Sequence record: OR544956
DNA length: 64,000 nucleotides
Origin: Escherichia phage vB_EcoM_EP57
Strand: one strand, 5' to 3'
Part shown: positions 1-64,000 of the stretch, piece by piece
Layout of the letters: every line of letters begins with the position of its first letter
Position numbering within the stretch: the stretch's first letter is position 1
Position numbers and translations under genes: made by a program
Notes under the pieces: model-generated
What the model was told of the DNA's origin: nothing
Database searches by the model: none
The model's input: the letters and a program-made list of their open reading frames with translations, nothing else

Positions 1-47
1 TTTGTCGGTAGATAACTTGGTAGTATTTGTAGCAGTATTCGCAAGTT

Positions 48-686
48 TTGGTATTAAAAGCACACACTTGCAGCACAATAGGCACTTACTTGTTAAGTTT
101 GGGCTGGTATGTTAATATCTTCTTCGGTGCGGTCATCCTTTTCTGTGCAGCTAAAATGGTATTTGCTGGAGATAATGACGCAGAAGTTGATTACTCTAAA
201 CACTGGGCTACCCGTATTGTTCGTAAACTGTTCCCTGTATCTAATAAAATGGATGGGGAGAAGTTCTTCACAATCGAAAATGGTGTTCGTGTAGCAACTC
301 CAGCTTTGGTTTGCGTATTCGTGATGGAAATGGTGGATGTAATCTTTGCAGTAGATTCGGTTCCAGCGGTGATCGCAGTGACACAAGAACCCCTGCTTGT
401 ATTCTCTTCGATGTTATGTGCAATCTTAGGTCTACGTGCTCTGTTCTTTGTTCTTAGTGTCGCACTGAAGTATCTGGTTCACTTGGAGAAAGCAGTTATT
501 GTGGTTCTGGTGTTTGTAGGCGTTAAACTGATGTATCACCCGTTTGCAGAAACATTGCATGAGAAAATGAGTTTCCTGCCAGCACATATTGATCCAACTA
601 TTAGTATGTATATCGTGCTTGGTACTTTGGCCCTTGGTGTTATTGCAAGCTTTATCTTCCCTGAAAAAGAAGAAGCTACTGTTTAA
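48..686 (+). CDS. terC: TerC-family integral membrane protein, C-terminal part; the N-terminal part (LSVDNL motif) reads in another frame from position 2 and the gene starts upstream of the window
   Basis: Translation contains the second TerC signature VDVIFAVDSVPAVIAVT...FSSMLCAILGLRALFF; frame 2 at positions 2-112 reads LSVDNLVVFVAVFASFGIK; the two frames overlap at 48-115. Confidence 0.6.
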   Translation: MVLKAHTCSTIGTYLLSLGWYVNIFFGAVILFCAAKMVFAGDNDAEVDYSKHWATRIVRKLFPVSNKMDGEKFFTIENGVRVATPALVCVFVMEMVDVIFAVDSVPAVIAVTQEPLLVFSSMLCAILGLRALFFVLSVALKYLVHLEKAVIVVLVFVGVKLMYHPFAETLHEKMSFLPAHIDPTISMYIVLGTLALGVIASFIFPEKEEATV

Positions 687-692
687 TAAATG

Positions 693-717
693 AGCCTCCT
701 TCGGGAGGCTATTTTAT
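693..717 (+). terminator. Intrinsic terminator after terC
   Basis: agcctcc-ttcg-ggaggct hairpin followed by attttat. Confidence 0.5.
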
Positions 718-728
718 AGGAGAGACTT

Positions 729-1079
729 ATGAGTAATTTTGATGAAATTCAAGAACTTGTTTGGGATTTATCTGGTGATGTGGATTACATTTCAGATTAT
801 CTTTCAAAAGTTTACCCTGGGGTAAGCGTTATGATTGTGACCAAAGATCCAATTAATTTGCCTCCTAATGTTGTAGCTTGTTGTGGAAGTGGTTCAGGAG
901 AAGTAGAGCCTGTATCTCGTTGGGAATTAACTAAAGCTGTTTCAAAACGAAACGGTGAAGTTTTGAATATTGATATTGAGCAAATATGGACTTCTCCAGC
1001 AGCCAAATGGAATGATCCAAATGGTTGGGATTTGTTCTTCTGGGATAATGAGACTGATGATGAGGTGTTTTTAAAATGA
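729..1079 (+). CDS. Hypothetical protein
   Basis: ORF with ATG start preceded by ggagag; no recognisable motif. Confidence 0.4.
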   Translation: MSNFDEIQELVWDLSGDVDYISDYLSKVYPGVSVMIVTKDPINLPPNVVACCGSGSGEVEPVSRWELTKAVSKRNGEVLNIDIEQIWTSPAAKWNDPNGWDLFFWDNETDDEVFLK

Positions 1080-1146
1080 AATACTTGTTGGTTGTGTTTG
1101 AAAATATCTGTTTTGCAATAGGGTTGTTTGTTGTAATTTTTGTATT

Positions 1147-1175
1147 GACAAGCGTAATCAACGGCAGTAAAGTGA
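1147..1175 (+). promoter_or_regulatory. Candidate sigma70-like promoter (TTGACA-17-TAAAGT)
   Basis: TTGACA at 1147-1152 and TAAAGT 17 nt downstream, upstream of the lipoprotein gene. Confidence 0.3.
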
Positions 1176-1262
1176 GTTTATACCGAGATGGAGAGCAACT
1201 TTATTGCTTCTCTGGAGATTTCAAACACAGATGTATTAATAGCCAAAACGAGGAAAGCAAAT

Positions 1263-1700
1263 ATGAAAAAACTAGCCCTGATTTTAATTGGTTGTATCTT
1301 TTTAACAGCTTGCGAGGATGAAACAAATCCTGCACAATACCAACAACCTCCTCAACAATACGCTCAACAAGGATCTGACGGAGATACAACTATTATCAAC
1401 AATGGTGGCGGTTCTAGTAGTAGCGGTGTTGGTGAGTTTGCTACAGGTATGTTGTTAGGGCATATGATGAGTGGCGGTAGTAATCGTAGCAGTGGGGATT
1501 ATAACGATAACAGAACGATTATTAATAAGCATTATAATACACCTAAACCGAAAACTAATTTTTATGGTAAGCCTAAACAAGAGATAAAAACTTATGAAAA
1601 GCCGAGACAAACTTTTAAAACAAATAGTAGCTATACAACTCGTAAATCTTACAATAGCCCTTTAAGTAAAAAGAGTTCATCTCGTAGCAAGCGACGTTAA
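1263..1700 (+). CDS. Putative lipoprotein (signal peptide with lipobox LTAC, Gly/Ser-rich, basic C-terminus)
   Basis: Internal ATG at 1263 preceded by gaggaaag; MKKLALILIGCIFLTAC; the track ORF 1188..1700 is the same frame with an earlier start. Confidence 0.5.
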   Translation: MKKLALILIGCIFLTACEDETNPAQYQQPPQQYAQQGSDGDTTIINNGGGSSSSGVGEFATGMLLGHMMSGGSNRSSGDYNDNRTIINKHYNTPKPKTNFYGKPKQEIKTYEKPRQTFKTNSSYTTRKSYNSPLSKKSSSRSKRR

Positions 1701-1714
1701 TAAGGAGAAAAACA

Positions 1715-2308
1715 ATGACAATTTCTATTCGTACTTCCATCGTAGGTGTTAAAAGGTTGCCTAATGCTTTGCAAATCACACGCGCTTTGAGGGATACATT
1801 CTCTGCTGTGGACGAGCATAAGATGCTTGATAATCTTTCAAATTGGCCCTATTTCCATTATTTTAAAAATGAAGATGACGAGTTTATAGACGCTGTTTCT
1901 TATGGTTATGATTTCGGTAAGGAGGTTTCTGCTGAAGAATTTGTAGCTATGGTGTTCCCAAACGGTTTGCCTACTCGCAGTAAACGTAAAAAAGGACCAA
2001 AAAACAAGAAACGTGCTACTAATAAAGCTACCATTTTCTTTACTGATGGCACACAATATACGATTAAAGATTTTGAAGAGGTATCTTATACAGCAGGTGG
2101 GAATCTTTCTTTCTACACCATCAAAAAACAAAACTCTACGTTCAGCCATGTTTCTAACATGATTGAAATGTTAGTAGAAGATATTGAAAGCGTAGCTGTG
2201 TTAGGTATGCATAAAAGCTTTTTAATTACAAATATTTCAGATTTCAGTGCAAGTTTATCTGGCCCTGATTTTGAAGCCACGACCACGCATTTCGCTTTTA
2301 AGGTGTAA
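1715..2308 (+). CDS. Hypothetical protein
   Basis: ORF with aggagaaaaacaATG ribosome-binding context. Confidence 0.45.
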   Translation: MTISIRTSIVGVKRLPNALQITRALRDTFSAVDEHKMLDNLSNWPYFHYFKNEDDEFIDAVSYGYDFGKEVSAEEFVAMVFPNGLPTRSKRKKGPKNKKRATNKATIFFTDGTQYTIKDFEEVSYTAGGNLSFYTIKKQNSTFSHVSNMIEMLVEDIESVAVLGMHKSFLITNISDFSASLSGPDFEATTTHFAFKV

Positions 2309-2311
2309 GTT

Positions 2312-2902
2312 ATGCATACCGAGAGAGACTTGCAACTCTTGTGGTGGGAAGTGATGCAGGAAATAAAAGAAGATTTTCCTGTTTACTACAACATGTTACG
2401 TGAAGCAGGATATAAAGCTTGTGTTAGAAACAAAGTGAATAACTCTTTCGGTTGGTGCAACTACCGAGATAAAATTGTTGTTGTAAATTGGCACTTGCAT
2501 AAGAACTCCACAAGAGATATGATCGTGGATACAATGAAGCACGAAATTGCTCATGCTATTGATGGTTGTATGGGTAAGTTTAGTAGGCACGGTGCTCATT
2601 GGCAAAAACTGGCAGCAGAATTAGGGGCTAATCCTAAAGCCACTTCCAAAGAGCCGTTGAACCACGAATATAAATATGTTCTTGTTCTGGTAGATAGGTT
2701 TGCGACAAGATGTGTTAGAGGTTATAATCGTAAACCTAATCGCATGTACCCAGGTAAGCAACCTAATATGTGGTTGAAATCAGATAAAGAAGGGACCGAA
2801 GGAAAATTATGGTTGTATAAATGGGACGATTGGGTTAAAGTAGCTAAAGAGTACGGTGTTTCACCATATATAAGAGATGCAGAAGAGGAGAATGAAGAAT
2901 GA
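2312..2902 (+). CDS. SprT-like zinc metallopeptidase domain protein (putative)
   Basis: HEIAH motif in a context (KHEIAHAIDGCMGKFSRHGAHW) resembling SprT-family proteins. Confidence 0.4.
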   Translation: MHTERDLQLLWWEVMQEIKEDFPVYYNMLREAGYKACVRNKVNNSFGWCNYRDKIVVVNWHLHKNSTRDMIVDTMKHEIAHAIDGCMGKFSRHGAHWQKLAAELGANPKATSKEPLNHEYKYVLVLVDRFATRCVRGYNRKPNRMYPGKQPNMWLKSDKEGTEGKLWLYKWDDWVKVAKEYGVSPYIRDAEEENEE

Positions 2903-4011
2903 CAAGTCCATTTTTAAAAGCAGCTACTGGTGGTCAGAAGAAGCCTGAAATGAGCGTATTTGCTGCAACAACAGATGCAAGTAAATCTGTATTCGCTCCA
3001 AGCGTGTTAGATGCCAGTCCTGTTTATGCACCAGCGGCACCGCAAGAAGTTCCAGTTTTGCCTTCTATGACCCGACAAGAGATCGAAGAGATTGGGGCAG
3101 AGGCAGGAACAACCTTGCGTTCCTTGAATGCCGAGGTATTAAAACATCAACGTAGTAATCAAGGCGATCAGATGAGTGAACGACTCACAGCTTTGATTAA
3201 ACAGGCAAAACAACTTGATCCAAACTCTATTAAACAAAGCAAGGGTATTACTAAACTCATTAAAAAAGTTATGGGTATGAAAGAAGACCTGTTTGGGGAG
3301 TTTGATAATGTTAATAACCGTATTGAAGAGTTGGTAAAGAACCTTCAAATGGATATTCGCAAAGAAGAAGATTCCTTGGTATATCTTGAAAAGCTACATC
3401 AAGCTATTGGACAATATGCTGCAAGTTTGAACCGAGATATGCAGCTTCTAACAGCAACCTATGAAAAAGAAGAACAAGCTTTGGCTGCTCTTCCAGAAGA
3501 TGCAGTAGAACAGCGACAAGTGATCCGAGATACTTTGGATCTTCTGGAGATTCGTATTGCAGATTTAAAAGCATTGCGCCTACTGTGTGTCCAAATGGGA
3601 CCGCGTGTACAAGGTATGCAAAAAGTTTCTGCAAGCTTAATGCGATCTGCGCGTAACATAGTAAATAATGTTATTCCTGCTTACTCTGCTAACTTCTCAA
3701 TGTATATAGAGAGCTTACGTCAAATGAAAGCAGCAGAGACGCAGAATAACGTTCTTGATGAATTTAACCTGGCAATTAAACTGGGTAGCGATCTTGCCAC
3801 ACAGAATCAGATCGAAGCAGCAGCACTGGCTAACCGTCAAGTGTTGGATATTGAAACTCTGCGTCACGATCAGGAAAACTTGGTTAAGATGTTGGAAGAA
3901 ACTAACCGCATCAATACGGAAGCCCGTGCTGCTCGTGTTGATTATATTAATGAAGTTCAATCTCTGGAAGACGGGATGGTAGCTGCTGTGAAACGAGGGC
4001 TTGGTAAATGA
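2899..4011 (+). CDS. TelA-like coiled-coil protein (putative toxic-anion-resistance family)
   Basis: 370 aa, coiled-coil rich; pattern LKALRLLCVQMGPRVQGMQKV ... LDIETLRHDQENLVKMLEE resembles TelA/KlaA family; sits inside a Ter-like gene cluster. Confidence 0.4.
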   Translation: MTSPFLKAATGGQKKPEMSVFAATTDASKSVFAPSVLDASPVYAPAAPQEVPVLPSMTRQEIEEIGAEAGTTLRSLNAEVLKHQRSNQGDQMSERLTALIKQAKQLDPNSIKQSKGITKLIKKVMGMKEDLFGEFDNVNNRIEELVKNLQMDIRKEEDSLVYLEKLHQAIGQYAASLNRDMQLLTATYEKEEQALAALPEDAVEQRQVIRDTLDLLEIRIADLKALRLLCVQMGPRVQGMQKVSASLMRSARNIVNNVIPAYSANFSMYIESLRQMKAAETQNNVLDEFNLAIKLGSDLATQNQIEAAALANRQVLDIETLRHDQENLVKMLEETNRINTEARAARVDYINEVQSLEDGMVAAVKRGLGK

Positions 4012-4545
4012 GAATCCGTATCTATATAATTGATGAAGACATTGGTGTCCGTTATGATGACGAAAAACGATTCGCACCGATGGGAGGTATATATCCCCCA
4101 AGTGTTCTAGCAGTTTGTCGTGATTGTTATATTTATGAAGGTTGTCGTAACTTCCGTAAATTCGAACTCCTTGCAGATATTGACTTCAATGAGGAGGAGG
4201 AGTAATGAAAATATTACGAGTGAATATTGAAACTGCTTGGTGTGGATGCAATGAGGTTGTGGATATCGAAATTGAAGATGATATGTCTCAAGAGGATATA
4301 GAAGATCTTGCGCACGAAACCTTTCAGGATTATTGTAATTACGGGTTCCATATTTTAGAGGAGGAAGAAGATGTTTAATTGACTCGACAGGAACTGATCA
4401 CAATCATTGAAGATGCTTTTATTGATGGCTGGAATACACAAGATAATGACTGGGGTGGACCCGAAGCTTTTCTGGAACATCATAAAACTTATGGAGACTC
4501 TTGTGAAACCACTGTAGCTCTTGATAATCTGAAGGAGGGTTTGTA

Positions 4546-5109
4546 ATGGGTTGTTTTAGCTTTTTGTGCAAAGAATCGGGCAAAGCTGCCCTTTCTACTT
4601 CTTTCGACGGATCACCTTGCTACCTCTTTCTTTTGAAGGACGGTGTTGTTATTGAAGAGATGTATGGCAACTATGATAGTTATGGTTGTGTTTTCTCTGG
4701 AAAGGAGGATGAAAACGGCGTTCGTGAACGATTTGAATGGGCTATGGATTGGGGTAAGGTTTGTGATTTGATGCATTCCTCAAATCCAAGGGACGGTATC
4801 GCTATGGTGCTGGAAGAGTACTTTACAGGTGAAATCCCTACAGAACAATCTGACGGAGATCCTAACCAAGGTTGGGGTGATGGTGAAGAAGATCCAGATT
4901 GTTTTTTCAGCACAGAAAAGAATAAGTTTAAACGTGTTGACAACCCTTATCACAAAGTGCATAATACTCTCATTGAAACAGAAGATGACAAGATGGAAAT
5001 TGAAGAAGATGATCCTCTTGTAACACTTCCTGTAAGTGAGTTACAAAAGATCACTAAGGAAGCTTACGATTTGGGCTTCAAAATTGGTAGAGGAGGTATG
5101 CGTGTTTAG
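4546..5109 (+). CDS. Hypothetical acidic protein
   Basis: ORF track; ggagggtttgtaATG context. Confidence 0.35.
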   Translation: MGCFSFLCKESGKAALSTSFDGSPCYLFLLKDGVVIEEMYGNYDSYGCVFSGKEDENGVRERFEWAMDWGKVCDLMHSSNPRDGIAMVLEEYFTGEIPTEQSDGDPNQGWGDGEEDPDCFFSTEKNKFKRVDNPYHKVHNTLIETEDDKMEIEEDDPLVTLPVSELQKITKEAYDLGFKIGRGGMRV

Positions 5110-5380
5110 ATTCAATATTCAAGAAGAAAAAAGTCAGGATTTACCTATTGCTTTCGAAGATCTTGACGTAGGGGCCACATTCATGTATTATGATGCCTAT
5201 GAAGACGCAGGGTTGGATACCTACCGTAACTTGGTGTTCATTAAAAATTCCACAAACAGTGCGATCTGTATTAATGGATCACTAGCACAACGAGGCTATA
5301 CTCATTGCATCCCACCAGATACAAATATGGTGGAAGTAGATTTAGAAGTTACCAATATTACACTTAAGAAGGAGAAATAA
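5102..5380 (+). CDS. Small conserved protein, paralog A (shares DLDVGxTF ... EVxLxVTxITLK with 6402..6671)
   Basis: GTG start at 5102 after ggtagaggaggt; paralogous to 6402..6671. Confidence 0.4.
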   Translation: MFRFNIQEEKSQDLPIAFEDLDVGATFMYYDAYEDAGLDTYRNLVFIKNSTNSAICINGSLAQRGYTHCIPPDTNMVEVDLEVTNITLKKEK

Positions 5381-5381
5381 T

Positions 5382-6176
5382 ATGTCCGAGAAAATCAGCC
5401 TGAAAAAACGTCAAGAAAACCTTGCTTTCTCTCTGAAAAAGAATAAGAACCTGAATGAAGGTAAGATTGTTCTTCGTGTAGCATGTGCTCTAGATATTTC
5501 TGGTAGTATGCATGGTCTATATTCTAGTGGGGTAGTGAGTGATTTTGTAGGTAAACTGCTTCCTTTTGGTATGCTGTTCGACGATAATCAACAAATTGAT
5601 ATGTGGGCCTTCAATACGAGTTCCCAAGAGCTTACTCCAGCAACAGCAGATGTTTACGATGACTATGTTGGTAAATGTATGCGTAATGTTCGTATCGGAG
5701 GTGGAACAAATTACGCCCCTGTAATGGCGGATATCTACGATGAGTATTTTGGCACTGTTACTAAATATATTACCACTAAACAAGTGGTACAAGAGGAGGC
5801 TCCAAAGAAAGGTTTCTTTAATCGTCTACTTGGTAAAACTGAAACAGTATCTGTAGAGCGTGAAAAGGTCGTAGCTGTATCTGAACCAGGTGCTGACGTT
5901 ACCCCTGGTGTTGTATTCTTCCAGACAGACGGTGAGAATGGTGATCCTAGTGCTGTTCGTCGTCTTATCGAAGAGAATAAGAATAAACCTATTTATTGGT
6001 TCATGGTTGGCGTTGGTAATGAGAAGTTTGGCTTCCTGAAAGAACTGGCAAATGCTTATGATAATGTTGGTTTTATTGGCATTAAAGATTTAGACTTGAC
6101 AGATTCAGAGCTTTATGACAAACTCTTATCTGAAGAGTTCGGAGAGTGGGTTGTTAAAGTAGGTGCTAAAAAATGA
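5382..6176 (+). CDS. von Willebrand factor A domain protein (TerY-like)
   Basis: MIDAS-like motif VACALDISGSM near the N-terminus; located next to TerD. Confidence 0.5.
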   Translation: MSEKISLKKRQENLAFSLKKNKNLNEGKIVLRVACALDISGSMHGLYSSGVVSDFVGKLLPFGMLFDDNQQIDMWAFNTSSQELTPATADVYDDYVGKCMRNVRIGGGTNYAPVMADIYDEYFGTVTKYITTKQVVQEEAPKKGFFNRLLGKTETVSVEREKVVAVSEPGADVTPGVVFFQTDGENGDPSAVRRLIEENKNKPIYWFMVGVGNEKFGFLKELANAYDNVGFIGIKDLDLTDSELYDKLLSEEFGEWVVKVGAKK

Positions 6177-6421
6177 TCGACGAGCTTGCCTCTCAAGTCA
6201 TAGAAAATTATTGGCGCGAGAGAGAAGCTTTCATTATGCGCAGTCTCAAAGAGTATTTCATTGGGACTGTGCGAATGGAAGATATTGTAAGTAGAGTAGA
6301 GATTCATGTATGGCCCGATTATGAAGAATGGGTTGACAAAGAAAATGAAAATGCTATAATTCTTCGTATATACAAACCGGAGATAACATTAGGAGGAAGA
6401 AGTGTTAAACTTCGAAATTGA
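6173..6421 (+). CDS. Hypothetical protein
   Basis: ORF overlapping the upstream stop (ATGA). Confidence 0.35.
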   Translation: MIDELASQVIENYWREREAFIMRSLKEYFIGTVRMEDIVSRVEIHVWPDYEEWVDKENENAIILRIYKPEITLGGRSVKLRN

Positions 6422-6671
6422 TGAGCAAAAAGTAAATAAACGATGCCTTACCATTAAAGATTTGGATGTAGGAGATACTTTCGTCTATGAAAATGCATTT
6501 GACGAAAATGGTTTAGACCTTAGTGAAATCATTGTTTATTTAAAAGTAGATGATGGGGAAAATGATTATTCTGCTGTAGAACTAAACCATCATGCACAAT
6601 TAGTATCAATCCAAAACACATCTAAGCTTTTGGAAGTAGAATTGACTGTAACTGGTATTACACTTAAATAA
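6402..6671 (+). CDS. Small conserved protein, paralog B
   Basis: Paralog of 5102..5380; ggaggaagaaGTG context. Confidence 0.4.
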   Translation: MLNFEIDEQKVNKRCLTIKDLDVGDTFVYENAFDENGLDLSEIIVYLKVDDGENDYSAVELNHHAQLVSIQNTSKLLEVELTVTGITLK

Positions 6672-6686
6672 TAGAGGAGACAAAAG

Positions 6687-7289
6687 ATGACTGATAAAAT
6701 TTCCCTGAAAAAAGGCTCTAGCGAAAAAATTTCCCTGAAGAAAGTTGCTCCGGCTCTGAAAGAACTACGCCTGGAATTCTCTTGGAAATCTGATTCTAAA
6801 CTAGATCTGGATGTAAGTGCACTGGTTTGTCGTCACAATGCCGCTGGCAATCCTGAAATGCTGTCTGCACGTCATCTGGTTTGCTATGCTAACAAGTTTG
6901 ATCCTGAACGTTCTACCTTCGCTGGTGACGATGTTCGTGATGGAACTGGCAGCATGGAGCAGATTGATATTACTCTGGCTAAAATCTCTCCTGATGCACA
7001 AGAGATTGCCTTTGTTCTGACCATTGATGATGATACAGGTCTGAAACGTTTTGGTCATGCTTCTGAAGGTATGCTTAAAATCTTCGACTCCGAGCGCAAT
7101 GTGGAAATTCTGGATTTTGACTTCCTGGCTCCTGAAGTAGCTGGCAACACAATCTGCCACGTGGCTTCCTTGGTTCGTGAAGATGGGGAATGGAAGCTGA
7201 AAGCATATGGTGTAGGTAAAGCTGGTCTGGATATTTGTGATGTGGTGATGGCCTTCGGTGGTAAAAAAGAATGGTATGAATGTCCGTAA
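6687..7289 (+). CDS. terD: TerD-family protein (tellurium-resistance TerD/TerZ/TerE-like)
   Basis: ISLKKGSSEKISLKK, DLDVSAL, IAFVLTIDD and EDGEWKLKAYGVGKAGL align with my recollection of E. coli TerD (SLSKGGNVSLSK, DLDASAF, IIFVVTIHD, NGEWKFRAVGQGYAGGL). Confidence 0.8.
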   Translation: MTDKISLKKGSSEKISLKKVAPALKELRLEFSWKSDSKLDLDVSALVCRHNAAGNPEMLSARHLVCYANKFDPERSTFAGDDVRDGTGSMEQIDITLAKISPDAQEIAFVLTIDDDTGLKRFGHASEGMLKIFDSERNVEILDFDFLAPEVAGNTICHVASLVREDGEWKLKAYGVGKAGLDICDVVMAFGGKKEWYECP

Positions 7290-7307
7290 TAATTAACAAA
7301 TGATTTT

Positions 7308-7327
7308 GAGGGGGAGAAATCCCCCTC
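7308..7327 (+). terminator. GC-rich hairpin gaggggg-agaaat-ccccctc after terD (terminator or conserved stem-loop)
   Basis: 7-bp G/C stem; a similar element occurs at 23447-23464. Confidence 0.4.
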
Positions 7328-7388
7328 TTGCAATAAAGCCTCTATCGTGTTATACTAGAAATTCGTTAACTTAAAAAGGAGGCAAAAT

Positions 7389-7910
7389 TTGCTGATAAAA
7401 AACTTTGTAACAGTTGCGTTACTATCCTTAACTGCTTTTACATTTACACCTGTTGTGGCGAAAGCCGAAGCTGCAAACGTAAAAACCGCTAAAGTAGTTC
7501 ACAAATGTACAAAGCAATATAATGATAAAATTCTATTAGCTTGTGCAATTTACGCAGAAGGTCGCGGTCTGGGTAAAAAAGGAATGAATGCCGTTGGGAA
7601 TGTGGTAATCAACAGAAGAAATGATACCTACTTCCCTAACACAGTCAGAGGAGTCTTGTTCCAGAAAGGGCAATTCTCATATGCGAAAACTTTTAACGTA
7701 ACAGAGAAAGATAAGTGGCAGGAAGCAAAAGCAATAGCGGAGCGTTTACTTTATTTAGAGAAACATTTTCCTGAATTGCGGTCTGTTTTAGATGTTACTA
7801 AAGGTGCTCTATACTTCAAGAAACGGAATATAAGAACACACTGGGAACGTGATATGCGTCTTGTTTATCGAGATAAAGTGCATGGTTTCTATCTACCAAA
7901 GGGGAGTTAA
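7389..7910 (+). CDS. Cell-wall hydrolase, SleB/CwlJ-like, with N-terminal signal peptide (candidate endolysin)
   Basis: Signal peptide MLIKNFVTVALLSLTAF; motif LACAIYAEGRGLG...NVVINR typical of Hydrolase_2 family. Confidence 0.5.
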   Translation: MLIKNFVTVALLSLTAFTFTPVVAKAEAANVKTAKVVHKCTKQYNDKILLACAIYAEGRGLGKKGMNAVGNVVINRRNDTYFPNTVRGVLFQKGQFSYAKTFNVTEKDKWQEAKAIAERLLYLEKHFPELRSVLDVTKGALYFKKRNIRTHWERDMRLVYRDKVHGFYLPKGS

Positions 7911-7911
7911 A

Positions 7912-8196
7912 ATGCAAGAAGATAATACTGTTGTTGTAGCAAGTTACCTGGTTGTCGGTCTTACTGAAGAGGATGTATACTACACCCGTAAGCATTTAGA
8001 AGCATACGCTACTTTGTTTATGGAAGATGAAAAGGATGTAGATAAATATAGCATTGACATGATCAACGACAGTATTTATCCTTGTATGGTTCTTAAAGTA
8101 GATGCTGTGTTGTGGGAGCGTTTTGCAAGGACTCATGATGCTGTAGAATGCTCCGCAGTAATGTCTCAAAACAACATTTTAGGGGAGATTCACTGA
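7912..8196 (+). CDS. Hypothetical protein
   Basis: ATG at 7912 after aaggggag; track ORF 7849..8196 is the same frame. Confidence 0.35.
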   Translation: MQEDNTVVVASYLVVGLTEEDVYYTRKHLEAYATLFMEDEKDVDKYSIDMINDSIYPCMVLKVDAVLWERFARTHDAVECSAVMSQNNILGEIH

Positions 8197-8420
8197 TGGG
8201 AGAAGTCATTGAAGTCAATTTTCGCACTAAACAGAAAGTGCAAAAATATGTCGTTATTAAAAACATTTGCGTTGTCTGCTTCAATACAGTAATATACGAC
8301 TCACGACGCGGAGAAAACGAACCTTACATTGAAATTTCTAAGAACAAAGGTCAATGTATTTGTAAGAACTGTGCAGTAGCTATTAAGGAGGTTGTAAATG
8401 AAAACGCTTGGGACCAATGA
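8196..8420 (+). CDS. Small Cys-rich (zinc-ribbon-like) protein
   Basis: CVVCF...CICKNC; ATG overlapping the upstream TGA. Confidence 0.3.
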   Translation: MGEVIEVNFRTKQKVQKYVVIKNICVVCFNTVIYDSRRGENEPYIEISKNKGQCICKNCAVAIKEVVNENAWDQ

Positions 8421-8589
8421 AACTGGCGAGATCTCTCTTCAAGAAGTGACAAACGACAAACTGATTAAACTACGGGACGTAGCCCGTGACCATCTCCAAG
8501 AATCTTTTAAAGAATATATGGAAGCACGAGATCGTGTGATCCAAATCCAACAAGAAATGATTAAACGTGGGATTGTAGCCGACAGTTAA
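8398..8589 (+). CDS. Hypothetical small protein
   Basis: ORF track. Confidence 0.3.
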   Translation: MKTLGTNETGEISLQEVTNDKLIKLRDVARDHLQESFKEYMEARDRVIQIQQEMIKRGIVADS

Positions 8590-8605
8590 TATAACGGAGG
8601 GGAGA

Positions 8606-9169
8606 ATGATTTATTATATTACTCCCTATCTGACAGGAAATATCGGCAAGGCTATCAATGAAGCCATTGCCGTTCTTCCAGATGATAGTTGGGTGTGTTT
8701 AAGAGATACCGATACAATGTTCCTCCTACCTGATCAACCATCTATGCTTGAAGAGCTTGTTATGTCAAACCCGCCTTTTGATGTAATAGGTGCAACTTGT
8801 AACAGGTTAGGCAGTGGTTATCAGCTTTTCTCTAACCAAATTAACGATGATCCAGATATTCTAAACCATATAGAATATGCTAAGATTGCAAGAGAATATC
8901 ATAAAGTAAATGTTGAAGAAGTTCCTTTCGGAACACCTCTGGCAGGTTTCTTTTTGCTTTTTAGAAAATCATTGTGGAATGAAATTCCTTTTGAAGAAAA
9001 ATCTATCCAATTCGACTTAATTTTCTCTCGCACTTTACATGAAAAAGGAAAGAGGTTAGGATTGATGCGGGGAATGTATCTGTTTCACATTTACAGATTA
9101 GGTCAAACAAATCCTCAACGGTCTATACATCATTTATTACACTGTCATGATCACAGTAAAACTATTTAG
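8606..9169 (+). CDS. Putative glycosyltransferase-like protein
   Basis: N-terminal pattern NIGKAINEAIAVLPDDSWVCLRDTDTMF resembles GT-A nucleotide-sugar transferases; first gene of a glycosyltransferase block. Confidence 0.3.
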   Translation: MIYYITPYLTGNIGKAINEAIAVLPDDSWVCLRDTDTMFLLPDQPSMLEELVMSNPPFDVIGATCNRLGSGYQLFSNQINDDPDILNHIEYAKIAREYHKVNVEEVPFGTPLAGFFLLFRKSLWNEIPFEEKSIQFDLIFSRTLHEKGKRLGLMRGMYLFHIYRLGQTNPQRSIHHLLHCHDHSKTI

Positions 9170-9177
9170 GAGAGAAA

Positions 9178-9861
9178 ATGGAAAATATTAAAATCGGAGT
9201 GGGTGTTATCACTGTAGGTGTCCGTCCGCTTAAAGACTACCTTGTAACAGATCCACGTGCAGATTTTCGAGTATTCAACGATCCAGATCGTAAAGGTGTA
9301 GCTTATGCCAGGAATGAACTTATGCACCAGTTTTATGAAGAAGGTTATGATTATTGGTTTATTTTTGACGACGATTGCTACCCAGTCATGGAGGGATGGG
9401 AAACATATTTTGTAGATCAAGCTGTCTCTGGAGGATGGGATTTCTTTGGTATGCCGGAGTACTTCAAAGATAAAGTTGTTGGAAGCAAAGGAGAAGTTAT
9501 TCTCTGGGAACTTGCAATGTGTCAATTTGCAATGTATTCTCGTGCCGTTGTTGAGAAGATGGGTTATTTCCGTCCTTACACTCACGGTTATGGTTTTGAA
9601 GATGCTGAATGGGGACACCGTTTGCAAGCTGCTGGTTTGAATCATGGTATTCAGGCAACACCTTGTCCACTTCGTATCATGGCTTATATCCACCCAGACG
9701 ATGTTTTTGGAAACAATCCTATGCCTTTTGCTAATCTGACAAAAGAAGAGAAAGAAGCTGCTATTGGGATTAACTGGGAAGAATATAAAGCATCTTTAGA
9801 GGATATTAAAAATGGGAAAATCCGAATTTCCTATGAGGAGGCACTAGCACATGTCAAATAA
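9178..9861 (+). CDS. Glycosyltransferase, GT-A fold (family 2-like)
   Basis: GVRPLKDYL...AYARNELM...DYWFIFDDDCYP (DxD-type motif). Confidence 0.5.
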   Translation: MENIKIGVGVITVGVRPLKDYLVTDPRADFRVFNDPDRKGVAYARNELMHQFYEEGYDYWFIFDDDCYPVMEGWETYFVDQAVSGGWDFFGMPEYFKDKVVGSKGEVILWELAMCQFAMYSRAVVEKMGYFRPYTHGYGFEDAEWGHRLQAAGLNHGIQATPCPLRIMAYIHPDDVFGNNPMPFANLTKEEKEAAIGINWEEYKASLEDIKNGKIRISYEEALAHVK

Positions 9862-10798
9862 AAAATGGTCTAAACTAAAAATTGATGCAAAACCTCACAG
9901 CGGTTGTGACTATCATCGTATTGTTATGCCATTTAACAACAATAATATTCAACCTAAGAAAGATGCTGTTGTGTTTAACCGTATCCACTCTAAAGGTGCA
10001 GAATACGTTTTATCTTTGAAACGTCAAGGTGTTAAGATTGTTGTAGATTTAGATGATTTCTACCAACTTAATCCAGAACATTATTTAGCAAGTCTATACG
10101 AGTCAAACACTCATGCTATTGTAGCTATGGTTAAGCTTGCGGATGTGGTTATTGTGACTACGGAATATTTGGCATATAAGATCCGTCACTTAAATAGGAA
10201 TGTTGTTGTGATCCGAAATGCACTTCCTTTTGATAGTGGACAATTCACTTTGTCAAATGATCGTTCATCCGGTACCCCTGTTGTATGGGCTGGCGGTGCT
10301 AGTCACGAACCAGACTTACGACTAGTCTCTAATACTTTCGATGATGAACTTCTTACTATTGCGGGATATGAAACATCACAAAGCATCACGGGACAAGAGT
10401 GGATTAAGATTCGCAGAAATTTACCAAATGCTAAATATAAAGCCGCTGTAAAAGATTTAGATAATTACATGAGTGTTTACGAAAGTCATGCTATTGCTAT
10501 AGCTCCTTTGGTAGATAACGATTTTAATAATTGTAAAAGTAATCTCAAAATCCTGGAAGCTGGAGCAAAAGGTATTCCAATTGTTTGTTCTAAGGTATTA
10601 CCTTATTTTAACCCTGTAGATGCTCGCGCTGTTGCTTACGCAGAGAATAAAGCAGAATGGCATTACGAAATTGTTAAGCTTCTTCGCAATCCAAACTATC
10701 GGGAAGATCGTGGCTTGTTCTTGGCTGAACATGTTCGAACACATTATAATCTGGCAGATGCAAACGAGTTGCGACGCCAGGTTATTGAAAGTTTGTAG
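9851..10798 (+). CDS. Glycosyltransferase, GT-B-like, tandem paralog 1
   Basis: Paralogous to 10806..11750 over the full length; C-terminal NNCKSNLKILEAGAKGIPIVCS resembles the GT-B nucleotide-sugar binding motif. Confidence 0.5.
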   Translation: MSNKKWSKLKIDAKPHSGCDYHRIVMPFNNNNIQPKKDAVVFNRIHSKGAEYVLSLKRQGVKIVVDLDDFYQLNPEHYLASLYESNTHAIVAMVKLADVVIVTTEYLAYKIRHLNRNVVVIRNALPFDSGQFTLSNDRSSGTPVVWAGGASHEPDLRLVSNTFDDELLTIAGYETSQSITGQEWIKIRRNLPNAKYKAAVKDLDNYMSVYESHAIAIAPLVDNDFNNCKSNLKILEAGAKGIPIVCSKVLPYFNPVDARAVAYAENKAEWHYEIVKLLRNPNYREDRGLFLAEHVRTHYNLADANELRRQVIESL

Positions 10799-10805
10799 GT
10801 GAAGT

Positions 10806-11750
10806 ATGGGACAAATAATTCTTGACAATCGTAACGGAATCAATTATAGTGTCTGCGATTTCCATAGGGTAGTGCTGCCTTACTCAAGGCAGTTCTCTTC
10901 ACAACCTAAACACAACGTTTTCGTTTTTAACGGGGTGCCAACAAAAGGTAAAGAGGGCTTTTTAGCCCTTAAAAACCTAGGCTTTAAAATGGTTATGGAT
11001 TTGGATGACTCTTTAGTTATTCCAAAAGGACACATGTTAGAAGGTATTTTTGAATCAGGTATTCGTGAACATTTAAAATGGTTTTTAGAGCACAGCGATC
11101 TTGTTACAACTACGACACCTGCTTTGCAAGTTGAACTTTCACAATACAATGATAATGTGCACATAATCCCTAATGGACTTCCTTACGATGAAGGTCAATT
11201 TGTGTTGACCCGTGATCGCTACTCCAAAACTCCATTAGTCTGGGCTGGAAGTGAAACACATAAACAAGATTTGGCTATCTTGCCCGATTTTGGTAAAGAT
11301 CTTACAATATGTGGTTTTCGTAGGGATTCTGAAGTTTTAAGTAGTCGTGAATGGTCTGTGATCAGAGAAAATGTAGCACCAACTTGTGTTTATGAAGGTG
11401 TAAGACCATATGCCAACTACATGGAATCTTACGATGGTCATCAAATCAGTCTTGCGCCATTGATTGATAACGTGTTTAATAATGCAAAAAGCAATCTTAA
11501 AATTCTTGAGGCAGGTGCTAAGGGTTTACCTTTGATTTGTTCTCCTCGTGAGAATTATCATACACAAGAGTTTAAAGATTTGTTATTCTTTGCTGAAACA
11601 CCTTCCGAGTGGAAAGATATTACGGAATACTTATTAAGTGCTCCCGATGTTTGCATGGAGAAAGGATTAGCATTAGCTAAGTATGTCAGGACTCATTATC
11701 ACATTGATGTGTTGAATGAGCGTCGTAGACTTTTATTTGAGGAGCTATAA
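10806..11750 (+). CDS. Glycosyltransferase, GT-B-like, tandem paralog 2
   Basis: NNAKSNLKILEAGAKGLPLICS; about 35-40 percent identity to paralog 1 by eye. Confidence 0.5.
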   Translation: MGQIILDNRNGINYSVCDFHRVVLPYSRQFSSQPKHNVFVFNGVPTKGKEGFLALKNLGFKMVMDLDDSLVIPKGHMLEGIFESGIREHLKWFLEHSDLVTTTTPALQVELSQYNDNVHIIPNGLPYDEGQFVLTRDRYSKTPLVWAGSETHKQDLAILPDFGKDLTICGFRRDSEVLSSREWSVIRENVAPTCVYEGVRPYANYMESYDGHQISLAPLIDNVFNNAKSNLKILEAGAKGLPLICSPRENYHTQEFKDLLFFAETPSEWKDITEYLLSAPDVCMEKGLALAKYVRTHYHIDVLNERRRLLFEEL

Positions 11751-12028
11751 TGATTAACACTTTTGATTTTGAATACACCACTCGTAACGGGAAAGCTTTA
11801 GTCGTGGAGGTGGATTACTATTATGAAGAGCCTAACCCGCTTTCTCGTGAAAGTGATTGGGATTACCACGGAGGGCTTTTAATCGACGGTATTCGTTTTT
11901 ATGAAGGCTCTACAGAAGTTTTTGAAAAAGATTTAAATGTAACTGTAGCAGAAATTGCTTTCCAATTTAGAAAGCACATGGAAGAACTAGAAGCAGAATA
12001 TATGATGGAGACTAACGAACCATTTTAA
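11750..12028 (+). CDS. Hypothetical protein
   Basis: ATG overlapping the upstream stop. Confidence 0.35.
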   Translation: MINTFDFEYTTRNGKALVVEVDYYYEEPNPLSRESDWDYHGGLLIDGIRFYEGSTEVFEKDLNVTVAEIAFQFRKHMEELEAEYMMETNEPF

Positions 12029-12040
12029 CAGGAGAACAAA

Positions 12041-13561
12041 GTGTCGCACATTATAACTAAATATGGATTTGATGTTGATCTTAGCAAGGAAGGGCATACA
12101 GGTTGTCCGCGCTGCATGAAAAATGGCAAGGATCGCTCTCGTAATAACCTGATGGTTTATGGATTAGATTCTAATGGAGAGCATAAAGGTGCTAAGTGCT
12201 TTGCGTGTGAATACACTATTCCTAGCGTAGAATGGTTACGAGAAAATGGTGAAGTTTTAGAAGAAGAGGAGGAGATTGTGGGTTCGGAATTTAATAAACA
12301 GATTCATCGTAAAATTGTTCAAGAAACATCAACCAACCCACGTGGTTATCGAGGCATTAAAGAAAAAGTTTCATCTTTCTATGGCGTTCGTTATGAATAC
12401 CGTCAGGAAGGGGATCAGATGGTAGTAGAAAGTTGTTTATATCCGACTACCATCGGTAAAGAGTTGGTTGGTTTTAAGCGTCGTATTCATCCTAAAGATT
12501 TCAGTAAACCTATTGGTCAAGTAGGTAAAGATGTAGATCTTTTTGGACAAATTCGTTTTGCAGACCGTTCTCATACTGTGGTAATTACAGGTGGTGAACA
12601 CGATGCTCTGGCAGCTTATCAAATGCTGTCTGAAAACTTGGACAACAAATATGAACTTCCAGCAGTAGTTAGTGGCACAACTGGTGAAACCAGTATGTAT
12701 AAACAAGTTCAGGCACAATATCCTTTCTTTGAAAAATTTAAGAAGATTATTGTTTGCATGGATAATGACAAAGCAGGTAATGAGGCATTTGAAAATATTG
12801 TTAAGGTGCTGCCTCGTAACAAAGTCTACCGTATGCAGATGGATCTAAAGGATGCCAATCAGTATCTGGAAGAAGGCCGTGCAAAAGATTTCGTAAAAGC
12901 TTTTTGGAGTGCTCGTCTATACACCCCAGCAGGTGTTTATGCTTCTAATGTCTTGTATGAAGCTGCATTAGAATGCTTGGAATCCAAGATGATTACCTTG
13001 CCTCCTTTTATGCGTGTTGCTGCAAACATGCTGGGTGGTGGTTTAGTAGAGGAAGAGATTACCGTCATCCTGGCAAAGACCAGTATCGGTAAAACTTTGA
13101 TGGTGAACGAGATCACCAAACATATTATTGTTGCGCACCCAGAACATACCCTAGGTATTCTGTCCTTGGAAGCAACTTATAAGAAATATTCTCGTAACCT
13201 GTTGTCCTCGTTCCTGCATATTCCTCTACACAGGAAAACACCGGAAGAGAAATTTCAAATCTTGGAAGAGAATAAAGAAAAAATCCTAGATTTTTACGAA
13301 AGAGAAGATGGATCACCACGTTTTTATGTGTGTGATGATCGTGGAGCAGATGTGGAGTCTATCAAAGAAAAAGTTTTGGAGATGATCATCTATTTTGGAG
13401 TAACAATTCTTGTTATCGACCCTTATTCTGATTTGCTTTCTGGTATGGATGTTCAAGCCCAGGAAGAGTTAGCAACATGGTTGAAGCGCATCATGAAAGA
13501 GTATGCTATAACCATTATCCACACGTTAAGAAGTCGGCTAATGGTGGCAATGAACACTTAA
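12041..13561 (+). CDS. DNA primase/helicase (T7 gp4-like), N-terminal and central part; reading frame changes near 13520
   Basis: N-terminal Cys4 zinc ribbon (CPRCMKNG...CFACEY), Walker A LAKTSIGKT, beta-strand ITIIH; the C-terminal helicase motifs continue in the -1 frame. Confidence 0.7.
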   Translation: MSHIITKYGFDVDLSKEGHTGCPRCMKNGKDRSRNNLMVYGLDSNGEHKGAKCFACEYTIPSVEWLRENGEVLEEEEEIVGSEFNKQIHRKIVQETSTNPRGYRGIKEKVSSFYGVRYEYRQEGDQMVVESCLYPTTIGKELVGFKRRIHPKDFSKPIGQVGKDVDLFGQIRFADRSHTVVITGGEHDALAAYQMLSENLDNKYELPAVVSGTTGETSMYKQVQAQYPFFEKFKKIIVCMDNDKAGNEAFENIVKVLPRNKVYRMQMDLKDANQYLEEGRAKDFVKAFWSARLYTPAGVYASNVLYEAALECLESKMITLPPFMRVAANMLGGGLVEEEITVILAKTSIGKTLMVNEITKHIIVAHPEHTLGILSLEATYKKYSRNLLSSFLHIPLHRKTPEEKFQILEENKEKILDFYEREDGSPRFYVCDDRGADVESIKEKVLEMIIYFGVTILVIDPYSDLLSGMDVQAQEELATWLKRIMKEYAITIIHTLRSRLMVAMNT

Positions 13562-13812
13562 CAGAGGACGATGCAATGGGTAGTAGTTTCTTGGCTAAAG
13601 GTGCTGGTATTACCTTGGCTTTGGAACGAGATAAAGCCGCTGAAGACCCTGTAGAACGCAATACGACTCATTGCTTTATCCTAAAAAACCGTGAGTTCTC
13701 GGAAACTGGTCCGGCAGGGCAGTTTTACTATGACATTAGAACTGCAACTCTGCATGACAAAGAGCAGTATTTCAACAATCCTGCTAATTTGCCTACGGAT
13801 AGCAACTATTAA
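13477..13812 (+). CDS. C-terminal segment of the primase/helicase in the -1 frame
   Basis: HVKKSANGGNEHLTEDDAMGSSFLAKGAGITLALERDKAAED resembles the T7 gp4 helicase C-terminal motifs (LICHLKNPDKG...[23 protein letters not shown]). Confidence 0.55.
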   Translation: MVEAHHERVCYNHYPHVKKSANGGNEHLTEDDAMGSSFLAKGAGITLALERDKAAEDPVERNTTHCFILKNREFSETGPAGQFYYDIRTATLHDKEQYFNNPANLPTDSNY

Positions 13813-13831
13813 GGGCTTCGGCCCTTTTATT
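13811..13831 (+). terminator. Intrinsic terminator (GGGC-UUCG-GCCC then UUUU)
   Basis: aagggcttcggcccttttatt immediately after the helicase stop. Confidence 0.5.
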
Positions 13832-13842
13832 AAAAATACCTG

Positions 13843-13871
13843 TTGACAACTTTACGGAAGAGATTTATACT
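13843..13871 (+). promoter_or_regulatory. Strong sigma70-type promoter (TTGACA-17-TATACT)
   Basis: Consensus -35 at 13843-13848, 17-nt spacer, TATACT at 13866-13871; gaggagaag then ATG at 13905. Confidence 0.6.
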
Positions 13872-13904
13872 TGTCTCATCAACCAAACAAGAGGAGAAGT
13901 AAAA

Positions 13905-14336
13905 ATGCGTATGACAATCGATCTGAATGCAAAAGTTAAAGCTGCTGGTGCTCTGGGTGCTGGTGTTATTAAACACAAACAAGCGTTGGCATTTGCCATC
14001 CCACATATGATTGTTGAGGATCATCCTGAAGAGTTTGCTGTAAAAGTTGTTGAGAACAATGTCTCTGTTATTGAACATCTTCCAACTGGACGTTCTTACC
14101 GTGTTGTTTCTTCTAAAGGTTTTCGTTTCGATGTAAGCCCTTCTTTCACAAAAGGTGCTGGTCGTAGTAAAGTGGGTATTCTTTCTTACAAATATTATAT
14201 CGATAAAGTTGCAGATGGTGTCGCATTCTGTCGTGTAAGTGAAGGTAAAGTAGATATCATCTTTAAAAATACCAAAAACATGGTTATTTCTGACGATGGT
14301 AAAGTTGACCTCACTATTGAGTTCGCTAACAACTAA
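13905..14336 (+). CDS. Hypothetical protein, first gene behind a strong promoter
   Basis: ORF with strong ribosome-binding site. Confidence 0.45.
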   Translation: MRMTIDLNAKVKAAGALGAGVIKHKQALAFAIPHMIVEDHPEEFAVKVVENNVSVIEHLPTGRSYRVVSSKGFRFDVSPSFTKGAGRSKVGILSYKYYIDKVADGVAFCRVSEGKVDIIFKNTKNMVISDDGKVDLTIEFANN

Positions 14337-14345
14337 GGAGGACTA

Positions 14346-15140
14346 TTGAGCAAGTTGAATACACTTGATCAATATTACACTAACCCCGCTTATGCGGGGT
14401 TCTTATGTGATAAGATCAAAGAAATTTTTGGAGAGGAAGCTAACTACGTAGAACCATCTGCGGGAGAAGGAGCTTTCTCTTTTTGTTTTAAAAACATAAC
14501 TTCTTTTGATATTGATCCTAAGTTTGAAGATTGTATTGAGGCAGATTTTTTAGCTCAATCTGTTGAGTCTGTTGGTAGTGTAACTGCTTTTGTCGGTAAT
14601 CCTCCGTTTGGAAAAAATGCCAGTCTTGCCATTAAGTTCTTTAACCATTGTGCTGAAATGTTGGATAACGAAGGTGGTATTTGTTTTATCTTGCCTCGCA
14701 CATTTCAAAAAATCTTTTTTGCACACAAACTAAATCCCCACATGCATCTTCTTTACGAAGAAGAATGTCCAAAAGGATCTTTTATTCTTCATGGAGAACC
14801 TTGGGATGTTCCTTGTGTATTCCAGATATGGATTAAACGCAACGAGAAGCGTTCTCCCGTTGTTTTAGGAGAAAATCGACTGTTCGTATTAGGTAACAGT
14901 AAAGACTACGACATAGCCGTTAGGAGAGCGGGAGCAAGTGCAGGTAAAGTGTTATCAGAAGAAGATTCTTTATCTGAAGCATCTACCTACTTTTTAAAAG
15001 CCTTGACTTCTGATCTTAAAACACGTATCATTGAGGCTTACCCGTTACTTAAAGCTGAAGCTAGTAAAACTGCGGGAGTAAGAAGTTTAAGTTTAAAAGA
15101 ACTTCAGTGGGTTCTGGAGAACATTAGAAAGGAGGAATAG
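14346..15140 (+). CDS. DNA N6-adenine (amino) methyltransferase
   Basis: Motif I-like EPSAGEGAF and catalytic motif IV GNPPFG (NPPF/Y); TTG start after aaggagga. Confidence 0.6.
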   Translation: MSKLNTLDQYYTNPAYAGFLCDKIKEIFGEEANYVEPSAGEGAFSFCFKNITSFDIDPKFEDCIEADFLAQSVESVGSVTAFVGNPPFGKNASLAIKFFNHCAEMLDNEGGICFILPRTFQKIFFAHKLNPHMHLLYEEECPKGSFILHGEPWDVPCVFQIWIKRNEKRSPVVLGENRLFVLGNSKDYDIAVRRAGASAGKVLSEEDSLSEASTYFLKALTSDLKTRIIEAYPLLKAEASKTAGVRSLSLKELQWVLENIRKEE

Positions 15141-17737
15141 TGAGTAAGTTTACATGGGATATTGAAGCAAACGGATTGTTGAATAATGACACTATTGATT
15201 ATTTAGCTAGTCCTTATCGTCTCAAAGACACATTTCAAATGCACTGTATTGTCTTAGAGAACCATGAAACAGGAGAAATAGTAGCTTTCCACGATGGCCC
15301 TAAATACATCTTTGATGGGCGTCCTTATGAAGAGTCAGATGGTAAATACACATATGTTCTTAAAGAGTATGTGGCGCAAGATTACACACATTTTCAACTA
15401 AAAGATTTCCCAGATTTTATTAATCATGAAGGTTATTTTAAAGATAAGCCTGAATATCTGGTTGAAATGGCTGTGGCTCACAACGGTATCAACTACGACT
15501 GGTTGGCTACAAAACTGTTTTATGGATTAGATTACAGTGTTAAATATAATACGTGGGGCAAAAATAAGGTAAAACTTATTGACTCCTTGATTTTGAGTAA
15601 AGTGTTAAACCCAGATCGAAAGATTGAGGGCAAATCAGGACATAGCTTGGCAGCACTTTCTCGAAAAGCAGGTGGTGATGTAAAAATAGATTTCCGTAAA
15701 GAGATTCCAGAAGAAGATCGATTTAAGACTTTTGCTGCGGATATGCTTTATTACTGTATCTATGACAACAAAGCCAATACGAGCGTATATAATTACCTTA
15801 TGGAAGAATGGGGTGATTATGATAAATGGGAAGGTCCATTTGAACTTGAACAACGTGTAGCAGACATTATTACACGTCAGGAACACCGTGGATTTGCTTT
15901 TAACATGAAACAAGCAGAAGAGAACCTTGCTTTTTTGGATGCAGAAATGGAGCGTCTTCGTTTACTCGTTGAGCCTATTTTGCCACCTAAACCAGCAACA
16001 AAAGGTTATCTTAAGGCTTTTATTCCACCTAAGTTGCAAATTAAAAAGAACTTAGAGCCAACTAACCATATGATCAATTTTGCTAAGAAACATGATGGTC
16101 ATTTGGAAGAGAGGGATGGCGATTGGTGGTTAGTTATGTTGGGGAAAGAGTGGAAACTGCCAGTTGCAGCAGATGAGCCTCTATGTGATCCTAACATCCC
16201 TGCAACATTGAACGATACAACCCATATTAAAAACTGGCTTGTAGGATTAGGTTGGGTACCGTCTGAATATAAAGATAAAGACTTGACGCTTAAATCTGGC
16301 ACCAAAATTAAAAAGAGCGAGGAAGAACTTCAGAAAGGTATTCGAGCTTACGTTGAGCAAACTCTATCTTCTAATTTTTGTCAGGATCGTTGTGATCATC
16401 TGGAGTGCACACCGGAAACCTTGGAAAGGAAGATTCAAGAGCGTATAGCAAAAGGTAAAGGTCGCGGTCTTAAAGTATTGACTAACCCGTGTTTTACCAA
16501 AGGTCAGGAAAAAGAAATTTGTCCTAACCTGCAAGCTTTGGGTGAGAAGTTTCCTTATGCTACACAGATTGTAGAATACTTAACGTATAAGCATCGTAGG
16601 AACTCTATTTTAGGTGGCGGTGCTGATTGGGAAGAAGATGAAGAAGATCAAGAATACGATAAAGGTTTCTTAGCCGCAGTAAGGGCGGATGGTCGTATTC
16701 CTACCCCAGCAGCTACATGTGATGCTGCAACCTCTCGTATGAAGCATAGGTCTGTAGCTAATATTCCTCGTGTCACATCTTTGTTTGGATGGGAGATGCG
16801 TAACTTGTTTGGTGTAGAGGTTCCTAAATACTTCCAGATTGGCTACGACTTCGACTCTTTGGAAGCAAAAATTGAATCACACTACTGTTGGCGGTACGAG
16901 CCGGAGCCACACGAATATTGTAACGCTCTGTTATTAGAGAAACCTAATGATGTTCACACAATGATGGCAAAACGTATCACTGAAACTATCGGACGTAAAT
17001 TTGAACGTAGTCCTGCTAAATCTGTTAAGTATGGTATTACCTATGGTGCACAAGCCGACAAGGTTGCTAAAACAATTGGTAGCGATAAGTTTACAGGTCA
17101 ATTGGTGTTCGATGCTTTCTGGGAAGCTGCATTCCCATTGGCGCGTCTTAAAGAACGTTTAAACGATTTCTGGGTTAAGACTGGTAAACAATATGTTTTG
17201 GGTATTGACGGTCGTAAGGTTCCTACTCGTTCTGCTCACGCGATTCTTAACTCTCTGTTCCAAAGCGGCGGGGTTATCTGTGCTAAACGTGCAATGGTTA
17301 TTTATGACGACATGATCGAAGAAGAAGGGCTAAGTGTTGACTTCTTTAAAGATGACTGGAAGAATAAAGATTTCGTGCAACAAATGATTGCATATCACGA
17401 TGAAGCCCAGCTTGAAGTTTCTCGTAACCTTGTAGAATTTAAATGGTTTTCACCTGAATCATTAGGTTGGAAGAAAGTAGACGATCCTGAAGAACAAAAG
17501 AAAATTGATAAAGAATGCCTTGCTAAAGTTGAAGAATGGAAGCATAATAAGGAAAAAGAGACGGGACAAATTTGGGCTAACATTCATGAATCTCCCAAAG
17601 GTGGATGGTTTACAGCCTATAGTCGGGCAGGTGAACTTGCTGCTTTAGCTGTTACTAAGGCTGGAGAATTTTACAATCTTAACGTTCAGCTTACTGCCGG
17701 ATATGATGTGGGTAACTCTTGGGCGTCCTGTCACTAG
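15140..17737 (+). CDS. DNA polymerase, family A (T7 gp5-like) with N-terminal 3'-5' exonuclease
   Basis: WDIEANGL exonuclease motif; C-terminus RSAHAILNSLFQSGG ... GNSWASCH resembles T7 gp5 (RSPHAALNTLLQSAG ... GPNWAICH); GTG start after aggagg. Confidence 0.85.
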   Translation: MSKFTWDIEANGLLNNDTIDYLASPYRLKDTFQMHCIVLENHETGEIVAFHDGPKYIFDGRPYEESDGKYTYVLKEYVAQDYTHFQLKDFPDFINHEGYFKDKPEYLVEMAVAHNGINYDWLATKLFYGLDYSVKYNTWGKNKVKLIDSLILSKVLNPDRKIEGKSGHSLAALSRKAGGDVKIDFRKEIPEEDRFKTFAADMLYYCIYDNKANTSVYNYLMEEWGDYDKWEGPFELEQRVADIITRQEHRGFAFNMKQAEENLAFLDAEMERLRLLVEPILPPKPATKGYLKAFIPPKLQIKKNLEPTNHMINFAKKHDGHLEERDGDWWLVMLGKEWKLPVAADEPLCDPNIPATLNDTTHIKNWLVGLGWVPSEYKDKDLTLKSGTKIKKSEEELQKGIRAYVEQTLSSNFCQDRCDHLECTPETLERKIQERIAKGKGRGLKVLTNPCFTKGQEKEICPNLQALGEKFPYATQIVEYLTYKHRRNSILGGGADWEEDEEDQEYDKGFLAAVRADGRIPTPAATCDAATSRMKHRSVANIPRVTSLFGWEMRNLFGVEVPKYFQIGYDFDSLEAKIESHYCWRYEPEPHEYCNALLLEKPNDVHTMMAKRITETIGRKFERSPAKSVKYGITYGAQADKVAKTIGSDKFTGQLVFDAFWEAAFPLARLKERLNDFWVKTGKQYVLGIDGRKVPTRSAHAILNSLFQSGGVICAKRAMVIYDDMIEEEGLSVDFFKDDWKNKDFVQQMIAYHDEAQLEVSRNLVEFKWFSPESLGWKKVDDPEEQKKIDKECLAKVEEWKHNKEKETGQIWANIHESPKGGWFTAYSRAGELAALAVTKAGEFYNLNVQLTAGYDVGNSWASCH

Positions 17738-17754
17738 TTAACATATTGTTTTAT

Positions 17755-17776
17755 AAGGGGCTTCTGCCCCTTTATA
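17755..17776 (+). terminator. Intrinsic terminator after the DNA polymerase gene
   Basis: ggggc-ttct-gcccc then tttata. Confidence 0.45.
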
Positions 17777-17785
17777 GGAGGAAAT

Positions 17786-17977
17786 ATGCATTACGATTTA
17801 GATTGTCTTGGTATGCCTTACCTACCAGATGAATTTGAAGGCGAAGAAGAACGTGAATGGGACGATGGGGATATCCGTTGTTGGTCTTGTGGTAAAGATA
17901 TGTCTTATGAACAACATATGCACAATGATGGTTTCTGTATACATTGTTATAATGAAATTGATCTGGAGGAAGATTAA
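17786..17977 (+). CDS. Small Cys-rich protein
   Basis: CWSCG ... CIHC. Confidence 0.35.
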   Translation: MHYDLDCLGMPYLPDEFEGEEEREWDDGDIRCWSCGKDMSYEQHMHNDGFCIHCYNEIDLEED

Positions 17978-18154
17978 TGGGAAATGGTATCATGATTTGC
18001 TATAAAATTGTGCGTATTGTCGGAGACGAAGTTACCACTCGGTATTTTATGATAGAGTCTCAAGCCGATGAGGTTTACAATGACTGGCTTGAAAAAGGTG
18101 GATACGATTTTGTATCTAAAGAAACTTTCCGTTTAGAAGTATAAGGAGAAAACA

Positions 18155-18373
18155 ATGCGTAAACTAGTGAGCTTTAATGTTTCAATTCTTATTGATGAAC
18201 AAAATGAAGATGTTATTAAAGGTCTTGCAAATAAGATTGCAGGTGGAATGACGGAAGCTGAAGTGTGGGAAGAATGTGCTCGACTTTATGAGGAAGGTGT
18301 TATTGAGGTCTTGGGAGATGAGATTAATATGGACGATATTGTTAAAGTAACTGTGGAGCGTATCAATGACTAA
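18155..18373 (+). CDS. Hypothetical small acidic protein
   Basis: ORF track; aaggagaaaacaATG. Confidence 0.3.
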   Translation: MRKLVSFNVSILIDEQNEDVIKGLANKIAGGMTEAEVWEECARLYEEGVIEVLGDEINMDDIVKVTVERIND

Positions 18374-18593
18374 ATCAAAACAAATCAATATTGCCAAAGA
18401 AATTCTTACCGTATTAAAGATCGCTGATCCTAATTCTGTCTTGGCTGGCGGTGCTGTTCGTGATTGGCGTATTCTTGATATTGCTGGACGTGATCTGGAT
18501 TTTTACACATCTCTTCCTGCACATCGGAAGGTGTTACTGGTCTTAAACACGTTTTTGAGTTTGAACGTGATGGTCAGCTTTGCAACCTTATGA
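18366..18593 (+). CDS. Pol-beta-superfamily nucleotidyltransferase (CCA-adding-like head), N-terminal segment; continues in the -1 frame
   Basis: VLAGGAVRDWRILDIAGRDLDFYT (GGxVRD plus DxD). Confidence 0.45.
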   Translation: MTKSKQINIAKEILTVLKIADPNSVLAGGAVRDWRILDIAGRDLDFYTSLPAHRKVLLVLNTFLSLNVMVSFATL

Positions 18594-18868
18594 TTATGGA
18601 ACCAAGCGTAATGACAACCTTTCTAAATGAGTTTGATCTGTCCATCTGTCAAGCTGCATTTGATGGGAAGGATTGTTATTATTCTAAAGATTTTGAAACA
18701 ACCTTGGAAACAGGGATCTGCTTCTTGCACAAAGATGTTAGAGAAGATGCCAAACACGTTATTAAAATTGCTACACGTTTCCCATATCTTCGTTTTGTGA
18801 AAGAGGTTAAGGTTCCACGTCCACCTCAAGTAGATACCAGATTGGAAGAAGATGATATTCCTTGGTAA
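18590..18868 (+). CDS. C-terminal segment of the nucleotidyltransferase (frame -1 relative to 18366..18593)
   Basis: This frame is open upstream of its first Met and reads ...EGVTGLKHVFEFERDGQLCNLMIMEPSV... Confidence 0.4.
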   Translation: MIMEPSVMTTFLNEFDLSICQAAFDGKDCYYSKDFETTLETGICFLHKDVREDAKHVIKIATRFPYLRFVKEVKVPRPPQVDTRLEEDDIPW

Positions 18869-18875
18869 TTAAAGC

Positions 18876-18905
18876 TTGACAATATTAAACATTTTATGAT
18901 AGGAT
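18876..18905 (+). promoter_or_regulatory. Candidate promoter (TTGACA-18-TAGGAT)
   Basis: -35 consensus at 18876-18881; -10 is degenerate. Confidence 0.35.
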
Positions 18906-18913
18906 AGCATTCA

Positions 18914-19306
18914 ATGACTGAACGTTCTAAGATAGCTGTTGAAACTGTTTATGGAAACTATACCAGTTTGACACTAGTTGAGAAAAATGTTGTAGGTCTT
19001 GACAACTCTTTTTATTTTCAAATTTTGGTTATTCAAGGTGGAAACAAGAAGCTAACTGCTCGTGTTGAAACATCTGAAATAATTGAAACCACTGTTACAA
19101 ACAAAGAATTCATTTCACTGCAAGATACAATCCGAAACGTTATAGACGAAGAAGGCAAAGCTGCCACAATTAAACTCGGAGGTTTCCCAGTGCAAATAGT
19201 TCATTTTCCTAATGGTGAAATTGGAGTTGGAATAGGTAAAGGTAAATACCTGTTAGAGCAAGATGATATGGAAAGACTCCGCTCTTTCTGTGCAAAATTA
19301 ATGTAA
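18914..19306 (+). CDS. Hypothetical protein
   Basis: ORF track. Confidence 0.4.
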   Translation: MTERSKIAVETVYGNYTSLTLVEKNVVGLDNSFYFQILVIQGGNKKLTARVETSEIIETTVTNKEFISLQDTIRNVIDEEGKAATIKLGGFPVQIVHFPNGEIGVGIGKGKYLLEQDDMERLRSFCAKLM

Positions 19307-19322
19307 TGTAGAGGAGATAATA

Positions 19323-20210
19323 ATGTCCGTAATTAATACTGAAACTGATCGTAAAGGCAAAACCGTAACTTATGCAACTGGTATCGTAGACTACGTTAAA
19401 CTGGATAAATTCGCTGAACCTAAAACTTTCCATTGGGAAGGAAAAACGATTGTTTCAACTCACCGAGCTTCTCTTGTTCTGAAAGAGAAAGGTGCTAAAC
19501 CAGATGAGAAAGGTGTTTGGATTTCTCTTGGTGACATTGAACTGAAAGAAGGTTATGAAAACCTGCAAGTCAAAGAAGGTGATAACTGGATCACTATTGA
19601 AAAAGGTGTAGAAGTAAGTATTGATATTGATCGCGTTGATAATAAAGGCGGTAAAACTTACTACAATACTAAAAAATCTCGTATTACAGTATTGTCTACC
19701 GAGGGTGTTCAGAAGTCTAACAAATCTTCTGGCAATAAGGGGTCCAACGATGCGGCTCCTAAACAATCCTATAAAAAACGTGATACTGTAGGTCTGGAAA
19801 CTGGTCACGCAGTAAATGGTGCACTGGAACTGATTCGTAATGGTGTTAAAGGCGATGCTTTCGATATTGCTGGGGTTGTTCAATCTGCAACTGTCACGCT
19901 GAAATCTGAAATTGCTGAATCTCGTGGCGTTGATATTAATGATTATGATCTTGGGGCATCTGTTGGTCACGCTATTCTCAATGCTTGTAAAGACCATACT
20001 ATTAAGACTGTCTCTGTAGAAGATCTGATTGATTCTGCTCGTAAAGTTCTGGCTCTGTCTGATAAAGTTGCTGCTGCCATTCGTGGTTCAGCAGAACAGC
20101 CTAAGAAAGAAGAGAAGAAAGAAGTTAAGAAACCTGAACCACAACCAGAACCAACTCCAAGTAATCAAGAAGAACCTCCAATGGACTTCGACGATGATAT
20201 TCCATTCTGA
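19323..20210 (+). CDS. Single-stranded-DNA-binding-like protein with an E. coli SSB-type C-terminal tip
   Basis: C-terminus EEPPMDFDDDIPF is essentially the E. coli SSB interaction tail (MDFDDDIPF), preceded by a Pro/Glu-rich linker. Confidence 0.5.
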   Translation: MSVINTETDRKGKTVTYATGIVDYVKLDKFAEPKTFHWEGKTIVSTHRASLVLKEKGAKPDEKGVWISLGDIELKEGYENLQVKEGDNWITIEKGVEVSIDIDRVDNKGGKTYYNTKKSRITVLSTEGVQKSNKSSGNKGSNDAAPKQSYKKRDTVGLETGHAVNGALELIRNGVKGDAFDIAGVVQSATVTLKSEIAESRGVDINDYDLGASVGHAILNACKDHTIKTVSVEDLIDSARKVLALSDKVAAAIRGSAEQPKKEEKKEVKKPEPQPEPTPSNQEEPPMDFDDDIPF

Positions 20211-20220
20211 TCTTATTGAT

Positions 20221-21849
20221 TTATAAAGAGTTTTTATAAAAGAAAAGATACTCAACAACCATACCAGGTAAGCTTGCTGCCCCTGTTGGCGTTATTTCTG
20301 CTACCATTGTTTGTGTTGTTCCTACATCCATCGCAGATAAGCTAGGAGTGTAAACGCTCAATGTTGAAGCATATCCTCCAGAGGTATCTGATAAAGTTGT
20401 TCCTTCAGCGTTTAAGGCTGTCATACCTGCATCAAAACCACCTTCTGCATGGAAAGTCATTAAACCAGTAGATGATATTGTCATGTTTGCAGGGGCAGAA
20501 GAAGTGTATTTAATATTGAAAAGTTTACCTCCTTCTGGGCTAACAGAATGTGTCAACTGTTTAGTTCCACCTACAATACAAATTCCTAAAGAATCTGTAG
20601 TTAAGCCAGTTGCCAGAATATCACCCGTAATCACGGAGCTTGCTATTGGTGTGAATTTATTATAGTTTAGACCGCTATTGAACAGATACGAGGCTTTCCC
20701 ATCTTTCCAAATACCGGAATAATACATATCTCCATTATAAACGAAAAAGGTTCCTTGATAACCTAATTGGTTAGTAACATCCATATTCAGCGTATGAACG
20801 CTTGTGAGCTTGTTTATATCCCAAGAACCCACTCCTTCAGGTTTAACTGGTTTTCCCACTTGGAGTGGATCTCCGCTCGCAGAATCATACCCCAAACCTA
20901 AGTTTGCAGTGTAGTTCTTACCAATAGCCCACAAGGAATTATTGATCCCAACGAAAAAAGAGTGGCGGCTTGGTGGAAACTTCCATGTTGAGAAACCTGC
21001 TGCAAAGGTATCCAGTTTAGTGTAGGTTGTTTCTGTATTAGACCTAACATATAAGTAGTTTACTGTACCCGAGCCACCGGAGGTATCTCCTACAACTATT
21101 GTCTGGGAAACTGTATTGATGTAATCTTTGACATACACTGTTTCAGTAGCGGATATCTTAGCATTGACAAAAGCTGTTGTTGTGTTATTATTACCTGCTA
21201 AACCTTTACTAGCTCCACAAACACGCAAGGTTCCCACATTGTTGACATAAGAGCATTGGTTGTAACCTGCATCAAAAGCAACTGCTGCACTTGTTATCTG
21301 ACGAGGAGTAGAAACTTCGTTAGTAGTACTTGCACCTAAACTACCTACTGTGTTTTGACCTGATCCATAAAGAACACCACTATTCATTAACCAGAGAGTG
21401 TTGTTATATCCTCCCTTAACCTCTTTAAGATTGGCTAAAGAGATAGTCCCTGTTATTACAGATGGAAAGCTGGTCCAAGTAGTTACACATGCGTCCGTAC
21501 CACCTGCCGCTATAGATCCTACCAATCCTGCTGTCAATCCTGAATATTGCCATCCCCCACTGTTAGTTTTAATAACAAAACAACGATCTGCGGTAAACAC
21601 ATCCGCTACTACAGTAGAAGCTAAGTGGAAATTATTGAATCGTGCACTACGAGTTCCATCTGCAATCTCACCAAAAAGGTTTGCGCCTTGAGTAAACAAT
21701 CTACCATCATTAAGCAAAATTGCTAAACTGCTATTAGAATTACCAGCATTATCTGGGTAATCTAAAGTGATTACTTTTTTAACAATACCTGCTGGCAGAG
21801 GAACGACACCAGTGCTGGTCATAATAGTAAATATTGGAATTGGAAACAT
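20221..21849 (-). CDS. Tail fiber or receptor-binding protein (Gly/Thr/Ser-rich, repetitive)
   Basis: 542 aa, last gene of the late module; repeated G-x-hydrophobic segments. Confidence 0.4.
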   Translation of the reverse strand: MFPIPIFTIMTSTGVVPLPAGIVKKVITLDYPDNAGNSNSSLAILLNDGRLFTQGANLFGEIADGTRSARFNNFHLASTVVADVFTADRCFVIKTNSGGWQYSGLTAGLVGSIAAGGTDACVTTWTSFPSVITGTISLANLKEVKGGYNNTLWLMNSGVLYGSGQNTVGSLGASTTNEVSTPRQITSAAVAFDAGYNQCSYVNNVGTLRVCGASKGLAGNNNTTTAFVNAKISATETVYVKDYINTVSQTIVVGDTSGGSGTVNYLYVRSNTETTYTKLDTFAAGFSTWKFPPSRHSFFVGINNSLWAIGKNYTANLGLGYDSASGDPLQVGKPVKPEGVGSWDINKLTSVHTLNMDVTNQLGYQGTFFVYNGDMYYSGIWKDGKASYLFNSGLNYNKFTPIASSVITGDILATGLTTDSLGICIVGGTKQLTHSVSPEGGKLFNIKYTSSAPANMTISSTGLMTFHAEGGFDAGMTALNAEGTTLSDTSGGYASTLSVYTPSLSAMDVGTTQTMVAEITPTGAASLPGMVVEYLFFYKNSL

Positions 21850-21860
21850 TTAAACCCTCC

Positions 21861-21886
21861 ATAAAAAGAAAGCCCCTTTCGGGGCT
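21861..21886 (-). terminator. Intrinsic terminator (AGCCCC-GAAA-GGGGCU then U-run)
   Basis: Hairpin plus T-run immediately downstream of the 21891..23429 stop on the minus strand. Confidence 0.45.
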
Positions 21887-21890
21887 TCTG

Positions 21891-23429
21891 TTATCGTGTT
21901 ACAACAACCATGTCCACGATATCACCCACACCAGGATACGTTAATTGCAAAATTGTTACTGCGTTAGCAGTAGTTGCTATTTCTGTATCATTTAGTGCTC
22001 CATAAGACGCATCTAGTGTAACCGTGTGTCCCGTTGTATCTTGAATCAAATAAATCATTGCTGAAAACGCTTTAGGTTTTGTAGAGCCAGTGACACCAGG
22101 CCATGCTCCAACTGTCAGAGCGTCAGTTACTGTAACAACATACATATTGGAAGTTCCAGAAGGAGTCCAAGATGCTCCAGAGTTGGCAGTAGTTGTTTCA
22201 AGTTCCATGAAACCTGCTGTAACTCTAGTTGGTGTTATAGCTTCCGTAGGATCTGATCCTGATATTTCGATCCAGTTTCCATCAGAACGACCATACGTCA
22301 AGCCGTCTTGAGGGGCTTCTGGTATACTAGGAAGAGTTCCTATAAGTGTCCACGTAGAAGAATCTGTTTTCTTAAACACTGCTCCAGTGGTAGTATTGAA
22401 GGCGTAATCATTGATAACACCGTCTCCTGCGACTGGATTAGTTGTTGCTACAAACCATTGTGCGCCGTCCTTACCGACAAAATCTACTTCTGTCCCTTCA
22501 TTACCAGCATCCAGCCAACTTTGATATGCAGATTTCCCTTCGTCTCCATCTGTTCCATCTAGACCGTCTTTACCTGCCTCACCTTGTGGACCTTGAGGAC
22601 CAACAATATTACCCATGTTGACCCAAGCTGTCCCATTAGAGACATAAAGATTACCACTGATAGAATAAGCTTGGCTTACGTTTTCAGAGTTAGGTTGTGG
22701 TAAGTTACTTGTAGAAGGCAAATCTCCACGATAATCAAAACCGTTGGCGTTAACACCAGGTGCTCCCTGTGGCCCTGTAGGACCAACATCGCCTTTATCA
22801 CCTTTTATAGAGGTAAGAAAATCATAAACAGACCCTGTATTACCATCTGCCAACCATACCTCGTAAGCTGATTTACCTTCTGGCCCAAGAGAAGAAATAA
22901 GTTTCCAAACAGAACCATCCCAAGCGTAAATCACATCACCTACAATATAACCGTCCCCTGCAACGTTACCTGTGGATGGTAGTTCACTAGTGCTTGCTAA
23001 TGATCCTTTAATATTAAGTTGAGCACCAGTATCCCCTTTCAAAGAGGCAAGCCATTGTGCTTCTGTTCCAACAAAACCATTATCAAGTGCGATCTGATAA
23101 GCCGATTTACCAGCTTCAGGTATTGTTTCCGACAGATCATCAATTTGTTGCTGCACTGCCGTAAACTTGGCATTGATAATTGCTATATCATCAGCGGTCC
23201 CAACACTTTGCCATGCAAGGGAAGAAATACCACCTGTGGTGGCTGGCGTAGAGTTTGCTGGAACTACTTTAGGAAAAGTTCCTTTCCATTGGTAATAATT
23301 CCCTTCTGCTGCTAACAGCAAAACTTCACGGGAATTACGTAATGTAAAACCTGCCTCAAAGCTGCGACGTTTTCGATAAGTAGCTTCTACCAGATCGGCT
23401 ATCGCACTATTAGGTCTTGTTAAATTCAT
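21891..23429 (-). CDS. Tail fiber protein with collagen-like G-X-Y repeats
   Basis: GDKGDVGPTGPQGAPG and GPQGPQGEAGKDGLDGTDGDEGKSAY; repeated KSAYQ/EVWL modules. Confidence 0.6.
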   Translation of the reverse strand: MNLTRPNSAIADLVEATYRKRRSFEAGFTLRNSREVLLLAAEGNYYQWKGTFPKVVPANSTPATTGGISSLAWQSVGTADDIAIINAKFTAVQQQIDDLSETIPEAGKSAYQIALDNGFVGTEAQWLASLKGDTGAQLNIKGSLASTSELPSTGNVAGDGYIVGDVIYAWDGSVWKLISSLGPEGKSAYEVWLADGNTGSVYDFLTSIKGDKGDVGPTGPQGAPGVNANGFDYRGDLPSTSNLPQPNSENVSQAYSISGNLYVSNGTAWVNMGNIVGPQGPQGEAGKDGLDGTDGDEGKSAYQSWLDAGNEGTEVDFVGKDGAQWFVATTNPVAGDGVINDYAFNTTTGAVFKKTDSSTWTLIGTLPSIPEAPQDGLTYGRSDGNWIEISGSDPTEAITPTRVTAGFMELETTTANSGASWTPSGTSNMYVVTVTDALTVGAWPGVTGSTKPKAFSAMIYLIQDTTGHTVTLDASYGALNDTEIATTANAVTILQLTYPGVGDIVDMVVVTR

Positions 23430-23446
23430 TTATCTCTCCTATCATT

Positions 23447-23464
23447 AGACCATTCTATTGGAAG
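23447..23464 (-). other. GC-rich hairpin (GAGGGGGG-AAU-CCCCCUC family), intergenic
   Basis: Similar to the hairpin at 7308-7327. Confidence 0.35.
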
Positions 23465-23491
23465 AAGAGGGGGGAATCCCCCTCTATTCCA

Positions 23492-24940
23492 TTAGGTTGT
23501 TGGCACATCTACTACTGGCGTTGGGCGAATAACCGCAGTATTACCTACAGAAACATTACTGGAATCATTAGGTATGGTTTTAATTCTAACTCCAGCACTT
23601 GTAGGCGTTACAATTGGATCTGCAATGTCTATTTTAACTGGGTTAGTCCACGTATCATTATCTTGATAAGGTGCACGAGTAATAACTGTGTCCAAATCTG
23701 CTCCACCTACGCCAGCACCAGGAATACGGATACGTGTCCCTGCTGACAGAGGGTAATGATACAACCAAGAAGCATTTGTTGCTGTCCCGTTAGGAGTCAA
23801 GTTCTGTGTCAGGAAGGTATCTCCTGCCTGTGTAGCTCGAATACCGAAAGCTGGGATATCTGGAATATATGCCCCACTTGTTGTTACAAGGAAGAACGTA
23901 TTATCCGCCTTGACTATCATATCACCTTTGTCAAACTCTTTCCCTGTTGGGAAATGCATTCCATCAATGTTTCGACTAGGATTAGGCTCTAAGTAATAAA
24001 CTTTGCCCGTTGTCCCTACAATAGCTCCAATACCACCTGCGATATTGGTATACATATTAGCTTCAACATTACAGTTGACACGATGAATATCCGAGTAACG
24101 GCAACGGCTCCACTGTGGACGACCAGTAACCATCGTCTTGCCATCTGGGTAACAGTTTACGTTAACCATTTCAAGAACAGATTTTTCTCTACGGAAGAAT
24201 CCATCATAAAATGTTCCTGGACCAGATTCAGGTTGACCAACACAATCGAAGATATTACAGGTGATGTTAGACATTGAAAGCCAAGAAGCTATACCGAACA
24301 ACTGCAATGCAGCGCAACGAATATTTTCAAAGCTAACTCTGTTTTCATAACCTGGCCCAGCGGAAACTCCCGCAAAAACACGCCCAGTTTTGGTGTGAAT
24401 GTTACGAACAGAATAGTTAAAGCATGGGTTTGAAGGTCTACCCTGTGCCGGAACTACCGGATTACCCTCTTCGTCCAGAACTGCGTTAGTTCCCCACTCC
24501 AAATAAATCATACGGATATTACTTGCAAGTGTGCTACCGTCTGTTTTAGGCTCCCCATAAACACCGTCAATCGTAAAATCTTTACTTCCATACATTACAA
24601 CTGCGCCAGTTGCCAAACCTGTCCCAACAGATACGGTTTGATCTGGATCGCCATGAATGTTTTCGATAGAAATATTACGACCAACTTCTACGTGGACAAT
24701 CTGACGGCAACGTTTTGCAAAAACGTTACGAATTGTAATATTCTTGCAATATTGATCATCAGGGATTCCGTAACCATATGGTCCTTTACCAGCTACACCG
24801 ATACCGATACCCCAGTTGGACAGAGGAATAGGAGCGTTAGTCCCATCGATATTAGACAGGTAAATATTCTCAATCACACAACCATCATCATAATGTTTAT
24901 TGATGACGTTCAGTTCTATCGCATCACCTTGCATGTCCAT
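23492..24940 (-). CDS. Tailspike or tail fiber C-terminal segment with a parallel beta-helix (pectate-lyase-like) region
   Basis: NITIRNV...ISIENIHG...NIRMIYLEWG repeats; its frame is open upstream of the first Met and overlaps the end of 24970..25704 in the -1 frame. Confidence 0.5.
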   Translation of the reverse strand: MDMQGDAIELNVINKHYDDGCVIENIYLSNIDGTNAPIPLSNWGIGIGVAGKGPYGYGIPDDQYCKNITIRNVFAKRCRQIVHVEVGRNISIENIHGDPDQTVSVGTGLATGAVVMYGSKDFTIDGVYGEPKTDGSTLASNIRMIYLEWGTNAVLDEEGNPVVPAQGRPSNPCFNYSVRNIHTKTGRVFAGVSAGPGYENRVSFENIRCAALQLFGIASWLSMSNITCNIFDCVGQPESGPGTFYDGFFRREKSVLEMVNVNCYPDGKTMVTGRPQWSRCRYSDIHRVNCNVEANMYTNIAGGIGAIVGTTGKVYYLEPNPSRNIDGMHFPTGKEFDKGDMIVKADNTFFLVTTSGAYIPDIPAFGIRATQAGDTFLTQNLTPNGTATNASWLYHYPLSAGTRIRIPGAGVGGADLDTVITRAPYQDNDTWTNPVKIDIADPIVTPTSAGVRIKTIPNDSSNVSVGNTAVIRPTPVVDVPTT

Positions 24941-24969
24941 GAAGGTAAGGTTACGGAAGACACCACGTG

Positions 24970-25704
24970 TTACTGGTTCCCCTGTCCCTTGTTGAAGCCA
25001 TATAACCCGTTTTTAAAAGTACAGTTATCAATTTCAAAAGTACCTGATATTGGGTTGCCTTGGAATACCAAGCTACCAACTTGACCTGCGCGAGGAGCAC
25101 CGTCCCACAAACAATCGAACATGCGCACAGCACCACCCCAATACATAACACGAGAGTTACGGAAAGTTGTGCCTTCTACTGTAGCATTTTGCACACGATA
25201 GTCGCGTTGACCACGGAACACACCCCCACGCAAAGTGATATCTTGAATATCAAAAGAGCTTGTCGTGAAAGTCATATCGCAACCGTAAGCATCGAGAATC
25301 TTGCTTTTCGAAGCTTTTGCTGCTAACAGTGCCGCCTGGAAAGCTGCTTCTGGTGTGGTATAGGTAGTTGTATTGTTAGCAAATTCTGACAAGTAGACAA
25401 CATCGAATAAATCGTTGTATGTTCCACCACGAGGGGTTAACAGTCCTTCCGTATTAGTTAGAACCCATGCGTTTGGACCTAATCCACCGCTTGTCTCTAA
25501 TGTGTCAGAGGCCAAAATACTTTTTGGTAAACTTCCAGCCCAACGATAACGACCAGCACCACGTCCAATCGTCTGATTTTTAGCTGTCAGGGTTACGTTA
25601 TTACCAAAGCTTGTAGGCAAATGGACAAATTGTCCACGTTCAACAGCCAGTGCAGAAAGATCTACAGATCCCCCAGAATAAGTCATTACTCCAGAAACAG
25701 ACAA
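24970..25704 (-). CDS. Tailspike middle segment, probably the same gene as 23492..24940
   Basis: This frame is open upstream of its TTG start; junction to the downstream ORF lies at a TTTTAAAAA run near 25010. Confidence 0.4.
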   Translation of the reverse strand: MSVSGVMTYSGGSVDLSALAVERGQFVHLPTSFGNNVTLTAKNQTIGRGAGRYRWAGSLPKSILASDTLETSGGLGPNAWVLTNTEGLLTPRGGTYNDLFDVVYLSEFANNTTTYTTPEAAFQAALLAAKASKSKILDAYGCDMTFTTSSFDIQDITLRGGVFRGQRDYRVQNATVEGTTFRNSRVMYWGGAVRMFDCLWDGAPRAGQVGSLVFQGNPISGTFEIDNCTFKNGLYGFNKGQGNQ

Positions 25705-25709
25705 AGATG

Positions 25710-26261
25710 TTAAAGTTCCTGTAATGTTAGGAGGTAGTGTGTAGGAAGACTGTGACTATCTTCTATGCGGAAAGCTTCCCCCAGAACCTGAATAACACCA
25801 TTGATCGTAACAATAGCACTATCAAAGATGTAAGGAGGACTAATTACTGTTTCATAACCAGTTGCACCAGAATATACCCAAGGGGTGACTTCTGTTGCCA
25901 ATTGTTCTGTCTTCAGTCCCCACAATACCCAGTTGTTATCTCCTACTGGAGTCCCTTGCATAGGGATAGGGTTAACCAATGTAGCGTTAGGAGCATAGTA
26001 ATAACCGCTCAATACTCCATTCTGGAAATAACGAAGTTGGTTAAAAACTGTTTCGTTTGTGCCTTGCGCCCAATCCAATGGGCTTTTAAAGAAAAAGTTG
26101 TCAACAAGGGCTTTTCTCAGGGTTGGTATCAACCCTGATTCTGTTTCAATACTCTCTGTAGCACTTCCATTAATAACATCATGGAGTTGGTTAGATGAGA
26201 AAATAACCAGGTCTACGCCCTGTTCGAGAGACGTTGCTGGATATGTTGGGAATGTTGCCAT
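25710..26261 (-). CDS. Tailspike N-terminal segment or separate tail-associated protein
   Basis: Ends 5 nt upstream of the next ORF; both frames are open across the junction. Confidence 0.35.
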   Translation of the reverse strand: MATFPTYPATSLEQGVDLVIFSSNQLHDVINGSATESIETESGLIPTLRKALVDNFFFKSPLDWAQGTNETVFNQLRYFQNGVLSGYYYAPNATLVNPIPMQGTPVGDNNWVLWGLKTEQLATEVTPWVYSGATGYETVISPPYIFDSAIVTINGVIQVLGEAFRIEDSHSLPTHYLLTLQEL

Positions 26262-26264
26262 TAA

Positions 26265-26516
26265 TTACCCCTTATTCTGTGTACGTTTAACTATGTCATC
26301 TAGCATCATTTGGATAGTCGCATTCTTGAGGTCCATAATCTTTTCAATTTTTTGCTCAAGGGTGTTGTTATTTGCCATTAATGTAGAGTTAATTTGATTT
26401 AGCATCTGGGTAAGTTCGGCTTTAGTTGCGTAAGTTGATTCAACAAAGACCAACTTCTTCTCTAGCTCTCGACTTTTCTCCTCCATTTCCTCAAGATCAG
26501 AGCCGAATTTATCCAT
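26265..26516 (-). CDS. Hypothetical coiled-coil protein
   Basis: ORF track. Confidence 0.3.
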   Translation of the reverse strand: MDKFGSDLEEMEEKSRELEKKLVFVESTYATKAELTQMLNQINSTLMANNNTLEQKIEKIMDLKNATIQMMLDDIVKRTQNKG

Positions 26517-26557
26517 TTTTTGTTTGAAAAAGAACCAGATGACTCCGATTAAAGGGA

Positions 26558-26950
26558 TTATTGCATCCTTTGCAAGTCCCCATGCGTAGCATCTGTAATA
26601 TTTGCCGACAAGTGATTATGACTGTTATCTAGAACTTGAATAGATAAAGTAACTTCTTTATTACCATTCCAAGTAGCCTCACCAGTAGCATCACCTGCCA
26701 TTGTAATCTTAGTTCCAACTAAAGGCAAGTAAGTATCAGGTAAAGTTGGAAGAAAGTCATCCACCAAATAGCGAATCCATAAACCGATATTATTAAGAAT
26801 CCAGTTCATTTCTTCGCAAGTCATGATTTGACCATAATCCATACCAACTGTGCGGATGGTTTCTTTAGGTCTAATTTTGTTTGTGTTTAAAGTTCCTGGG
26901 AGCGTTACAGTTTGTGTAGCCCAGTCAGGATAATATATTGGCTTCGCCAT
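26558..26950 (-). CDS. Hypothetical tail or baseplate protein
   Basis: ORF track; position in the tail module. Confidence 0.35.
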   Translation of the reverse strand: MAKPIYYPDWATQTVTLPGTLNTNKIRPKETIRTVGMDYGQIMTCEEMNWILNNIGLWIRYLVDDFLPTLPDTYLPLVGTKITMAGDATGEATWNGNKEVTLSIQVLDNSHNHLSANITDATHGDLQRMQ

Positions 26951-26959
26951 TTAAACTCC

Positions 26960-27589
26960 TTAATCTATTTGCTTGAGAAGCGTACACATGCGTCCTGTTT
27001 CATCCCCAGTAGATTCCATGTACAGGGAACCTAAACCACCAATACCATGAGGCGGTTTGGTAGCATAATAAGAACTAAAACCAAAAGCTGATCCTGCTTT
27101 TGCTCCAAGACGGTAGCTACTAATGATAGGGAAAACACTTAGCAACTGTTCTAAAGCTTGATCAGATTGAAGACACAGGTTGTAGAAAAACACATCAAAG
27201 GTTTTATTCAAACCTACGTAAGTATTAAGCGTTTCACGCTCTGTTCCTGTGAAACGGGCGAAGATATCAATTATGTCACCACGAGTCCCCGATGAGGCTA
27301 CGCGGTAAGCCCTGATTTTTAATATTGTTCTATACTCTTCATCATCAGAGCCATTACGTTCGATCCCCATTTCTTCTCCTAAGATATCTAGGTATTTGCC
27401 TGTGGCTGTGGAGATCAAGCGGTGTTTAGCAAGATAGATCATTGCCTGATCTATCTTTTGCTTTTCACTGGATACGATGTAGAGGAGCTTGACAATGTTA
27501 GGAGAAGATTTAAAATCTTCAATCAGAAGGTTTTTAACGTCTTCATTGATACTGGCCCAAGTTGTTACATGGTCAACACTCACTGCCAT
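26960..27589 (-). CDS. Hypothetical baseplate-associated protein
   Basis: ORF track; position. Confidence 0.35.
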   Translation of the reverse strand: MAVSVDHVTTWASINEDVKNLLIEDFKSSPNIVKLLYIVSSEKQKIDQAMIYLAKHRLISTATGKYLDILGEEMGIERNGSDDEEYRTILKIRAYRVASSGTRGDIIDIFARFTGTERETLNTYVGLNKTFDVFFYNLCLQSDQALEQLLSVFPIISSYRLGAKAGSAFGFSSYYATKPPHGIGGLGSLYMESTGDETGRMCTLLKQID

Positions 27590-27591
27590 TT

Positions 27592-27933
27592 TTACACTCC
27601 ATACTCGTAAGAAATGTTATCAAGGTCAAAAGAAGGGACAACATTATAAGCAGGAACTATATTATTCTCTGTATATTTACTGTCATCCTCAGTATTAAGT
27701 TTAACATAAACACGAAGAGAAGTCAAGCGTCCAAAAGCAAGTGCTGCATAAATAACCCCTTTGATTTGATCGTTCGTTACTGAAGAACCTAATTCAAAGT
27801 AAGCTTGCAGGTTTTGTAAAGCTTCTACGATGTTTTGTTTTTCTGTTCCACTTAAAGTTGTTCCGTTGACAGTTTGATAAACAAGTTTTACAGAATACAT
27901 AGCAGAAGCACCTTTCTTCAGCACTCCCTCCAT
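27592..27933 (-). CDS. C-terminal segment of the baseplate J-like protein (different frame from 27794..28969)
   Basis: Overlaps 27794..27933 with the upstream ORF, whose last ~40 residues look out-of-frame. Confidence 0.35.
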   Translation of the reverse strand: MEGVLKKGASAMYSVKLVYQTVNGTTLSGTEKQNIVEALQNLQAYFELGSSVTNDQIKGVIYAALAFGRLTSLRVYVKLNTEDDSKYTENNIVPAYNVVPSFDLDNISYEYGV

Positions 27934-28969
27934 AAACTATAGTCTGGAAAGTCATAGCTGGAGCATGTTCTTGATCATGTAACGTAGGGTTATCATAAAT
28001 CTTCACCTTAGTAACACCATCTGTAAGTAACAGAGCTTTCACAATAGCTGCTCGTGTCCCTGCGTTAGCTTCGTCAACGTTGTCATTGAAACGAGAGCGG
28101 AATTCTGCGTCTGTCTCAACATCTCGACCAGGGGAAAATGAATAGAAGTTACCACTATCAAGATAACCTGTAAAGGTAGAAGATATCCCTGTAATAGACT
28201 CCACACCAACAGGATTGTATCCTTTCTCTGCTGCAACTACCGGAATCTCACTCCACTTGGTTCCAACCGGAACACTAGCATAAAATTTAATAGGAGTTAC
28301 CAGTCCCACTGGAGTATCACTGGTTAAAGAAGTAAAACCAATTGATAAGTTACCTGAATCAGAAAATACAAGACTACGATCAGCTTCTGTTAAATTTGCC
28401 TTGATAAAAGTTTCAAGATCGGTTATAAATGTAGAAGAACCAGGTGCAAGTGTTTTACTGTTTAGTCCTCCATCGACCGCACTTTGTGCATAAAAAGTAA
28501 TATTTGGAACACCTGTAGCAGTTGCATTAGCACGAGAGATTTGATAAGCTGCAATCTTAGCATTCAACATGGTTGGTGTGCTAACATAATAGTTCATATC
28601 ACTATCAGAGTTGAAGTAAATATCCGTGCCTAACTCATAAGTCCAAGCTGCTTTGTTATTACTCTTAACATATGCATAACCTGTACTTGCTGCTGCCCCT
28701 GCTCGATAGAAACCGCGTTTAGAAAAAATTTCGTCAAGATAAATACCTTCTGCGCCATCTAGTGTTTGAGTATTATAAACACCTTGCATACCTTCCCACA
28801 ATGTGTAATCTGTGTATGCAATTATTCTAAACAGTTGTCCGATCACAGTATCTTCAGAAGTGGCTGCATCTGCACCAAATGTGTTTTTTACTGCTGTCAT
28901 ATAATTGTTTAGAACATCGTCAAAAGTCGGGATTACAAATCCCGCATCTGTTAAACCATATTCGTCCAT
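27794..28969 (-). CDS. Baseplate J-like (gp6/gpJ-like) wedge protein, frame-disrupted near its C-terminus
   Basis: N-terminus MDEYGLTDAGFVIPTFDDVLNNYMTAVKN... resembles Baseplate_J family; C-terminus ERCFCYVFCKTCLSNCQRNN looks like frame noise. Confidence 0.45.
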   Translation of the reverse strand: MDEYGLTDAGFVIPTFDDVLNNYMTAVKNTFGADAATSEDTVIGQLFRIIAYTDYTLWEGMQGVYNTQTLDGAEGIYLDEIFSKRGFYRAGAAASTGYAYVKSNNKAAWTYELGTDIYFNSDSDMNYYVSTPTMLNAKIAAYQISRANATATGVPNITFYAQSAVDGGLNSKTLAPGSSTFITDLETFIKANLTEADRSLVFSDSGNLSIGFTSLTSDTPVGLVTPIKFYASVPVGTKWSEIPVVAAEKGYNPVGVESITGISSTFTGYLDSGNFYSFSPGRDVETDAEFRSRFNDNVDEANAGTRAAIVKALLLTDGVTKVKIYDNPTLHDQEHAPAMTFQTIVYGGSAEERCFCYVFCKTCLSNCQRNNFKWNRKTKHRRSFTKPASLL

Positions 28970-29151
28970 TAGTCATCCTCTTTGGTAGATTGTGATCTGC
29001 CCCAACGTAAATCAATAAGATTTTTCATGAGGCGAGAAGGGGTTATCATGAAAACAAAAGCCCAACCCATCCATTCAGGAATTTCTTTTTCTATTCCTAA
29101 AAAGATAAACATGCCTGTCATAACAGACATGCCTACAGCGTTCCAGACCAT
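28969..29151 (-). CDS. Small two-TM membrane protein
   Basis: Two hydrophobic segments in 60 aa. Confidence 0.3.
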   Translation of the reverse strand: MVWNAVGMSVMTGMFIFLGIEKEIPEWMGWAFVFMITPSRLMKNLIDLRWGRSQSTKEDD

Positions 29152-29202
29152 TAACTTTTGATGTTTCGGGTAAATTAGTAATTGTAGTTGACATTTTTAC
29201 TC

Positions 29203-29517
29203 CTATATATAAAATTTTTGTGTTGTTACTAAATCTTCTCCAGATTTAGTGGCTAATGTAATTCCACTTATGGTGGCAATCTCAACATTTACCTGTTTAA
29301 GAGTGATATCCTGTAAATAAACGTTCAAAGGCACGTTACCCATATAGAAAACTTGGGATTGAGAATTAACTACCGTGATAGAATCGTGCATTATTTGAGG
29401 ATAGGCCCATATATATTGTGTAAGTCCGTCAAACTTATTGGCGTTCAACACTATGTTACCTATAATCATCTTCCAAAGATACGTGCGGTAGTTTGATTTA
29501 GGATCAAAGCCATACAA
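29203..29517 (-). CDS. C-terminal segment of the Calx-beta tail protein (-1 frame)
   Basis: Overlaps 29466..29517 with 29466..31283. Confidence 0.35.
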   Translation of the reverse strand: MYGFDPKSNYRTYLWKMIIGNIVLNANKFDGLTQYIWAYPQIMHDSITVVNSQSQVFYMGNVPLNVYLQDITLKQVNVEIATISGITLATKSGEDLVTTQKFYI

Positions 29518-31283
29518 AGGTGCAAGAGTAGCATCTGGAACAAAACCTGCATCTTACCTTCCAACAACCAGTCATAACACTCTGAACAGTAAAAATCAAA
29601 AGCTTCAGGAATGTAGTAATCAGACGGGAAGTTAACTTTCTCCATCAAACCGTTGCCGATAATTGATGGCAAGAACGGAAGCAATGTTACCTTGGCTCCT
29701 GGGTAAGTTGCTCTAGTATCTGTTGCAAACTTTGTAACTCTTAATCCTAGTTTACGAGACAAAAATGCATAGTATTCGTCAAACGGCGTTCCTGTTTTAT
29801 AATTATCTATTGTTCCTGCATCTTGTGCAAATAAACCTGTTTCTGTGTTGAATGCCAGTTTGGTAGTGTAATCATATATGCAAGGCATTTTACTTGCTGT
29901 ATTATACCACCACCAAGGCTCACCAATTTGAATGACAACTGGAATATTATTAGCTTGCGAAATAGATGCTATTTTATTAATAACATTTTGCAAATATTCC
30001 ATACCTTCGTCAATAGTTGGAGACAACACATAACTAGGAGGTTTATACCCTGTTGCTGCAAGAGCATCGTTCCAATCATGCTGGACCCATTCTACAGGAC
30101 AAACTGTGCTCATCAATTCAAAACTTAAAGAGTTCATTATTGTGTAGCCCTTCTCGTTTGCTATAGAATGGAAGCTGTTAAGCCAAGCTTCTGTAGCCGG
30201 ATTCAGGAAAACAGATTTATTTAAAGCCCAAGATGTTCCATTCCATGAGAACTCATAATAGTGAGACATTCCGTTATAATGGTTAATCATCCCACGATAA
30301 CCTAGTGCATATGTATTATAAATAACTCTCTCTGGAGTCAGGTTATACATATCATCATAAGATGTGCACATGCGAATATCATGTTCAGGCTGGACAAGGT
30401 TGCTGACTTTCATCATACTGTAACCAGAAGTAGGTTCAAGAAGAGTGAAAGTAAACCAAGCCTCTTGACTGGCAATAGGTACAATCTCTTCTATTTCTTC
30501 GTACCTTGCTGTAATCAAAGAGAAGAAAATATTATCTACAGCACTCATATCCAAAGGAATATCATTATTAGGGCCAGAAAAGATATTACCAAAATCTAAC
30601 TTGATTGTAGCTGTTTTACCATCTTCTGAAATATCTAAAGCGTAGAATCCTAAACTGACATAATGAACACTTTTATCCAGGAGAGTTACAGTCAAAGTCG
30701 GCACCAAAGGTTCTTCTTTAAAACCTGGCATGTTTTGACTAATTTCCATTTTAAACCAAAGTTTCTCTGAACTTAAATCTGTGTGGGGTAAATACCCAAC
30801 ACCTTTATGGTCATATTTGTCAACTGTGCTCCAGATAACCCCTGCCAAACCTGCTGTTGTTCTGTTTACAAATCTTGCAGTAAAAGAGTCTCCATGAGAT
30901 ACAATAGAACAACTTTCCGTTGCTTGAGAATCTATTGTCCAATACATAGGAGAGAACATTTTAACGTCTTTTGTAGTCCAAGTTATTGGAGTAGTATTTT
31001 CTTGGATAGTAGTTATAATACAATTGATGGTTGTTTCAACCATCATATTATTTTGACTAATCCCTGAAACTTGGAGGGAGAAGTTAAGATCTATTGAGTT
31101 CTTTGGTCGTTCAAATACTTCAACCACAATAGTAGCAGAATCAGCATCATCAGGGAACACAAGTGTTCCCGATTTTGCAATATAATCTCTACCAGCGACT
31201 GCTGTTCCGTCAACAGTCGTGTAGTTAAATGAACTCGCATTTACTCTCTTGTCTCGCGTGACAGTAAATATAGCTTGTTTCAT
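29466..31283 (-). CDS. Tail-associated protein with N-terminal Calx-beta domain and a probable glycoside-hydrolase-like domain
   Basis: TVDGTAVAGRDYIAKSGTLVFPDDADSATIVVEVFER matches the Calx-beta signature; C-terminal ~30 aa look out-of-frame. Confidence 0.5.
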   Translation of the reverse strand: MKQAIFTVTRDKRVNASSFNYTTVDGTAVAGRDYIAKSGTLVFPDDADSATIVVEVFERPKNSIDLNFSLQVSGISQNNMMVETTINCIITTIQENTTPITWTTKDVKMFSPMYWTIDSQATESCSIVSHGDSFTARFVNRTTAGLAGVIWSTVDKYDHKGVGYLPHTDLSSEKLWFKMEISQNMPGFKEEPLVPTLTVTLLDKSVHYVSLGFYALDISEDGKTATIKLDFGNIFSGPNNDIPLDMSAVDNIFFSLITARYEEIEEIVPIASQEAWFTFTLLEPTSGYSMMKVSNLVQPEHDIRMCTSYDDMYNLTPERVIYNTYALGYRGMINHYNGMSHYYEFSWNGTSWALNKSVFLNPATEAWLNSFHSIANEKGYTIMNSLSFELMSTVCPVEWVQHDWNDALAATGYKPPSYVLSPTIDEGMEYLQNVINKIASISQANNIPVVIQIGEPWWWYNTASKMPCIYDYTTKLAFNTETGLFAQDAGTIDNYKTGTPFDEYYAFLSRKLGLRVTKFATDTRATYPGAKVTLLPFLPSIIGNGLMEKVNFPSDYYIPEAFDFYCSECYDWLLEGKMQVLFQMLLLHLCMALILNQTTARIFGR

Positions 31284-31291
31284 TTTACCCC

Positions 31292-31885
31292 TTACTCAGT
31301 AACGTCCACACTAATGTTTGCCATTGTCAAAACAGTAAGTGCAGGAATATTGCTCGAATCCAAAACAGGTAATGCATTTTGGGGATTAAGTTTTTTGTAT
31401 AAGGCATACAACCCAAAACCACGTAACAACTCTCCAGCGTGGAAGCCAAAGAAAACTCCGTTATCACTGTCTGGTCTAGGGGCAGCACTCCAACAACCAT
31501 TCATAACGTGATTAGGACCAAGAACAATATAATTTTCCTGAATAAGTTCAAAACAGCGGTCTGCTACTATTTTAATGTTAGGAATTTCTGAATCATATCC
31601 AGCCATCCCCATTATAGCACATCCCGCCATAAAGAGCGCAGACATGTGACTTGTAAAGTCATCTACAGGCGCAGCCACTTCTCCGTTGGGATAAAATATT
31701 GTTGGTGTTCTTCCTTCGTTGTTATCTTGGAACCACTTCAGATAGTTGATCCAGTTTTTACAAACTGTTAAAAGTTTTTCAGGAACTTCTGCTCCTCGTC
31801 GCTTTAGTTCGTATACCGTATGACACGCACAGAAGAATGCTCGTGCTTCATAACCATCCCAAGCTTTATCGTTCCAATGATACAT
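31292..31885 (-). CDS. Tail fiber or depolymerase segment 4 of 4
   Basis: Overlaps the upstream ORF in the -1 frame. Confidence 0.35.
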   Translation of the reverse strand: MYHWNDKAWDGYEARAFFCACHTVYELKRRGAEVPEKLLTVCKNWINYLKWFQDNNEGRTPTIFYPNGEVAAPVDDFTSHMSALFMAGCAIMGMAGYDSEIPNIKIVADRCFELIQENYIVLGPNHVMNGCWSAAPRPDSDNGVFFGFHAGELLRGFGLYALYKKLNPQNALPVLDSSNIPALTVLTMANISVDVTE

Positions 31886-32340
31886 TGTGAACTCATTTTT
31901 GTTTCCATAACATAAGCTTGTGCCATTGGCCCAGGCATTACAGGGGCAAACTTATTATAAAACCACATTTGTGAATCATATAAAAAGTCTATACTGTTGT
32001 TCATACGAACCCAGTCAATATCTCTCCCTTTAAAACAATATAAGGATGGGTATTGATAACCTGGGTAAGGAATACCACGCCAACCGTCATATAATGCTGT
32101 GTTAGGATCACTAATATTGGAAAATGGAATGATTCCTGGAGTATAATTCAAACTATCAAGTTTGTAGTCCAGTATTGTACAATCTCCAAGTTTTGCTGTA
32201 TAAGGATTTTCAGATGAAACTGTAACCCTGAAATACATTGTGTAATCATCGCCAGCGGCTGAAGAATACAAAGATGGGATATCGTTAACGCAATAAAAGT
32301 CGATTGCCCCTGTCAAGCCATTTGCAGGTTCAGAATCCAA
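31804..32340 (-). CDS. Tail fiber or depolymerase segment 3 of 4
   Basis: Frame open upstream of its TTG start, reading ...TAVDQINIALDSEPANG. Confidence 0.35.
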   Translation of the reverse strand: MDSEPANGLTGAIDFYCVNDIPSLYSSAAGDDYTMYFRVTVSSENPYTAKLGDCTILDYKLDSLNYTPGIIPFSNISDPNTALYDGWRGIPYPGYQYPSLYCFKGRDIDWVRMNNSIDFLYDSQMWFYNKFAPVMPGPMAQAYVMETKMSSQCIIGTIKLGMVMKHEHSSVRVIRYTN

Positions 32341-32356
32341 TGCAATATTGATCTGA

Positions 32357-33406
32357 TCAACAGCAGTCAGGTTTATTGACGAAGGTTTTGCCTCGTTGCC
32401 AAGTACTTAATTTGAAATCGGCAGGACTTAAAGCTTTAGTAACCCATGCAGAATTTGTTTTTTCTAACATGGCCCACCATCTCCAACCTGCGGAATCCGT
32501 AATAGTGATGTTAAAATCATCTGCGTATGAACGATATGTAATAGATTTTAAATTGGCTGTTTTAGTTGGTGTTAACCAAAACCCAACAGTAAAACCACCA
32601 TCTGAATCCATATTAGCAGAAACTATCTGATCACTATTTGTCCCAGCAATACCAGTTGCATATTTATATTGTATCACAGTATTGCTTCCCCAGTCAACAA
32701 TAATTCTGGGTTCAGCAATAATATATACACCCCCTCCAGGAGGTTCAGTGCGCATAAAACTGGATAAAGGTATATCCATCTTAGTCATATTAGCTGCACC
32801 AAGAGGTAAGCCACAACGATATGTCACTGTGTCTGTTTCACTCTTAGTCTTGCTTAATTCTAACTCTGGACGGAAAAGAACACCTTCCCCTGCATCATCT
32901 ACACCTTGAAACTCAATACGCAGTTTTGAATTCTGATCCACTCTGAACCAAACTGCTTGTTGTTCTAGAGTTGTTTGTGCTGCAACATCTTGGCGAATTA
33001 CTGTGTATCCTAACTCGTCACGAGAATATTTAGGTATTGCTGTAGATGGGTATGAGTAATCATACGAGATACCATCTGTAAAAGGAATTATTGCTGTCGT
33101 AGATCTACGGAAGAATTTATCAAACATATCGATGTTTGAGTAGTCTTGACACAGCAATAAAGAAGATTGCCAGCAAAGCCAGTATTTTCTCTCTCCTGTG
33201 ATCTGATACATCAGGTAGTTTGCATCACACCACCACGTTTCAGCATCGGAAGCATTATCTTGATAACCTAACTCTACCGGAACGTTTACAGGACGGTTAT
33301 GCCACATCTCATTACGCTTAAGCAGATATCCACCGTGTTCTACAGGGTTGCATGTAGCGTAGTTGAATTTATAGTCACCGTTCACAGAAGCATTTTTAAG
33401 TTGCAC
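32357..33406 (-). CDS. Tail fiber or depolymerase segment 2 of 4
   Basis: Frame is open upstream into 33481..34107 (reads ...ADKAWFAFNGNLGWNSVNATVYAINPDG...). Confidence 0.4.
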   Translation of the reverse strand: MQLKNASVNGDYKFNYATCNPVEHGGYLLKRNEMWHNRPVNVPVELGYQDNASDAETWWCDANYLMYQITGERKYWLCWQSSLLLCQDYSNIDMFDKFFRRSTTAIIPFTDGISYDYSYPSTAIPKYSRDELGYTVIRQDVAAQTTLEQQAVWFRVDQNSKLRIEFQGVDDAGEGVLFRPELELSKTKSETDTVTYRCGLPLGAANMTKMDIPLSSFMRTEPPGGGVYIIAEPRIIVDWGSNTVIQYKYATGIAGTNSDQIVSANMDSDGGFTVGFWLTPTKTANLKSITYRSYADDFNITITDSAGWRWWAMLEKTNSAWVTKALSPADFKLSTWQRGKTFVNKPDCC

Positions 33407-33480
33407 TGTTCCATATTCTGCAAAGCTGTGACCTGTAGATAAAATGTTACCGTCCCAATCAACTTTACGTCCTAGACGAT

Positions 33481-34107
33481 CTATAATCCATTCAACGTCC
33501 CACTGATCTCCATATTCTTTCCAGTTGGTTGAACCGTCTGGGTTAATTGCATAAACTGTTGCGTTAACGGAGTTCCAACCAAGATTACCATTGAAAGCAA
33601 ACCAAGCTTTATCTGCGCACCTTTAGGAATAATAGTCCTTCCGTTAATCCAAGTCATCATGCTACCTTTGAACCCACCGTGCGTAGGATACCCATCATCT
33701 GTGAGAGGATAGTGTGCTAAACGTGGTTCTTTACCATTGATGATCCAGTTGGGACGATATTTAGCTGGAGGATCAGGAATAGGTTGGCCCCCGAAGAAGT
33801 GATCTATATAGGCTTGCCAATACTTCTCGGCAGATTCAAGATATTTTTTATCCCCTGTAGCCAAATATGCATAAGCAAAACCAGTGATAAGCACAGATTG
33901 ACCTTCGGTAGTAGCGTCACCGTTTGGTTGCCCTTCCTGCGCTGTCCAGTTAATAAAGTGTCTGTTGTTCGCCAATACGTTTTGTGGGTTGATAATGTAA
34001 TGCTGAACCGTAGGATCTATGGTAAGCCCAGTATTTCTTTCCAAAAACTGAACCAACCCTTCAATCAACTGAAACGTGTTGTCAATATTGTGCTTAACTC
34101 TTGACAT
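33481..34107 (-). CDS. Tail fiber or depolymerase segment 1 of 4 with a glycosidase-like (alpha/alpha-toroid-like) motif
   Basis: VLITGFAYAYLATGDKKYLESAEKYWQAYIDHF; C-terminal ~35 aa look out-of-frame. Confidence 0.4.
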   Translation of the reverse strand: MSRVKHNIDNTFQLIEGLVQFLERNTGLTIDPTVQHYIINPQNVLANNRHFINWTAQEGQPNGDATTEGQSVLITGFAYAYLATGDKKYLESAEKYWQAYIDHFFGGQPIPDPPAKYRPNWIINGKEPRLAHYPLTDDGYPTHGGFKGSMMTWINGRTIIPKGAQIKLGLLSMVILVGTPLTQQFMQLTQTVQPTGKNMEISGTLNGL

Positions 34108-34400
34108 TAAATAACTCCTGCTAAAACTAAGCTACCTGTCCAAGTTGCACCATTATCATAACTGATAAACTCAAAAGTGTCTGTTGCACCTTGACGATAA
34201 CTCAAAACTGGGGAACGACCAAAACTCCATTTTACAGAAGAAGGCCATACGACTTTATTTGCACCACTTCCTTGACGCAAAGCTAAAGTAAAGTTTAAAA
34301 CTGCATTTGTTGCTACTGGAATATTAGTAAAACTAATTGTGCACGTTGCAGAAGATAAAGTTGCAGAAAAATATTCTGCTGAACTAATATCTAATGCCAA
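34107..34400 (-). CDS. Small tail or baseplate protein
   Basis: ORF track. Confidence 0.3.
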   Translation of the reverse strand: MALDISSAEYFSATLSSATCTISFTNIPVATNAVLNFTLALRQGSGANKVVWPSSVKWSFGRSPVLSYRQGATDTFEFISYDNGATWTGSLVLAGVI

Positions 34401-34578
34401 GGCTGGTTACTGTTCCCCGTGCATTCAGACGGTTTCTAGTTACCCCTGCACCACTCAACAACACTTTCAAAGAAGTTTTCTTTGTTATTCCAGCCTGATC
34501 TGTTACAAAGAAATCTGTATCAGACACAGAGGTTGTTTGTGTAAGATCAGAAATTTTGATCGTAGTTAAATCTGCCAT
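34384..34578 (-). CDS. Small tail or baseplate protein
   Basis: ATG with ggag ribosome-binding site. Confidence 0.3.
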   Translation of the reverse strand: MADLTTIKISDLTQTTSVSDTDFFVTDQAGITKKTSLKVLLSGAGVTRNRLNARGTVTSLGIRY

Positions 34579-35204
34579 TACTCTTCTACTCCTGTCATAG
34601 CTGTTATACCGAAATTATTGTTTGTAGTTAATGCATCACCTTTTTCGTTAACCATGATTCTTTCCACTGCTGACTCTGTAGACCATTCATTCCACCAAGT
34701 AGAGTAGGTATCACGTGGCAAACCAACAAAGTTGATAAAGCGATAAAGTCTATTCGAATTCTCAACAATACTGTAAGCTTCACAAATGATCGCTGCATTG
34801 TCTTCACCAGCTTCAGGGTAAATAAACTCTTCAGAAGGTTGAGTATTGAATATAGATGTTACTGTATCTGCTCCTACTGTGACCATAACTGTCATTGAGT
34901 AATAACGTTGATCCATGTCATAAGCAGATTTATAACTGTTTATTGTATCTATGTAAACGTTTTTGGCAATCTCTGCTAAAAATATTCTGTCTACAATATC
35001 TTTCTTTCTAGCAACACCAATAATCTCTTGTAAGTAAGGAACACCGAAGTTAGTATTTAAAAACCACTCCCCACGATACGTGTTCAGAGTTATCCCAAGA
35101 GTTTGTGCTGCAATTTCTGTTCTGGTTGTAGTGAGGACCAAATCCCCATCATCCATGATGAGGTCGTTGTTTGGTCCAAGTTTTAAGTCAAAAGGGATTC
35201 CCAT
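34578..35204 (-). CDS. Baseplate wedge protein (gpW/gp25-like, putative)
   Basis: Position next to the spike; LKLGPNNDLIMDDGDLVLT motif. Confidence 0.35.
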   Translation of the reverse strand: MGIPFDLKLGPNNDLIMDDGDLVLTTTRTEIAAQTLGITLNTYRGEWFLNTNFGVPYLQEIIGVARKKDIVDRIFLAEIAKNVYIDTINSYKSAYDMDQRYYSMTVMVTVGADTVTSIFNTQPSEEFIYPEAGEDNAAIICEAYSIVENSNRLYRFINFVGLPRDTYSTWWNEWSTESAVERIMVNEKGDALTTNNNFGITAMTGVEE

Positions 35205-35205
35205 G

Positions 35206-35940
35206 TTAGGCTCCTGTTGGTTTTAAGGACTCGGCACTTGAGTTACCGCTCTGAATGTTACGAACCGTGTGCGTGTGAGTATGGAATCCGATGCCATTAC
35301 CATCTGTCATCAAACCGTTCTGGTCTATTTTAAGACCATTGATATCTGCCACGCCGCCTTTGAAAGTTAAATTACCACCTTTTAGATCCAAAGTCCCTGT
35401 GCCATCTGTAATAGTAATACCAGAGGTGGTAATATCTATTTTCATCCCTTGACTATTCCATATTGAAATATTACCTGTAGGGTCGAAAGAAGCGTACGTG
35501 TTTTTGTTATTAGAAATAACTACCTTTTCAGAATCTACAGCTTCTGTTGAATCTGTTCCTGTAGCTATTTTGGGAATAAAACAAATAGGGTATAATCCAC
35601 AAGGCTGCATAAAAGTGGATGATGAAGAGGTTTCTCCACTAGTTTGCAGTGCATTAGAAGGATCTCTTTCAGAAAATATAACAGTTCCTAAATCGCCAGC
35701 TTTAATAGGGAATGAGATTCTTCCTGTCCCACCACCATTAACCATAAAAGGAACATCTTCAAAAGTAGGGTAATCTATTTCATCTTCGCTAGATCGTGTG
35801 TTTTTAACAATAGATTCTAAGGTGACAGTCTTAGCACCATAATTAACGCCAGTCACACGGACTGGCAGGGCTGTATGGACTTCTGCTAATTGTTCTGTCA
35901 TTAAGCCACGCATTGCTGTGACAAAATTTAATGCATCCAT
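35206..35940 (-). CDS. Baseplate central spike protein (gpV/gp5-like)
   Basis: C-terminal tip with HTHTHT motif of the kind seen in metal-binding spike apexes. Confidence 0.5.
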   Translation of the reverse strand: MDALNFVTAMRGLMTEQLAEVHTALPVRVTGVNYGAKTVTLESIVKNTRSSEDEIDYPTFEDVPFMVNGGGTGRISFPIKAGDLGTVIFSERDPSNALQTSGETSSSSTFMQPCGLYPICFIPKIATGTDSTEAVDSEKVVISNNKNTYASFDPTGNISIWNSQGMKIDITTSGITITDGTGTLDLKGGNLTFKGGVADINGLKIDQNGLMTDGNGIGFHTHTHTVRNIQSGNSSAESLKPTGA

Positions 35941-36950
35941 TATTTCTCCTTAGTCATTATTTCAGACACAGATACACACTCCACTTCAGTAACCCACTCT
36001 TTACCCTCTTTATCACCATTGTGAGAAACAGAAACAACTTTAAACGGACCATCATAATCTCGGCTTTTTAACCAGATTGTTTTTTCTGGTAATATTGCAC
36101 CATTCATTTGGCATTTGAATTTAACACCATCTGTAGGTTTCTTTGCCTTCTTAGAGGACTTGGTAACTTTTTTAGTAGGTTTTATATCGTTGTGGAATGG
36201 TTCTGGACTTCCTATCAGACCAGTTTCAGGGCTAATGTAGGCGCTACGTGCACTAGACATTTGTGAACGAGGAGTGACATAAACAGATCCATCTTGTATT
36301 GACACATTGTGATCAATACTTTTACAAATATGTTCTAGGTAATGTGAAGTGTTTCCACACATAGCTGTTGCTGAAGATAAGGTTTGATCATTATCTACGT
36401 GTATATTACCTTCTGTAGTTCCTAAATCCTTTACCAAATCTGTCACAACACGTTTGATTTTAGTTCCTTTTGGATAACTGCGGCTTGTTCTTGCTTCTGC
36501 AATGTTAATACCGCCATCCAAACAGTGTAAAGTGGTTTTCCTGTCTACCGAGTCAAAAGTATCACTAACCCACTGGATAGTTCCTTTGAAAATCATAACC
36601 AACTCTTCACCTTCGTATCCTACCGCTAAAGCAACAGCCAAGTTATTTCGGATACCACGGTTTATATAGTTAACAGTATCATCCGAAAGGTTATAAACTA
36701 CAATCTCTGCTTGGTTAGGATCTTTGTTATTATCTTTCTTAATACTGAAGGTTATTTGATGGTCTTGCAACAAATACAAATTAGAAGAGGATTTTTCTGT
36801 TGTTCCTAACTTGGTATCCAAATCTACTGTAGATTTAAATGCCGAGTTCTTAGTTCTCTTCTGTATTGTGTTTGTGGCAGAACCAATTAATAGTTTGTAT
36901 GCCCTGTTTAAATTAGGGGCAGGAGCTTTTGTATACTCTCTTTCTGCCAT
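35940..36950 (-). CDS. Baseplate hub or tail protein (putative)
   Basis: Position between the distal tail protein and the spike. Confidence 0.35.
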   Translation of the reverse strand: MAEREYTKAPAPNLNRAYKLLIGSATNTIQKRTKNSAFKSTVDLDTKLGTTEKSSSNLYLLQDHQITFSIKKDNNKDPNQAEIVVYNLSDDTVNYINRGIRNNLAVALAVGYEGEELVMIFKGTIQWVSDTFDSVDRKTTLHCLDGGINIAEARTSRSYPKGTKIKRVVTDLVKDLGTTEGNIHVDNDQTLSSATAMCGNTSHYLEHICKSIDHNVSIQDGSVYVTPRSQMSSARSAYISPETGLIGSPEPFHNDIKPTKKVTKSSKKAKKPTDGVKFKCQMNGAILPEKTIWLKSRDYDGPFKVVSVSHNGDKEGKEWVTEVECVSVSEIMTKEK

Positions 36951-36959
36951 ATTATCTCC

Positions 36960-37373
36960 TTACGCCTGATTAGGTTTGTTATCAATATAAACCAATACAA
37001 AACGTTTATCTCGACCTGTAGTTGTATACCCAGGACGACCATTAATCTTGACTGTATCTACTATATATAATTGACCATCTGGCACACTTTCAAGATATTT
37101 ATAAGGTTTAAGAAGATCTAAACCATTTGTAACTTTGAAACTTATACTCGGATCATCCCCAGATAATCCCATCTGACATTGCCAAGATTCGTCCCTAGTG
37201 TTCCACCTTAAACGAATGTCATAATCAACCCCATCCAATGTAACTGTATATGTTTGATCAGGGTACTCTTCAGTTTTCAGATACCATGCAAAATAAGTAG
37301 AATGGTCCTCCAGATAAACTGCACTGTAGCCTGTATTACTTGTAGACCTTGTTGTTTTAGAATAAGTTGTCAC
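36960..37373 (-). CDS. Tail or baseplate protein (hypothetical)
   Basis: ORF track. Confidence 0.3.
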   Translation of the reverse strand: MTTYSKTTRSTSNTGYSAVYLEDHSTYFAWYLKTEEYPDQTYTVTLDGVDYDIRLRWNTRDESWQCQMGLSGDDPSISFKVTNGLDLLKPYKYLESVPDGQLYIVDTVKINGRPGYTTTGRDKRFVLVYIDNKPNQA

Positions 37374-37375
37374 TA

Positions 37376-38077
37376 TTAACCTCCGTTGTTTGTTGGGGTA
37401 TTAGTAGCTTTGGCAGTTCTTACTGTAATATCTGACTTAGGACCATCCGAAGAAACTTGACCTTTCACATCACCACCAGTCGATTTATTTGGTGCTGTTT
37501 TTACAGCAATAGCATTAGTAGTGGCCTTAGAAACGAGACGGATTTGTTCGAACTCTAAATCAAATTGCATAGCAAATTCAGATTTATAATCATAAGAGTA
37601 GCCTTTGAGAATAACATTTTCAAAAGTTCTGTGTTCTGTCAAAAGAACTATTGGTTGTCTTGACTCAAATATTTGATCTAGATATTCTATTGCTTGAGAA
37701 ATCCTTGCACCATTTACACCTGCACTGTATAATTGATCTCGCATAAGCCGAATTGGTGTTTCGGTAATTATACCTGAAAGTTTAAATCTGTTGTTTTTTA
37801 TTTGAACGTGGTCACTTACATCCGATCCTGATTCTACTGGAAAACTTGTAACATCTGCCTCACGAGTTACACCTATTTCAGGGACTGAATCGAAAGTAAT
37901 TGCTTTAAAGTTTTGAATGTATTGATCACTTGAACTATTATAAACACTTGCTAAAATGCAGAAACCATTATCACCCTTTACAGTAGATGCCGAGGTATTT
38001 TTATTCTCGGTAGAGTTGATTTCCTGTTCTGCCTTATAGACGGCTCTCACCGACTGTTGTGGAGTCATTGCTGCCAT
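37376..38077 (-). CDS. Distal tail or baseplate protein (hypothetical)
   Basis: First gene after the tape-measure terminator/promoter. Confidence 0.35.
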   Translation of the reverse strand: MAAMTPQQSVRAVYKAEQEINSTENKNTSASTVKGDNGFCILASVYNSSSDQYIQNFKAITFDSVPEIGVTREADVTSFPVESGSDVSDHVQIKNNRFKLSGIITETPIRLMRDQLYSAGVNGARISQAIEYLDQIFESRQPIVLLTEHRTFENVILKGYSYDYKSEFAMQFDLEFEQIRLVSKATTNAIAVKTAPNKSTGGDVKGQVSSDGPKSDITVRTAKATNTPTNNGG

Positions 38078-38136
38078 GATAACCTCGTAGTAATGATAAT
38101 GCCAAAAGGAAGATGCAAGATCTTCCCATATTGATT

Positions 38137-38166
38137 ATTGTAACACATATAGAAACTTCGTGTCAA
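38137..38166 (-). promoter_or_regulatory. Sigma70-like promoter on the minus strand (TTGACA-18-TACAAT)
   Basis: Reverse complement of 38137-38166 reads TTGACAcgaagtttctatatgtgtTACAAT. Confidence 0.45.
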
Positions 38167-38174
38167 GGGAAACG

Positions 38175-38203
38175 AAAAAACCCCGCCGAAGCGAGGTATT
38201 TTA
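38175..38203 (-). terminator. Intrinsic terminator after the tape-measure gene (CCUCGC-UUCG-GCGGGG then UUUUUU)
   Basis: Hairpin with UUCG loop and six U on the minus strand. Confidence 0.55.
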
Positions 38204-40048
38204 TTAACCACCAGTGTTAGATTGTCCACTTAGAGTTGAAAGAGATAAACGTTGGAAAATGCTATTTCCGCTATTTTGAATTCTTGCATCAAGAATATTT
38301 CCAAACTCTGAAGAAGGGCTGATCGTAACTTTGATAAGATCACTTGGTATTGCTACCGTATTCTCAACAACAGGTTGATTACGAGCCAAACTTACATTAG
38401 GTGTATATGCCGACTGACGTAAATCTTCCAGAGGATTACCAAATCCAAAAGCACGTGTCCTTGTTTGTTCTCCTCTCCACATACGACCAATATCTTGTGT
38501 ATCAATACCTGTTAAATTGTACAACCAATCTGCTACAGGATTGCTGTCTCCACTTTGCGTTGCCTCGTATGCTTTTTGTGCTAAAGATTTATTAGGATCT
38601 GTGTCTTTAACGTTATCCAACCAAGAATCATCTTTAGGTAAGGCTTTCACAAAACCCTCTAAGAAGTGGTTCTGCATACCTTGACCTACAAGCTGAACTG
38701 TTGCAGCAAAACGAGTAAACTCTTTAGAAGCATCTATTTGTTCTTGAGTTAATGTTGCACCTGTTCTTTGAAGCATTTTCAATACTTCATTATACCCTTC
38801 GCCGTTTTTACTAAACATACGTTGGTAGTGCATAAGGTCATCACCAAGGTTTTCAAGAAGTCGCCCGATTTGAGCAGAGTTCATACCTCGACGCTCACCT
38901 TCATTAACAGTAGCCTGAATAAAAGCTAAAGGATCGTTCTGTAAAGGTTTAAGCTGTTCTGGATTCCATCCAAACAAGTTCATAATGTCATTTATGCCAT
39001 TATCACCGCCTTTCCACTTCCCTTCTTTCTCATTCCATTTTGAGGCTAAAACTGTATTACCAAGACGTTCACGAACGTCTTTAATATTATCTATTGACTT
39101 AATAATATTTGCAGAGTCTACACCGTTCTGTTCACCCCAAGCTGTCATCGCTAAAATAGAGTTGGCGTTTGTCTGAACGTTTTCAGCGCCACGACTTACA
39201 AGTTTAATTCTTTCGTTAGTATTCATCAACGTGTTACCAACTACAGAACCACCTGCAAACAGCCCAGCACCTATTAAAGAGGATGCAATCATGCGTGGAT
39301 TAAGACCTGCTGCACCTTCTTTTAATTGTCCATATCGACGATCACGATCACGTTTTTGTTGAGCTAATTCACGCTTACGGTTGCGTTCTATATCTCTAAG
39401 TTCACGATTTCGCATACGTATACGCATTTTAGCTTCTGCTTCTAGCTCTCTACGAATACGGCGACGACCGCGAACCTCGTCTTCTATTTCAGCATTCTTT
39501 TCACGATGAGATCTGCGTAAGGCATCTAACTGGTGAGCAAGAGCTTGGTTCATACGTTGAAGAGTTATTTCACCCTTTTTGTATTGCTCTACAGCTTTAC
39601 CCATAACGTCCCTAGCTTCTTGCATAGCCCCAGGACTGGCTTTACTAAATGCTCTTGCTCTGTAGTTAAAGTTCTGCAAACGAAGATTACCTAAATCTTC
39701 CCTACGTGCTGCTGCTTTAGCTTCGCGTTCAGCAGCTTTACGAGCTTTTTCTTCTTCTCTTCCTTGCGGGGTTTTAGGAGTTCTAGGTCTACCAGATCCG
39801 CCTACAGGAGCACCCGCTCCAGCGGGAGTAGGTGCTCGCATAGGTTTTTGACTTTGAGTTTGAGCTTTCTTAAGTTCACGCTCAATCTCTTTCATTTGTT
39901 GTCTAAACTTGGTCATGTTCATAGTGGGTTGCATTTTATTTGCAAACTTCTGAACACTCAACACGGCATCTTTTGCTTCCTTGAGACTGTTCTTGTCCAC
40001 CTTAAACGTAACCACGTTACTAATTTTGGAGGCGTTAATTTCTAACAA
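38204..40048 (-). CDS. Tail tape measure protein
   Basis: 614 aa, highly charged coiled-coil (RRELEAEAKMRIRMRNRELRDIERNRKRELAQQKRDRDRR), located after the tube and chaperone genes. Confidence 0.7.
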   Translation of the reverse strand: MLEINASKISNVVTFKVDKNSLKEAKDAVLSVQKFANKMQPTMNMTKFRQQMKEIERELKKAQTQSQKPMRAPTPAGAGAPVGGSGRPRTPKTPQGREEEKARKAAEREAKAAARREDLGNLRLQNFNYRARAFSKASPGAMQEARDVMGKAVEQYKKGEITLQRMNQALAHQLDALRRSHREKNAEIEDEVRGRRRIRRELEAEAKMRIRMRNRELRDIERNRKRELAQQKRDRDRRYGQLKEGAAGLNPRMIASSLIGAGLFAGGSVVGNTLMNTNERIKLVSRGAENVQTNANSILAMTAWGEQNGVDSANIIKSIDNIKDVRERLGNTVLASKWNEKEGKWKGGDNGINDIMNLFGWNPEQLKPLQNDPLAFIQATVNEGERRGMNSAQIGRLLENLGDDLMHYQRMFSKNGEGYNEVLKMLQRTGATLTQEQIDASKEFTRFAATVQLVGQGMQNHFLEGFVKALPKDDSWLDNVKDTDPNKSLAQKAYEATQSGDSNPVADWLYNLTGIDTQDIGRMWRGEQTRTRAFGFGNPLEDLRQSAYTPNVSLARNQPVVENTVAIPSDLIKVTISPSSEFGNILDARIQNSGNSIFQRLSLSTLSGQSNTGG

Positions 40049-40068
40049 AGTATGTTCCTCGTGTTGGA

Positions 40069-40404
40069 TTAAACAAGTTTCTTAAACAAATCTGACATTT
40101 TATTTGTCTGGTTTTGATGTTTTCTCTTTATTGAAGTGTCTTTAACATACATGGCTTCAACATACTCTTCGTATGTTAAATACTCATATAGTTTTAAAAG
40201 ATAATCTACACCGTAGTTATCCAATGTTTTCAGTGTTTCCGAGGTATCTTTAACGACTTTGCAAAGAATAACCTCATACCACTTCAAAGTAAGGGTTTTC
40301 GTTGCTGTGTCGATAGCATGTTCAATCGCAGGTGTTAATTTGCTGCTAAACTCGTCATCGCCTGAAGCTGTGTGAACAGTTTTCCGAAACCTCGTTTGAA
40401 AAAA
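40069..40404 (-). CDS. Tail assembly chaperone frameshift extension (GT-like product made by -1 frameshifting from 40335..40817)
   Basis: The -1 frame is open from 40428 to the stop at 40069; slippery site on minus-strand codons occupies plus 40398-40404. Confidence 0.5.
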   Translation of the reverse strand, partial: FFQTRFRKTVHTASGDDEFSSKLTPAIEHAIDTATKTLTLKWYEVILCKVVKDTSETLKTLDNYGVDYLLKLYEYLTYEEYVEAMYVKDTSIKRKHQNQTNKMSDLFKKLV

Positions 40405-40817
40405 GGGCCGTAGTTTACCTCCAGAACTTTAGCAGTAAGATCTAACACTAGTTCTGGGTGAGCCATAAATAATTCATCAAAATTTTCTGCAACGTTATAA
40501 CCGTCTTGAGTATAAACCTCATCTAAAATTTTACGCAAAAATACAGTTAAATTCTTTTCTTCCAAACCTGCAAAAAGTTGGATCAGTGCCATAGCAATAC
40601 GTGACTCAAGGTCTTCGTCTGCGGACATTGTTGCTGTGCTATACATAGTCATAGGAACAACCAGAACACTACCCAATTCTGGAATCCTGTCAAACACTTT
40701 AGATGGACTCCACTTCATAATACGGAAAGTAACAGATCTGTTTCCATCTAACGGAATCTCAACTACTTCTTCTGGTCGAGCATATTTTTGAATCGTGTTA
40801 TCTTGTTCTTGTGACAT
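40335..40817 (-). CDS. Tail assembly chaperone (G-like short product)
   Basis: Sits between tube and tape measure; carries the slippery heptamer T_TTT_TTC 21 codons before its stop. Confidence 0.55.
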   Translation of the reverse strand: MSQEQDNTIQKYARPEEVVEIPLDGNRSVTFRIMKWSPSKVFDRIPELGSVLVVPMTMYSTATMSADEDLESRIAMALIQLFAGLEEKNLTVFLRKILDEVYTQDGYNVAENFDELFMAHPELVLDLTAKVLEVNYGPFFKRGFGKLFTQLQAMTSLAAN

Positions 40818-40862
40818 ATTTTCCTCTCTAATGATAAAAAGGGCATTTCTGCCCTTTATTTA

Positions 40863-41111
40863 TTATTGAATTGTCAGAGCAGAGATTGAGTTAAGGGTGC
40901 TCAAACCTACACCAACTTCATTACGCAGAAGACTTGCATCTTTAAGACCAATAACCCATTGGTTCTCTGTAATCATTTCGCCAATAGTATCTTCAGGCTG
41001 ACTTTGAATCCATCCAATCGTGCTAATGTAATAGCCACGTGGGTCTTCCAAGTAAACACTGAACGCTACTTGACGAGTAGAATACATTGTTTGTGCATAT
41101 GTTGCAAGCAA
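40863..41111 (-). CDS. Tail tube protein, C-terminal segment (frame -1 relative to 41066..41314)
   Basis: Frame is open upstream to a TAA at about 41135; together with 41066..41314 gives about 150 aa. Confidence 0.45.
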   Translation of the reverse strand: MLATYAQTMYSTRQVAFSVYLEDPRGYYISTIGWIQSQPEDTIGEMITENQWVIGLKDASLLRNEVGVGLSTLNSISALTIQ

Positions 41112-41314
41112 GACATTGTGAGTGTTCCCAAACGGTTACGACTCAAAGCTAGTGAAACGTCGCCATCAGTCCCTGAATAAGGGTTGATAATATCGTTAGA
41201 TTTAGCAATAACGATTTTAGTATCAGCCGCAAAACCCCACGGTTCCCAACCACCTAATGAAAGGATAACTTGAGATGGGTCGTAGGCCATTACGCCAGTA
41301 AGCATTTTATCCAT
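41066..41314 (-). CDS. Tail tube protein, N-terminal segment
   Basis: Immediately downstream of the sheath gene. Confidence 0.45.
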   Translation of the reverse strand: MDKMLTGVMAYDPSQVILSLGGWEPWGFAADTKIVIAKSNDIINPYSGTDGDVSLALSRNRLGTLTMSCLQHMHKQCILLVK

Positions 41315-41338
41315 TATAGATCCTCTTTATTTTGATAA

Positions 41339-41355
41339 CGGGGGCTTAACCCCCG
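41339..41355 (-). other. Sheath-tube intergenic hairpin (CGGGGG-UUAAG-CCCCCG)
   Basis: Stable stem-loop between sheath stop and tube ribosome-binding site. Confidence 0.35.
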
Positions 41356-41360
41356 CCGTA

Positions 41361-42734
41361 TTAGTTTGCAGTACGGTTAGTCAGGACGTTGACCTGAACT
41401 TTAACGTAATGGAAGAAGCCAGCGTAAACATATTCAATCTTCATCCCATCGACCAGACGAGCATTGATTTGCGCATCAGTCATATCGGCACGAGAAGGAA
41501 TATAAACAATAGGTTTCAGATCGACACGCAAACCAGTCTCTTCAGAAGTAACAACTTCATTAGCGATGGAACCGTTGAGGATACCTACTTGGATTGGGTT
41601 AGCCAGAACAGCTTGTCGAATCAAAGCCAGACCGTTTGAAGTAGCACGAACACCACCACCCAGCATAGACTGTTGTTTAAACAGTGTAAACAGTGATTCT
41701 TCTGTGCGAGCTTTAAACCACAAAGCATGAACAACATAGTCAACAAAGAAACCGCTAACCATCAATCCATCACGATAGAACAGAGTTCCATGCTCTTTAC
41801 GATAGATGTTACCGTTCTGTTGAACAATATTGTTTTCCGAAGTCTGATCCAGTTTCTCGATCTCTACACCTACCAGTGTTTTACCGTGAAGAGTAGTTAA
41901 ACCAGGTTGACGAGAACAGATTGCACCAACAACTGCTGCTTCTGGGAATACAGAATCTGCATCGGTCATCCACAAAGCAAAGCAAGTGTTATTATAACCG
42001 AGGTCATTCAGTCGTTCCAGAACGTTATCTTCTGCTTTCGTTTTAATTCCAGGTTCAGAACTAGAGAAGAAGTAAACTTTATCATTCTCTTCTACCCATG
42101 CAGCCAAAGCTAGAACATCTTCTGTTTCATGGGAATCTGAAAGGGTCCAGAACCAGCTACTATCAATATCATGCAGAGCAGCGATATCTTCCGTAATAGC
42201 ATTAGCATAGACAGTTTCTTGAGTGAAACCTGTGCTGTCAATAGAACCAAACTTACCTTCTACTGGAGTGAAAGTCATTGCAGCGCCGTTGTTAGCTACT
42301 GTAAACAGTGGGCCATAAACAAGATCTGCATTGATCATTTCAGTCAGACCAACTACAATCTCTTGTGCAGTTGCAGTGTCATCAGCAATGAATTTAAATT
42401 CTTTTTTCTTGGTACCATTTTTGATGGTAATTGTGTAAGTTGCACTATCTTCTACGATTGGAGTTAGAGTAAAGTTTGTAACTTCACGCTTACCAACCAT
42501 GACTTGATCTGGTGGGAACAAACCGTTAAACAGTTTGACTGCCATAATATACGCTGGATCATTTAATCCATAACCTGCTTCCAAAAGTGCATCGGAAGAA
42601 GAGTAATATTGAATCGCTTCGCCAGTTACGTTCTGACCTGTAAGGATCAGGGGAATATCGAACTGGGTTTCACGAATTGATGTAGCACCATACAGTAAAG
42701 TTACGGTTGCTACCTTTTCACGAAAAGTTGCCAT
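41361..42734 (-). CDS. Tail sheath protein
   Basis: 457 aa, directly upstream of tube, chaperone and tape measure. Confidence 0.65.
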   Translation of the reverse strand: MATFREKVATVTLLYGATSIRETQFDIPLILTGQNVTGEAIQYYSSSDALLEAGYGLNDPAYIMAVKLFNGLFPPDQVMVGKREVTNFTLTPIVEDSATYTITIKNGTKKKEFKFIADDTATAQEIVVGLTEMINADLVYGPLFTVANNGAAMTFTPVEGKFGSIDSTGFTQETVYANAITEDIAALHDIDSSWFWTLSDSHETEDVLALAAWVEENDKVYFFSSSEPGIKTKAEDNVLERLNDLGYNNTCFALWMTDADSVFPEAAVVGAICSRQPGLTTLHGKTLVGVEIEKLDQTSENNIVQQNGNIYRKEHGTLFYRDGLMVSGFFVDYVVHALWFKARTEESLFTLFKQQSMLGGGVRATSNGLALIRQAVLANPIQVGILNGSIANEVVTSEETGLRVDLKPIVYIPSRADMTDAQINARLVDGMKIEYVYAGFFHYVKVQVNVLTNRTAN

Positions 42735-42768
42735 TTATGCTCCTGTTAGAAACTTAATTCCAATGAGT

Positions 42769-43407
42769 TTATTCGGTAGGGTTGTTAAATAATGATCCAT
42801 TTTGATTGACTGACGAGTATTCGCCTGGAACCAAAGTAATTGCATAAACCCTGTTTAGAATTAAATCTAAAGGGATAGGATCATTGTAACTATCTCTGAA
42901 TGAACGGATGTGCATGTTGATTGCTTCTATTGGTGTAGTAGCAATATCTTCAATACTCATACGAGTGTTGAACGTCATAACCATACGCGCTCTTAATTCA
43001 GTCTTATCTCCGTCTACAATTGTATTGGCTTGAGCTATATTGGAGGCTCCTAAAAAACCAAGACCTTTAGAATAGAGATGTTTGTATTTTAATTCCTCTG
43101 CACCACGGAGAGCAGCCAGAACATAGCTCATCAAAGTGGTAGGTCTTCCACGATAGGCTACAAGTTCAATCTCGTAGGTATTATCCATCTCGTAGGAATA
43201 CATATCATTTTGAATAGAGCTTCGGTAAGACCAACCTCCAGAATCGCTGGAAGTGATAATATGTAGTGCTAGGTAAGGAGTATCCGGTTTAATGAATGGC
43301 TTATCCATAACATAGACTGGCAACCCCACTAATTCTTGAAGGAAGCCACCTATATTTAAGTAGATGGCATTTTCGTATGCTTCTATTTGTTGGTAAATAT
43401 TAGCCAC
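42769..43407 (-). CDS. Virion structural protein (tail completion or neck, hypothetical)
   Basis: Position between head and tail modules. Confidence 0.3.
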   Translation of the reverse strand: MANIYQQIEAYENAIYLNIGGFLQELVGLPVYVMDKPFIKPDTPYLALHIITSSDSGGWSYRSSIQNDMYSYEMDNTYEIELVAYRGRPTTLMSYVLAALRGAEELKYKHLYSKGLGFLGASNIAQANTIVDGDKTELRARMVMTFNTRMSIEDIATTPIEAINMHIRSFRDSYNDPIPLDLILNRVYAITLVPGEYSSVNQNGSLFNNPTE

Positions 43408-43503
43408 TGTTCTGTTCCTTGTTGTAACCCCTTCATTTCTGTTTTAGTCCAGAAACTATATTGAGCCTTAGATCTGTAACCTTCAGGTAGTGCATTCAGT
43501 GTT

Positions 43504-43695
43504 TTACCAGATATCGGTTGTAAGCTTGCCTTCAATGGTAAATGGTTCATATTCTACACTACTTTCTAAGTTAGCAATAACTGAACCAACAGCCTCTTTG
43601 TAGACTCGTCTACGACCTTGGTATTCAGTTAGATCAAGGAGAGTAAATTGATCTAGTAACACTTGTATCTCCTTTTTAGTATACATCAAAAACAA
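43504..43695 (-). CDS. Hypothetical small protein
   Basis: ORF track. Confidence 0.25.
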   Translation of the reverse strand: MFLMYTKKEIQVLLDQFTLLDLTEYQGRRRVYKEAVGSVIANLESSVEYEPFTIEGKLTTDIW

Positions 43696-43707
43696 AGTTT
43701 ATGCAAG

Positions 43708-44196
43708 TTATTTTTTAGACTTGCTTTTTGTGATTTTTGTTTCGATTGCATTTATCATGTGTGCCGTATCTATTAAGATATGATTAGAATAGTTTCCTTT
43801 ATCTTGTCGTATCTTAATTGTCACAGGAGACAAAGGACGATAACGTTGCATTGCAATCGCTTGAGCTATTCCTTCTCTAGAGGCTCTCGCTATAGGCTCA
43901 AAAACAGCTAACCCGACATTATTCATTAAGTAATTTGCAAACACCTGCTTCATCTTTTTAGCGATATCGTTCTGTGAGATAACAGCACCATCTGTTATAA
44001 AAGGGCGAGCAGGTATGTTATTTGTTTCATTACCATATTGTTGAATAGCTGCTATTGCAGGAATAGTGAGATCTGATTCAGGATGCCTTTTGTTTGTTAA
44101 AAAACCAGCTTCGATTTGAACTTGTTCAAGGTCCATCATCTTTTTGATAATGGTTTCCCAATCTGTATCGTCACCTGGTAAGATCTCACTTTCCAT
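43708..44196 (-). CDS. Head-tail joining protein (hypothetical)
   Basis: Position. Confidence 0.3.
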   Translation of the reverse strand: MESEILPGDDTDWETIIKKMMDLEQVQIEAGFLTNKRHPESDLTIPAIAAIQQYGNETNNIPARPFITDGAVISQNDIAKKMKQVFANYLMNNVGLAVFEPIARASREGIAQAIAMQRYRPLSPVTIKIRQDKGNYSNHILIDTAHMINAIETKITKSKSKK

Positions 44197-44744
44197 TATT
44201 TGTCCCTACGATAAAAAGAAACAGGTCCGTAATTTCGCAAATAATTAACGTTGCGTGTATTCCGATCAACACTTGCAACATTACCAAGACCATTTACAGA
44301 GTTAGGATCGCTGTTTACTCGATCAATCTCACGAGCATCCACACCACCAATAAGAACTTTACTGGTTGCTCCTCGTCCTGCCGTGCACCCAGGGATCACC
44401 ATAAGACCATTTAAATAGTTATGATAGATATCTTCCCACGGAGATTTATAAGTGACTTGACCGTTGTTAAATTTAACTTCAACTTCGACTTCACCCATCT
44501 TTTCTCTGCGGGACATAGCCCCTCCTGTTTGAGTACTGTTGTTAAGAACATCGTTGTTCCATAAATACTCTAAAACAGAAATCAAGCTGTTCCACAATAC
44601 TGCACACTTATCCTTATCTTCATTCCCTATAATATCAATCCAAGTTTGGATGATCTGAATCAGCATTGCGTCTGGCAATACTTCTTGAGAAGGGTTATAA
44701 ACAAGGATTCGGATCAGTGGTGCCAACTCTACCGCATTCAGCAT
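44196..44744 (-). CDS. Head-tail adaptor or head completion protein (hypothetical)
   Basis: Position. Confidence 0.3.
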   Translation of the reverse strand: MLNAVELAPLIRILVYNPSQEVLPDAMLIQIIQTWIDIIGNEDKDKCAVLWNSLISVLEYLWNNDVLNNSTQTGGAMSRREKMGEVEVEVKFNNGQVTYKSPWEDIYHNYLNGLMVIPGCTAGRGATSKVLIGGVDAREIDRVNSDPNSVNGLGNVASVDRNTRNVNYLRNYGPVSFYRRDK

Positions 44745-44753
44745 AAGCCCACC

Positions 44754-45152
44754 TTATTTTTTACGAAGGGAACGTTTTTTAGCTGGAGTGTCTACCGCTT
44801 CTACTTTTAAAACTTCTTCTTTGATTTTTACAGGCGAATAGTCTTCATAACTTACAAGATAGTAACCCATGTGTTCTTCACTTGCAAAAGGATGCACAAG
44901 AATACCTGTTTCTTCTCTCAAACGCGTGAGGAAGTGAATGAAGTTTCCACCTAATGCAATACGACCATCTTTCAGATAGAAAGACATTGGTGGCGCAGAT
45001 ACTAATGTTTTATCAGCATCAATCAGTGGTGAAAGCGATTCGAAATCACGAATCATTTCGTGATAACTAAAGTAACGTTTCAATTCTGGGTTTGACATAT
45101 CAATCTCCTCATTGTAAACTCTTATTGTAAACAGAAAAGGCTCGCCCATCAC
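44754..45152 (-). CDS. Hypothetical structural protein
   Basis: Position downstream of the capsid gene. Confidence 0.3.
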   Translation of the reverse strand: MMGEPFLFTIRVYNEEIDMSNPELKRYFSYHEMIRDFESLSPLIDADKTLVSAPPMSFYLKDGRIALGGNFIHFLTRLREETGILVHPFASEEHMGYYLVSYEDYSPVKIKEEVLKVEAVDTPAKKRSLRKK

Positions 45153-45161
45153 GGACGAGCC
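45129..45161 (-). terminator. Intrinsic terminator after the major capsid gene (GGCUCG...CGAGCC then UUUUCUGUUU)
   Basis: Hairpin plus U-rich tract on the minus strand; overlaps the start of the next gene. Confidence 0.4.
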
Positions 45162-45182
45162 TCTAATATTAACAGAGTTCTA

Positions 45183-46184
45183 TTAAGCCGTAGTCAGTTT
45201 AACTACCAGTTCTGGACGGGTGTTAACTGCGAGCAGCGAGAATTCAGACTGAAGCTGAATAGTGCGGTGCTGGCTGATCATGAAGGTATACAGTTCACGA
45301 GCCTGGGTGTTAGCCAGTTCTGGAGTATCCGCAGGAGCGTAGTGCGCCTGGAACATACCTTCGATACCCATAGGCAGAACATATGCTTCACCAGCAGGGA
45401 TGTTACCGTGGATATCTTCAATGTAAGTTACACCGTTCCATTCGAACACCTGAACATCCATGTTACCGCTAAGGCGGTCACGCAGAAGGTTAGGAGTTCC
45501 CTGGAAATACTGATATGCCTGGCGAACAAATGGAGAGTTAACCAGAGATGCGAAAAACTCACGAGAACACAGAGCTACGATACGGGTAGCGGTAGAGCCA
45601 TCTTGTTTAGTATCGATGATGTAAGCACGAGCTTCTTGTTCGATAGTGGCTGCTGGAGAAACAGTGGTAGAAGCAAAGTCTACAGCAACAGATTTCTGGG
45701 TAGCACCCCATTCGGTATACCAGTTGTATGCAGAGTTAGCTGCACCACCTACGCCGTTATAGGCACGACCCATAACTGCTTCTGCAAAGATTTTCTCTTT
45801 GGTTTTTGCTACGTCACGCAGAATCTGGGACATATAGCGGTTAACAACTTCAGCGTCTGTGCGCAGAGAGTCATTGATTCCTGCCATTGCAAAGCTACGG
45901 AAAGATTGAATATCTTGAGCTTTGATGTTTTTATCCAGAGGGAAGAACGGAATGCGGAACGCTTTCAGTTCTGGATTTTTCATGGTCAGGAAGTTACGCT
46001 CACCACCACGCTCACGAGCGGAGATCAGAGCATCTTCAGCTTTTTCTTTACCGATTTCAATAGCGGTAGTTGAATGATAGTCAACACTGAACAGATTCAG
46101 GCTGGCAATCAGTGTATCAGGGGAATCCTGAAGTTCGATCATAGGGCTGAAATCTACAACCTGATCTAAAATTACTGCTGGCAT
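45183..46184 (-). CDS. Major capsid protein (lambda gpE-like)
   Basis: 333 aa; C-terminal region LPMGIEGMFQAHYAPADTPELANTQARELYTF resembles lambda gpE (LGNTQARGLRTY); follows a decoration-like gene. Confidence 0.65.
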   Translation of the reverse strand: MPAVILDQVVDFSPMIELQDSPDTLIASLNLFSVDYHSTTAIEIGKEKAEDALISARERGGERNFLTMKNPELKAFRIPFFPLDKNIKAQDIQSFRSFAMAGINDSLRTDAEVVNRYMSQILRDVAKTKEKIFAEAVMGRAYNGVGGAANSAYNWYTEWGATQKSVAVDFASTTVSPAATIEQEARAYIIDTKQDGSTATRIVALCSREFFASLVNSPFVRQAYQYFQGTPNLLRDRLSGNMDVQVFEWNGVTYIEDIHGNIPAGEAYVLPMGIEGMFQAHYAPADTPELANTQARELYTFMISQHRTIQLQSEFSLLAVNTRPELVVKLTTA

Positions 46185-46205
46185 TATATTAATCTCCTAT
46201 TAAAA

Positions 46206-46604
46206 TTAAGAAGTGAAAACGACTTTTTCGGTCAGTTTCAGATCATGTGTTTCCAGTGCTGCTACGCCAGCGTCATCTACCAGGGAGCCATCTTTGTAGT
46301 ATACTGCAAAGCGGTTCAGAGTAAGATCACGTACGCCAACAACTGCGGTGAAAGTGTCACCTACTGCTACATCGTCAATACCGAACAGAGCATCAGTCCA
46401 AAGCAGAACTTTAGCAGCATCGGCAGCTTCAGCTTTAGCAGCTTCAGTGTTGTCAGCTTTCAGGATAGAACCAATTTTCATGGTTGCTGTTTTAACCAGG
46501 TTAACTTCACGTACACAGTGTCCAAGGTCAGAGCTAAACACTCCACCCAGAACCAGGTGTCCGAATTCCTGGCGAGAGTTAGATAAAGTAATTCCTTTAG
46601 CCAT
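46206..46604 (-). CDS. Head decoration protein (gpD-like, putative)
   Basis: 132 aa immediately upstream of the capsid gene. Confidence 0.4.
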   Translation of the reverse strand: MAKGITLSNSRQEFGHLVLGGVFSSDLGHCVREVNLVKTATMKIGSILKADNTEAAKAEAADAAKVLLWTDALFGIDDVAVGDTFTAVVGVRDLTLNRFAVYYKDGSLVDDAGVAALETHDLKLTEKVVFTS

Positions 46605-46623
46605 TTAATTTAATCTCCTAAGA

Positions 46624-47739
46624 TTATTGTTTCTGGGCTTTTTTAAGTTCAGCAGCTTTCTGACTAATCAGTTCAGAAGAAGATTTAGCTACAGGTTGAG
46701 TATTGATCACATCAACACCACGTTCTGTTCCAAATTCTTTCTTAACTGCGTCCACTTCTGCACGTGCTTTTTCGAATGCTTTGACGATAGTTTCAGCGAT
46801 ATCTTTATTGTCTACCAGATATTTAACGAGAGCTTCAACTTTGTCTTCTTCTACGAAAGAATAGGATTTAACAACAGTTGTATATTCTTCTTCGATACGA
46901 GCTTGTTCAGCTTTACGAAGTTCTTCTGCTTCCTGTTCTGCCTTAGCGATTTTTTCCTGTGCTTCAAGTTCTGCGGCTGCACGTGCATCTGCTGCTGCTT
47001 TTTCTACAGCTTCAGCGATCTGTGCTTTCATCAGTTCTTGGAATTCAGCAGATTTCAGGAATTCTTCTTTGTTGATATTTTCCAAAGGGGTTTCTCCTTT
47101 ATTGATTCCAGTTGTGTTTGCAGATTTATCACCTGCGGGGTTAGCCTCTGCATCCACAGAGTTTGTATTAGCTTTAGCGTGAGCTTTCACTAAATAATCT
47201 TTAACTTGACTTTGTTTCAAGGAACTCTTAACGAGATTACTCAAAGCATCGTCTAAAACGTCCTCAAAGAAATCAATGGAGATCATTACATCACCATCAA
47301 CAACTTGATAATCAGTAACACGAACAACAGGTTTAGCAACCTCTTCAACTTCAACATTCAGTCCGTCAACTTTAAAGCCAACAGAGAACATACCGTTATC
47401 TGAACAGAAAATTGCAACGTTCGCATCGAAGTCAGCATCAATAACGTAAACCCAATCCCAACCAGCTTCAAATTTTTCACGCACTTTTTCAGAAATGCGA
47501 TCCATCACTTGTTGAATATAGCTTTTACGTAACTCTGTAACATCTTCTCCCATTTTAGTGAGAGCTTCTAACTTTTCAAAAGTTATGTCTGGAGATCCGT
47601 CTGACTTAAATAAAAGGGGGGTATTATAACCAGATGCCGCTCCACCTTGAAAATCAAAAGTGTAAGCAATATGAGCACCTAGTGACTCTTCCGTAGCTTT
47701 TCCAGAAAAGTCTACGTTAGTTAAATATGTATTTGCCAC
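46624..47739 (-). CDS. Head scaffolding protein (possibly with protease domain)
   Basis: Ala/Glu/Lys-rich coiled-coil AAADARAAAELEAQEKIAKAEQEAEELRKAEQARIEEE; position between portal and capsid. Confidence 0.4.
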   Translation of the reverse strand: MANTYLTNVDFSGKATEESLGAHIAYTFDFQGGAASGYNTPLLFKSDGSPDITFEKLEALTKMGEDVTELRKSYIQQVMDRISEKVREKFEAGWDWVYVIDADFDANVAIFCSDNGMFSVGFKVDGLNVEVEEVAKPVVRVTDYQVVDGDVMISIDFFEDVLDDALSNLVKSSLKQSQVKDYLVKAHAKANTNSVDAEANPAGDKSANTTGINKGETPLENINKEEFLKSAEFQELMKAQIAEAVEKAAADARAAAELEAQEKIAKAEQEAEELRKAEQARIEEEYTTVVKSYSFVEEDKVEALVKYLVDNKDIAETIVKAFEKARAEVDAVKKEFGTERGVDVINTQPVAKSSSELISQKAAELKKAQKQ

Positions 47740-47741
47740 GA

Positions 47742-48221
47742 TTAGTCCTTCTTGACTTTAACGCCCATTGCGCCTATACTCAAACCTTTAAGAACGCCGT
47801 CTTTACGAGCTTGATATAATTCAGGGTCGTTGAATTGGATTTTAACGAGGGGAGTTCCTTCCACAACGAGTTCGTCACCAATGTAACAATCGACTTCATT
47901 TACCCAAGCTTTAATTGGAGAAAACTTATCGGTGTTCTTCATGTGACCAAGATTACCACTAATGTTGGTAATATTCTCATTGAAGTTGTCAACCATCTTC
48001 CTGATTTCCAAATCAGACATGCGCTCTCCGTGGAGATCGTCTTCTTCAGGTGGACAATACAAGACCTCAATAACCTGCATCTTTTCTTCATCAAATTTAT
48101 TTTGTTTGACTAGAGTTTCAGGTTTTTGAGATGGTATAGAATCTTGTTGGGATTCAGAATTCTCTTTAAAACCAGCGAAGGTTTTGAAGAGTTCCCACAG
48201 TGTATCTTTATTGAGTTCCAT
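47742..48221 (-). CDS. Head morphogenesis protein (hypothetical)
   Basis: Position after the portal. Confidence 0.3.
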   Translation of the reverse strand: MELNKDTLWELFKTFAGFKENSESQQDSIPSQKPETLVKQNKFDEEKMQVIEVLYCPPEEDDLHGERMSDLEIRKMVDNFNENITNISGNLGHMKNTDKFSPIKAWVNEVDCYIGDELVVEGTPLVKIQFNDPELYQARKDGVLKGLSIGAMGVKVKKD

Positions 48222-48257
48222 TTGAAACCTCTTAAAAACAGATATCCCATAAATCTT

Positions 48258-48286
48258 AGTCTACAGGATATTTGTTGTTTTGTCAA
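48258..48286 (-). promoter_or_regulatory. Promoter on the minus strand with CTATTGACAA -35 context (TTGACA-17-TAGACT)
   Basis: Same extended -35 motif as the three promoters in the tRNA locus. Confidence 0.4.
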
Positions 48287-48314
48287 TAGAAAAATTAAAA
48301 AATATTAAATATTT

Positions 48315-49880
48315 TTAATTCGACAGGTTTTGTGCTGAAGGATCTAAAGCAGAAACAGTATCAGACGTTCCAGTTCCCGCTGTAGCTAAACCGTCTCCTG
48401 ATCGTGAAGTTTTGTCAGGCATATAGTTATCCATGAATTCAAAGAATTTCTCTTTATTGGCAACAATATCGTCAGGGATACGATATTCAAAACCAATTTT
48501 TTCAAGGAACTCGTTAATAACTTCTGGGGTTAAAGGTATTGCACCAGAGGCTACCAACTGCTGAATAGCTTTAGCATTTACTTCAATATCAGGATCACCC
48601 ATTTCACCACTGACAAACTTAGGCATATCTTCATCAGAAAGGAAGATATTGTTTAGTCGTAGTGTTTGAGGGATCAGTTGAGAGTTTATAGCTTCTACAA
48701 CAATATCTACATCTCGCTCAATAAAATGAGACAATAGTGTTTGTTTGTTGTCAGAAAGCGCAAAACTTCCTGCATCACCATCACCCATAATCAACACACC
48801 CGCACCAAAACGGTTATAAATATCTAGCTTGCGTTGTTTGATTAGTGCTTGAGTGTCAAACTGTTTACCCGTGCCATCAACACCTTGGAATACAAGATCG
48901 TATTGACGCATCACTGTGCCTTCATAAACGTCTGAAGGCAATACCATGTAGGCTTGCTCCCCAGAGTGCAGGTTAGCGATGTTGGCTTGAAGAACTCGAA
49001 GAGATTGTGCTTCATCCCCAGCAGGATCTAAAGATGCCCTGTTTAGAATGTCACTTGGAACCTTAAGAACTGGCATACCACCTAAATCTTTAGATACCCC
49101 AATAACCTCAAATTCCTGAATAAGAGATTTTTCACGCCAGCTACGATATACAGCTAAAAGCGGACTAACTCCTAGTGGGTTATTCTCTGTAATGTTGCTA
49201 CCAACAAATAAAACTTTACTGAAAGGAATTTCTTTAATACCAGTTTCTAAAGTTGTATTACCTGGAGCTAACATCGTATTGGTGATATTCTGGTTAACAG
49301 ATAGAATAGAACGTCCGTCTGCCGAATATGTAAAAGGTTGAGCCATGTGAAGAGTGTCTTGTGGTCTAAAAGCCAGTTTGGTTAATCGCCAATACCCAAA
49401 GTAAGGACTTTTAGGATCTTCATCCAACTCATAAACTTTCTCTGCGAATGCAAAACCATATTGCTTATATGTCAAAAGTGATCTAACATATTGACGTAGA
49501 GGGGCTTGCATATTGCGTAACATGTAATCAATAAACTTAGCAGCTTTTCTTGACTTTGCCGAGTTTACATTGTATTTTATCTTGAAATCAAAGAATGCTC
49601 TATCTACAAAGATATATGTAGCGTCAAGAGCAGTAGCTACATCAGGGTCTTCACCCATCTCTTTAAAAGTGCGAATACATTCTGGGAAACGAGTCTCATA
49701 AGGTTGCATGAAATTCGTAAATGCTTTGATTGAGTTTAATCCGATCGTTCCTATTTCAGGTGACAGGAGTAACGTTTTCTCTTTCTCTGCCTCTTTTGTT
49801 GGAGAGAGAGCAGCTTTATTTGCAGCACCTTTGTCCCAGTATTCTGACTTTTTAGTGTACGTTCTTTTTCCTGTTGACAC
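48315..49880 (-). CDS. Portal protein
   Basis: 521 aa, immediately downstream of the large terminase. Confidence 0.55.
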   Translation of the reverse strand: MSTGKRTYTKKSEYWDKGAANKAALSPTKEAEKEKTLLLSPEIGTIGLNSIKAFTNFMQPYETRFPECIRTFKEMGEDPDVATALDATYIFVDRAFFDFKIKYNVNSAKSRKAAKFIDYMLRNMQAPLRQYVRSLLTYKQYGFAFAEKVYELDEDPKSPYFGYWRLTKLAFRPQDTLHMAQPFTYSADGRSILSVNQNITNTMLAPGNTTLETGIKEIPFSKVLFVGSNITENNPLGVSPLLAVYRSWREKSLIQEFEVIGVSKDLGGMPVLKVPSDILNRASLDPAGDEAQSLRVLQANIANLHSGEQAYMVLPSDVYEGTVMRQYDLVFQGVDGTGKQFDTQALIKQRKLDIYNRFGAGVLIMGDGDAGSFALSDNKQTLLSHFIERDVDIVVEAINSQLIPQTLRLNNIFLSDEDMPKFVSGEMGDPDIEVNAKAIQQLVASGAIPLTPEVINEFLEKIGFEYRIPDDIVANKEKFFEFMDNYMPDKTSRSGDGLATAGTGTSDTVSALDPSAQNLSN

Positions 49881-49981
49881 TTGTTCCTCCAGTCAGGTAT
49901 AAAATCGTTAAGGCAAGGCTGTATTATATACAACCTCACCTATCTAGTTATAATACACTTTAAAGTGACTTTTGTCAACAA

Positions 49982-52057
49982 TTATCTTTTACGGACACTA
50001 TACGGTTGGTGAAATCCGCTGTTCATTCTACTGTATCCTGTAGGAGCATTTGTTGTTGTAGGGATAGCTACTGCTTTGAAAGTATTCTCTTTTGACAGAG
50101 TATTAAAACAAGAGGCAGCAGCATCGGGAATGTCATCTTTAATAGTGGCTGTAGATCTTTCACCATTGAAAGATTCCAATTCTTTATAAAAGTGGGTTAA
50201 AGTCTCCACATTAGGGAAAGAATCTTCAACAATATAAACAAAACCGTTTTGACACGCACTACTAAAAGGCATGAAACGCTGAAGCTTTTTCTTGTTACCT
50301 GGCATAGCATCTGGTTTAACAACAAAACCCTCTAGAATAAGTTTCTTTGCAGACTCTGTGTATTCTATTGTCCCAGCACCAGATGGGTCTTTAGGAAGCA
50401 CTACTGTAACTTCTGGTCCATCAATCTTACATTGATTTAGAATCAGGTTATCCCTTTCCCCAGGTAGTCTTCGAAACCTTCCGAAAATTTTACTTTTCTC
50501 ATCCACAGCATCATAATCATAGTCGCCAAAGATGTAGATATTACCATCTTGGTCTTTACCCATTTTGACAGATGTTGTATAGTCTGGATAACGGTAAGTT
50601 TCTGTAGGAACTGAAACAGCTTTATCCCATGCTCGCATTAGTTTAAGATTGTTAGGAACATCTTTATAAGATATTTTATGTAACCATTCACGTTGAAAGA
50701 AAGATTCTTTCTGGATACGTGCAAACCAACAACCGTCCAGAAGCTGTGCTCTTTTGATCGCTGTTTGTGATTTAAGCTGTGCTAAGTAATTAGGGTTAAG
50801 CCTAATGAGTTCTGGGTTATCAAATATTGTCCCACCAATAAATACGAAAGTTTGTGGTTCAATAACAACTGTCTCCCCTGTATTAGGGTTTTCCATGAAA
50901 CAGTTTTCTGGATATTTTTCTTTCAGTTCTTCAGGTGTGTCAGCAAAAACAGGTTCATCGTTAACAATGATGAAATATTTTTGTTTACCACACATATCTT
51001 CTCTAGGATAACCACCCTCATCAAGATAAGGTAACACCCAATTCAAAACCCAACTATCTGCGTCAGGGTTACATGTGCACAACATGAAACTTGTTTCTGA
51101 CTCTGAACGCATACGTCCCAGAAGATAGAGCATTTCATATTGTGTGAAGTGGGTTAACTCGTCAAAACCTACCATTGAATACTGTGTACCCTGATGGTTT
51201 GTTTCTGCTGTTACGTTATCATTTTCCAAATGGTCAAATTTGAGGGTTCCGCCACCAGTGGCTTCAAAAATGATATCCATTGTACTTTCTTTTACGTGTG
51301 GTTGTAAAGGAAGATACAAACGTTTTGCTTCTGTAAACAGACCACCTGGTTTACGGTGAGCAGTGGTGTTCTTACGGAAAAGTATTCCACCAAACAAAGG
51401 GTCTTTGTAGGCGTATTTTAAAGCTTTCAGCAATAGCAGACGAGACTTGCCGCTATTCCCAGTAACGAAGCAGTGATCGCCACGTCTAAAGACAATATAG
51501 CTGCTTGGAGTCTCAAAACAATATTTCTTATCATCTGTTGAAATAACCTCGTGTATTTTTAAGTAAGTGCTCTTTTTACCAGGTATGTTAAAAGGAACAC
51601 GTTTACCGAATGGATTTTCTACATAACCTTGCAGGGGTTTTCCTATTTGCTGTAATGCAATAAGATCTCCTACAAGAATCTCGAAATGTTTCTTTGATTT
51701 CTTTTTCTTATAGAATACAAAACGGTGTTCCATACTAAGTTCTTGGAATAATCCTACACCATTTGTTATTCTGTATAGGTTATCTCCATTTAAATCGTAT
51801 TCTACAAAATAAGGTGTTACCAATTCTAAACGCTTATTCTTAGGATTGTATTGGTAAATATCCTCTCCCGAATATTCACTAATCTGCCTCCAACCATCTT
51901 TTGTAAGATATTCCGTTTCAGCAGAAACACATCCAGCGGCACCACCATAAATCATAACCTCTGGCATTAAATCCATTGCAAGAGTCTGTTTACCTGGTTG
52001 AGCCTTTACTTCAATATCTACTCCAGCTAAACTACCTGCTGCCTTTTTCTTTGCCAC
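49982..52057 (-). CDS. Terminase large subunit, intein-containing
   Basis: Walker A split as GGAAG / SGKS by an insertion; C-terminal nuclease region; 691 aa including a 159-aa intein. Confidence 0.8.
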   Translation of the reverse strand: MAKKKAAGSLAGVDIEVKAQPGKQTLAMDLMPEVMIYGGAAGCVSAETEYLTKDGWRQISEYSGEDIYQYNPKNKRLELVTPYFVEYDLNGDNLYRITNGVGLFQELSMEHRFVFYKKKKSKKHFEILVGDLIALQQIGKPLQGYVENPFGKRVPFNIPGKKSTYLKIHEVISTDDKKYCFETPSSYIVFRRGDHCFVTGNSGKSRLLLLKALKYAYKDPLFGGILFRKNTTAHRKPGGLFTEAKRLYLPLQPHVKESTMDIIFEATGGGTLKFDHLENDNVTAETNHQGTQYSMVGFDELTHFTQYEMLYLLGRMRSESETSFMLCTCNPDADSWVLNWVLPYLDEGGYPREDMCGKQKYFIIVNDEPVFADTPEELKEKYPENCFMENPNTGETVVIEPQTFVFIGGTIFDNPELIRLNPNYLAQLKSQTAIKRAQLLDGCWFARIQKESFFQREWLHKISYKDVPNNLKLMRAWDKAVSVPTETYRYPDYTTSVKMGKDQDGNIYIFGDYDYDAVDEKSKIFGRFRRLPGERDNLILNQCKIDGPEVTVVLPKDPSGAGTIEYTESAKKLILEGFVVKPDAMPGNKKKLQRFMPFSSACQNGFVYIVEDSFPNVETLTHFYKELESFNGERSTATIKDDIPDAAASCFNTLSKENTFKAVAIPTTTNAPTGYSRMNSGFHQPYSVRKR
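51455..51931 (-). other. Mini-intein (Hint domain without homing endonuclease) inserted in the terminase P-loop
   Basis: Begins with Cys (CVSAETEYL) right after GGAAG and ends ...DHCFVTGN followed by SGKS; removing it restores a GGAAGSGKS-type P-loop. Confidence 0.6.
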
Positions 52058-52060
52058 TCC

Positions 52061-52405
52061 TTATTCAGCAATAATACCTTTTTCTTGCAGTGTTTTAATA
52101 TATGTTTGTAAACCTAGAACCTTTCGTCTATCTTGCTCCCAAAGAGCATTGTTTTGAGTTTGGTTGTTAACAACTTCAGATCTACTAACCCCTTTTGCAA
52201 TTTGATTTTTAGTGTATGGCACAGGTGTCGATACTTTATCCATCAAGTCCGAATCTGGACCTTTAACCTTTTCTATGGCTACAGCCTTACACTCATCAAT
52301 AAGAACTGGGGAAACTTTTGTTGATGATGAACAACCCGTCATCATTAGGGGCAAAGCAAGACATACTGCCAGAATTAGTTTTTGCATAATTCGTTGTATC
52401 CTCAT
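52061..52405 (-). CDS. Outer-membrane spanin (o-spanin, Rz1-like lipoprotein)
   Basis: Lipobox LMMTGC; overlaps the 3' end of the i-spanin gene in another frame. Confidence 0.45.
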   Translation of the reverse strand: MRIQRIMQKLILAVCLALPLMMTGCSSSTKVSPVLIDECKAVAIEKVKGPDSDLMDKVSTPVPYTKNQIAKGVSRSEVVNNQTQNNALWEQDRRKVLGLQTYIKTLQEKGIIAE

Positions 52406-52688
52406 TGATCGTTTGTTTCTTCTTCTCTAAATCTGCTTTTAATTGTGCATTGTTTTTAGACAAGTTGTTTATTTGAGTATTTAATAATGCTCTTTCTTCA
52501 TCTGCTCTTTTTTGAAGAACATCAAAATCTTGTTTTGCTTTTGCTTGGGCTGCTTGATATACTTGCGTTTGATAGGCAACACCATCTTTGTAGCCAGACT
52601 CACGTATCTTGTTATAAGCAAACATTCCGGCAAGAATAAGAACAACAATTAAAACAAAACTTAATACAGTTTTAGTCTTTAGATTCAT
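52296..52688 (-). CDS. Inner-membrane spanin (i-spanin, Rz-like)
   Basis: N-terminal TM (VLSFVLIVVLILAGMFAY) followed by coiled-coil. Confidence 0.5.
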   Translation of the reverse strand: MNLKTKTVLSFVLIVVLILAGMFAYNKIRESGYKDGVAYQTQVYQAAQAKAKQDFDVLQKRADEERALLNTQINNLSKNNAQLKADLEKKKQTINEDTTNYAKTNSGSMSCFAPNDDGLFIINKSFPSSY

Positions 52689-52738
52689 TATCTTCTACTT
52701 CCTCATAAAATTTTATTTTAGGAAGAGAAGGGGCGTTG

Positions 52739-52909
52739 TTAACTATCTTCTTCACTTCCATTGGTTGAGCCTCCGCTAGGATCTCTTCCCAAGTCTTCTC
52801 TGTCATCATAAAGTTCTTCCTCCAAGTTCCAAGCCCGTGTGTAATCATTCTTTTTATCTTTATGATAAGAAGAACGGTTAAAATCATTTTTAACTACAAA
52901 ATTGCGCAT
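52739..52909 (-). CDS. Small acidic protein (56 aa) with strong ribosome-binding site; overlaps track ORF 52672..52887 in another frame
   Basis: gaggagga then ATG at 52909; reads MRNFVVKNDFNRSSYHKDKK... Confidence 0.3.
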   Translation of the reverse strand: MRNFVVKNDFNRSSYHKDKKNDYTRAWNLEEELYDDREDLGRDPSGGSTNGSEEDS

Positions 52910-52930
52910 ATTTTATCCTCCTCATATCTG

Positions 52931-52960
52931 ATCTTATCACAAAATGATATATAATTGCAA
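52931..52960 (-). promoter_or_regulatory. Sigma70-like promoter on the minus strand (TTGCAA-18-TAAGAT)
   Basis: Upstream of the small gene and spanin/terminase block. Confidence 0.4.
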
Positions 52961-52964
52961 GCAT

Positions 52965-53002
52965 TAAAAATAAAAAAGCCCCTAACCTTTCGGAGAGGGG
53001 TG
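52965..53002 (-). terminator. Intrinsic terminator (second of a tandem pair) on the minus strand
   Basis: CCCCUCUCC-GAAA-GGUUAGGGG then CUUUUUUAUUUUU; a first hairpin GGGGCUUUGCCCC lies at 53021-53034. Confidence 0.45.
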
Positions 53003-53049
53003 TTAAAAATAACAAGGAGGAGGGGCAAAGCCCCAAGAGAGGAGAGGGA

Positions 53050-53346
53050 TTAGATTACGATCTTTTTAGGAACGTCATCTGTATTCTGCACGGCAGGGGT
53101 TTCTTCTTCCATAGCTTCATAATGTTCTTCTAACCATTCTTCTACTTGCTCTTTAATAGCTTTAGCTGCTTGGAAGCGGAGAGGTTTTGCTGCATCCTTA
53201 TCATTAACAAGTTCAACAATATACCGCATAGCTTCTAAATAATGCTCTGCAAATAATTCTTTTACACTTGCTTGCGCCGCATCCATTGCGTAAATCTGTT
53301 GCATTTCGGCTGTTGGTCTTCCACGACCACGTTTTAGTTTAGGCAT
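53050..53346 (-). CDS. Small DNA-binding protein with AT-hook-like KRGRGRP motif (terminase small subunit candidate)
   Basis: 98 aa; its own promoter and tandem terminators. Confidence 0.3.
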   Translation of the reverse strand: MPKLKRGRGRPTAEMQQIYAMDAAQASVKELFAEHYLEAMRYIVELVNDKDAAKPLRFQAAKAIKEQVEEWLEEHYEAMEEETPAVQNTDDVPKKIVI

Positions 53347-53367
53347 AATAAAATCCTCCTAAACTTT

Positions 53368-53396
53368 ATCTTAACATATAAAAAATAATAAGTCAA
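53368..53396 (-). promoter_or_regulatory. Sigma70-like promoter on the minus strand (TTGACT-17-TAAGAT)
   Basis: Followed by AGGAGG and the ATG of 53050..53346. Confidence 0.45.
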
Positions 53397-53553
53397 GTTT
53401 TATTCAATAGATAGCAAAAAGCCTCCAATAAGGAGGCTAATAAATACTGTTAAGTTGAAATGCTTTATTATAATTGTGCGTTAAGGAGTCGCACCCCTCC
53501 ATCTTAGAAGGAACCAGGCAAGGTCTTCAAAGATACCGCTGGCAAGCGATATT

Positions 53554-53632
53554 TGGAGGCGGGAATTGGATTTGAACCAATGATCTCCAGCATATGAAAC
53601 TGGCGAGGACGACCAGACTCCTCTATCCCGCT
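53554..53632 (-). tRNA. tRNA with anticodon CAT (Met or Ile2)
   Basis: Manual fold: T-arm ATTGG-TTCAAAT-CCAAT, anticodon loop TTCATAT, CCA encoded; 1-72 is an A-C mismatch. Confidence 0.55.
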
Positions 53633-53638
53633 ATTATG

Positions 53639-53708
53639 TATCCCGTGCTGGATTCGAACCAGCATCACAATAAGCTGTGGAACTCTTATCCTGTAAGTCT
53701 AACGGGAA
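53639..53708 (-). tRNA. tRNA-like element, unassigned (anticodon arm cannot be folded; possibly degenerate)
   Basis: Good T-arm GCTGG-TTCGAAT-CCAGC and acceptor pairing, but only about 70 nt. Confidence 0.3.
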
Positions 53709-53710
53709 AC

Positions 53711-53784
53711 TGGTTGTTTCGACAAGAATCGAACTTGTGTCTCACGATTATCAGTCGTGGGTTCTACCATTGAACTACGAAACA
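53711..53784 (-). tRNA. tRNA-Ile (anticodon GAT)
   Basis: Perfect acceptor, T-arm and anticodon stem; loop CTGATAA; CCA encoded. Confidence 0.7.
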
Positions 53785-53790
53785 TTAAAT

Positions 53791-53867
53791 TGGTCGGAAT
53801 TGCAGGATTCGAACCTGCGACCCTACGCTCCCAAAGCGTATGCTCTACCAAACTGAGCTAAATTCCG
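53791..53867 (-). tRNA. tRNA-Pro (anticodon TGG)
   Basis: Perfect cloverleaf; anticodon loop TTTGGGA; CCA encoded. Confidence 0.7.
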
Positions 53868-53960
53868 TCATAACATTCTAAAGGTACACCGCAAAAGAAA
53901 GTGTTCGGCGGCTCCTCGTTTTTAACTTCACACTTGAGGTAGTGACTCACCTTTGTTATA

Positions 53961-54036
53961 TGGCTGGTCTGTCTGGATTTGAACCAAACCTACGACAGTC
54001 AAAGTGTCGTGTGCTACCGGACTACACTACAAACCA
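53961..54036 (-). tRNA. tRNA-Gln (anticodon TTG)
   Basis: Cloverleaf with anticodon loop CTTTGAC; CCA encoded. Confidence 0.65.
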
Positions 54037-54134
54037 ATAAATCATTTAATGAAGGGCAACCAGAAGAGGTGTGAGAGAAGGAGAAAACCATGAGTAAAAG
54101 AGAAAGTTTTCTGGCAACCCTTTATTAAATAATT

Positions 54135-54208
54135 TGGAGCGTTCTACGAGGATCGAACTCGTGCCGCCGACTTGGAAGGACGGAATGCTACCGCTACACC
54201 AAGAACGC
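54135..54208 (-). tRNA. tRNA-Gly (anticodon TCC)
   Basis: Acceptor GCGTTCT/AGAACGC, anticodon loop CTTCCAA; one mismatch in the anticodon stem. Confidence 0.55.
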
Positions 54209-54219
54209 CCTACATCTTT

Positions 54220-54249
54220 ACTATACTACATTTTACTATTGGTTGTCAA
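54220..54249 (-). promoter_or_regulatory. tRNA-operon promoter 1 (CTATTGACAA-18-TATAGT)
   Basis: Minus strand; -10 ends about 11 nt before the tRNA-Gly 5' end. Confidence 0.55.
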
Positions 54250-54524
54250 TAGTTTTATTGAGTGGGACAGTGACGAGTATCCCGTTGGGTGACTAGCCCT
54301 ACGTTCGGTAAGCTAACTTAAAATAATACAAAACCAAAGTCAAATATTATTCTTCGTTGCTGTCGATGGGAGAGCCGCTTCTCATTTTGCCCCATCCAAC
54401 CCTACTCCGGTCAAGTTTCGGGTAACTCTTTTTGTGTGATCAACACAATACTAAGAACACTGTCTTTCGAACAGACCTTGTGCACAGGATACGACGATCA
54501 ATCACAGTGCTCTTAATGTTGTGT

Positions 54525-54599
54525 TGGTGCTCCCACACTGAATCGAACAGAGATCCACGGATTACAAAACCGTTGTAATAGCCATTATACTATAGGAGC
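54525..54599 (-). tRNA. tRNA-Thr (anticodon TGT)
   Basis: Anticodon loop TTTGTAA; minor stem mismatches. Confidence 0.5.
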
Positions 54600-54605
54600 A
54601 AAGCT

Positions 54606-54682
54606 GGGACTCGGCAGGATTCGATACCTGCAATTCCAGAAGCCTCTTGGCGACTGGGGGTTTACCTTAACTCTACAAGTCC
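54606..54682 (-). tRNA. tRNA-like element, unassigned (T-arm near-identical to tRNA-Pro but with an 8-nt loop; no foldable anticodon arm)
   Basis: gcaggattcgatacctgc versus gcaggattcgaacctgc in tRNA-Pro. Confidence 0.3.
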
Positions 54683-54689
54683 ATAATTC

Positions 54690-54775
54690 TGGCGATGAGT
54701 ATAGGATTTGAACCTATATCGTTCTTTCGAACACGGATTAACAGTCCGCCGCTTAAACCATTCAGCCAACTCATC
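54690..54775 (-). tRNA. Class II (long variable arm) tRNA with anticodon GTT
   Basis: Perfect acceptor GATGAGT/ACTCATC, T-arm ATAGG-TTCAAAT-CCTAT, extra arm GTTC-GAAA-GAAC, anticodon loop CTGTTAA. Confidence 0.45.
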
Positions 54776-54781
54776 TTAATT

Positions 54782-54869
54782 TGGTGGTGAGTGATGGAGT
54801 TGAACCACCCGAATCGCAATGATAACAGATTTACAGTCTGCCCCGCTACCCCTACGGAATTAACTCACC
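54782..54869 (-). tRNA. tRNA-Tyr (anticodon GTA), class II
   Basis: Anticodon arm CAGA-CTGTAAA-TCTG as in E. coli tRNA-Tyr; 88 nt. Confidence 0.6.
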
Positions 54870-54947
54870 TAAATACTAATATTTAAATTCTTTTTAAAAT
54901 AGCCAGTGTTCACACCACTAACTATGTAAGCCATATTAAAAAGAACT

Positions 54948-55033
54948 TGGCGGTAGATGTAGGACTCGAACCTACACGCCGTTTCCGACTACAGTTTAGC
55001 AAACTGTCGTGGCTACCATTTCACCAATCTACC
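54948..55033 (-). tRNA. tRNA-Ser (anticodon GCT), class II
   Basis: Anticodon arm ACAGT-TTGCTAA-ACTGT; long variable arm. Confidence 0.65.
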
Positions 55034-55038
55034 TAATC

Positions 55039-55129
55039 TGGCGGAAGGAGGGAGAGTCGAACTCCCAAGGCTCTTTCAAGCTCGGCGGTTTTCAAGACCG
55101 TTTTCGTCGCCACGTCGATTTGCCCTTCC
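55039..55129 (-). tRNA. tRNA-Ser (anticodon TGA), class II
   Basis: Anticodon loop CTTGAAA; long variable arm; 91 nt. Confidence 0.55.
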
Positions 55130-55137
55130 ATACTTAT

Positions 55138-55167
55138 AATCTAACATAAAATAATGTTTGTTGTCAA
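55138..55167 (-). promoter_or_regulatory. tRNA-operon promoter 2 (CTATTGACAA-18-TAGATT)
   Basis: Minus strand; -10 ends about 9 nt before the tRNA-Ser(TGA) 5' end. Confidence 0.5.
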
Positions 55168-55363
55168 TAGTTTTTTAAAACATTTTACCATGAATGGTGA
55201 CTCCACCAACCCCCGTTCTCCACGAACGGTGCTCTTCGAGCATTTATGTCTTCTAATATAACCGTGGCCTTTGTTTATAATGTCTGACATACTTGCCTCA
55301 TTCTCTGCCACCATGATCAGTAGTGGGTTCAAATTACTTGAGCTAATTCATGTTAAAATGTTC

Positions 55364-55438
55364 TGGTGTCTTTACAAGGAATCGAACCTTGACTAAGAGT
55401 TTAGAAGACTCCTGTGCTATCCATTACACCATAAAGAC
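55364..55438 (-). tRNA. tRNA-Arg (anticodon TCT)
   Basis: Anticodon loop CTTCTAA; acceptor GTCTTTA/TAAAGAC. Confidence 0.6.
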
Positions 55439-55440
55439 GT

Positions 55441-55515
55441 TGGTGGCCCTGGCTGGTTTCGATCCAGCTACCTATCGGTTATGAGCCGACAGCTCTCCCA
55501 TTGAGCTACAGGGCC
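55441..55515 (-). tRNA. tRNA with anticodon CAT (Met or Ile2), second copy
   Basis: Acceptor GGCCCTG/CAGGGCC, D-stem GCTC/GAGC, anticodon loop CTCATAA. Confidence 0.6.
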
Positions 55516-55519
55516 ATAA

Positions 55520-55713
55520 ATGTGGTAACAGAGACGCTGACGATTGTAGAGAACCGCTACATTCTCTAAGACCAAGCCCAACTTTCAGCGTAAAAGTTCT
55601 TGAGCCGAGACTGTTCCTTTTCCTCTTTGGTAGCTAACCTCTGAAGAAGTAGTCTCTAACACTACCGCAGTGCAAGCCCCTCTTAACAAAAGTCAACGAC
55701 ACTGTTACCACAC
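55520..55713 (-). ncRNA. Candidate structured small RNA (about 190 nt) closed by a perfect 10-bp terminal stem, first transcript unit behind promoter 3
   Basis: Plus 55522-55531 gtggtaacag is the exact reverse complement of plus 55702-55711; lies between a promoter and the first tRNA; no ORF. Confidence 0.35.
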
Positions 55714-55724
55714 TTGATGAACGT

Positions 55725-55754
55725 ATCCTAACATATGAAGGATACGTTTGTCAA
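55725..55754 (-). promoter_or_regulatory. tRNA-locus promoter 3 (CTATTGACAA-18-TAGGAT)
   Basis: Minus strand, directly downstream of the 55762..56010 stop. Confidence 0.5.
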
Positions 55755-55761
55755 TAGTTAT

Positions 55762-56010
55762 TTAAGCATATTCTGCTACTTCTTCACTATCTTTCTTTTC
55801 CAGAAGAGCAACAACCAAAGCTTCTGCGTTAAAAGTATTAATTTCAAGATCCATCTCTCGCATCAGAGCCAAGAAATCAATAACTTTAACATCTTTAGTG
55901 ATTACAATAGAAGTTGTACCATTGTTTTCAGATGTGTATTTTTCTGGATGGAAAAGAAAAACTGCATTGCCGTTACCATCTTCAAACACGTGTTTTTCTA
56001 ATAGAGACAT
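55762..56010 (-). CDS. Hypothetical protein
   Basis: Strong ribosome-binding site tAGGAGGaacaATG. Confidence 0.45.
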   Translation of the reverse strand: MSLLEKHVFEDGNGNAVFLFHPEKYTSENNGTTSIVITKDVKVIDFLALMREMDLEINTFNAEALVVALLEKKDSEEVAEYA

Positions 56011-56018
56011 TGTTCCTC

Positions 56019-56270
56019 CTAATCTGTTAGTTGTTCGTCCTCTACCAAGTTTGACACGAGAACGTCTGTTATATATTGATGCTGATAAACCCTTTCGGGA
56101 CTATCATCAAAAGCCAAACCTGTGCAAATAGAACAGAGGTCTGATTCCTTGATGACTCCATTTTTATCACGTCTGGAGTGGTTTGTCAAATGCCTATTAC
56201 AAGCACGGCACCTAAAATAAAAGCTATTTTGCATATATCCTTCGAACCCCAAATGGGGAGTGATCGGCAT
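56019..56270 (-). CDS. Small Cys-rich protein
   Basis: CRACN ... CSIC. Confidence 0.35.
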   Translation of the reverse strand: MPITPHLGFEGYMQNSFYFRCRACNRHLTNHSRRDKNGVIKESDLCSICTGLAFDDSPERVYQHQYITDVLVSNLVEDEQLTD

Positions 56271-56307
56271 CTCCTCACTTCTAGTTTAGCACGAAGGATA
56301 TCTTAAG

Positions 56308-56505
56308 TCAACTAGGAATAATTTTATCCCTTTTGGTTTCATAACCAGTCCAATCTAAATCCTCCCAGCCTTCATCATCGTCTAACACATTGTCATCATC
56401 ATAAGATGCAATGTTATAAATAGAACGTGGATTACAAGACATACAATCTTTAATAGGCACATGATGCCATTTGCACGGATTCTCACTAATCATTGCACAC
56501 CTCAT
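56308..56505 (-). CDS. Small Cys-containing acidic protein
   Basis: ORF track. Confidence 0.3.
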   Translation of the reverse strand: MRCAMISENPCKWHHVPIKDCMSCNPRSIYNIASYDDDNVLDDDEGWEDLDWTGYETKRDKIIPS

Positions 56506-56514
56506 CTATAGATC

Positions 56515-56700
56515 AAGTATTATTTATAATAATTTATTATTTTATTTTTAATTGATAGAAGTTGATCTGTACGTACCAGTTCTGATACACTGTACCTGTT
56601 TGTTAGATCTAATAATTATTTATTATTAATATTTAATAATTATTAATCTAGTACGGAGTACAGTACTTGAGTACAGAGTACTACATCAACGACCTAAAAC
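56515..56700. repeat. AT-rich repeat region at the switch between divergent gene blocks (candidate origin or divergent promoter region)
   Basis: Direct repeat TAATAATTATT at 56601 and 56626, imperfect palindrome around 56596-56650, and clustered GTACAG/GTACGG repeats at 56650-56690. Confidence 0.35.
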
Positions 56701-56915
56701 CTTAACTCGCTGCGCTCGTTAATAGATTTCTAGGGTAACATACTTCGAACACAAAAGTCAAGAGTTTTATTAAAAATTATTTTCTGTGTGCAAAAACCTT
56801 GCTTAAACAGGTAGCAATAGTATTAAGAGGCTGTAGAGCAAGTTTACTTACTAGGTAAGGTGATTTATCATCTTATATATAAAAAGTGCGTCAGAGACGC
56901 GTTTAGGAGGCTAGA

Positions 56916-57332
56916 ATGAGATTTACAAGACAAGAGGTAGTTGTACTTGACGAAGCAATGACAATGATCGTCTTTTACTATGAGGATATCTTCTGTGCAG
57001 CATATCATTTAAATGATATTCAGATTGAATGGAAGCAGATAGCATTCCTGTTGGACAAGAGTAATCATTTGGATGGCTTTGAGTATTTGGAGTGGGATGG
57101 TGCAAAGGAAGTTAAAATTGTAGGGTTAAATCACGATCAGATTGTTGACATGCAATGTAAGTTGTGTCATTATCAGTTCTCAAACAATCCTGGCAACAAT
57201 TGTTCTGATTTTTGCCATGTGTGTGGTTCACGATGTTCTGGTAAGCTACTTTTGAAGACACAAGATGTGTCCTACAGCCGTGTTACGCTTACTGGCGACC
57301 ATACCCCAATCATGGAGTACGTAAAGAAATGA
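56916..57332 (+). CDS. Cys-rich hypothetical protein
   Basis: CKLCHY ... CHVCGSRC; taggaggctagaATG. Confidence 0.4.
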   Translation: MRFTRQEVVVLDEAMTMIVFYYEDIFCAAYHLNDIQIEWKQIAFLLDKSNHLDGFEYLEWDGAKEVKIVGLNHDQIVDMQCKLCHYQFSNNPGNNCSDFCHVCGSRCSGKLLLKTQDVSYSRVTLTGDHTPIMEYVKK

Positions 57333-58132
57333 GCAACTATCCAATTACAGGCGTAACCTATTCTTGTGTAGCAAAAGGTGGTTTATATACAGTAGTGGAA
57401 TTTCCAAAACCTGCCGGAATATCTAAAGTGTTTGATCCTGTGGTTATCTATGAAGATCTTAGAACAGGTCAACGTTACTGGAGATTTGTGAATGACTTTT
57501 TAGATCGTATGGAGGTAGTAAGTGGCGAAAACACCGAAGAAGTTATCAAAGCCAACGTTACTAAGAAACCGAAAAACGAGGTTCTCAAAGTAGCCAAATC
57601 AGTTCCTAAGAAAGATAAATTTGATACGGAGGCATTCGTCTTTGACACACCAATCGAGAAGATTGAAGAAGCGTTGCAACGTCTTGAGGAGCAGGAGGCA
57701 GATCCAATGGCTGAACCACTCGCTGAAGCAAAAAACATTGGTCGTTCCAATGAAACAACACCAGAAGAACAAGCTGAACTTGAAGCTTTTGCCAAATGGA
57801 CAAAACAGTTAAAGAATGGCTATTATAAAACAAAAGAAGAAGCTGAAAACCATGTTCCTTCCACACCAATGAAATGCCAGGATTATAAAGATTATCCTGA
57901 AAGGGTTGTGTTCCCTGGTTATGCACAATACAAACTGAACGGGTTACGTTCTATGATTAACATGAAAGGAGAGTGTTTATCAAAAGCTGGGGAAGTGTAC
58001 AACCTGCCACCTCATTGGAAAGGTATTCCAAACTTTATTAGTGAAGTTGTTGGTCATCCTCTTGATGGTGAAGTGTTTGCTGGGTTAGGTGTCCTTAGTC
58101 TGCAACAAATTAACAGTGCTTGCAGTAGTTGA
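57329..58132 (+). CDS. ATP-dependent DNA ligase-like protein, N-terminal and adenylation part; frame changes near 58090-58130
   Basis: Motif I-like YKLNGLR (KxDG-type with N in place of D) and motif III-like LDGEVFA. Confidence 0.45.
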   Translation: MSNYPITGVTYSCVAKGGLYTVVEFPKPAGISKVFDPVVIYEDLRTGQRYWRFVNDFLDRMEVVSGENTEEVIKANVTKKPKNEVLKVAKSVPKKDKFDTEAFVFDTPIEKIEEALQRLEEQEADPMAEPLAEAKNIGRSNETTPEEQAELEAFAKWTKQLKNGYYKTKEEAENHVPSTPMKCQDYKDYPERVVFPGYAQYKLNGLRSMINMKGECLSKAGEVYNLPPHWKGIPNFISEVVGHPLDGEVFAGLGVLSLQQINSACSS

Positions 58133-58592
58133 AGATTATGGTCTTGATGAGCTTATTTGTGTAGTTCATACAGAGTATATTGAAAACCAAGAACAGTTTG
58201 ATGCTTTCTATGAAAAAGCTTTACTTGAGAAAGCTGAAGGTGTAGTATATCGTAATGCTCACGGAGTTTACGAATTTGATAAACGTTCTTATGACGTTAT
58301 TAAACGTAAGCCTCGCCATACGCTTGAAGTTAAAGTAATAAATTCAAAAAGTGATAAAAATGGCGATGGAGTGTTGACAGGTGAGATGGAAAATGGTAAA
58401 GTAGTCGAATTCTTAATGCGTAAAGATGCTCATGAGACTATCAATTATCGTAAAGCAGAGAATGCTTCTACCTTGATTAATCAGTTCGTTGAAATAGAGT
58501 ATGAAGAATTTTCAGATGAAGGTATTCCAACAAAACCTGTTGGTGTTCGTATTCGAGAAATGATCCCAGGCACTTGGGAACCAGCAGAATAA
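58089..58592 (+). CDS. DNA ligase C-terminal part (motif IV/V and OB-fold region), +1 frame relative to 57329..58132
   Basis: EGVVYRN ... KPRHTLEVKV pattern typical of ligase motifs IV-VI. Confidence 0.45.
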   Translation: MSLVCNKLTVLAVVEDYGLDELICVVHTEYIENQEQFDAFYEKALLEKAEGVVYRNAHGVYEFDKRSYDVIKRKPRHTLEVKVINSKSDKNGDGVLTGEMENGKVVEFLMRKDAHETINYRKAENASTLINQFVEIEYEEFSDEGIPTKPVGVRIREMIPGTWEPAE

Positions 58593-58645
58593 GGAGGAAA
58601 AATGTTCTTAGCTTATCATTGTGCAAAATACCTGGAGGCATTTTT

Positions 58646-58828
58646 ATGATAATTTTAGCAACAATTCTTATGATGTTGATAGCAATTGCTATTATAATTC
58701 TGGCATCTTTTCCGGCGGATAAATGGTATTTCAATATTCCACGTATGCTTGTTTTCGGTTTCGCAGGGATTTACATGGGTGAGTCTGTAGTAAATATTAG
58801 CAACTTTCTAGAAAGCTATTTTAAATAA
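58646..58828 (+). CDS. Small two-TM membrane protein (holin-like candidate)
   Basis: Internal ATG at 58646 after ggaggca; MIILATILMMLIAIAIIILA and MLVFGFAGIYMG hydrophobic segments. Confidence 0.3.
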   Translation: MIILATILMMLIAIAIIILASFPADKWYFNIPRMLVFGFAGIYMGESVVNISNFLESYFK

Positions 58829-58837
58829 GGAGTTATA

Positions 58838-59551
58838 ATGATCGAGAATTTTTTTAAAGATATTAAATTCGATACTGAATTTTTCAAAAATGCAGCAAAG
58901 CACGTAATTGATTGGAATGCCAAAGCACGAGGTGGTGAACAACCTGAATTCACTCAAGAGCTATTTATGTCCCAAATCGGGTTCGTTCGTGAAGAGCTTA
59001 AAGAGTATGAAACAGCCGCGAAAGTAAACGATCATGTAGAACTCTTGGATGCAGCAGCGGATATTTTTGTAGTATCCAGTTATCTTACTTACATGTTCTT
59101 TGGTGAAGAACATACGATGAATTTCTTGGACTATGCTGTAGGCGATGTTTTTACTCCAACTGTGTATACTGATTTTGATGCTTTGGAACAAACATTTACA
59201 GAGCCAGTTCAAATGGCACTAATGGCTGCTGGTATTATGCGTATGTCTCGTGACACTCTAATCCGTTCAAAATATCCAGAAAAGAAAGTTATTAAAGAGG
59301 TATTGAAAAGTAATGATTCCAAGTATCCAACTAAACAACAGTTGCTGAAAACTTGGAAAACTTCGGATATCGATTCAGCCATTGCACAAGAATGCGCTGC
59401 AATTGAAGAACGAAATGCCAATCGTCCAGAAGGGGCATACACTGGTGTTCATGCTGTTTATAATGAAAAACAGAAAGTGTATGTGTTCTTTGATGATAAA
59501 GGTAAGATCATGAAACCATCGACCTTTGTCAAACCTAATATTAATAAGTAA
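58838..59551 (+). CDS. Hypothetical protein (possibly MazG-like nucleotide pyrophosphohydrolase)
   Basis: EELKEYETAAKVNDHVELLDAAADIFVV resembles the EExxE...D motif of all-alpha NTP pyrophosphatases. Confidence 0.3.
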   Translation: MIENFFKDIKFDTEFFKNAAKHVIDWNAKARGGEQPEFTQELFMSQIGFVREELKEYETAAKVNDHVELLDAAADIFVVSSYLTYMFFGEEHTMNFLDYAVGDVFTPTVYTDFDALEQTFTEPVQMALMAAGIMRMSRDTLIRSKYPEKKVIKEVLKSNDSKYPTKQQLLKTWKTSDIDSAIAQECAAIEERNANRPEGAYTGVHAVYNEKQKVYVFFDDKGKIMKPSTFVKPNINK

Positions 59552-59607
59552 TGTTGTAAGCCGCCCTTTATGGGCGGTAATGTGAGATGTATTAAATAGG
59601 AGGAAAC

Positions 59608-60486
59608 ATGTTTGTAAAATCTTTTAAATCCGCTCTGCCTATGGTTGTTGGTGACAATGCTTCTGTAGCATCCCTTAACAGCATTACAGATATTCCTCTG
59701 GAATTTGTAACAGCAGAAGGCTCCCAGTCACACACTATTGGTCTTGTTCGTTTTGAAGATGACTCTAAATTTGTAAAAGAGTTCTCAGATCTTGAACTGC
59801 TTAATGTAGGTCAATCTGTGAAGAAGGTAGATAAAAAGAAAGTTAAACGTATTCTGAATGAACGTCTAGAAGAAATGCGTCAGGACATGGAGAGCGAAGG
59901 TAAAGAGTTTTATGTCGATAAAGAAGTAGTCAAAGCAATGAAGGAAGATATTGAATTTGCACTATTGCCTGAAACAGAACCTGAAGATTTCTTTAACTAT
60001 GTTGTCTTGGATAAAACTACGAATCTTCTTTATGTTCTTAATGGAAGTAAAAAGGTTGCAGAAGAGATTACTTCTTTCCTCCGTTCCGTTCTGGGGACTT
60101 TCCCTTCGGTAGGTTTTAGTGTGCATGAAGAAGCTATTGTAAAAGGTTTTGGTGAATTGCTGGAGAATCACGAAGCAGATCGTATTACTCTCGGAAATTA
60201 TATCAAAATGGAGGATAGCGAGGGCGTTGTTGTTTGGAGTAAAGAATCCCTATACGAGTCTAAAGCTGTCGAACTAAAAGAAGATGGTAAAGATGTTGTT
60301 GCAATCGGTCTTGAATATGACGGTGTTGTAGATTTTGTAGTGGATAAAGAGTTTAAACTTTCTAAACTACGTTTTCCGAAATATTTTGCAGACGAAGAAG
60401 GTAGTATTGAAGCTTCAGTCCTTCTGTGCTTCAATGAGATTCGAGGTCTGATGGAAGATTTAACCAAAGCAACAATCCTTAAATAA
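59608..60486 (+). CDS. RdgC-like recombination-associated protein
   Basis: About 290 aa; pattern resembling E. coli RdgC in the C-terminal half. Confidence 0.4.
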   Translation: MFVKSFKSALPMVVGDNASVASLNSITDIPLEFVTAEGSQSHTIGLVRFEDDSKFVKEFSDLELLNVGQSVKKVDKKKVKRILNERLEEMRQDMESEGKEFYVDKEVVKAMKEDIEFALLPETEPEDFFNYVVLDKTTNLLYVLNGSKKVAEEITSFLRSVLGTFPSVGFSVHEEAIVKGFGELLENHEADRITLGNYIKMEDSEGVVVWSKESLYESKAVELKEDGKDVVAIGLEYDGVVDFVVDKEFKLSKLRFPKYFADEEGSIEASVLLCFNEIRGLMEDLTKATILK

Positions 60487-60490
60487 GTTC

Positions 60491-60519
60491 TTGACTTGCG
60501 GGATTAGTTATGATATTAT
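60491..60519 (+). promoter_or_regulatory. Sigma70-type promoter (TTGACT-17-TATTAT)
   Basis: Near-consensus boxes, then aggagg and the ATG at 60559. Confidence 0.5.
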
Positions 60520-60548
60520 GCCTACCTACTTAATGAGGTAGGCTTTTT
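60520..60548 (+). terminator. Intrinsic terminator overlapping the promoter-proximal region (GCCTACCT ... AGGTAGGC then TTTTT)
   Basis: 8-bp stem followed by a T-run. Confidence 0.45.
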
Positions 60549-60558
60549 AGGAGGCGTT

Positions 60559-60768
60559 ATGAAAAAGATTCTGACAGTCGTTCTTTTAGCTTTTAGTTTC
60601 ACAGTAGCAGCAGGTCAAATTACTTTAATCTTGTCTGATTCTGAAGTTAATGGCAATACAAAATATTGCTACTATTCTAACGCTAACCAAGATGAAGTTA
60701 TAGCAATCCCGAAAAGTCGTCAATGTCCGTATACTAAAACATTCTCAACAGAGGATGACGATGAATAA
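60559..60768 (+). CDS. Small secreted protein (signal peptide, two Cys, acidic tail)
   Basis: MKKILTVVLLAFSFTVAAGQ signal peptide. Confidence 0.45.
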   Translation: MKKILTVVLLAFSFTVAAGQITLILSDSEVNGNTKYCYYSNANQDEVIAIPKSRQCPYTKTFSTEDDDE

Positions 60769-61209
60769 TTAGGGGGAAATATTAGCGGTTATATTTTAAT
60801 TAAGCCTGAAGATCTTCATTTATATGTCAACGAAGAAACAATAGCTGCAATTGATTATGATCAGATCGCTTTCCAAGCAGCGTCTGCATTAGAGAAAAGA
60901 ACAATCATTGCAAAGCACATCCCTTCAGGTGCTCAAAAGGAATTTAAAAATAAGACAGAGTTTTGGGGTAAAAGCAAGACTAAGATTGGAGGTTGGCTAG
61001 GAGATACAAATGCAGAAAGAGCCTCCAAAAACAAACGTCCCTTCACAAAGGAAGAGTTCGAAATCATTGATAAGCAATACCCGCCAGAAGATATCGGACA
61101 CACCTTCCAAGCAGCTAAAACAAAAGTCTTAGGTATTCTAAAACATCTACGTTTAGAAAAATATTGCGGAGTTATTGGCGTAGGAAAAACTTTCAGACAC
61201 GCCTTCAAA

Positions 61210-61899
61210 ATGCCTGTAGAATATAAATCTGAACGATTAGATATCAAACCACTTCAGCTTTCAGAAACCAAAGATTATCTTGTGGAGTTCCACAATGGTG
61301 ATGTTGTTACTGTAATAGAAGCTGATGATGAGTTAGAGAAGTATGGTTTCCAAGGTTATAAAGATTATAAAAGGACGGGTAAATTTTCTTATATCGTTGT
61401 ATCTATAGATAAAGATAGTTTACATACTCCTAGTATCCTTTTTAATTTCTACAAAGAGGATGGAGTATTTAAAAATCCAGATATAATTCTTATTGACGAG
61501 TCTATTGGCGATATATGGATCGTAGATAAAGGTAAAAAGAAAGAAGTTAAAGGTTGGGGCAGTTACTGGTTAGCATATCAGATGCTAATGGGAGATAAAA
61601 CAGATAGTATCCGACCTTATCAAGATTTTGATATTAAGTTCGGAGATATTACTTGTTTTAATCTTCTTTCAGCTTGTAAAACTCAAGCAGAACTTTTCCA
61701 AACAGTTAAAGACACTTACTACTCATGGTTCCCAGAGGGTGTTAATTTTACTTCTTGGGATGGAGAAGAAGTCCATATGACAACAGATGAATGGATAGAA
61801 ACAATTTTCCAGTTGGTATACATGAAACGCTGGGATAATGACGATACAACATTTGAGAGTATGCTTCAGTCATACATCTCGCAACAGGAGGCAGAGTGA
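61210..61899 (+). CDS. Hypothetical protein; the reading frame is open from 60769 with no canonical start before 61210
   Basis: Same frame as 60559..60768, separated only by the TAA at 60766-60768. Confidence 0.35.
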   Translation: MPVEYKSERLDIKPLQLSETKDYLVEFHNGDVVTVIEADDELEKYGFQGYKDYKRTGKFSYIVVSIDKDSLHTPSILFNFYKEDGVFKNPDIILIDESIGDIWIVDKGKKKEVKGWGSYWLAYQMLMGDKTDSIRPYQDFDIKFGDITCFNLLSACKTQAELFQTVKDTYYSWFPEGVNFTSWDGEEVHMTTDEWIETIFQLVYMKRWDNDDTTFESMLQSYISQQEAE

Positions 61900-62849
61900 G
61901 CAGATTAACAGAAGAGCAGAAAGCAGATATCCTTAGTATGAGTGCAGAGGGTATGTCTTCTCGTAATATTGCAGCAATTGTTTTAGGTAGTCCAACAAGA
62001 AAAAGCACAGTGAACGATTTCCTTGCACGATTAAGTAAACAAGAGCCAGTTAAAAAGAAACAACCCGTTATTAAAATTATTGATGTTGAAACTGCACCAG
62101 AGATTGCATATACTTTCCGTCGATTCAAAGCCTTCATTTCTCCAGATCAAGTAATTCGTAGGGGTTATTTGTTATCTTACTCTTCTGCTGACCTATATAC
62201 TGGTGAAGTGGAAGGTAAGAACTTGTCTTCTTATCCTCTTTTTGATATTGATCATACAGATGATTGGGAGCTTTGCCAAGATCTTTGGAACCTTCTGAAC
62301 GAGGCAGATGTAGTTGTGGCACACAACGGGTATAAGTTTGACCGTGCATACATTAACCAACGATTTGCATATCACGATATGGCTCCTCCTTCTAATTATG
62401 TAGTTGTTGATACATTGAAGGCAGCTAAGAAACAATTTGCACTTCCTTCCAACTCCCTTAAAGAAATGGGAGCATATTTCGAAACAGAAAGTGAAAAACT
62501 GGATAACGAGGGGTTCCCTTTATGGAAAGCATGTTGTGAAGGTGATCGTGATGCTTTTGAACGTATGCAGATTTACAATGATGGTGATGTTGTTTCACTC
62601 CGTGATTTGTATATGAAAATCCTTCCGTGGATTCCACAGCATCCTAACTTATCCGCTTATTACCCAGATGAGAAAGTCCGTTGTTCTCGTTGTGGCAGTG
62701 ATCACGTTCACGTTGTTACTGGTAAGCAATACCACACTGCGGTAAGTTCTTTCGATATCATTCGTTGTGAATCTTGCGGCGGTTTGTCACGTAGTAGAGC
62801 AAACACCAGATCCAAGGATAAACGAGCAGCAACTATCATTGGAATCTAA
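61896..62849 (+). CDS. DnaQ-like 3'-5' exonuclease (DEDD family) with N-terminal HTH and C-terminal zinc-finger
   Basis: Exo I IIDVETAP, Exo II VVVAHNGYKFDRAYI, Exo III YNDGDVVSLRDLY; C-terminal CSRCG ... CESCGG. Confidence 0.55.
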   Translation: MSRLTEEQKADILSMSAEGMSSRNIAAIVLGSPTRKSTVNDFLARLSKQEPVKKKQPVIKIIDVETAPEIAYTFRRFKAFISPDQVIRRGYLLSYSSADLYTGEVEGKNLSSYPLFDIDHTDDWELCQDLWNLLNEADVVVAHNGYKFDRAYINQRFAYHDMAPPSNYVVVDTLKAAKKQFALPSNSLKEMGAYFETESEKLDNEGFPLWKACCEGDRDAFERMQIYNDGDVVSLRDLYMKILPWIPQHPNLSAYYPDEKVRCSRCGSDHVHVVTGKQYHTAVSSFDIIRCESCGGLSRSRANTRSKDKRAATIIGI

Positions 62850-62855
62850 TAATCA

Positions 62856-62878
62856 GGGAGCTTATTGCTCCCTTTTTT
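62856..62878 (+). terminator. Intrinsic terminator (GGGAGC-UUAUU-GCUCCC then UUUUUU)
   Basis: Hairpin plus T6 right after the exonuclease stop. Confidence 0.55.
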
Positions 62879-62879
62879 A

Positions 62880-62908
62880 TTGACAAAAATTTTATATTAG
62901 TGTATACT
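62880..62908 (+). promoter_or_regulatory. Strong sigma70-type promoter (TTGACA-17-TATACT)
   Basis: Same boxes as the promoter at 13843; followed by aaggagg and the ATG at 62936. Confidence 0.6.
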
Positions 62909-62935
62909 CTGCTAACCACAATAAAAGGAGGAAAT

Positions 62936-63090
62936 ATGAGCATTACATTAACAGGTAACGAAATTTTCGAACTGTTTGAAATGTTAGGTTTGAACTATAC
63001 CATCCGATGGTGATATTATCTATCAAGGTAGGGTAGCTTATTATGCAGACTACCCAGAAGAAGGCGCAGTAGGAATTCAGGAGGAAAATT
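62936..63090 (+). CDS. Small protein (about 50 aa) split by a frame change near 63005-63013
   Basis: MSITLTGNEIFELFEMLGLNYTIRW stop, continuing in another frame as GDIIYQGRVAYYADYPEEGAVGIQEENYV. Confidence 0.3.
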
Positions 63091-63492
63091 ATGTCTAATG
63101 CTTTTGATAATCAGGTTGACGGTGATCACTACACAAAGATGGCAATGCAACCTATTGAACTAGCTTATTTGGTTGGTGGCACACCTTGTTTTTGCAAATT
63201 GGCAAAATATGCAACACGTATTAAAGGTGAACGTCAGATTAACCTAGATAAAGCTATTCATTGTATTGAACTAGAAAGAACCCTTATGCAAAATAACACG
63301 TATATGGTTCGTGAAAATTATCCCTCTATGACAAATGCAGCTAAACATGATCAAGCTATGCTTCTTATTGATTTCTTCACAAAAGATCCTTTAATACGAG
63401 TAGCACTGAAACACATGTATAACTCTTCTTATGTAGATGCAATCGAAGCTATTAAACAACTTAAGGAACGTATTAGTGGCGAGCAATACTAA
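63091..63492 (+). CDS. Hypothetical protein
   Basis: caggaggaaaattATG. Confidence 0.45.
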   Translation: MSNAFDNQVDGDHYTKMAMQPIELAYLVGGTPCFCKLAKYATRIKGERQINLDKAIHCIELERTLMQNNTYMVRENYPSMTNAAKHDQAMLLIDFFTKDPLIRVALKHMYNSSYVDAIEAIKQLKERISGEQY

Positions 63493-63580
63493 ACAATATG
63501 GAGCAGGAGAAGTTTATAAAATATTCAACCGAAAAGGTGATAAACTTTTACTAACTTTGACTATTCCAGAAACAATGTGC

Positions 63581-63610
63581 AAGGCGGGGTTAGACCGCCT
63601 TTTGTTTTTT
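63581..63610 (+). terminator. Intrinsic terminator (AAGGCGG-GGUUAGA-CCGCCUU then UUUGUUUUUU)
   Basis: Strong hairpin plus T-run; it lies inside track ORF 63437..63670, which argues against that ORF being fully coding. Confidence 0.5.
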
Positions 63611-63680
63611 AAACATAATATCCCACCAGGGGAATATACAGCTAAAAAGGTGAGCAATATTGGCAGGTGAACCAAAAATA

Positions 63681-64000
63681 ATGTGGGGTGAAGGAACACC
63701 CTGGAAAACACAAGCTGAATTTTATACTTATCTTAGGGGATGTTTTAGAAAAGCATGGATGAGACACCCTAATAAAATTAAGGTTATCAATGCAAGGCGT
63801 TTTAAAGTTGATCGTGTAGATAAAGACGGCAATGTAATGATAGACAAGAAAACTGGAAAACCAAAACAAGTTTGGAATTGTGAGTGCGAAATATGTGGAC
63901 ACAGAGGAGGAATGAAAGACTTCCAAGTGGATCATATTCACGCAGCAAAACAACTTCAATGTTTTGAGGATATTCCCCTTTTTGTTTTCCGTTTAATCTA
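63681..64000 (+). CDS. HNH/endonuclease VII-like nuclease, 5' partial (runs off the window end)
   Basis: CECEICGHRGGMKDFQVDHIHAAKQ resembles the T4 endonuclease VII CxxC ... HLDHDH zinc/catalytic region; no stop before 64000. Confidence 0.4.
   Translation, partial: MWGEGTPWKTQAEFYTYLRGCFRKAWMRHPNKIKVINARRFKVDRVDKDGNVMIDKKTGKPKQVWNCECEICGHRGGMKDFQVDHIHAAKQLQCFEDIPLFVFRLI

Follow-up and report, generated by a model that had tools for sequence, protein, structure and literature searches.

Do two small genes, each standing directly ahead of a Ter-type gene in an E. coli myophage, encode partners of the Ter proteins? Ter (tellurite-resistance-type) gene sets occur widely among bacteria, plasmids and phages, and how they work at the molecular level is not yet understood; for phage Ter clusters, roles in a membrane-linked stress response and in superinfection exclusion have been proposed (PMC7824862, PMC8386662). 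A small protein family confined to the vWA–TerD gene pair of one phage clade would point to a candidate binding partner and could reveal how the vWA and TerD proteins get assembled or regulated. If the genes are merely early accessory genes, they represent one more duplicated family of hypothetical phage proteins. The increment is modest, because both genes are already filed under a single PHROG as hypothetical proteins.

The window, by which we mean the whole 64-kb stretch of DNA analyzed, belongs to a Phapecoctavirus, a phAPEC8-like E. coli myophage. A TerC gene opens its phage Ter-like region, where relatives annotate a TerC gene of 975 nt. The small genes, denoted A and B, lie further downstream (Table 1). 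The cell-wall hydrolase gene is a conserved downstream neighbor of the cassette, with PF07486 found in the same place in metagenomic loci.

Table 1. Features of the Ter-like region and their coordinates in the window.
Feature	Coordinates	Strand	Remarks
TerC-family membrane protein gene	48..686	+	3' part, cut by window start; PF03741, E = 9.4e-22
TelA-family gene (toxic anion resistance protein)	2899..4011	+	PF05816, E = 3.2e-33
187-aa acidic ORF	4546..5109	+	phrog_14928; last 8 nt overlap A start
Predicted sigma-70-like promoter	4937..4965	+	TTGACA-17-CATAAT, 11/12; 137 nt upstream of A, inside 187-aa ORF
Paralog A	5102..5380	+	92 aa, GTG start, pI 4.4; phrog_11278, pre-vWA clade
Shine-Dalgarno of vWA	5370..5374	+	AGGAG; inside A's last codons (K-K-E-K tail)
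vWA-TerF-like gene	5382..6176	+	264 aa; PF10138, E = 1.6e-37
82-aa ORF	6173..6421	+	phrog_22387; overlaps vWA stop (4 nt) and B start (20 nt)
Predicted sigma-70 promoter, perfect consensus	6333..6360	+	TTGACA-16-(TGc)TATAAT, 12/12, extended -10; 42 nt upstream of B
Paralog B	6402..6671	+	89 aa, GTG start, pI 4.3; phrog_11278, pre-TerD clade
TerD-family gene	6687..7289	+	200 aa; PF02342, E = 3.2e-28; N-terminus MTDKISLKKGSSEKISLKK
SleB/Hydrolase_2-type cell-wall hydrolase (annotated endolysin)	7389..7910	+	from annotations

A and B are anciently duplicated paralogs

A sequence-only reading of this DNA had called A and B clear paralogs with a common core and C-terminus, and had named a lack of significant similarity on proper alignment as the outcome that would overturn the claim. 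Pairwise alignment revealed significant similarity (32/93 identities, 34%; 54% positives; E = 2e-14 in a single BLASTP comparison). The core reads DLDVGATF in A and DLDVGDTF in B, and the shared C-terminus reads EVDLEVTNITLK in A and EVELTVTGITLK in B. The placement also holds: A lies directly 5' of the vWA gene with a gap of 1 nt, and B directly 5' of TerD with a gap of 15 nt. Both proteins match the phrog_11278 profile HMM over their full length (A, residues 1-92 on profile positions 1-92 of 92, E = 4.2e-51; B, residues 1-89 on 1-89 of 92, E = 7e-45). The GTG start codons at 5102 and 6402 are preceded by good Shine-Dalgarno sequences (GAGGAGGT for A, AGGAGGAA for B), and public annotations of related phages also call both CDSs, as hypothetical proteins. 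Length and motifs are kept in the family down to 23-30% identity, and its members are acidic (pI 4.3-5.5). A and B are true genes and anciently duplicated paralogs. A profile built from the two found no further member anywhere in the 64-kb window.

The duplication is old, since A and B fall into separate, well-supported clades (bootstrap 89-95% for the A clade, 90% for the B clade). A is 65% identical to gp174 of phage phi92, versus 34-38% to B. As the family tree resolves its deepest branches with only 21% support, we make no claim as to whether the pre-vWA or the mid position is ancestral. At the DNA level A and B resemble each other little outside the 3' end and the ribosome-binding-site junction. 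A recent tandem or segmental duplication was considered and rejected: the upstream 187-aa and 82-aa ORFs are dissimilar, and A and B belong to separate old clades. Both genes are under purifying selection: dN/dS stays below 1, at about 0.19-0.33 in A and about 0.1 in B, and dS is saturated. The small genes diverge much faster than TerD or TelA (43-68% versus 80-91% identity).

Predicted promoters and probable coupling to the vWA gene

Each paralog is preceded by a sequence resembling a strong promoter for host RNA polymerase. Both hexamers of the predicted promoter at 4937 are kept in phi92, PsgM04F and the contigs L019 and L020. Phage phiWec179 keeps it as TTGACA-17-GATAAT in an intergenic position, since the 187-aa ORF, which phi92 retains as gp175, is missing there. 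The predicted promoter at 6333 is kept in phiWec179, PsgM04F and L019, and the vWA–TerD spacer of phi92 contains TTGACT-16-TAAAAT. Both are matches to the consensus and as such candidate promoters.

The stop codon of A occupies positions 5378-5380 and the ATG of the vWA gene is at 5382. Because the Shine-Dalgarno sequence of vWA is embedded in the 3'-terminal codons of A and 1 nt separates the two genes, A is probably translationally coupled to vWA. The K/T-x-E-K tail that accommodates it in A is present in all members of the pre-vWA clade and absent from B and the mid-position clades, and the coupling signals (1-nt spacer, Shine-Dalgarno inside the ORF) are kept across genera. The TerD gene has its own Shine-Dalgarno sequence, GAGGAG, at 6674-6679.

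The small-gene/large-gene arrangement described earlier as a repeat is borne out insofar as each paralog heads a unit of predicted promoter, small gene and Ter gene. The first unit would run from the promoter at 4937 through A into vWA, with A coupled translationally to vWA, and the second from the promoter at 6333 through B to TerD. The two are not exact repeats, because the 82-aa ORF intervenes between vWA and B. This ORF is outside the A/B family and occurs without B in contig L020.

A phage family tied to the vWA–TerD pair

The family is tiny. An exhaustive profile search found about 20 clusters of small proteins among 1.84 billion representatives, and more than 100 deposited phage genomes carry phrog_11278 (PHROGs v4) orthologs under the label hypothetical protein. 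Among 185,579 bacterial species genomes (GTDB) the single match was a MAG contig of 99% identity that is probably phage DNA placed in the bin; the family is restricted to phages. Two scans of IMG/VR yielded no further loci, and a scan of JGI metagenomes recovered the metagenomic locus L009 again and no other. Neither protein is a member of the Ter Pfam families (TerD PF02342, vWA-TerF-like PF10138, TelA PF05816, TerC PF03741, TerB). Pfam gave no match for A and a sub-threshold match of B to DUF5006 (E = 0.046); NCBIfam gave none for A, B, the 187-aa ORF or the 82-aa ORF; and a PDB sequence search gave none with E < 0.3 for A or B. PDB sequence and Pfam searches of the 187-aa and 82-aa ORFs were likewise negative. 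Across all databases searched, the small domain never appeared fused to TerD or vWA.

We inspected the gene context of at least 12 loci from Phapecoctavirus, Justusliebigvirus, Klebsiella phage 05F01 and five metagenomic lineages at 23-35% identity. Every inspected member adjoins vWA and/or TerD, either standing immediately ahead of vWA or lying in the vWA–TerD interval. Phapecoctavirus has members at both positions. The order A–vWA–TerD occurs in phi92 (gp174-gp173-gp172) and 05F01, the order vWA–small gene–TerD in the distant metagenomic loci L007, L008, L009-11 and L013, and the order small gene–TerD in L012; no extra copies were found upstream of vWA in the metagenomic loci. On checking, gp171 of phi92 is not a second TerD. 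Copy number ranges from 1 to 3, with three copies in one contig. Two A-type copies stand in tandem ahead of vWA in one contig, and L020 has A without B.

The suggestion that A and B are paired partner proteins is therefore sustained in part. The family is tied to the vWA–TerD pair in every inspected locus, but a strict pairing of one small protein with each large one is contradicted by TerD genes lacking a preceding member (phi92, 05F01, L020), vWA genes lacking one (the metagenomic lineages), tandem copies, and the at least 93 phage records, out of 219 with a vWA-TerF gene, in which no family member is detectable. The Ter proteins do not require the family, since many phages carry vWA-TerF and TerD without it (FBKp34, Caulobacter CcrBL1, phiPsa374, MT836679). 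Searches for cryptic members near vWA by hmmsearch and hhalign were negative for an 84-aa ORF of phiPsa374 and for 110-aa and 85-aa ORFs of FBKp34, the last being the best candidate (pairwise E = 0.006, probability 6%).

Variable copy number and position together with rapid divergence fit equally well with unrelated, host-directed early accessory genes. On this explanation A and B are independent small early products, host-takeover or anti-defense effectors functionally untied to Ter, whose adjacency is inherited and whose duplication is ordinary accessory turnover. It accounts for the loss of B in L020, for the absence of the family from other Ter-carrying phages, and for the placement of both genes behind strong predicted promoters of the sigma-70 type, as expected of early genes. 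The distant metagenomic loci also share the wider synteny of the window (TelA ... vWA ... TerD ... Hydrolase_2), so their linkage is partly inherited rather than independently re-created, and the adjacency to core Ter genes, though retained in diverged genomes, is confined to one broad phage clade. Against it, the gene at 23-35% identity is still never found outside the vWA–TerD interval, it has switched sides of vWA and yet stayed in the cassette, and the vWA coupling signals persist across genera. As weaker evidence, PADLOC-DB yielded no match for A, B, the 82-aa ORF, the 187-aa ORF, vWA, TerD or TelA, and thus no anti-defense match for either paralog. We regard independent early products as possible though unlikely.

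Predicted fold, proposed role and known Ter systems

The AlphaFold2 model of A, computed from an 18-sequence alignment, reached a pLDDT of 84.1; a shallower alignment of 8 sequences had given an unusable model (pLDDT 37.7). The family is predicted to adopt the fold of an SH3-like beta-barrel plus one helix. Structurally, the model comes closest to the BFVD model of the phAPEC8 ortholog K7QLS7, which is B-type. Its other BFVD neighbors are many unrelated small uncharacterized phage proteins with the same generic barrel, a pattern also compatible with independent early products. Known small barrels of the SH3-like class, to which this fold may be akin, include the SH3-like domain of ribosomal uL2, the C-terminal domain of DtxR/IdeR, FeoA, the KOW domain of EF-P/eIF5A, HspQ/YccV and Tudor. 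An SH3/KOW/Sm-like barrel could suit a nucleic-acid-binding regulator, a cis-encoded autoregulator of how the following Ter gene is transcribed or translated; we consider this improbable.

The exhaustive search also matched giant proteins built of repeats, 2,000-5,700 aa long and with as many as 22 matching stretches covering DLDVGDTFxY; two of the targets checked were He_PIG/Big_9 and DUF11 repeat proteins. These matches raised the idea that A and B are free-standing Ig-like or cadherin-like (He_PIG/DUF11-type) calcium-binding beta-sandwich domains, kin to the repeats of giant surface proteins. Each match, however, spans about 15-50 profile positions and gains its significance from summing over repeats, the targets have mutually unrelated folds, including an ankyrin-repeat protein, neither A nor B contains such a Pfam domain, and the model is a small barrel with a helix rather than a sandwich of 7-9 strands. 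Homology to He_PIG, DUF11 or ankyrin is rejected, since the matches add up a short motif across repeats, and the Ig-like reading, effectively refuted, is very improbable.

We favor, at a probability of roughly 45%, the reading that A and B are an acidic accessory component of the vWA(TerF-like)–TerD cassette in phAPEC8/phi92-like myophages, a fast-evolving adaptor or modulator. Because copy number and position vary, the family is a plausible candidate for an accessory subunit, not for a strict one-to-one partnership. Such an adaptor would attach to vWA, TerD or both, and so tune the assembly or activity of a membrane-associated Ter-like module of TerC, TelA, vWA and TerD; the contact and the biological role are both putative.

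Two modes of docking can be envisaged, both speculative. In other vWA proteins the MIDAS motif takes an acidic partner residue as its ligand. Residues invariant in the small protein include G37-L38-D39, K48 and N58. The MIDAS DxSxS motif of the window vWA (ALDISGSM) is intact as read from the translation, and Asp39 in the invariant G-L-D loop of the small protein might, as a speculation, enter this site as its ligand. Alternatively, the acidic barrel could grip the basic, doubled N-terminal [IV]SLKK peptide, a TerD-like repeat carried by both the vWA and TerD proteins (MSEKISLKK...SLKK in vWA). The first 25 residues of the two proteins have a net charge of +4 to +8, and the acidic small proteins and these basic N-termini are complementary in charge.

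A more specific version holds that the family is an unrecognized phage-specific small Ter subunit, an acidic SH3-like adaptor at the vWA MIDAS site and/or the [IV]SLKK peptides, with A and B subfunctionalized for their respective partners and copy number retuning the complex. We find this version doubtful. If it is true, copy-number retuning could serve superinfection exclusion or interference with a host-encoded Ter defense, and the small proteins would offer a simple two- or three-protein handle on TerD/TerF biochemistry.

We found no description in the literature of the exclusive linkage of phrog_11278 to the vWA–TerD pair, or of its split into pre-vWA and pre-TerD/mid clades. In the bacterial ter operon, TerF fuses a TerD domain to a vWA domain, whereas the window encodes vWA and TerD in separate adjacent genes. 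Phage-borne Ter clusters, as in jumbo phages and Klebsiella phage phiKp34, contain the same abbreviated set as the window: TerC, TelA, vWA-TerF-like and TerD. Unlike the window, the phage Ter clusters described so far (PMC7824862, PMC8386662) name no small SH3-like component, and those of phiKp34/FBKp34 and of Caulobacter and Pseudomonas phages lack a detectable member. The A/B family is an addition peculiar to the phAPEC8/phi92-like clade together with a few uncultured relatives.

Paralogous small genes in a Ter-type gene set

The first 8 kb of the window encode, on the plus strand, an abbreviated Ter-type gene set (see table), of a kind previously described in virulent phages (PMC7824862, PMC8386662). 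Positions 4500-7400 are 99.8% identical to Dompiswa phage TSP7_1 and at least 99% identical to 16 further phAPEC8-like phages (genus Phapecoctavirus, subfamily Stephanstirmvirinae).

The sequence-only reading held that two small ORFs in this set, here A and B, are paralogs, one placed ahead of the vWA-TerF-like gene (vWA) and the other ahead of terD. Both points are borne out: A and B are 34% identical across their whole length (BLASTP, E=2e-14), both match phrog_11278 (unknown function) end to end, and the gap from stop codon to the next start codon is 1 nt for A–vWA and 15 nt for B–TerD. A search of the window with a profile built from A and B revealed no third copy. The two units are not identical: vWA and B are separated by an unrelated 82-aa ORF, and A follows an unrelated ORF of 187 aa. 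A and B are already catalogued as hypothetical proteins within one PHROG; new here are the two old clades, the exclusive vWA–TerD linkage, the predicted fold class and the putative promoter architecture.

Features of the Ter-type region (window coordinates)
Feature	Position	Strand	Details
TerC	48..686	+	truncated by window edge
SprT-like protein	2312..2902	+	
TelA	2899..4011	+	
187-aa ORF	4546-5109	+	phrog_14928; very acidic, net charge -20; 8-nt overlap with A start
Sigma-70-like site, 11/12	4937-4965	+	TTGACA-17-CATAAT; upstream of A
A	5102..5380	+	92 aa; GTG start; strong Shine-Dalgarno
vWA Shine-Dalgarno	5370-5374	+	AGGAG; within A's last codons
vWA-TerF-like protein	5382..6176	+	
82-aa ORF	6173-6421	+	phrog_22387, unknown function; between vWA and B, overlaps both
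Perfect sigma-70 consensus match, 12/12	6333-6360	+	TTGACA, 16 nt, TGcTATAAT (extended -10); inside 82-aa ORF, 42 nt before B
B	6402..6671	+	89 aa; GTG start; strong Shine-Dalgarno
TerD	6687..7289	+	
SleB-type hydrolase	7389..7910	+	

Further downstream, two adjacent ORFs of ~315 aa (9851..10798 and 10806..11750) are also evident paralogs; relatives' annotations make both glycosyltransferases (phrog_7162), and two other glycosyltransferase genes precede them.

Distribution and age of the family

A tblastn search of 50,697 phage records located the family in 126, nearly all Stephanstirmvirinae or the same genome type under other host names, with two places per record in Phapecoctavirus and one in Justusliebigvirus (phi92-like) and Klebsiella phage 05F01. 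Host labels in this clade call for caution: databases also list near-identical Phapecoctavirus genomes under names such as Campylobacter, Acinetobacter, Klebsiella and Pseudomonas phage, where the stated host is probably misattributed or a contaminant. When 1.84 billion representative proteins were searched exhaustively with a profile, 37 matched, about 20 of them 87-93-aa proteins. The remainder are giant repeat proteins matched on a short motif, which we rejected as repeat-summed noise since they are mutually unrelated (He_PIG, DUF11, ankyrin). Among 185,579 species genomes only one MAG contig matched; it is 99% identical and probably represents phage DNA caught in binning. IMG/VR and metagenome scans yielded no further members. 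Given so few matches across phage, protein and genome collections, the family is small and apparently phage-only.

We surveyed gene context, which gave the principal finding, at every locus reachable: the window and its relatives, phi92, 05F01 and metagenomic loci. The order A – vWA – 82 aa – B – TerD is common to the window, Shigella phage SF1-1, vB_Ec-G1, phiWec179 and PsgM04F. Phi92 has gp174 (A-type) – gp173 (vWA) – gp172 (TerD), and 05F01 has small – vWA – TerD. Metagenomic loci carry a single member apiece, as vWA – small – TerD (L007, L008, L009-11 and L013; 23-35% identity) or small – TerD (L012). The Phapecoctavirus-like metagenomic contig L019 has three members, B and two tandem A-type copies 5' of vWA (4728-5279; of 90 and 92 aa, sharing 50% identity), and contig L020 has A – vWA – 82 aa – TerD, without B. 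Copy number (1 to 3) and position thus vary among the inspected loci, but a member is always present, either between vWA and TerD or immediately 5' of vWA. The converse fails: a vWA-TerF gene is present in 219 phage records, and no member was detectable in Klebsiella phage FBKp34, Caulobacter CcrBL1, Pseudomonas phiPsa374 or a faecal phage contig despite vWA and TerD. As the wider order TelA ... vWA ... TerD ... Hydrolase_2 is common to the metagenomic loci and the window, their linkage is partly inherited and not independently re-created.

Neighbour-joining recovers a pre-vWA (A) clade with 89-95% bootstrap support and a B clade with 90%; support for the deep branching order is 21%. A is 65-66% identical to phi92 gp174 versus only 34-38% to B, and the DNA of A and B shows little identity except at the 3' ends. 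Together with the unrelated upstream ORFs, these data lead us to reject a recent tandem duplication; either the split is older than the Phapecoctavirus/Justusliebigvirus divergence, or B came from a phage whose family member sits in mid position. Identity between the window and phiWec179 falls from TerD (91%) and TelA (90%) through vWA (73%) and the 82-aa ORF (59%) to A (52%) and B (43%). Values of dN/dS, rough because dS is saturated, are below 1 for A (about 0.19-0.33) and B (about 0.1), and lower for TelA, TerD and vWA (0.03-0.18). A and B are real coding genes that evolve fast.

Expression signals and neighbouring ORFs

The consensus match at 6333-6360, kept in phiWec179, PsgM04F and L019, suggests an internal early promoter for B and TerD; phi92, which is without B, has TTGACT-16-TAAAAT within its vWA–TerD spacer. 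The hexamers at 4937-4965 are kept in phi92, PsgM04F, L019 and L020, and also in phiWec179, which has no 187-aa ORF, leaving the element intergenic. From these matches we infer that A and vWA would form one unit behind a putative promoter, with B and TerD arranged in parallel behind a second. A K-x-E-K tail occurs only in the pre-vWA clade and is explained by the vWA Shine-Dalgarno inside A's last codons.

The 82-aa ORF is fast-evolving (39-59% identity among relatives), kept in L020 and missing from phi92 and 05F01. The 187-aa ORF, conserved in phi92 (gp175), had no family match in the libraries searched. Phi92 also carries a 200-aa gene that the window lacks (gp171; phi92 locus L003, 6788-7390), located between TerD and the hydrolase; it has no Pfam match and is not TerD-like.

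Predicted fold and role

AlphaFold confidence for A rose from pLDDT 37.7 with 8 sequences to 84.1 (pTM 0.71) with 18 diverse family members. The latter model is a small beta-barrel (strands 26-29, 46-48, 53-56, 67-69 and 75-79; helix 30-36) with no significant Foldseek match in the PDB. Its top BFVD match is the phAPEC8 B orthologue, so the A model and an independent B model agree; other matches are uncharacterised small phage proteins. Searches of Pfam, NCBIfam, PADLOC and PDB sequences were negative, and an Ig-like repeat identity was rejected. The G-L-D loop is invariant in the family, and K48 and N58 nearly so.

The family proteins are acidic (pI 4.3-5.5), a strong negative charge that disfavours a role as RNA-binding regulators. 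In every family-bearing genome the vWA and TerD N-termini are strongly basic (net charge +4 to +8 over the first 25 residues), with a doubled [IV]SLKK motif (window: MSEKISLKK...FSLKK at 5382-5441, MTDKISLKK...KISLKK at 6687-6743); in phages without the family the corresponding motif is acidic (LSLEK / LNLEK). Around the two start codons the DNA, ribosome-binding site included, shows about 77% identity between 5370-5408 and 6675-6713, and with the common motif this extends the likeness of the two units past the small genes. vWA retains the DxSxS MIDAS motif.

On our best explanation, the family would supply the vWA–TerD module with an accessory or adaptor subunit, docking either via Asp39 at the vWA MIDAS site or via the basic N-terminal peptides. 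On the main rival reading, A and B are early accessory genes that evolve fast, have no tie to the Ter proteins and stay beside vWA and TerD by descent; the variable copy number, the fast evolution and the family's absence from other Ter-bearing phages support this rival. The earlier proposal of paired partner proteins is partly supported: family members keep to the cassette, and both paralogs stand at the head of a unit containing a single Ter gene, but relatives do not maintain a one-to-one pairing. Interest is modest, and would increase if a specific complex were shown.

In SF1-1, upstream of the window-start equivalent (locus L001, 1-865), the deposited annotation places genes for a phosphoribosyltransferase and a phosphatase directly 5' of TerC. 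A jumbo-phage review lists nucleoside-like signal-biosynthesis genes among the parts of fuller Ter systems (PMC7824862), and the two SF1-1 genes match these.

Follow-up and report, generated by a model that had tools for sequence, protein, structure and literature searches.

The primase-helicase gene of the window (the whole stretch of 64000 nt of DNA that was analysed) is interrupted by a 7-nt gap which very probably originated as a sequence or assembly dropout, and the resulting split of the gene is most likely not a real biological feature. The phage would possess an ordinary single-polypeptide primase-helicase of the T7 gp4 type, from which 7 nt were lost during the making of the sequence. 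A technical origin is favoured because the lesion occurs in this sequence alone and comes together with 32 more unselected deletions, with essential genes among those damaged. The window belongs to a Phapecoctavirus, i.e., a phAPEC8-like E. coli myovirus of the subfamily Stephanstirmvirinae, and its nearest match in the phage collection is phage tuntematon (MN850618), with an identity of 99.3% in 6 pieces; aligned to tuntematon as a whole, the window is 99.4% identical. In the window and in the phages tuntematon, phAPEC8, and TSP7_1 alike, hypothetical genes are followed by the primase/helicase gene, a small ORF, and the genes coding for an N6-adenine methyltransferase and a DNA polymerase.

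The primase-helicase gene is read in two frames, as proposed in the initial annotation: the upstream ORF stops at 13561, while the helicase goes on to 13812 in the -1 frame. The features concerned are the following:

12041..13561, + strand: upstream ORF of the primase-helicase (from the ORF list), 506 aa, ending in ...EYAITIIHTLRSRLMVAMNT and containing a putative zinc-finger region, the Toprim primase, and the SF4 helicase core in its N-terminal two thirds
13432..13561, + strand: 130 nt over which both the original and the -1 frame are open (sequence and scan)
13477..13812, + strand: ATG-started ORF in the -1 frame, 111 aa, reading ...HVKKSANGGNEH...
13517..13519: codon ATC, at which the true protein sequence in the upstream ORF ends
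13519..13520, + strand: deletion junction ATTATC^CACACG, from which GTCATCT is gone (alignment to relatives)
13519..13812, + strand: C-terminal part of the helicase in the -1 frame, PHVKKSANGGNEH...FILKNREF...DSNY followed by a stop, with the His of motif H3, the stretch opposite T7 H4 in the alignment, and the Arg that pairs with T7 Arg522

The last 14 codons of the upstream ORF on the + strand (HTLRSRLMVAMNT and the stop) are an out-of-frame read-through, and direct reading of the sequence finds the -1 frame open from 13432. A deletion in the sequence had been correctly named as the cause of the break, but its size had been put at one base and the window-wide set of deletions had gone unnoticed; by alignment it comprises 7 nt, GTCATCT, with the same net change of -1.

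When aligned to tuntematon, TSP7_1, and phAPEC8, the window lacks exactly GTCATCT (tuntematon 53377-53383) between 13519 and 13520, the flanks being otherwise identical, and the comparison with ESCO37 gives the identical 7-nt gap at 13519|13520. The placement of the gap is unique, with a microhomology of 0, and the window allele at the junction, without GTCATCT, reads ATTATCCACACG. The gene is 1772 nt long in the window and 1779 nt in the relatives; each listed match in the 70 of 70 phage records aligned over at least 80% of the query is 1779 nt in length, and the annotated ones among these 70 close phage records have a single primase/helicase CDS each. Among 1033 phage records, a 152-aa segment across the site runs without interruption in 1013, at identities from 100% to ~27%; in 64 phage records its identity is 99% or higher. 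The deleted junction, searched with its polymorphic positions made degenerate, gave 0 matches in each of IMG/VR, the GTDB genomes, and the JGI metagenomes, and the intact junction pattern was found in one IMG/VR contig. The truncated protein of 506 aa, looked up by its exact sequence, has no entry on record, and a search of complete E. coli genomes for the phage gene, serving as a test for a decaying prophage, gave no match. The 7-nt lesion is unique to this sequence among its near-identical relatives and the public collections searched.

With GTCATCT put back, the gene codes for a 592-aa protein with 0 amino-acid differences from those of tuntematon, phAPEC8, and TSP7_1, and all 9 of the 9 nucleotide differences between the repaired gene and that of tuntematon are synonymous. 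Since no amino-acid differences remain after the repair, purifying selection acted on the gene in full until this very sequence. The primase-helicase is free of any decay, and the break is either extremely recent or not biological.

Two domains were identified by Pfam in the upstream ORF: Toprim_2 (PF13155, residues 182-276, E 2.9e-9, 37.6 bits with the cut-off at 22.1) and DnaB_C (PF03796, residues 333-494, E 7e-11, 42.4 bits with the cut-off at 27). In a search of solved structures, the primase part also aligned with the T7 primase fragment 1nui. A Walker A P-loop is present, with 'AKTSIGKT' opposite T7 'SGSGMGKS' in the alignment to T7 gp4, and the translation contains CPRC...CFAC (residues ~22-25 and ~53-56), a candidate N-terminal Cys4 zinc-binding motif, the T7 alignment beginning only at residue 146. 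Among solved structures (PDB entries of T7 gp4 6n7i, 5ikn, 1q57, and 1e0j were compared), the upstream ORF alone matches T7 gp4 from residue 122 to ~441-453 with 67.3 bits, and the two-frame fusion at 13519 extends the alignment through residue 543 with 82.8 bits. Because the fusion aligns further into T7 gp4 than the upstream ORF alone, the helicase continues in the -1 frame. For comparison, an intact relative aligns with T7 gp4 residues 122-543 at 90.8 bits (E 7e-25 to 2e-24), which takes in Toprim through the entire SF4 helicase core. The match of the -1 frame to T7 gp4 helicase motifs, reported in the initial annotation, is found within the whole protein, but the downstream piece of 97 aa taken alone has no significant match among PDB sequences or in Pfam; the T7-motif match of the downstream piece holds only in the whole-protein context.

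The missing bases code for part of V-I-S, immediately before the motif H3 His, and the deletion shifts the last 98 codons, from this His onward and including H4 and the arginine finger, to the -1 frame. In the alignment of the intact relative the affected segment '...AITIIVISHVKKS...' lies opposite T7 '...VVLVVICHLKNP...'. Here 'IIVISH' pairs with T7 'VVICH', the His being T7 His465 of motif H3 (counted on 6n7i numbering), and the Arg of 'FILKNREF' pairs with T7 Arg522 in 'ILKCRF', residues which we take, following the established T7 literature, to be the gamma-phosphate sensor and the arginine finger, respectively. The helicase core of the window is thus not contained in one polypeptide: it is broken after the codon preceding the motif H3 His, and the split, lying inside the RecA-like core, leaves Walker A and B on one side and the arginine finger on the other. 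A product of 506 aa would keep the primase and Walker A and B and lose motif H4 and the arginine finger; judging from these motifs, function as a hexameric SF4 helicase would be unlikely and cannot be expected of this form. In all relatives, and in the window after the 7-nt repair, a single polypeptide carries the whole helicase core, from motifs H1 to H4 to the arginine finger.

The gap in the primase-helicase gene is one of many. In BLAST the window is collinear with tuntematon: just 2 of its 64000 bases stay unaligned, it contains no Ns, and the mismatches number 363 (0.57%). Relative to tuntematon it has 33 window-only deletions of 2 to 4044 nt, ~10.8 kb in total, given here by length and, separately, by position:

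Deletion lengths (nt): 2, 2, 4, 4, 6, 6, 6, 7, 12, 17, 19, 20, 25, 28, 38, 51, 56, 63, 65, 73, 91, 107, 110, 135, 144, 152, 223, 281, 486, 1090, 1247, 2227, 4044
Deletion junctions (window): 78, 4379, 8319, 13520, 18528, 20245, 22476, 24997, 25758, 26585, 27912, 29148, 29549, 31909, 32395, 33615, 34402, 38604, 41110, 43406, 43530, 52057, 54926, 56504, 56824, 57186, 57252, 57555, 57721, 58122, 59539, 62033, 63004

The sequences deleted within the first 45 kb are also missing in comparison with phAPEC8 and ESCO37, so that these losses are the window's own. The lengths are distributed among the mod-3 classes as 10/11/12, without bias toward multiples of three, and the junction microhomology, which ranges from 0 to 4 nt, has a mean of 0.94 nt versus a random expectation of 0.70 nt in this DNA (31 of the 33 deletions). 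Comparison of the deletion coordinates with the tuntematon annotation reveals that ~40 annotated genes are damaged or lost; by our own count ~23 CDSs are frameshifted or truncated, ~16 are removed outright, and 4 have in-frame losses. The frameshifted or truncated genes include those coding for TerC, the primase/helicase, a tRNA nucleotidyltransferase, a colanic-acid-degrading tail protein, the tail fibre tuntematon_142 (three separate deletions), a structural protein, and DNA ligase; genes for tail tube proteins are among those hit as well. No viable phage could carry the full set of deletions, and no record carrying them was found in the phage collection.

Two of the damaged loci deserve separate description. 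At 52056-52057 a 6-nt loss (CATTTC on the + strand) deletes the spacer between the ribosome-binding site AAGGAG and the GTG of the terminase large subunit gene, located on the minus strand, and the annotated GTG start codon is recreated at the junction. In the 57721-58122 region a deletion of 4044 nt takes ~12 small early genes together with the first ~138 nt of the gene coding for an ATP-dependent DNA ligase, the remainder of which is frameshifted by a further 107-nt deletion.

Only two insertions distinguish the window from tuntematon, a GAG repeat unit and one A. The former, at 4191-4193, belongs to a repeat of GAG codons (Glu) with which a small ORF, the homologue of tuntematon_100, ends; the copy number of this repeat differs among phages, with one unit more in the window than in tuntematon and one fewer than in phAPEC8 and ESCO37; it is the sole indel of the window resembling ordinary natural variation. 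As a 1-nt insertion the latter, at 25755, stands alone in the window and lies 3 nt from the junction of the 281-nt deletion (25758) in the gene for the colanic-acid-degrading tail protein; it may be an alignment or joining scar. The window has no DNA of its own relative to tuntematon, whereas real relatives carry replaced modules.

The point differences between the window and tuntematon have a character distinct from that of the deletions. They comprise 292 synonymous and 50 nonsynonymous substitutions and 21 located outside long ORFs, so that 85% are synonymous versus 22% expected at random; the point differences passed through selection, while the deletions did not. Control comparisons of tuntematon with ESCO37 or phAPEC8 over the same region (97.6-98.2% identity) gave no deletion pattern like that of the window. 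The differences in these pairs are in-frame or intergenic indels, compensating single-base gaps in divergent stretches, and block replacements in the tail-fibre modules. Four of the five largest deletions of the window enclose, wholly or almost wholly, the four variable blocks of the relatives in the tail-fibre region (deletions and blocks are given in tuntematon coordinates):

Window 20245: deletion of 1090 nt, 60201-61290; variable block 60200-61144
Window 22476: deletion of 486 nt, 63522-64007; variable block 63784-63944
Window 26585: deletion of 1247 nt, 68401-69647; variable block 68428-69240
Window 29148: deletion of 2227 nt, 72321-74547; variable block 72329-74706

The left boundaries of block and deletion match within 1-8 nt in two cases, and the fourth variable block exceeds its deletion by ~160 nt in the comparison with ESCO37. 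This coincidence suggests that the true phage has divergent receptor-binding modules at these sites, which never entered the sequence. Since these large deletions fall on strain-variable modules, mapping of reads to a related reference or broken contigs are their probable cause; random mutation or editing would not pick such modules.

Possible routes to a sequence of this kind would be a mapping- or reference-guided consensus, or the concatenation of contigs, with uncovered or unmappable stretches dropped without Ns; some later editing of the sequence would be an alternative. With mapping or contig joining, the small gaps would be ordinary coverage holes. Nevertheless, the seven gaps of up to 7 nt are more than a simple exponential coverage-gap model predicts (own estimate), and the mismatch density near the junctions is not raised, as it might have been at contig ends of low coverage (0.29% at up to 10 nt from a junction and 0.84% at up to 30 nt versus 0.56% elsewhere). 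The exact artefact route is uncertain because of this excess of very small gaps and the absence of a raised mismatch density at the junctions. Repeat collapse in a de Bruijn graph was considered and rejected, the junction microhomology being 0-4 nt and not of k-mer length. A long-read error of the homopolymer type was rejected as well, there being essentially no 1-nt indels in the window.

A genuine 7-nt deletion in real DNA, with a dead gene in a defective genome of the phage population or in a decaying remnant, is the main rival but an unlikely explanation, though one with several points in its favour: the gap is clean with perfectly matching flanks, the base-level quality is high, as reflected by the 85% of synonymous substitutions, and, judged by the sequence alone, a faulty consensus looks no different from a real molecule. 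In principle, the 7-nt deletion could also be the one real loss among artefactual ones. Against a genuine deletion, the 32 companion deletions in tail, ligase, and other essential genes leave no propagating phage, and a remnant is at odds with the lack of host flanks in the window, of a match in complete E. coli genomes, and of the junction in GTDB. Moreover, the broken gene has not decayed, having accumulated 0 nonsynonymous changes. Spontaneous deletions usually form between short direct repeats, while the mean junction microhomology of 0.94 nt is near the random value of 0.70 nt, and the match of the largest losses to strain-variable modules is explained by mapping or assembly and not by random mutation. 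It is highly improbable that a replicating phage truly carries the 7-nt deletion and survives with a helicase cut off ahead of the arginine finger, owing to host DnaB/DnaG, to the enzyme of a co-infecting helper, or to complementation between the 506-aa fragment and the 111-aa C-terminal piece translated on its own.

Programmed recoding, whether by transcriptional slippage or by a -1 ribosomal frameshift, can be given practically no credence, and neither can an active enzyme assembled by design from two polypeptides, the primase with the front half of the helicase and the 111-aa C-terminal piece, even though both frames are open across the 130 nt of 13432..13561, a weak AGGA-like purine stretch lies ~12 nt upstream of the ATG at 13477, and T7 makes two gp4 forms, through internal initiation. 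A scan of the 13432..13561 overlap found neither an X XXY YYZ heptamer nor a homopolymer of at least 4 nt, in agreement with the earlier statement that a slippery sequence is lacking, and transcriptional slippage is likewise opposed by the lack of any run of at least four identical bases. The T7 gp4-like primase-helicase identity of the gene and the location of the break outside a recoding site, both put forward in the initial annotation, hold. The two-frame arrangement is found in no relative, from 99% to ~27% identity. A -1 slip at the junction would yield ...AITIIPHVKK..., two residues shorter and with Pro in place of Ser beside the motif H3 His, and two separate polypeptides would divide the RecA-like core between the Walker A/B motifs and the arginine finger. 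Equally close to dismissal is a one-base sequencing error, a miscall of the homopolymer type: it would account for the net frame change of -1, but the alignment has 7 bases missing in a non-repetitive context, and just one 1-nt indel (25755) occurs in the window, unlike in sequences from homopolymer-prone platforms.

With a dropout of 7 nt as the preferred explanation, nothing on recoding or split helicases is to be drawn from this broken textbook gene, and the value of the case lies mainly in quality control. Other findings of frameshifts, split genes, truncated tail fibres, or missing genes in the window most likely have the same trivial cause, and if its source is a deposited genome, the record merits re-assembly.

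Compared with the programmed -1 frameshifts of phages and with dnaX, the window resembles the tail-assembly chaperone G/GT and dnaX systems in that a gene is continued in the -1 frame past an overlap; unlike in these, the overlap lacks a slippery site, relatives do not share the arrangement, and the frame changes within a catalytic core. T7 gp4 is a distant relative of the protein of the window and its relatives, with only 82-91 bits across ~430 aligned residues. Its two forms result from internal initiation in one frame, whereas the gene of the window is interrupted by a frame change. The closest homologues are the primase/helicases of tuntematon (QHR71974.1), phAPEC8 (AFU62761.1), and Dompiswa phage TSP7_1 (QPX72035.1): lacking GTCATCT, the window differs from these in having 506 aa plus a -1 frame remainder, and after the 7-nt repair its protein is identical to theirs.

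Follow-up and report, generated by a model that had tools for sequence, protein, structure and literature searches.

Directly upstream of the DNA polymerase gene of Escherichia phage vB_EcoM_EP57 lies an open reading frame (ORF) that had been read, from its letters alone, as an N6-adenine DNA methyltransferase. The locus raises the question of what class of enzyme this is, what it modifies, and what it does for a phage that keeps it beside its replication genes. We analyzed it within a window of 64,000 nucleotides (sequence record OR544956), which comes from a Phapecoctavirus, that is, a phAPEC8-like E. coli myovirus of the subfamily Stephanstirmvirinae. Escherichia phage tuntematon, which is 99.2% identical to the window over 6 kb, provided the complete genome (150,473 bp) to which the genome-wide results below refer.

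The methyltransferase gene and its operon

The start codon was read from the sequence as TTG at 14346 and the stop codon as TAG at 15138-15140 (Table 1). In a family alignment, the N-terminus of the protein, MSKLNTLDQYYT, aligned with the first residues of its homologs, whose N-termini match residue for residue with the pattern MSK.N.LDQYYT, supporting the TTG start. Two occurrences of the pattern [DN]PP[YFW] were observed when the window was translated in six frames, with 1.6 expected in shuffles, and the second copy lies at 8768-8779 inside a glycosyltransferase-like ORF; a count so near expectation means that NPPF by itself is not diagnostic. A six-frame scan of the window for GxG placed 20-70 residues upstream of [DN]PP[YFW] found the combination in the methyltransferase ORF only. 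The protein has 2462 homologs at E <= 0.001. Its motifs, the number of its homologs and the PADLOC match described below are together far beyond chance.

Table 1. Features of the methyltransferase locus (positions in the window).
Feature	Position	Strand	Details
Sigma-70-like promoter candidate	13843..13871	+	TTGACA-17 nt-TATACT; 11/12 consensus matches, from a consensus scan only
143-aa ORF	13905..14336	+	Directly upstream, ends 9 nt before TTG; putatively in the same operon
Shine-Dalgarno sequence	14335..14341	+	AAGGAGG, 4 nt 5' of the TTG start; read from sequence
Methyltransferase CDS	14346..15140	+	264 aa + stop; gamma-class amino-methyltransferase, phage without restriction partner
Motif X region	14367..14396	+	DQYYTNPAYA, residues 8-17; family alignment
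Motif I	14451..14477	+	EPSAGEGAF, residues 36-44, AdoMet-binding loop; aligns with EPACAHGPF of M.TaqI
Motifs II and III	14502..14552	+	FDIDP (residues 53-57) and DFL (67-69); align with EIDPK and DFL of M.TaqI
Motif IV	14598..14609	+	NPPF, residues 85-88, catalytic tetrapeptide; aligns with NPPY (GNPPYG) of M.TaqI
C-terminal part	14841..15137	+	Residues 166-264, after the last core strand; secondary structure from model
C-terminal motif	14922-14948	+	RRAGASAGK, residues 193-201; family-wide, RR(V/A)GxxAGK
C-terminal motif	15069-15092	+	TAGVRSLS, residues 242-249; family-wide, TAGVRS(L/I)S
Stop/start overlap	15138..15142	+	TAGTG; methyltransferase stop and polymerase GTG start share one base
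DNA polymerase gene	15140..17737	+	865 aa, GTG start; DNA polymerase I in relatives' annotation

The promoter candidate follows the primase/helicase gene and precedes the 143-aa ORF, and no terminator-like site was found on the + strand from this candidate to the polymerase gene. The TAGTG overlap suggests that translation of the methyltransferase and the polymerase is coupled. Because of the promoter-like site, the lack of a terminator-like site on the + strand and the overlap of stop and start, the 143-aa ORF, the methyltransferase gene and the polymerase gene look like one transcription unit read from 13843-13871. The original prediction had placed the ORF directly upstream of the polymerase gene, which is correct, and had supposed co-expression with replication genes, which these same features support as a prediction. 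Homologs in other phage groups likewise lie among genes for replication and nucleotide metabolism.

Two further observations concern the surroundings of the gene. The 143-aa ORF had no Pfam or PADLOC match, and a 131-aa ORF stands in the same place in phi92-like phages, a correspondence of position only. A promoter is also annotated in the phAPEC8 record, within the 6 kb that are homologous to this region.

Motif order and class

Gamma-class enzymes are defined by the order X, I, II, III and then IV (D/N-PP-Y/F/W), with the recognition region after the catalytic core; motif X is the N-terminal element ahead of motif I. The classification of amino-methyltransferases that includes the gamma class was reportedly set out by Malone, Blumenthal and Cheng in 1995. 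We aligned the window protein with 80 homologs that were 38-94% identical to it. Invariant or nearly invariant residues were found in the motif X region (D8, Y11, T12 and A17), a stretch that also aligned, in the family profile, with the equivalent part of Ta1320 and METTL5. E36, P37, A39, G40 and G42 of motif I were invariant, as were D55 and P58 in and around motif II and N85, P86 and P87 of motif IV, with F88 nearly so. In M.TaqI-type enzymes, motifs II and III provide acidic and aromatic contacts to the cofactor, and the NPPF-type catalytic tetrapeptide positions the target amino group.

The order in the phage protein is X, I, II, III, IV, further core motifs and then a C-terminal part of ~100 aa. 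This sequence of motifs X and I-IV, together with the alignment of motifs I-IV with those of M.TaqI, gives the linear order of the gamma class. Motif-order classification, which had been named earlier as a check, thus yielded a definite class, and EPSAGEGAF and NPPF, the two motifs on which the adenine methyltransferase reading had been built, are present as described. On proper alignment they were not lost, motifs I and IV being invariant in the 80 homologs. A Dam-type (alpha-class) reading was rejected: the stretch from motif I to motif IV is just 40 residues long, and no Dam family of Pfam or NCBIfam was among the matches.

The C-terminal part carries the two family-wide motifs listed in Table 1, in which R194, G196, G200, G244 and S247 were invariant in the 80 homologs; residue 195 is A in the phage protein, and the family has a nearly invariant V there. 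We infer that residues 166-264 may be the DNA-recognition element, although this post-core part has only ~100 aa, compared with the far larger recognition domains of similar solved enzymes, and may instead match the periphery of the catalytic domain of M.TaqI.

Predicted fold and profile matches

We built an AlphaFold model on the alignment (pLDDT 94.1, pTM 0.89) and compared it with the PDB using Foldseek. The top matches were M.BseCI, CamA, a type I HsdM subunit and M.TaqI (E 4e-8 to 1e-6), and the gamma-class DNA adenine methyltransferases M.BseCI, CamA, M.TaqI and MmeI covered 222-249 of the 264 residues. The predicted model has a class I Rossmann-like fold closest to the gamma-class DNA enzymes; judged by this model, the resemblance to gamma-class DNA adenine methyltransferases extends over the whole protein, and that to RNA enzymes is limited to the bare Rossmann core. 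Sequence searches of the PDB gave no significant match with the single protein. The family profile matched Ta1320 (7.6e-5) and METTL5 (1.5e-3) weakly over the N-terminal ~130 residues, against 0.4 for M.TaqI, so that the best PDB sequence matches of the N-terminal domain were RNA methyltransferases.

Among profile collections, PADLOC matched the protein to type II methyltransferase models, MTase_II PDLC03255 (E = 1.5e-36, residues 21-254) and MTase_II PDLC03256 (E = 3.8e-28); these models carry no enzyme names, and no recognition sequence can therefore be transferred from them. The best Pfam match was Eco57I (PF07669) with 15.5 bits, under the cut-off of 25.3; N6_Mtase (PF02384) was absent from the Pfam matches, and an NCBIfam scan gave none. 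In PHROGs the protein fell into phrog_5172, labeled "unknown function", at 6.7e-110, with a weaker match to a DNA methyltransferase phrog.

Taken together, the motif order, the M.TaqI alignment and a predicted fold like that of DNA adenine methyltransferases uphold the claim of an amino-methyltransferase. The invariant asparagine, the gamma order and the adenine-specific structural neighbors suggest that the target atom is most probably N6 of adenine, and DNA is the probable substrate of the phage copy.

A probable restriction endonuclease accompanies some of the homologs

We next turned to the neighborhoods of homologous genes. One genome per bacterial species was scanned, giving 280 relatives, and the neighborhoods of the best 79 loci were analyzed. 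The commonest conserved neighbor in these 79 loci was an ORF of ~215 aa that came right after the methyltransferase gene on the same strand, typically with an overlap of 3-7 nt between the methyltransferase stop and the start of the ORF. By profile search it was present in 23 of the 79, in taxa including Poseidonibacter, Paracoccaceae, Sphingomonadales, Pseudohongiellaceae, Beijerinckiaceae and Verrucomicrobiae. IMG/VR held 454 viral contigs with methyltransferase relatives, and a profile search of the best 80 found the same ORF in 13-16 of these loci, some of them on contigs of 160-200 kb and in giant-virus bins. In these viral loci the ORF adjoined the methyltransferase gene in one of two ways, preceding it on the same strand or following it in convergent orientation. 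The pair therefore occurs in three gene orders, methyltransferase first, endonuclease first, and convergent.

The ~215-aa partner matched the PADLOC model REase_II PDLC03460, with E-values down to 2.5e-14, and had a fold like that of PD-(D/E)xK restriction endonucleases, with conserved D...(T/S)xK-type residues that fit a PD-(D/E)xK site. It belongs to no Pfam or NCBIfam family, and none of its 288 homologs is named. The linkage of the two genes in three different orders is good evidence that the methyltransferase and the ~215-aa protein are a functional pair, and the restriction-linked bacterial methyltransferases carry the same C-terminal motifs as the phage protein. This methyltransferase family makes up one half of a type II restriction-modification system. 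Some other bacterial copies lie in islands with a serine recombinase, and Burkholderia copies are fused to a second Eco57I-type methyltransferase; these are typical mobile-element contexts.

We then searched for the partner in the phage itself, using a maximum-sensitivity profile search against six-frame translations of the window and the tuntematon genome. No match better than E = 3.6 was found in either. The phage copy is flanked by the 143-aa ORF on one side and the polymerase gene on the other, with no cognate endonuclease gene beside it. Because the partner has no match in the window or in the tuntematon genome, the phage methyltransferase is solitary (orphan). The original prediction had noted that no restriction enzyme was apparent, and it can now be said which enzyme is missing, since the partner of the family has been identified and is absent from both sequences. 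The linkage of the bacterial homologs to an endonuclease makes an anti-restriction role likelier.

Distribution and existing annotation

In 64 phage records the encoded protein shows 97-99.6% identity, and 195 of 227 phage records have the gene in full length. The label "putative DNA N6-adenine methyltransferase" has stood for years in the records of phAPEC8 and its relatives, among them tuntematon and ESCO5, so both the gene and its reading were known, and the earlier reading matches the existing GenBank annotation. Several records use other labels, namely "hypothetical protein", "RNA methylase" and "DarB-like anti-restriction". Vequintavirus (rV5-like) phages have a copy that is ~54% identical, and distant copies were found in jumbo coliphages, Felix O1-like phages, Pseudomonas KIL phages, cyanophages and a Helicobacter phage. 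We considered the Helicobacter prophage homolog as a clue to specificity and rejected it: only the N-terminal 166 residues are common to both proteins, though that homolog matches PDLC03274 perfectly.

Justusliebigvirus, the sister genus (phi92, Eryne), has the primase/helicase gene followed by a small ORF and the DNA polymerase gene, with only ~90 nt in place of the methyltransferase gene. Behind the SSB gene, these phages instead encode a methyltransferase of the beta class (Pfam N6_N4_Mtase, 1.8e-30), which is not homologous to the present one. The methyltransferase is therefore an accessory gene, being lacking at the same position in a sister genus, and the swapping of unrelated methyltransferases within one operon is what would be expected of anti-restriction cargo and not of a core replication function.

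Restriction sensitivity and site avoidance

Published observations bear on how much protection such a gene could give. In the BASEL study (PMC8594841), Vequintavirinae, whose members carry the 54% homolog, and phi92-like phages were reported to be "exceptionally susceptible" to the restriction-modification systems used there, which argues against general protection, so that any protection would be narrow; it also makes blanket methylation of adenines unlikely. A ClaI digestion pattern in a Certrevirus with a helicase-methylase-polymerase arrangement was attributed by its authors to adenine methylation (PMC7344957), a case that we liken to the present one by gene arrangement alone. In the literature searched on methylation in phAPEC8, rV5, Vequintavirus and Phapecoctavirus, we found only similarity-based statements.

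The tuntematon genome itself avoids many restriction sites. Twenty-four six-base palindromes were absent or nearly absent, among them CTGCAG (0 observed, 31 expected), GGATCC (0 observed, 24 expected), GCATGC (0 observed) and CAGCTG, CCATGG and CGATCG (1 observed each). Four-base sites with low ratios of observed to expected counts were GTAC (0.33), GGCC (0.39), CCGG (0.46) and CTAG (0.50); the ratios for GATC (1.00), TGCA (1.01), AGCT (0.94), TTAA (0.89) and TCGA (0.83) were higher, and GAATTC and GATATC occurred in 27 and 50 copies, respectively. From these counts, site avoidance appears to be the main anti-restriction device of the genome, with methylation making at most a minor contribution. 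If the target of the methyltransferase were a short palindrome, it would more likely be one of the non-avoided, adenine-containing sites GATC, TGCA, AGCT, TTAA or TCGA, which is only a lead. As a guess at the target, site avoidance narrowed the candidates, and we claim no motif from it. A comparison of avoidance with Justusliebigvirus is confounded by the different beta-class methyltransferase in the same operon of that genus.

Proposed role and alternatives

Solitary methyltransferases of phages are a textbook anti-restriction device. We think it probable that the gene encodes an active, compact gamma-class DNA methyltransferase, coupled to the polymerase, which is the solitary half of a restriction-modification family and protects progeny DNA in advance; the protective, anti-restriction role itself is likely. 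During infection, the methyltransferase and the polymerase would be transcribed together from the host-type promoter, and coupling to the polymerase would allow new phage DNA to be methylated while it is being made. The enzyme would bind AdoMet through motifs I to III, flip the target base into the NPPF pocket and methylate its exocyclic amino group, so that N6-methyladenine is made at a short, specific sequence. As the family pairs with a ~215-aa PD-(D/E)xK endonuclease in bacteria and some large viruses and the phage keeps the methyltransferase only, progeny DNA protected beforehand may be resistant in hosts that carry the cognate PD-(D/E)xK endonuclease.

A different reading, which we regard as unlikely, accepts a genuine adenine methyltransferase and assigns it a main role other than defense, as a mark for replication, packaging or the timing of expression, or as a self-mark against a phage nuclease that destroys unmethylated host DNA. 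Dam methylation acts in the packaging of phage P1. Such a role would suit a gene that lies inside the replication operon and is apparently coupled to the polymerase gene, in a genome that already escapes many enzymes by site avoidance and whose relatives with a homolog are still highly sensitive to restriction. However, the sister genus manages its replication with no such gene at this position and has an unrelated beta-class methyltransferase elsewhere in the operon, a pattern more in keeping with interchangeable accessory cargo than with a core role in replication. The recurrent partner of the homologs is moreover a restriction endonuclease, no methylation-dependent element was identified, and nothing specific speaks for a regulatory or self-marking role.

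Methylation of cytosine at N4 instead of adenine at N6 is very unlikely. Both reactions use the same fold and the (D/N/S)PP(Y/F) motif, so that the motif would allow either; N4-cytosine enzymes typically have SPP(Y/F), however, and mostly belong to the beta class. The invariant N85, the gamma order and structural neighbors that are all adenine enzymes point the other way.

Similarly hard to sustain is the proposal of a non-specific adenine methyltransferase, or one with a very short motif, which would blanket the genome with 6mA in the manner of M.EcoGII. The protein is small, and its short post-core region is unusually conserved across the family, which could mean little sequence discrimination. 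But pairing with a dedicated endonuclease implies a defined site, and Vequintavirus phages with the 54% homolog were efficiently restricted by the BASEL systems (PMC8594841). GAATTC and GATATC are also present in the genome, and under blanket methylation adenine-sensitive enzymes would be expected to be blocked.

Still less probable, in our judgment, is a function like that of METTL5 and Ta1320, the N6-methylation of adenosine in RNA, with host rRNA or phage tRNAs and not DNA as the substrate; if true, this would bias translation during infection. The weak sequence matches to Ta1320 and METTL5 and some of the automated names suggest it. The matches to RNA enzymes, however, span only the ~150-residue Rossmann core, while DNA methyltransferases align over 222-249 residues and lead the Foldseek ranking, and METTL5 lacks an equivalent of the C-terminal ~100 residues. 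Homologs whose C-terminal part carries the same motifs stand next to a restriction endonuclease gene, in three different arrangements, and such pairing is sensible only for an enzyme that modifies DNA. Finally, an inactive remnant kept by linkage is scarcely credible, as nothing specific speaks for it beyond the A at residue 195 in place of the nearly invariant V, whereas the catalytic and cofactor motifs are all intact and the gene is full length in most records and strongly conserved across Phapecoctavirus.

Meaning for annotation and host range

The family is missed by Pfam and NCBIfam and is of "unknown function" in PHROGs, and many phage records accordingly call it "hypothetical". Its recurrent PD-(D/E)xK partner in bacteria, large phages and giant-virus contigs offers a concrete, clonable pair from which the recognition site could be learned. 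Phapecoctaviruses are used in phage-therapy cocktails, and knowing which host restriction enzyme the methylase neutralizes would aid the prediction of host range.

Comparison with known systems

The closest counterparts of the gene are in its own genus. phAPEC8 (JX561091 / NC_020079), tuntematon (MN850618, tuntematon_120, QHR71976.1) and ~60 other Phapecoctavirus genomes have the same annotated gene, of equal length, with 99.2-99.6% amino-acid identity, and placed after the 143-aa ORF and before the polymerase gene. None of these differs materially from the gene in the window, and their labels likewise derive from similarity only.

Among solved enzymes, M.TaqI (TCGA), M.BseCI (ATCGAT), CamA (CAAAAA) and the methyltransferase part of MmeI have the same fold over 222-249 residues. 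They also have the same motif order and closely similar motifs (EPxxxxGxF, DP, DFL and GNPP[YF]), but the identity between the solved gamma enzymes and the phage protein is only 12-19%. At 264 aa against their 421-580 aa, the phage protein falls short of them by 160-320 residues, and it has no counterpart of their large C-terminal recognition domain. The RNA enzymes METTL5, Ta1320 and PH1948, which have the same NPPF, are the nearest PDB sequence relatives of its N-terminal Rossmann domain; they are single-domain proteins of ~200 aa without a counterpart of its C-terminal 100 residues, and METTL5 was crystallized in complex with TRMT112. The phage protein is not a single-domain protein of this kind, since it has ~100 further conserved residues.

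Among the PADLOC models, the type II methyltransferase model PDLC03255 matches the phage protein end to end, and a gene like the type II restriction-enzyme model PDLC03460 is absent from the phage. The Dam enzymes of T4/T2 and P1 are likewise phage methyltransferases without a cognate endonuclease, and they are thought to pre-methylate progeny DNA. They differ in belonging to the alpha class, in which the recognition domain follows motif I and precedes motif IV, and in having GATC as their target, whereas the phage protein is of the gamma class and unrelated to them in sequence. Solitary DNA methyltransferases of phages have reportedly been reviewed by Murphy et al. in 2013. Measured against these systems, the feature is an ordinary, already annotated solitary phage methyltransferase and carries little weight as a discovery; the additions made here are its assignment to the gamma class, the identification of the restriction partner of its family, the absence of this partner from the phage, and the accessory nature of the gene.

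Restriction-site avoidance

We counted restriction sites in the whole window and in the genome of tuntematon, the closest complete genome (loci L089, L001, L006 and L090). The results show very strong avoidance: in 150 kb, 24 6-bp palindromes were absent or nearly absent, among them CTGCAG (0 observed, 31 expected) and GGATCC (0 observed, 24 expected). The tetranucleotides GTAC, GGCC, CCGG and CTAG occurred at 0.33-0.50 of expectation. No depletion of GATC, TGCA or AGCT was found in these site counts, and AAGCTT was common, with 110 copies.

Other methyltransferases in related phages

The gamma-class methyltransferase gene is absent from the sister genus, as represented by Escherichia phage Eryne. 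In Eryne the same operon encodes, downstream of the SSB gene, a methyltransferase of the beta class that is unrelated (Pfam N6_N4_Mtase). At the corresponding position of the window (20210 onward) there is no gene. Tuntematon encodes two further proteins annotated as methyltransferases, both outside the window, and neither had a match in a Pfam scan; the 169-aa 'putative DNA methyltransferase' matched the profile of the gamma-class family only weakly (E = 0.001).

A second NPPF tetrapeptide and the glycosyltransferase-like ORFs

The NPPF tetrapeptide occurs a second time in the window, in a 187-aa glycosyltransferase-like protein. This copy is a chance occurrence, and the tetrapeptide alone is therefore not diagnostic. 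The protein belongs to a run of glycosyltransferase-like ORFs, a region in which relatives have four annotated glycosyltransferases; one ORF of the run (10806..11750) matched Pfam Glyco_trans_1_2. These enzymes may act on DNA or on host glycans. A complete dTDP-rhamnose pathway is encoded by tuntematon, outside the window.

Deletions and record labels

Compared with tuntematon, to which it is about 99% identical, the window bears many clean deletions, the smallest of 7 nt and the largest of about 4 kb. The primase/helicase gene is frameshifted by a 7-nt deletion and the tRNA nucleotidyltransferase gene by a 91-nt deletion, giving two ORFs in each case, and several other deletions lie in tail-fibre genes. 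These deletions could have arisen by natural variation or by errors in assembly, or the genome could be defective.

Five GenBank records named 'Campylobacter phage' (MG065650, MG065690, MG065661, MG065653 and MG065677; database matches H39, H81, H91, H92 and H96) carry copies of the coliphage gene that are 99% (phAPEC8-type) or 54% (rV5-type) identical, and their genome sizes are coliphage-like. They look like coliphage genomes deposited under Campylobacter names. A 99% identical copy lies on an 18.6-kb contig labelled 'MAG: Proteobacteria bacterium OH_PFB_59' (JAEZZU010000159.1, locus L010), most likely a phage contig placed in a bacterial MAG.

Coordinates of features in the window and in related sequences
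Feature	Sequence	Position	Strand	Remark
Glycosyltransferase-like ORF run	window	8606-11750	+	directly upstream of primase/helicase gene
ORF with second NPPF	window	8606..9169
Second NPPF	window	8768-8779	+
Glyco_trans_1_2 ORF	window	10806..11750
Primase/helicase ORFs	window	12041..13561, 13477..13812
tRNA nucleotidyltransferase ORFs	window	18366..18593, 18590..18868
Deletions relative to tuntematon	window	4379, 13520, 18527, 20245, 22476, 25758, 26585, 27912, 29148, 29549, 38604, 43406, 54926, 57721, 58122, 63004
Beta-class methyltransferase	Eryne, L093	34379-35110
'Putative DNA methyltransferase', 169 aa	tuntematon, L090	23572-24081
'Dcm', 227 aa	tuntematon, L090	30492-31175
Fused methyltransferases	L034, L038	4968-8456, 4953-7430		Burkholderia anthina, Paraburkholderia sp.
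GVMAG-related loci	L110, L115, L116, L118, L126-L128, L130, L133, L136, L139, L149, L153, L154, L160, L162, L163, L166, L171

Fused and giant-virus relatives, and a possible eukaryotic link

In Burkholderia anthina and Paraburkholderia sp., the family methyltransferase is fused C-terminally to a second methyltransferase of the Eco57I/N6_Mtase type, forming proteins of 825-1162 aa. Many of the viral relatives came from contigs labelled as giant-virus bins (GVMAG), and some of these contigs carry the endonuclease partner, a PD-(D/E)xK protein, together with the methyltransferase relative. Several homologues also had a weak precomputed match to Pfam PF26055 (Mtase_EDM2), a hint that this family of prokaryotes and viruses may be connected with a methyltransferase-like domain of eukaryotes.

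Follow-up and report, generated by a model that had tools for sequence, protein, structure and literature searches.

A phage nucleotidyltransferase gene split in the genome record of Escherichia phage vB_EcoM_EP57, probably by an artefact of the record, and the predicted class II-like fold of its intact form

Two remnants of one nucleotidyltransferase gene

The stretch analysed here (hereafter the window) comprises 64,000 nucleotides of the genome record of Escherichia phage vB_EcoM_EP57 (OR544956). In the window, a family A DNA polymerase gene is followed by three small ORFs and then by a nucleotidyltransferase gene that is present as two overlapping ORFs, here called ORF A and ORF B (Table 1). 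The products of these ORFs match WPK29285.1 and WPK29286.1 of EP57 exactly, and the gene is annotated in the OR544956 deposit as two hypothetical proteins. The native 5' part within ORF A covers helix 1, strand 1, the GGAVRD helix and the DLD strand of the protein. These two motifs, from which the original prediction deduced a Pol-beta-type nucleotidyltransferase head, are both present in the sequence, and residues G28, G29, D43 and D45 within them are invariant in an alignment of 129 homologues, which speaks against their having arisen by chance. The predicted continuation of the C-terminal half in the -1 frame was likewise confirmed by translation. The frame of ORF B is that of position 18368, i.e. 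+2 or equivalently -1 relative to ORF A, and when traced upstream from 18590 it is open to approximately position 18490.

A promoter-like site (TTGACA, an 18-nt spacer and TAGGAT, with an upstream TG) is located at 18876-18905 on the plus strand, between the stop codon of the nucleotidyltransferase gene and an ORF at 18914. In a promoter and terminator scan around the gene, such sites occurred at chance level in the region.

Table 1. Positions in the window of the gene remnants, neighbouring and tRNA genes, and gaps relative to phage tuntematon
Feature	Position	Strand	Description
Family A DNA polymerase gene	15140..17737	+	Upstream of the nucleotidyltransferase gene, same strand; 865-aa ORF; annotated as DNA polymerase in tuntematon, phAPEC8 and P3322
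ORF A	18366..18593	+	75 aa; begins MTKSKQ...LAGGAVRDWRILDIAGRDLDFYTSLPAHR, then 21 further residues
Native 5' part, codons M1-R54	18366..18527	+	100% protein identity to residues 1-54 of the intact 197-aa tuntematon protein
GGAVRD	18447-18464	+	Residues 28-33
DLD	18492-18500	+	Residues 43-45
Deletion junction	18526..18528	+	91 bp absent, equal to codons T55-Y84 plus 1 nt; 2-nt (GA) ambiguity
Native 3' part, codons E85-W197 and stop	18527..18868	+	-1 frame; translation identical to tuntematon residues 85-197
Out-of-frame tail of ORF A	18528..18593	+	21 non-native residues KVLLVLNTFLSLNVMVSFATL, then TGA; judged against the translation of the intact protein
ORF B	18590..18868	+	92 aa; mechanical start is the internal Met106 codon of the intact gene (18590)
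Cluster of 11 tRNA genes	53554..55515	-	10 by ARAGORN and 1 by Rfam; about 35 kb from the nucleotidyltransferase gene
tRNA-Tyr (GTA)	54785-54869	-	Rfam, 39 bits; missed by ARAGORN; listed in the genome paper; CCA encoded
Large-gap junctions	near 78, 4379, 18527, 20246, 22476, 25756, 26585, 27912, 29148		Relative to tuntematon
Large-gap junctions, continued	near 29549, 38604, 43406, 54926, 57186, 57252, 57721, 58122, 63004		Relative to tuntematon
Small gaps, among others	~13520 (7 nt), 31909 (25), 32395 (17), 33615 (19), 41110 (28), 56504 (38), 56824 (20)		Relative to tuntematon

We used megablast of positions 18100-19000 against the phage collection to find intact counterparts of the gene. This yielded 64 records at 95-99% identity, all of them Phapecoctavirus, i.e. 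phAPEC8-like myoviruses of the Stephanstirmvirinae. Each of the 64 matched in two pieces, with 992 subject bases per 901 query bases, and in all of them the gene is a single ORF of 594 bp (597 bp in the Schickermooser and AV126 records) with a product of 197 aa. Relatives annotate this product as 'putative tRNA nucleotidyl transferase / poly(A) polymerase', 'nucleotidyltransferase' or 'hypothetical protein', and in searches of PHROGs the intact homologue was assigned to phrog_10174 (E 6.5e-63) and phrog_1614, both labelled 'nucleotidyltransferase'. The gene is thus already known: from phAPEC8 onwards, GenBank and PHROGs have listed it under essentially the reading that was later predicted from the window. 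Several records with about 98% identity to these E. coli phages bear the names of Campylobacter, Acinetobacter or Klebsiella phages, apparently because the host was mislabelled or the material contaminated.

In alignments with tuntematon (MN850618) and phAPEC8 (JX561091), the gene in the window shows a single 91-bp gap and otherwise only point differences. The frame changes because the gap comprises the codons of T55-Y84 and one extra base, and it also takes out the invariant Y84 and the conserved G69. The 503 nt that are left differ from tuntematon at seven bases, all of which are necessarily synonymous because neither protein part differs from the tuntematon protein (QHR71981.1). With synonymous differences only, the gene shows no sign of the degeneration that an old pseudogene would have undergone. 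Microhomology at the junction amounts to only 2 nt, approximately the level expected by chance.

State of the record and origin of the split

The EP57 genome (accession OR544956) was assembled with SPAdes from Illumina 2x150 reads, and the phage itself is viable, as documented by plaques, host-range, one-step growth and electron-microscopy data (PMC11657129). The same paper places EP57 in the family Autographiviridae yet in the genus Phapecoctavirus, the relatives of which are classified in Stephanstirmvirinae (PMC11657129). The record has a length of 130,723 bp, as opposed to about 145-152 kb in relatives, and the tRNA coordinates in the EP57 paper equal window coordinates plus 32,000.

We compared the whole 64-kb window with 87 kb of tuntematon to place the 91-bp gap among other differences. 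The two sequences are colinear at about 99% identity, and 18 clean large gaps of 51-4044 bp were found, in every one of which the window is the side without sequence. Smaller differences lean the same way, with 15 gaps of 2-38 nt representing losses in the window versus two small insertions, and these small gaps fall in non-repetitive sequence. Altogether, about 35 one-directional deletions of 2-4044 bp are distributed over the 64 kb, about 10.8 kb is absent relative to tuntematon, and many of the gap lengths are not multiples of three. The breakpoints were identical when the window was compared with phage P3322, and the interval 19300-30500 holds 11.2 kb in the window versus about 17 kb in all listed relatives.

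At the level of coding content, tuntematon has 58 ORFs of 150 aa or more in the region, and 20 of these are interrupted or missing in the window. The broken genes are those for primase/helicase, a 958-aa tail fibre, other tail and baseplate proteins, a structural protein and DNA ligase. The primase/helicase is cut into 506 and 111 aa by the 7-nt gap near 13520, and the 958-aa tail fibre is present as four pieces. At 57721/57722, the window lacks a 4044-bp block of tuntematon in which some 13 small early genes and the 5' portion of the DNA ligase gene are located; a second gap, of 107 bp at about 58122, additionally puts the ligase gene out of frame. A plaque-forming phage could not carry all of these lesions, and the most economical reading is therefore that stretches of sequence were lost during construction of the record. 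We conclude that the split of the nucleotidyltransferase gene is probably an assembly or consensus artefact of OR544956. De novo SPAdes assembly alone does not account for clean gaps; contigs may have been joined or uncovered stretches dropped. EP57 itself would most probably have an intact gene, 91 bp of which were lost in OR544956. With about a third of the large ORFs in the window broken, the record is unfit as evidence of gene loss or gene splitting.

Two other explanations of the split take the deposited sequence at face value. That the 91-bp deletion is genuine, and that a dispensable accessory nucleotidyltransferase gene of EP57 has thereby recently become a pseudogene, appears quite unlikely given that many of the one-directional gaps frameshift helicase, tail fibre and baseplate genes needed by a viable myovirus, that seven of the seven base differences from tuntematon are synonymous and that the junction microhomology does not exceed chance. 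These observations outweigh the facts that the deletion stands in the deposited record with two hypothetical proteins annotated across it, that the nucleotidyltransferase is an accessory gene with a shorter (137-aa) homologue in phage ICP1, and that further damaged alleles in public assemblies suggest that the gene may be dispensable and sometimes truly lost. If the window allele were real, it would be inactive, with ORF A stopping before the strand that bears E95 and Y84 missing. Still less credible, to the point that we give it hardly any weight, is a functional two-frame layout in which a programmed -1 ribosomal frameshift or a split enzyme of two subunits would operate. The stop codon of ORF A overlaps the start codon of ORF B (ATGA, 18590-18593) and a run of five T lies at 18552-18556, but the same overlap and the same run exist in the single-frame gene of all 64 of 64 relatives and are therefore not evolved signals. 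Moreover, the frame change coincides exactly with the 91-bp gap and its loss of Y84 and G69, the sequence G TTT TTG does not form an X XXY YYZ slippery heptamer, and no such heptamer occurs in the overlap of ORF A and ORF B. We rejected this design because the relatives are single-frame, the apparent signals are present in the intact gene as well and the shift is the deletion itself. The split is thus not a property of the gene and belongs to this record only, in which the same kind of deletion also breaks essential genes.

Two damaged alleles of the same Phapecoctavirus gene were seen in other public assemblies. One (P0019) encodes 105 aa on a Logan contig of 60,946 bp and is frameshifted after ...NVRKL, and the other (P0002) encodes 185 aa on a 766-bp ENA scaffold (L004) and has lost 12 aa in frame, the conserved SICQAAFDG stretch among them. 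These lesions may be assembly errors as well.

Family, predicted fold and genomic neighbourhood

We searched 1.84 billion cluster representatives with a profile built from 11 close homologues and obtained 1041 representatives at E <= 1e-3, of which 330 were at E <= 1e-10. Most of the 150 family members listed have 175-240 aa. The intact gene therefore belongs to a widespread family of phage enzymes, with about 1000 clusters and proteins of roughly 190 aa. The homologue in the Vibrio phage ICP1 (ORF223; L089, 9402-9815) has 137 aa, corresponds to query residues 4-127, is annotated 'nucleotidyltransferase' and has neither the C-terminal hairpin nor the neck helix. No informative additional domain emerged when longer fusion members (P0078, P0056 and others) were scanned with Pfam, PADLOC gave no defence-system match, and literature searches found no experimental characterisation of this nucleotidyltransferase family.

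Sequence profiles connect the family with class II nucleotidyltransferases through motif A. The original prediction had proposed a profile assignment to PolyA_pol. When the search was run, Pfam PolyA_pol (PF01743) matched the intact protein with 13.9 bits (E 0.07) over residues 26-65 only, short of the gathering score of 23 bits, and the assignment did not hold. The family member P0001 scored 15.5 bits, also under this threshold, and just 18 of 129 members reached E <= 0.01. The NCBIfam CCA and PcnB models gave 11-19 bits, compared with cut-offs of 290-439. A profile of the 129 sequences run against PDB sequences ranked CCA enzymes and poly(A) polymerases first (E 0.002-0.03, motif A only), and hhalign aligned the family with E. 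coli Cca over just 25 columns in the motif A region (GGAVRD...DRD) at a probability of 27%. PDB sequence searches with a single sequence or a small profile returned only noise (PYL1, Cas12f, allophycocyanin).

In class II enzymes, motif B (RRD) serves ribose recognition and motif D (EDxxR) is the amino-acid template for the selection of C or A. We examined the 129-member alignment for both, judging positional equivalence from sequence and secondary structure rather than from a residue-level structural alignment. RRD is not conserved anywhere in it, positions 118-121 being two variable residues, F and D, P or S. EDxxR is not conserved either, with positions 157-158 variable and position 161 occupied by H or Y instead of R; an EDAKH sequence at the motif-D-like position is confined to the Phapecoctavirus clade. 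Beyond the invariant residues of motif A, Q6, A10, A27, A30, R32, D33, W34, Y84 and K164 are conserved in at least 90% of the 129 homologues, and position 95 is E or D in 91 members and N in 20.

The predicted structure relates the protein to class II enzymes over a much greater length. An earlier AlphaFold model from 11 sequences had a pLDDT of 64.5, a poor C-terminal half and generic Pol-beta-fold matches only. With the 129-sequence alignment, the model of the intact protein reached a pLDDT of 92.4 and a pTM of 0.85. In Foldseek searches of the PDB with it, the top 24 matches were all class II tRNA nucleotidyltransferases (best E-value 7.5e-6), namely the CC-adding and A-adding enzymes of Aquifex and the CCA-adding enzymes of Thermotoga and Arabidopsis, and the alignments spanned 162-210 columns, essentially the entire query. 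The model has the features of the Pol-beta superfamily (an alpha/beta core in which a helix begins with a glycine-rich stretch, strand 2 bears DxD and an adjacent strand contributes a third acidic residue) and displays the three-dimensional head-plus-neck fold of the class II family. The protein ends at residue 197, soon after the first neck helix, and has no body or tail domains. These predictions support the view of the intact protein as a free-standing Pol-beta nucleotidyltransferase that corresponds to the head of class II enzymes and poly(A) polymerases together with their first neck helix. As a description of fold and motif A, the predicted 'minimal CCA-adding-like' character is thus fair, but the CCA-adding or tRNA-repair function that it implies is unsupported.

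Genomic neighbourhoods were compared at 80 IMG/VR loci (L008-L087) with 23-98% identity to the query, counting neighbours within 5 kb. A primase/helicase (phrog_239) is present at 56 of the 80 loci and a family A DNA polymerase at 53; 47 have both and 62 at least one. At these 80 loci the replication neighbours are almost always on the strand of the nucleotidyltransferase, and in most of them (e.g. L045, L062 and L065) the homologue lies between the primase/helicase and the family A DNA polymerase. An ORF resembling HNH-AP2 homing endonucleases is inserted nearby in 24 of these loci. Scanning 10 kb on each side of 60 related viral loci detected a tRNA of any kind at only seven. Vibrio phage 1.253.O (Zobellviridae), a 47-kb record without a tRNA gene, has a homologue beside a 5'-3' exonuclease and a polymerase-like gene, and a second Zobellviridae phage shows the same arrangement.

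Possible roles and relation to known enzymes

Taken together, these results make us fairly confident that the locus holds a known phage nucleotidyltransferase gene, broken here by an artefact of the record, the intact form of which is a stand-alone enzyme of the Pol-beta fold. By analogy with class II enzymes, catalysis would rely on two metal ions and on D43 and D45, E95 being the probable third carboxylate. Judging from the fold, the enzyme would transfer the NMP of an NTP to a 3'-OH, in all likelihood one belonging to a polynucleotide. The gene is part of a replication module, and CCA repair would be only one possible role.

The original prediction favoured tRNA repair or maturation, in view of roughly 14 phage tRNAs of which several would encode CCA. 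The window contains 11 tRNA genes (10 detected by ARAGORN and one by Rfam), as does the account in the genome paper (PMC11657129), and their 3' ends, read directly, show a genomically encoded CCA in 11 of 11. CCA is thus encoded as predicted, to a greater extent than 'several' conveys, and CCA synthesis is not needed for maturation because all of these tRNAs already possess it.

We consider it unlikely that the intact protein works as a minimal enzyme for CCA addition or 3'-end repair on the phage's own tRNAs. The nearest structures to its predicted fold are indeed CCA-, CC- and A-adding enzymes, motif A (GGAVRD...DLD) agrees with class II, and the phage has 11 tRNAs on which such an enzyme could act; some jumbo phages have also been reported to carry CCA enzymes as RNA-repair factors (PMC7824862). 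The EDAKH sequence of Phapecoctavirus, compared by eye, further resembles motif D in position. Nevertheless, with CCA already encoded in 11 of 11 tRNAs no maturation role is required, the body and tail domains that bind tRNA are absent (197 aa versus about 400 aa), RRD and EDxxR are unconserved across the family, and the Pfam and NCBIfam scores lie far under their cut-offs. Genomic context points away from tRNA as well, given the scarcity of tRNAs within 10 kb of homologues (7 of 60 loci), the homologue in the tRNA-less 47-kb Zobellviridae record and the conserved neighbours, which are primase/helicase and DNA polymerase. A tRNA repair or maturation role is therefore unsupported by these data. 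The common label 'tRNA nucleotidyltransferase / poly(A) polymerase' also claims too much for a protein with a class II-like fold but without tRNA-binding domains or specificity motifs, the gene for which lies in a DNA-replication setting.

Alternatively, the family might represent a new functional class of class II-like cores that serve the phage replication machinery and not tRNA. We offer this only tentatively; it is suggested by the position of the gene between primase/helicase and DNA polymerase, by the homologue in a tRNA-free record and by the family-specific residues W34, Y84 and K164. One conceivable activity in such a role would be 3'-end tailing or repair of primers or DNA, and the enzyme might use dNTPs, because the ribose-sensing RRD is absent. 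The probability that we assign neither to tRNA repair, with its small share, nor to a role in replication, with its somewhat larger one, goes to other RNA tailing or to non-polynucleotide acceptors.

Among known systems, the closest are the entries of the same gene family, namely PHROG 10174, PHROG 1614 and the phAPEC8 protein AFU62754.1 ('putative tRNA nucleotidyl transferase / poly(A) polymerase'), from which the window copy is distinguished by the missing 91 bp. Class II CCA-adding enzymes have about 370-450 aa, and their C-terminal body and tail domains bind tRNA. In comparison with class II tRNA nucleotidyltransferases and E. coli PcnB, the phage protein is half the size and has neither body nor tail. 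The phage family also lacks conserved motifs B and D and has conserved residues of its own (W34, Y84, H/Y161 and K164), sequence profiles detect its motif A alone and below curated cut-offs, and its genes are located in DNA-replication modules. A bacterial stand-alone protein of similar description is the 191-aa 'CCA-adding enzyme head domain' protein of Streptococcus pneumoniae (NP_344798.1, PDB 2la3), which the family profile missed in the PDB sequence search at E <= 10 and which is thus a very distant relative at best. MenT proteins add nucleotides at tRNA acceptor ends. The minimal nucleotidyltransferase toxins of the MenT type (MenT1, PDB 8an4) are, like the predicted form of the phage protein, small stand-alone enzymes of the Pol-beta fold.
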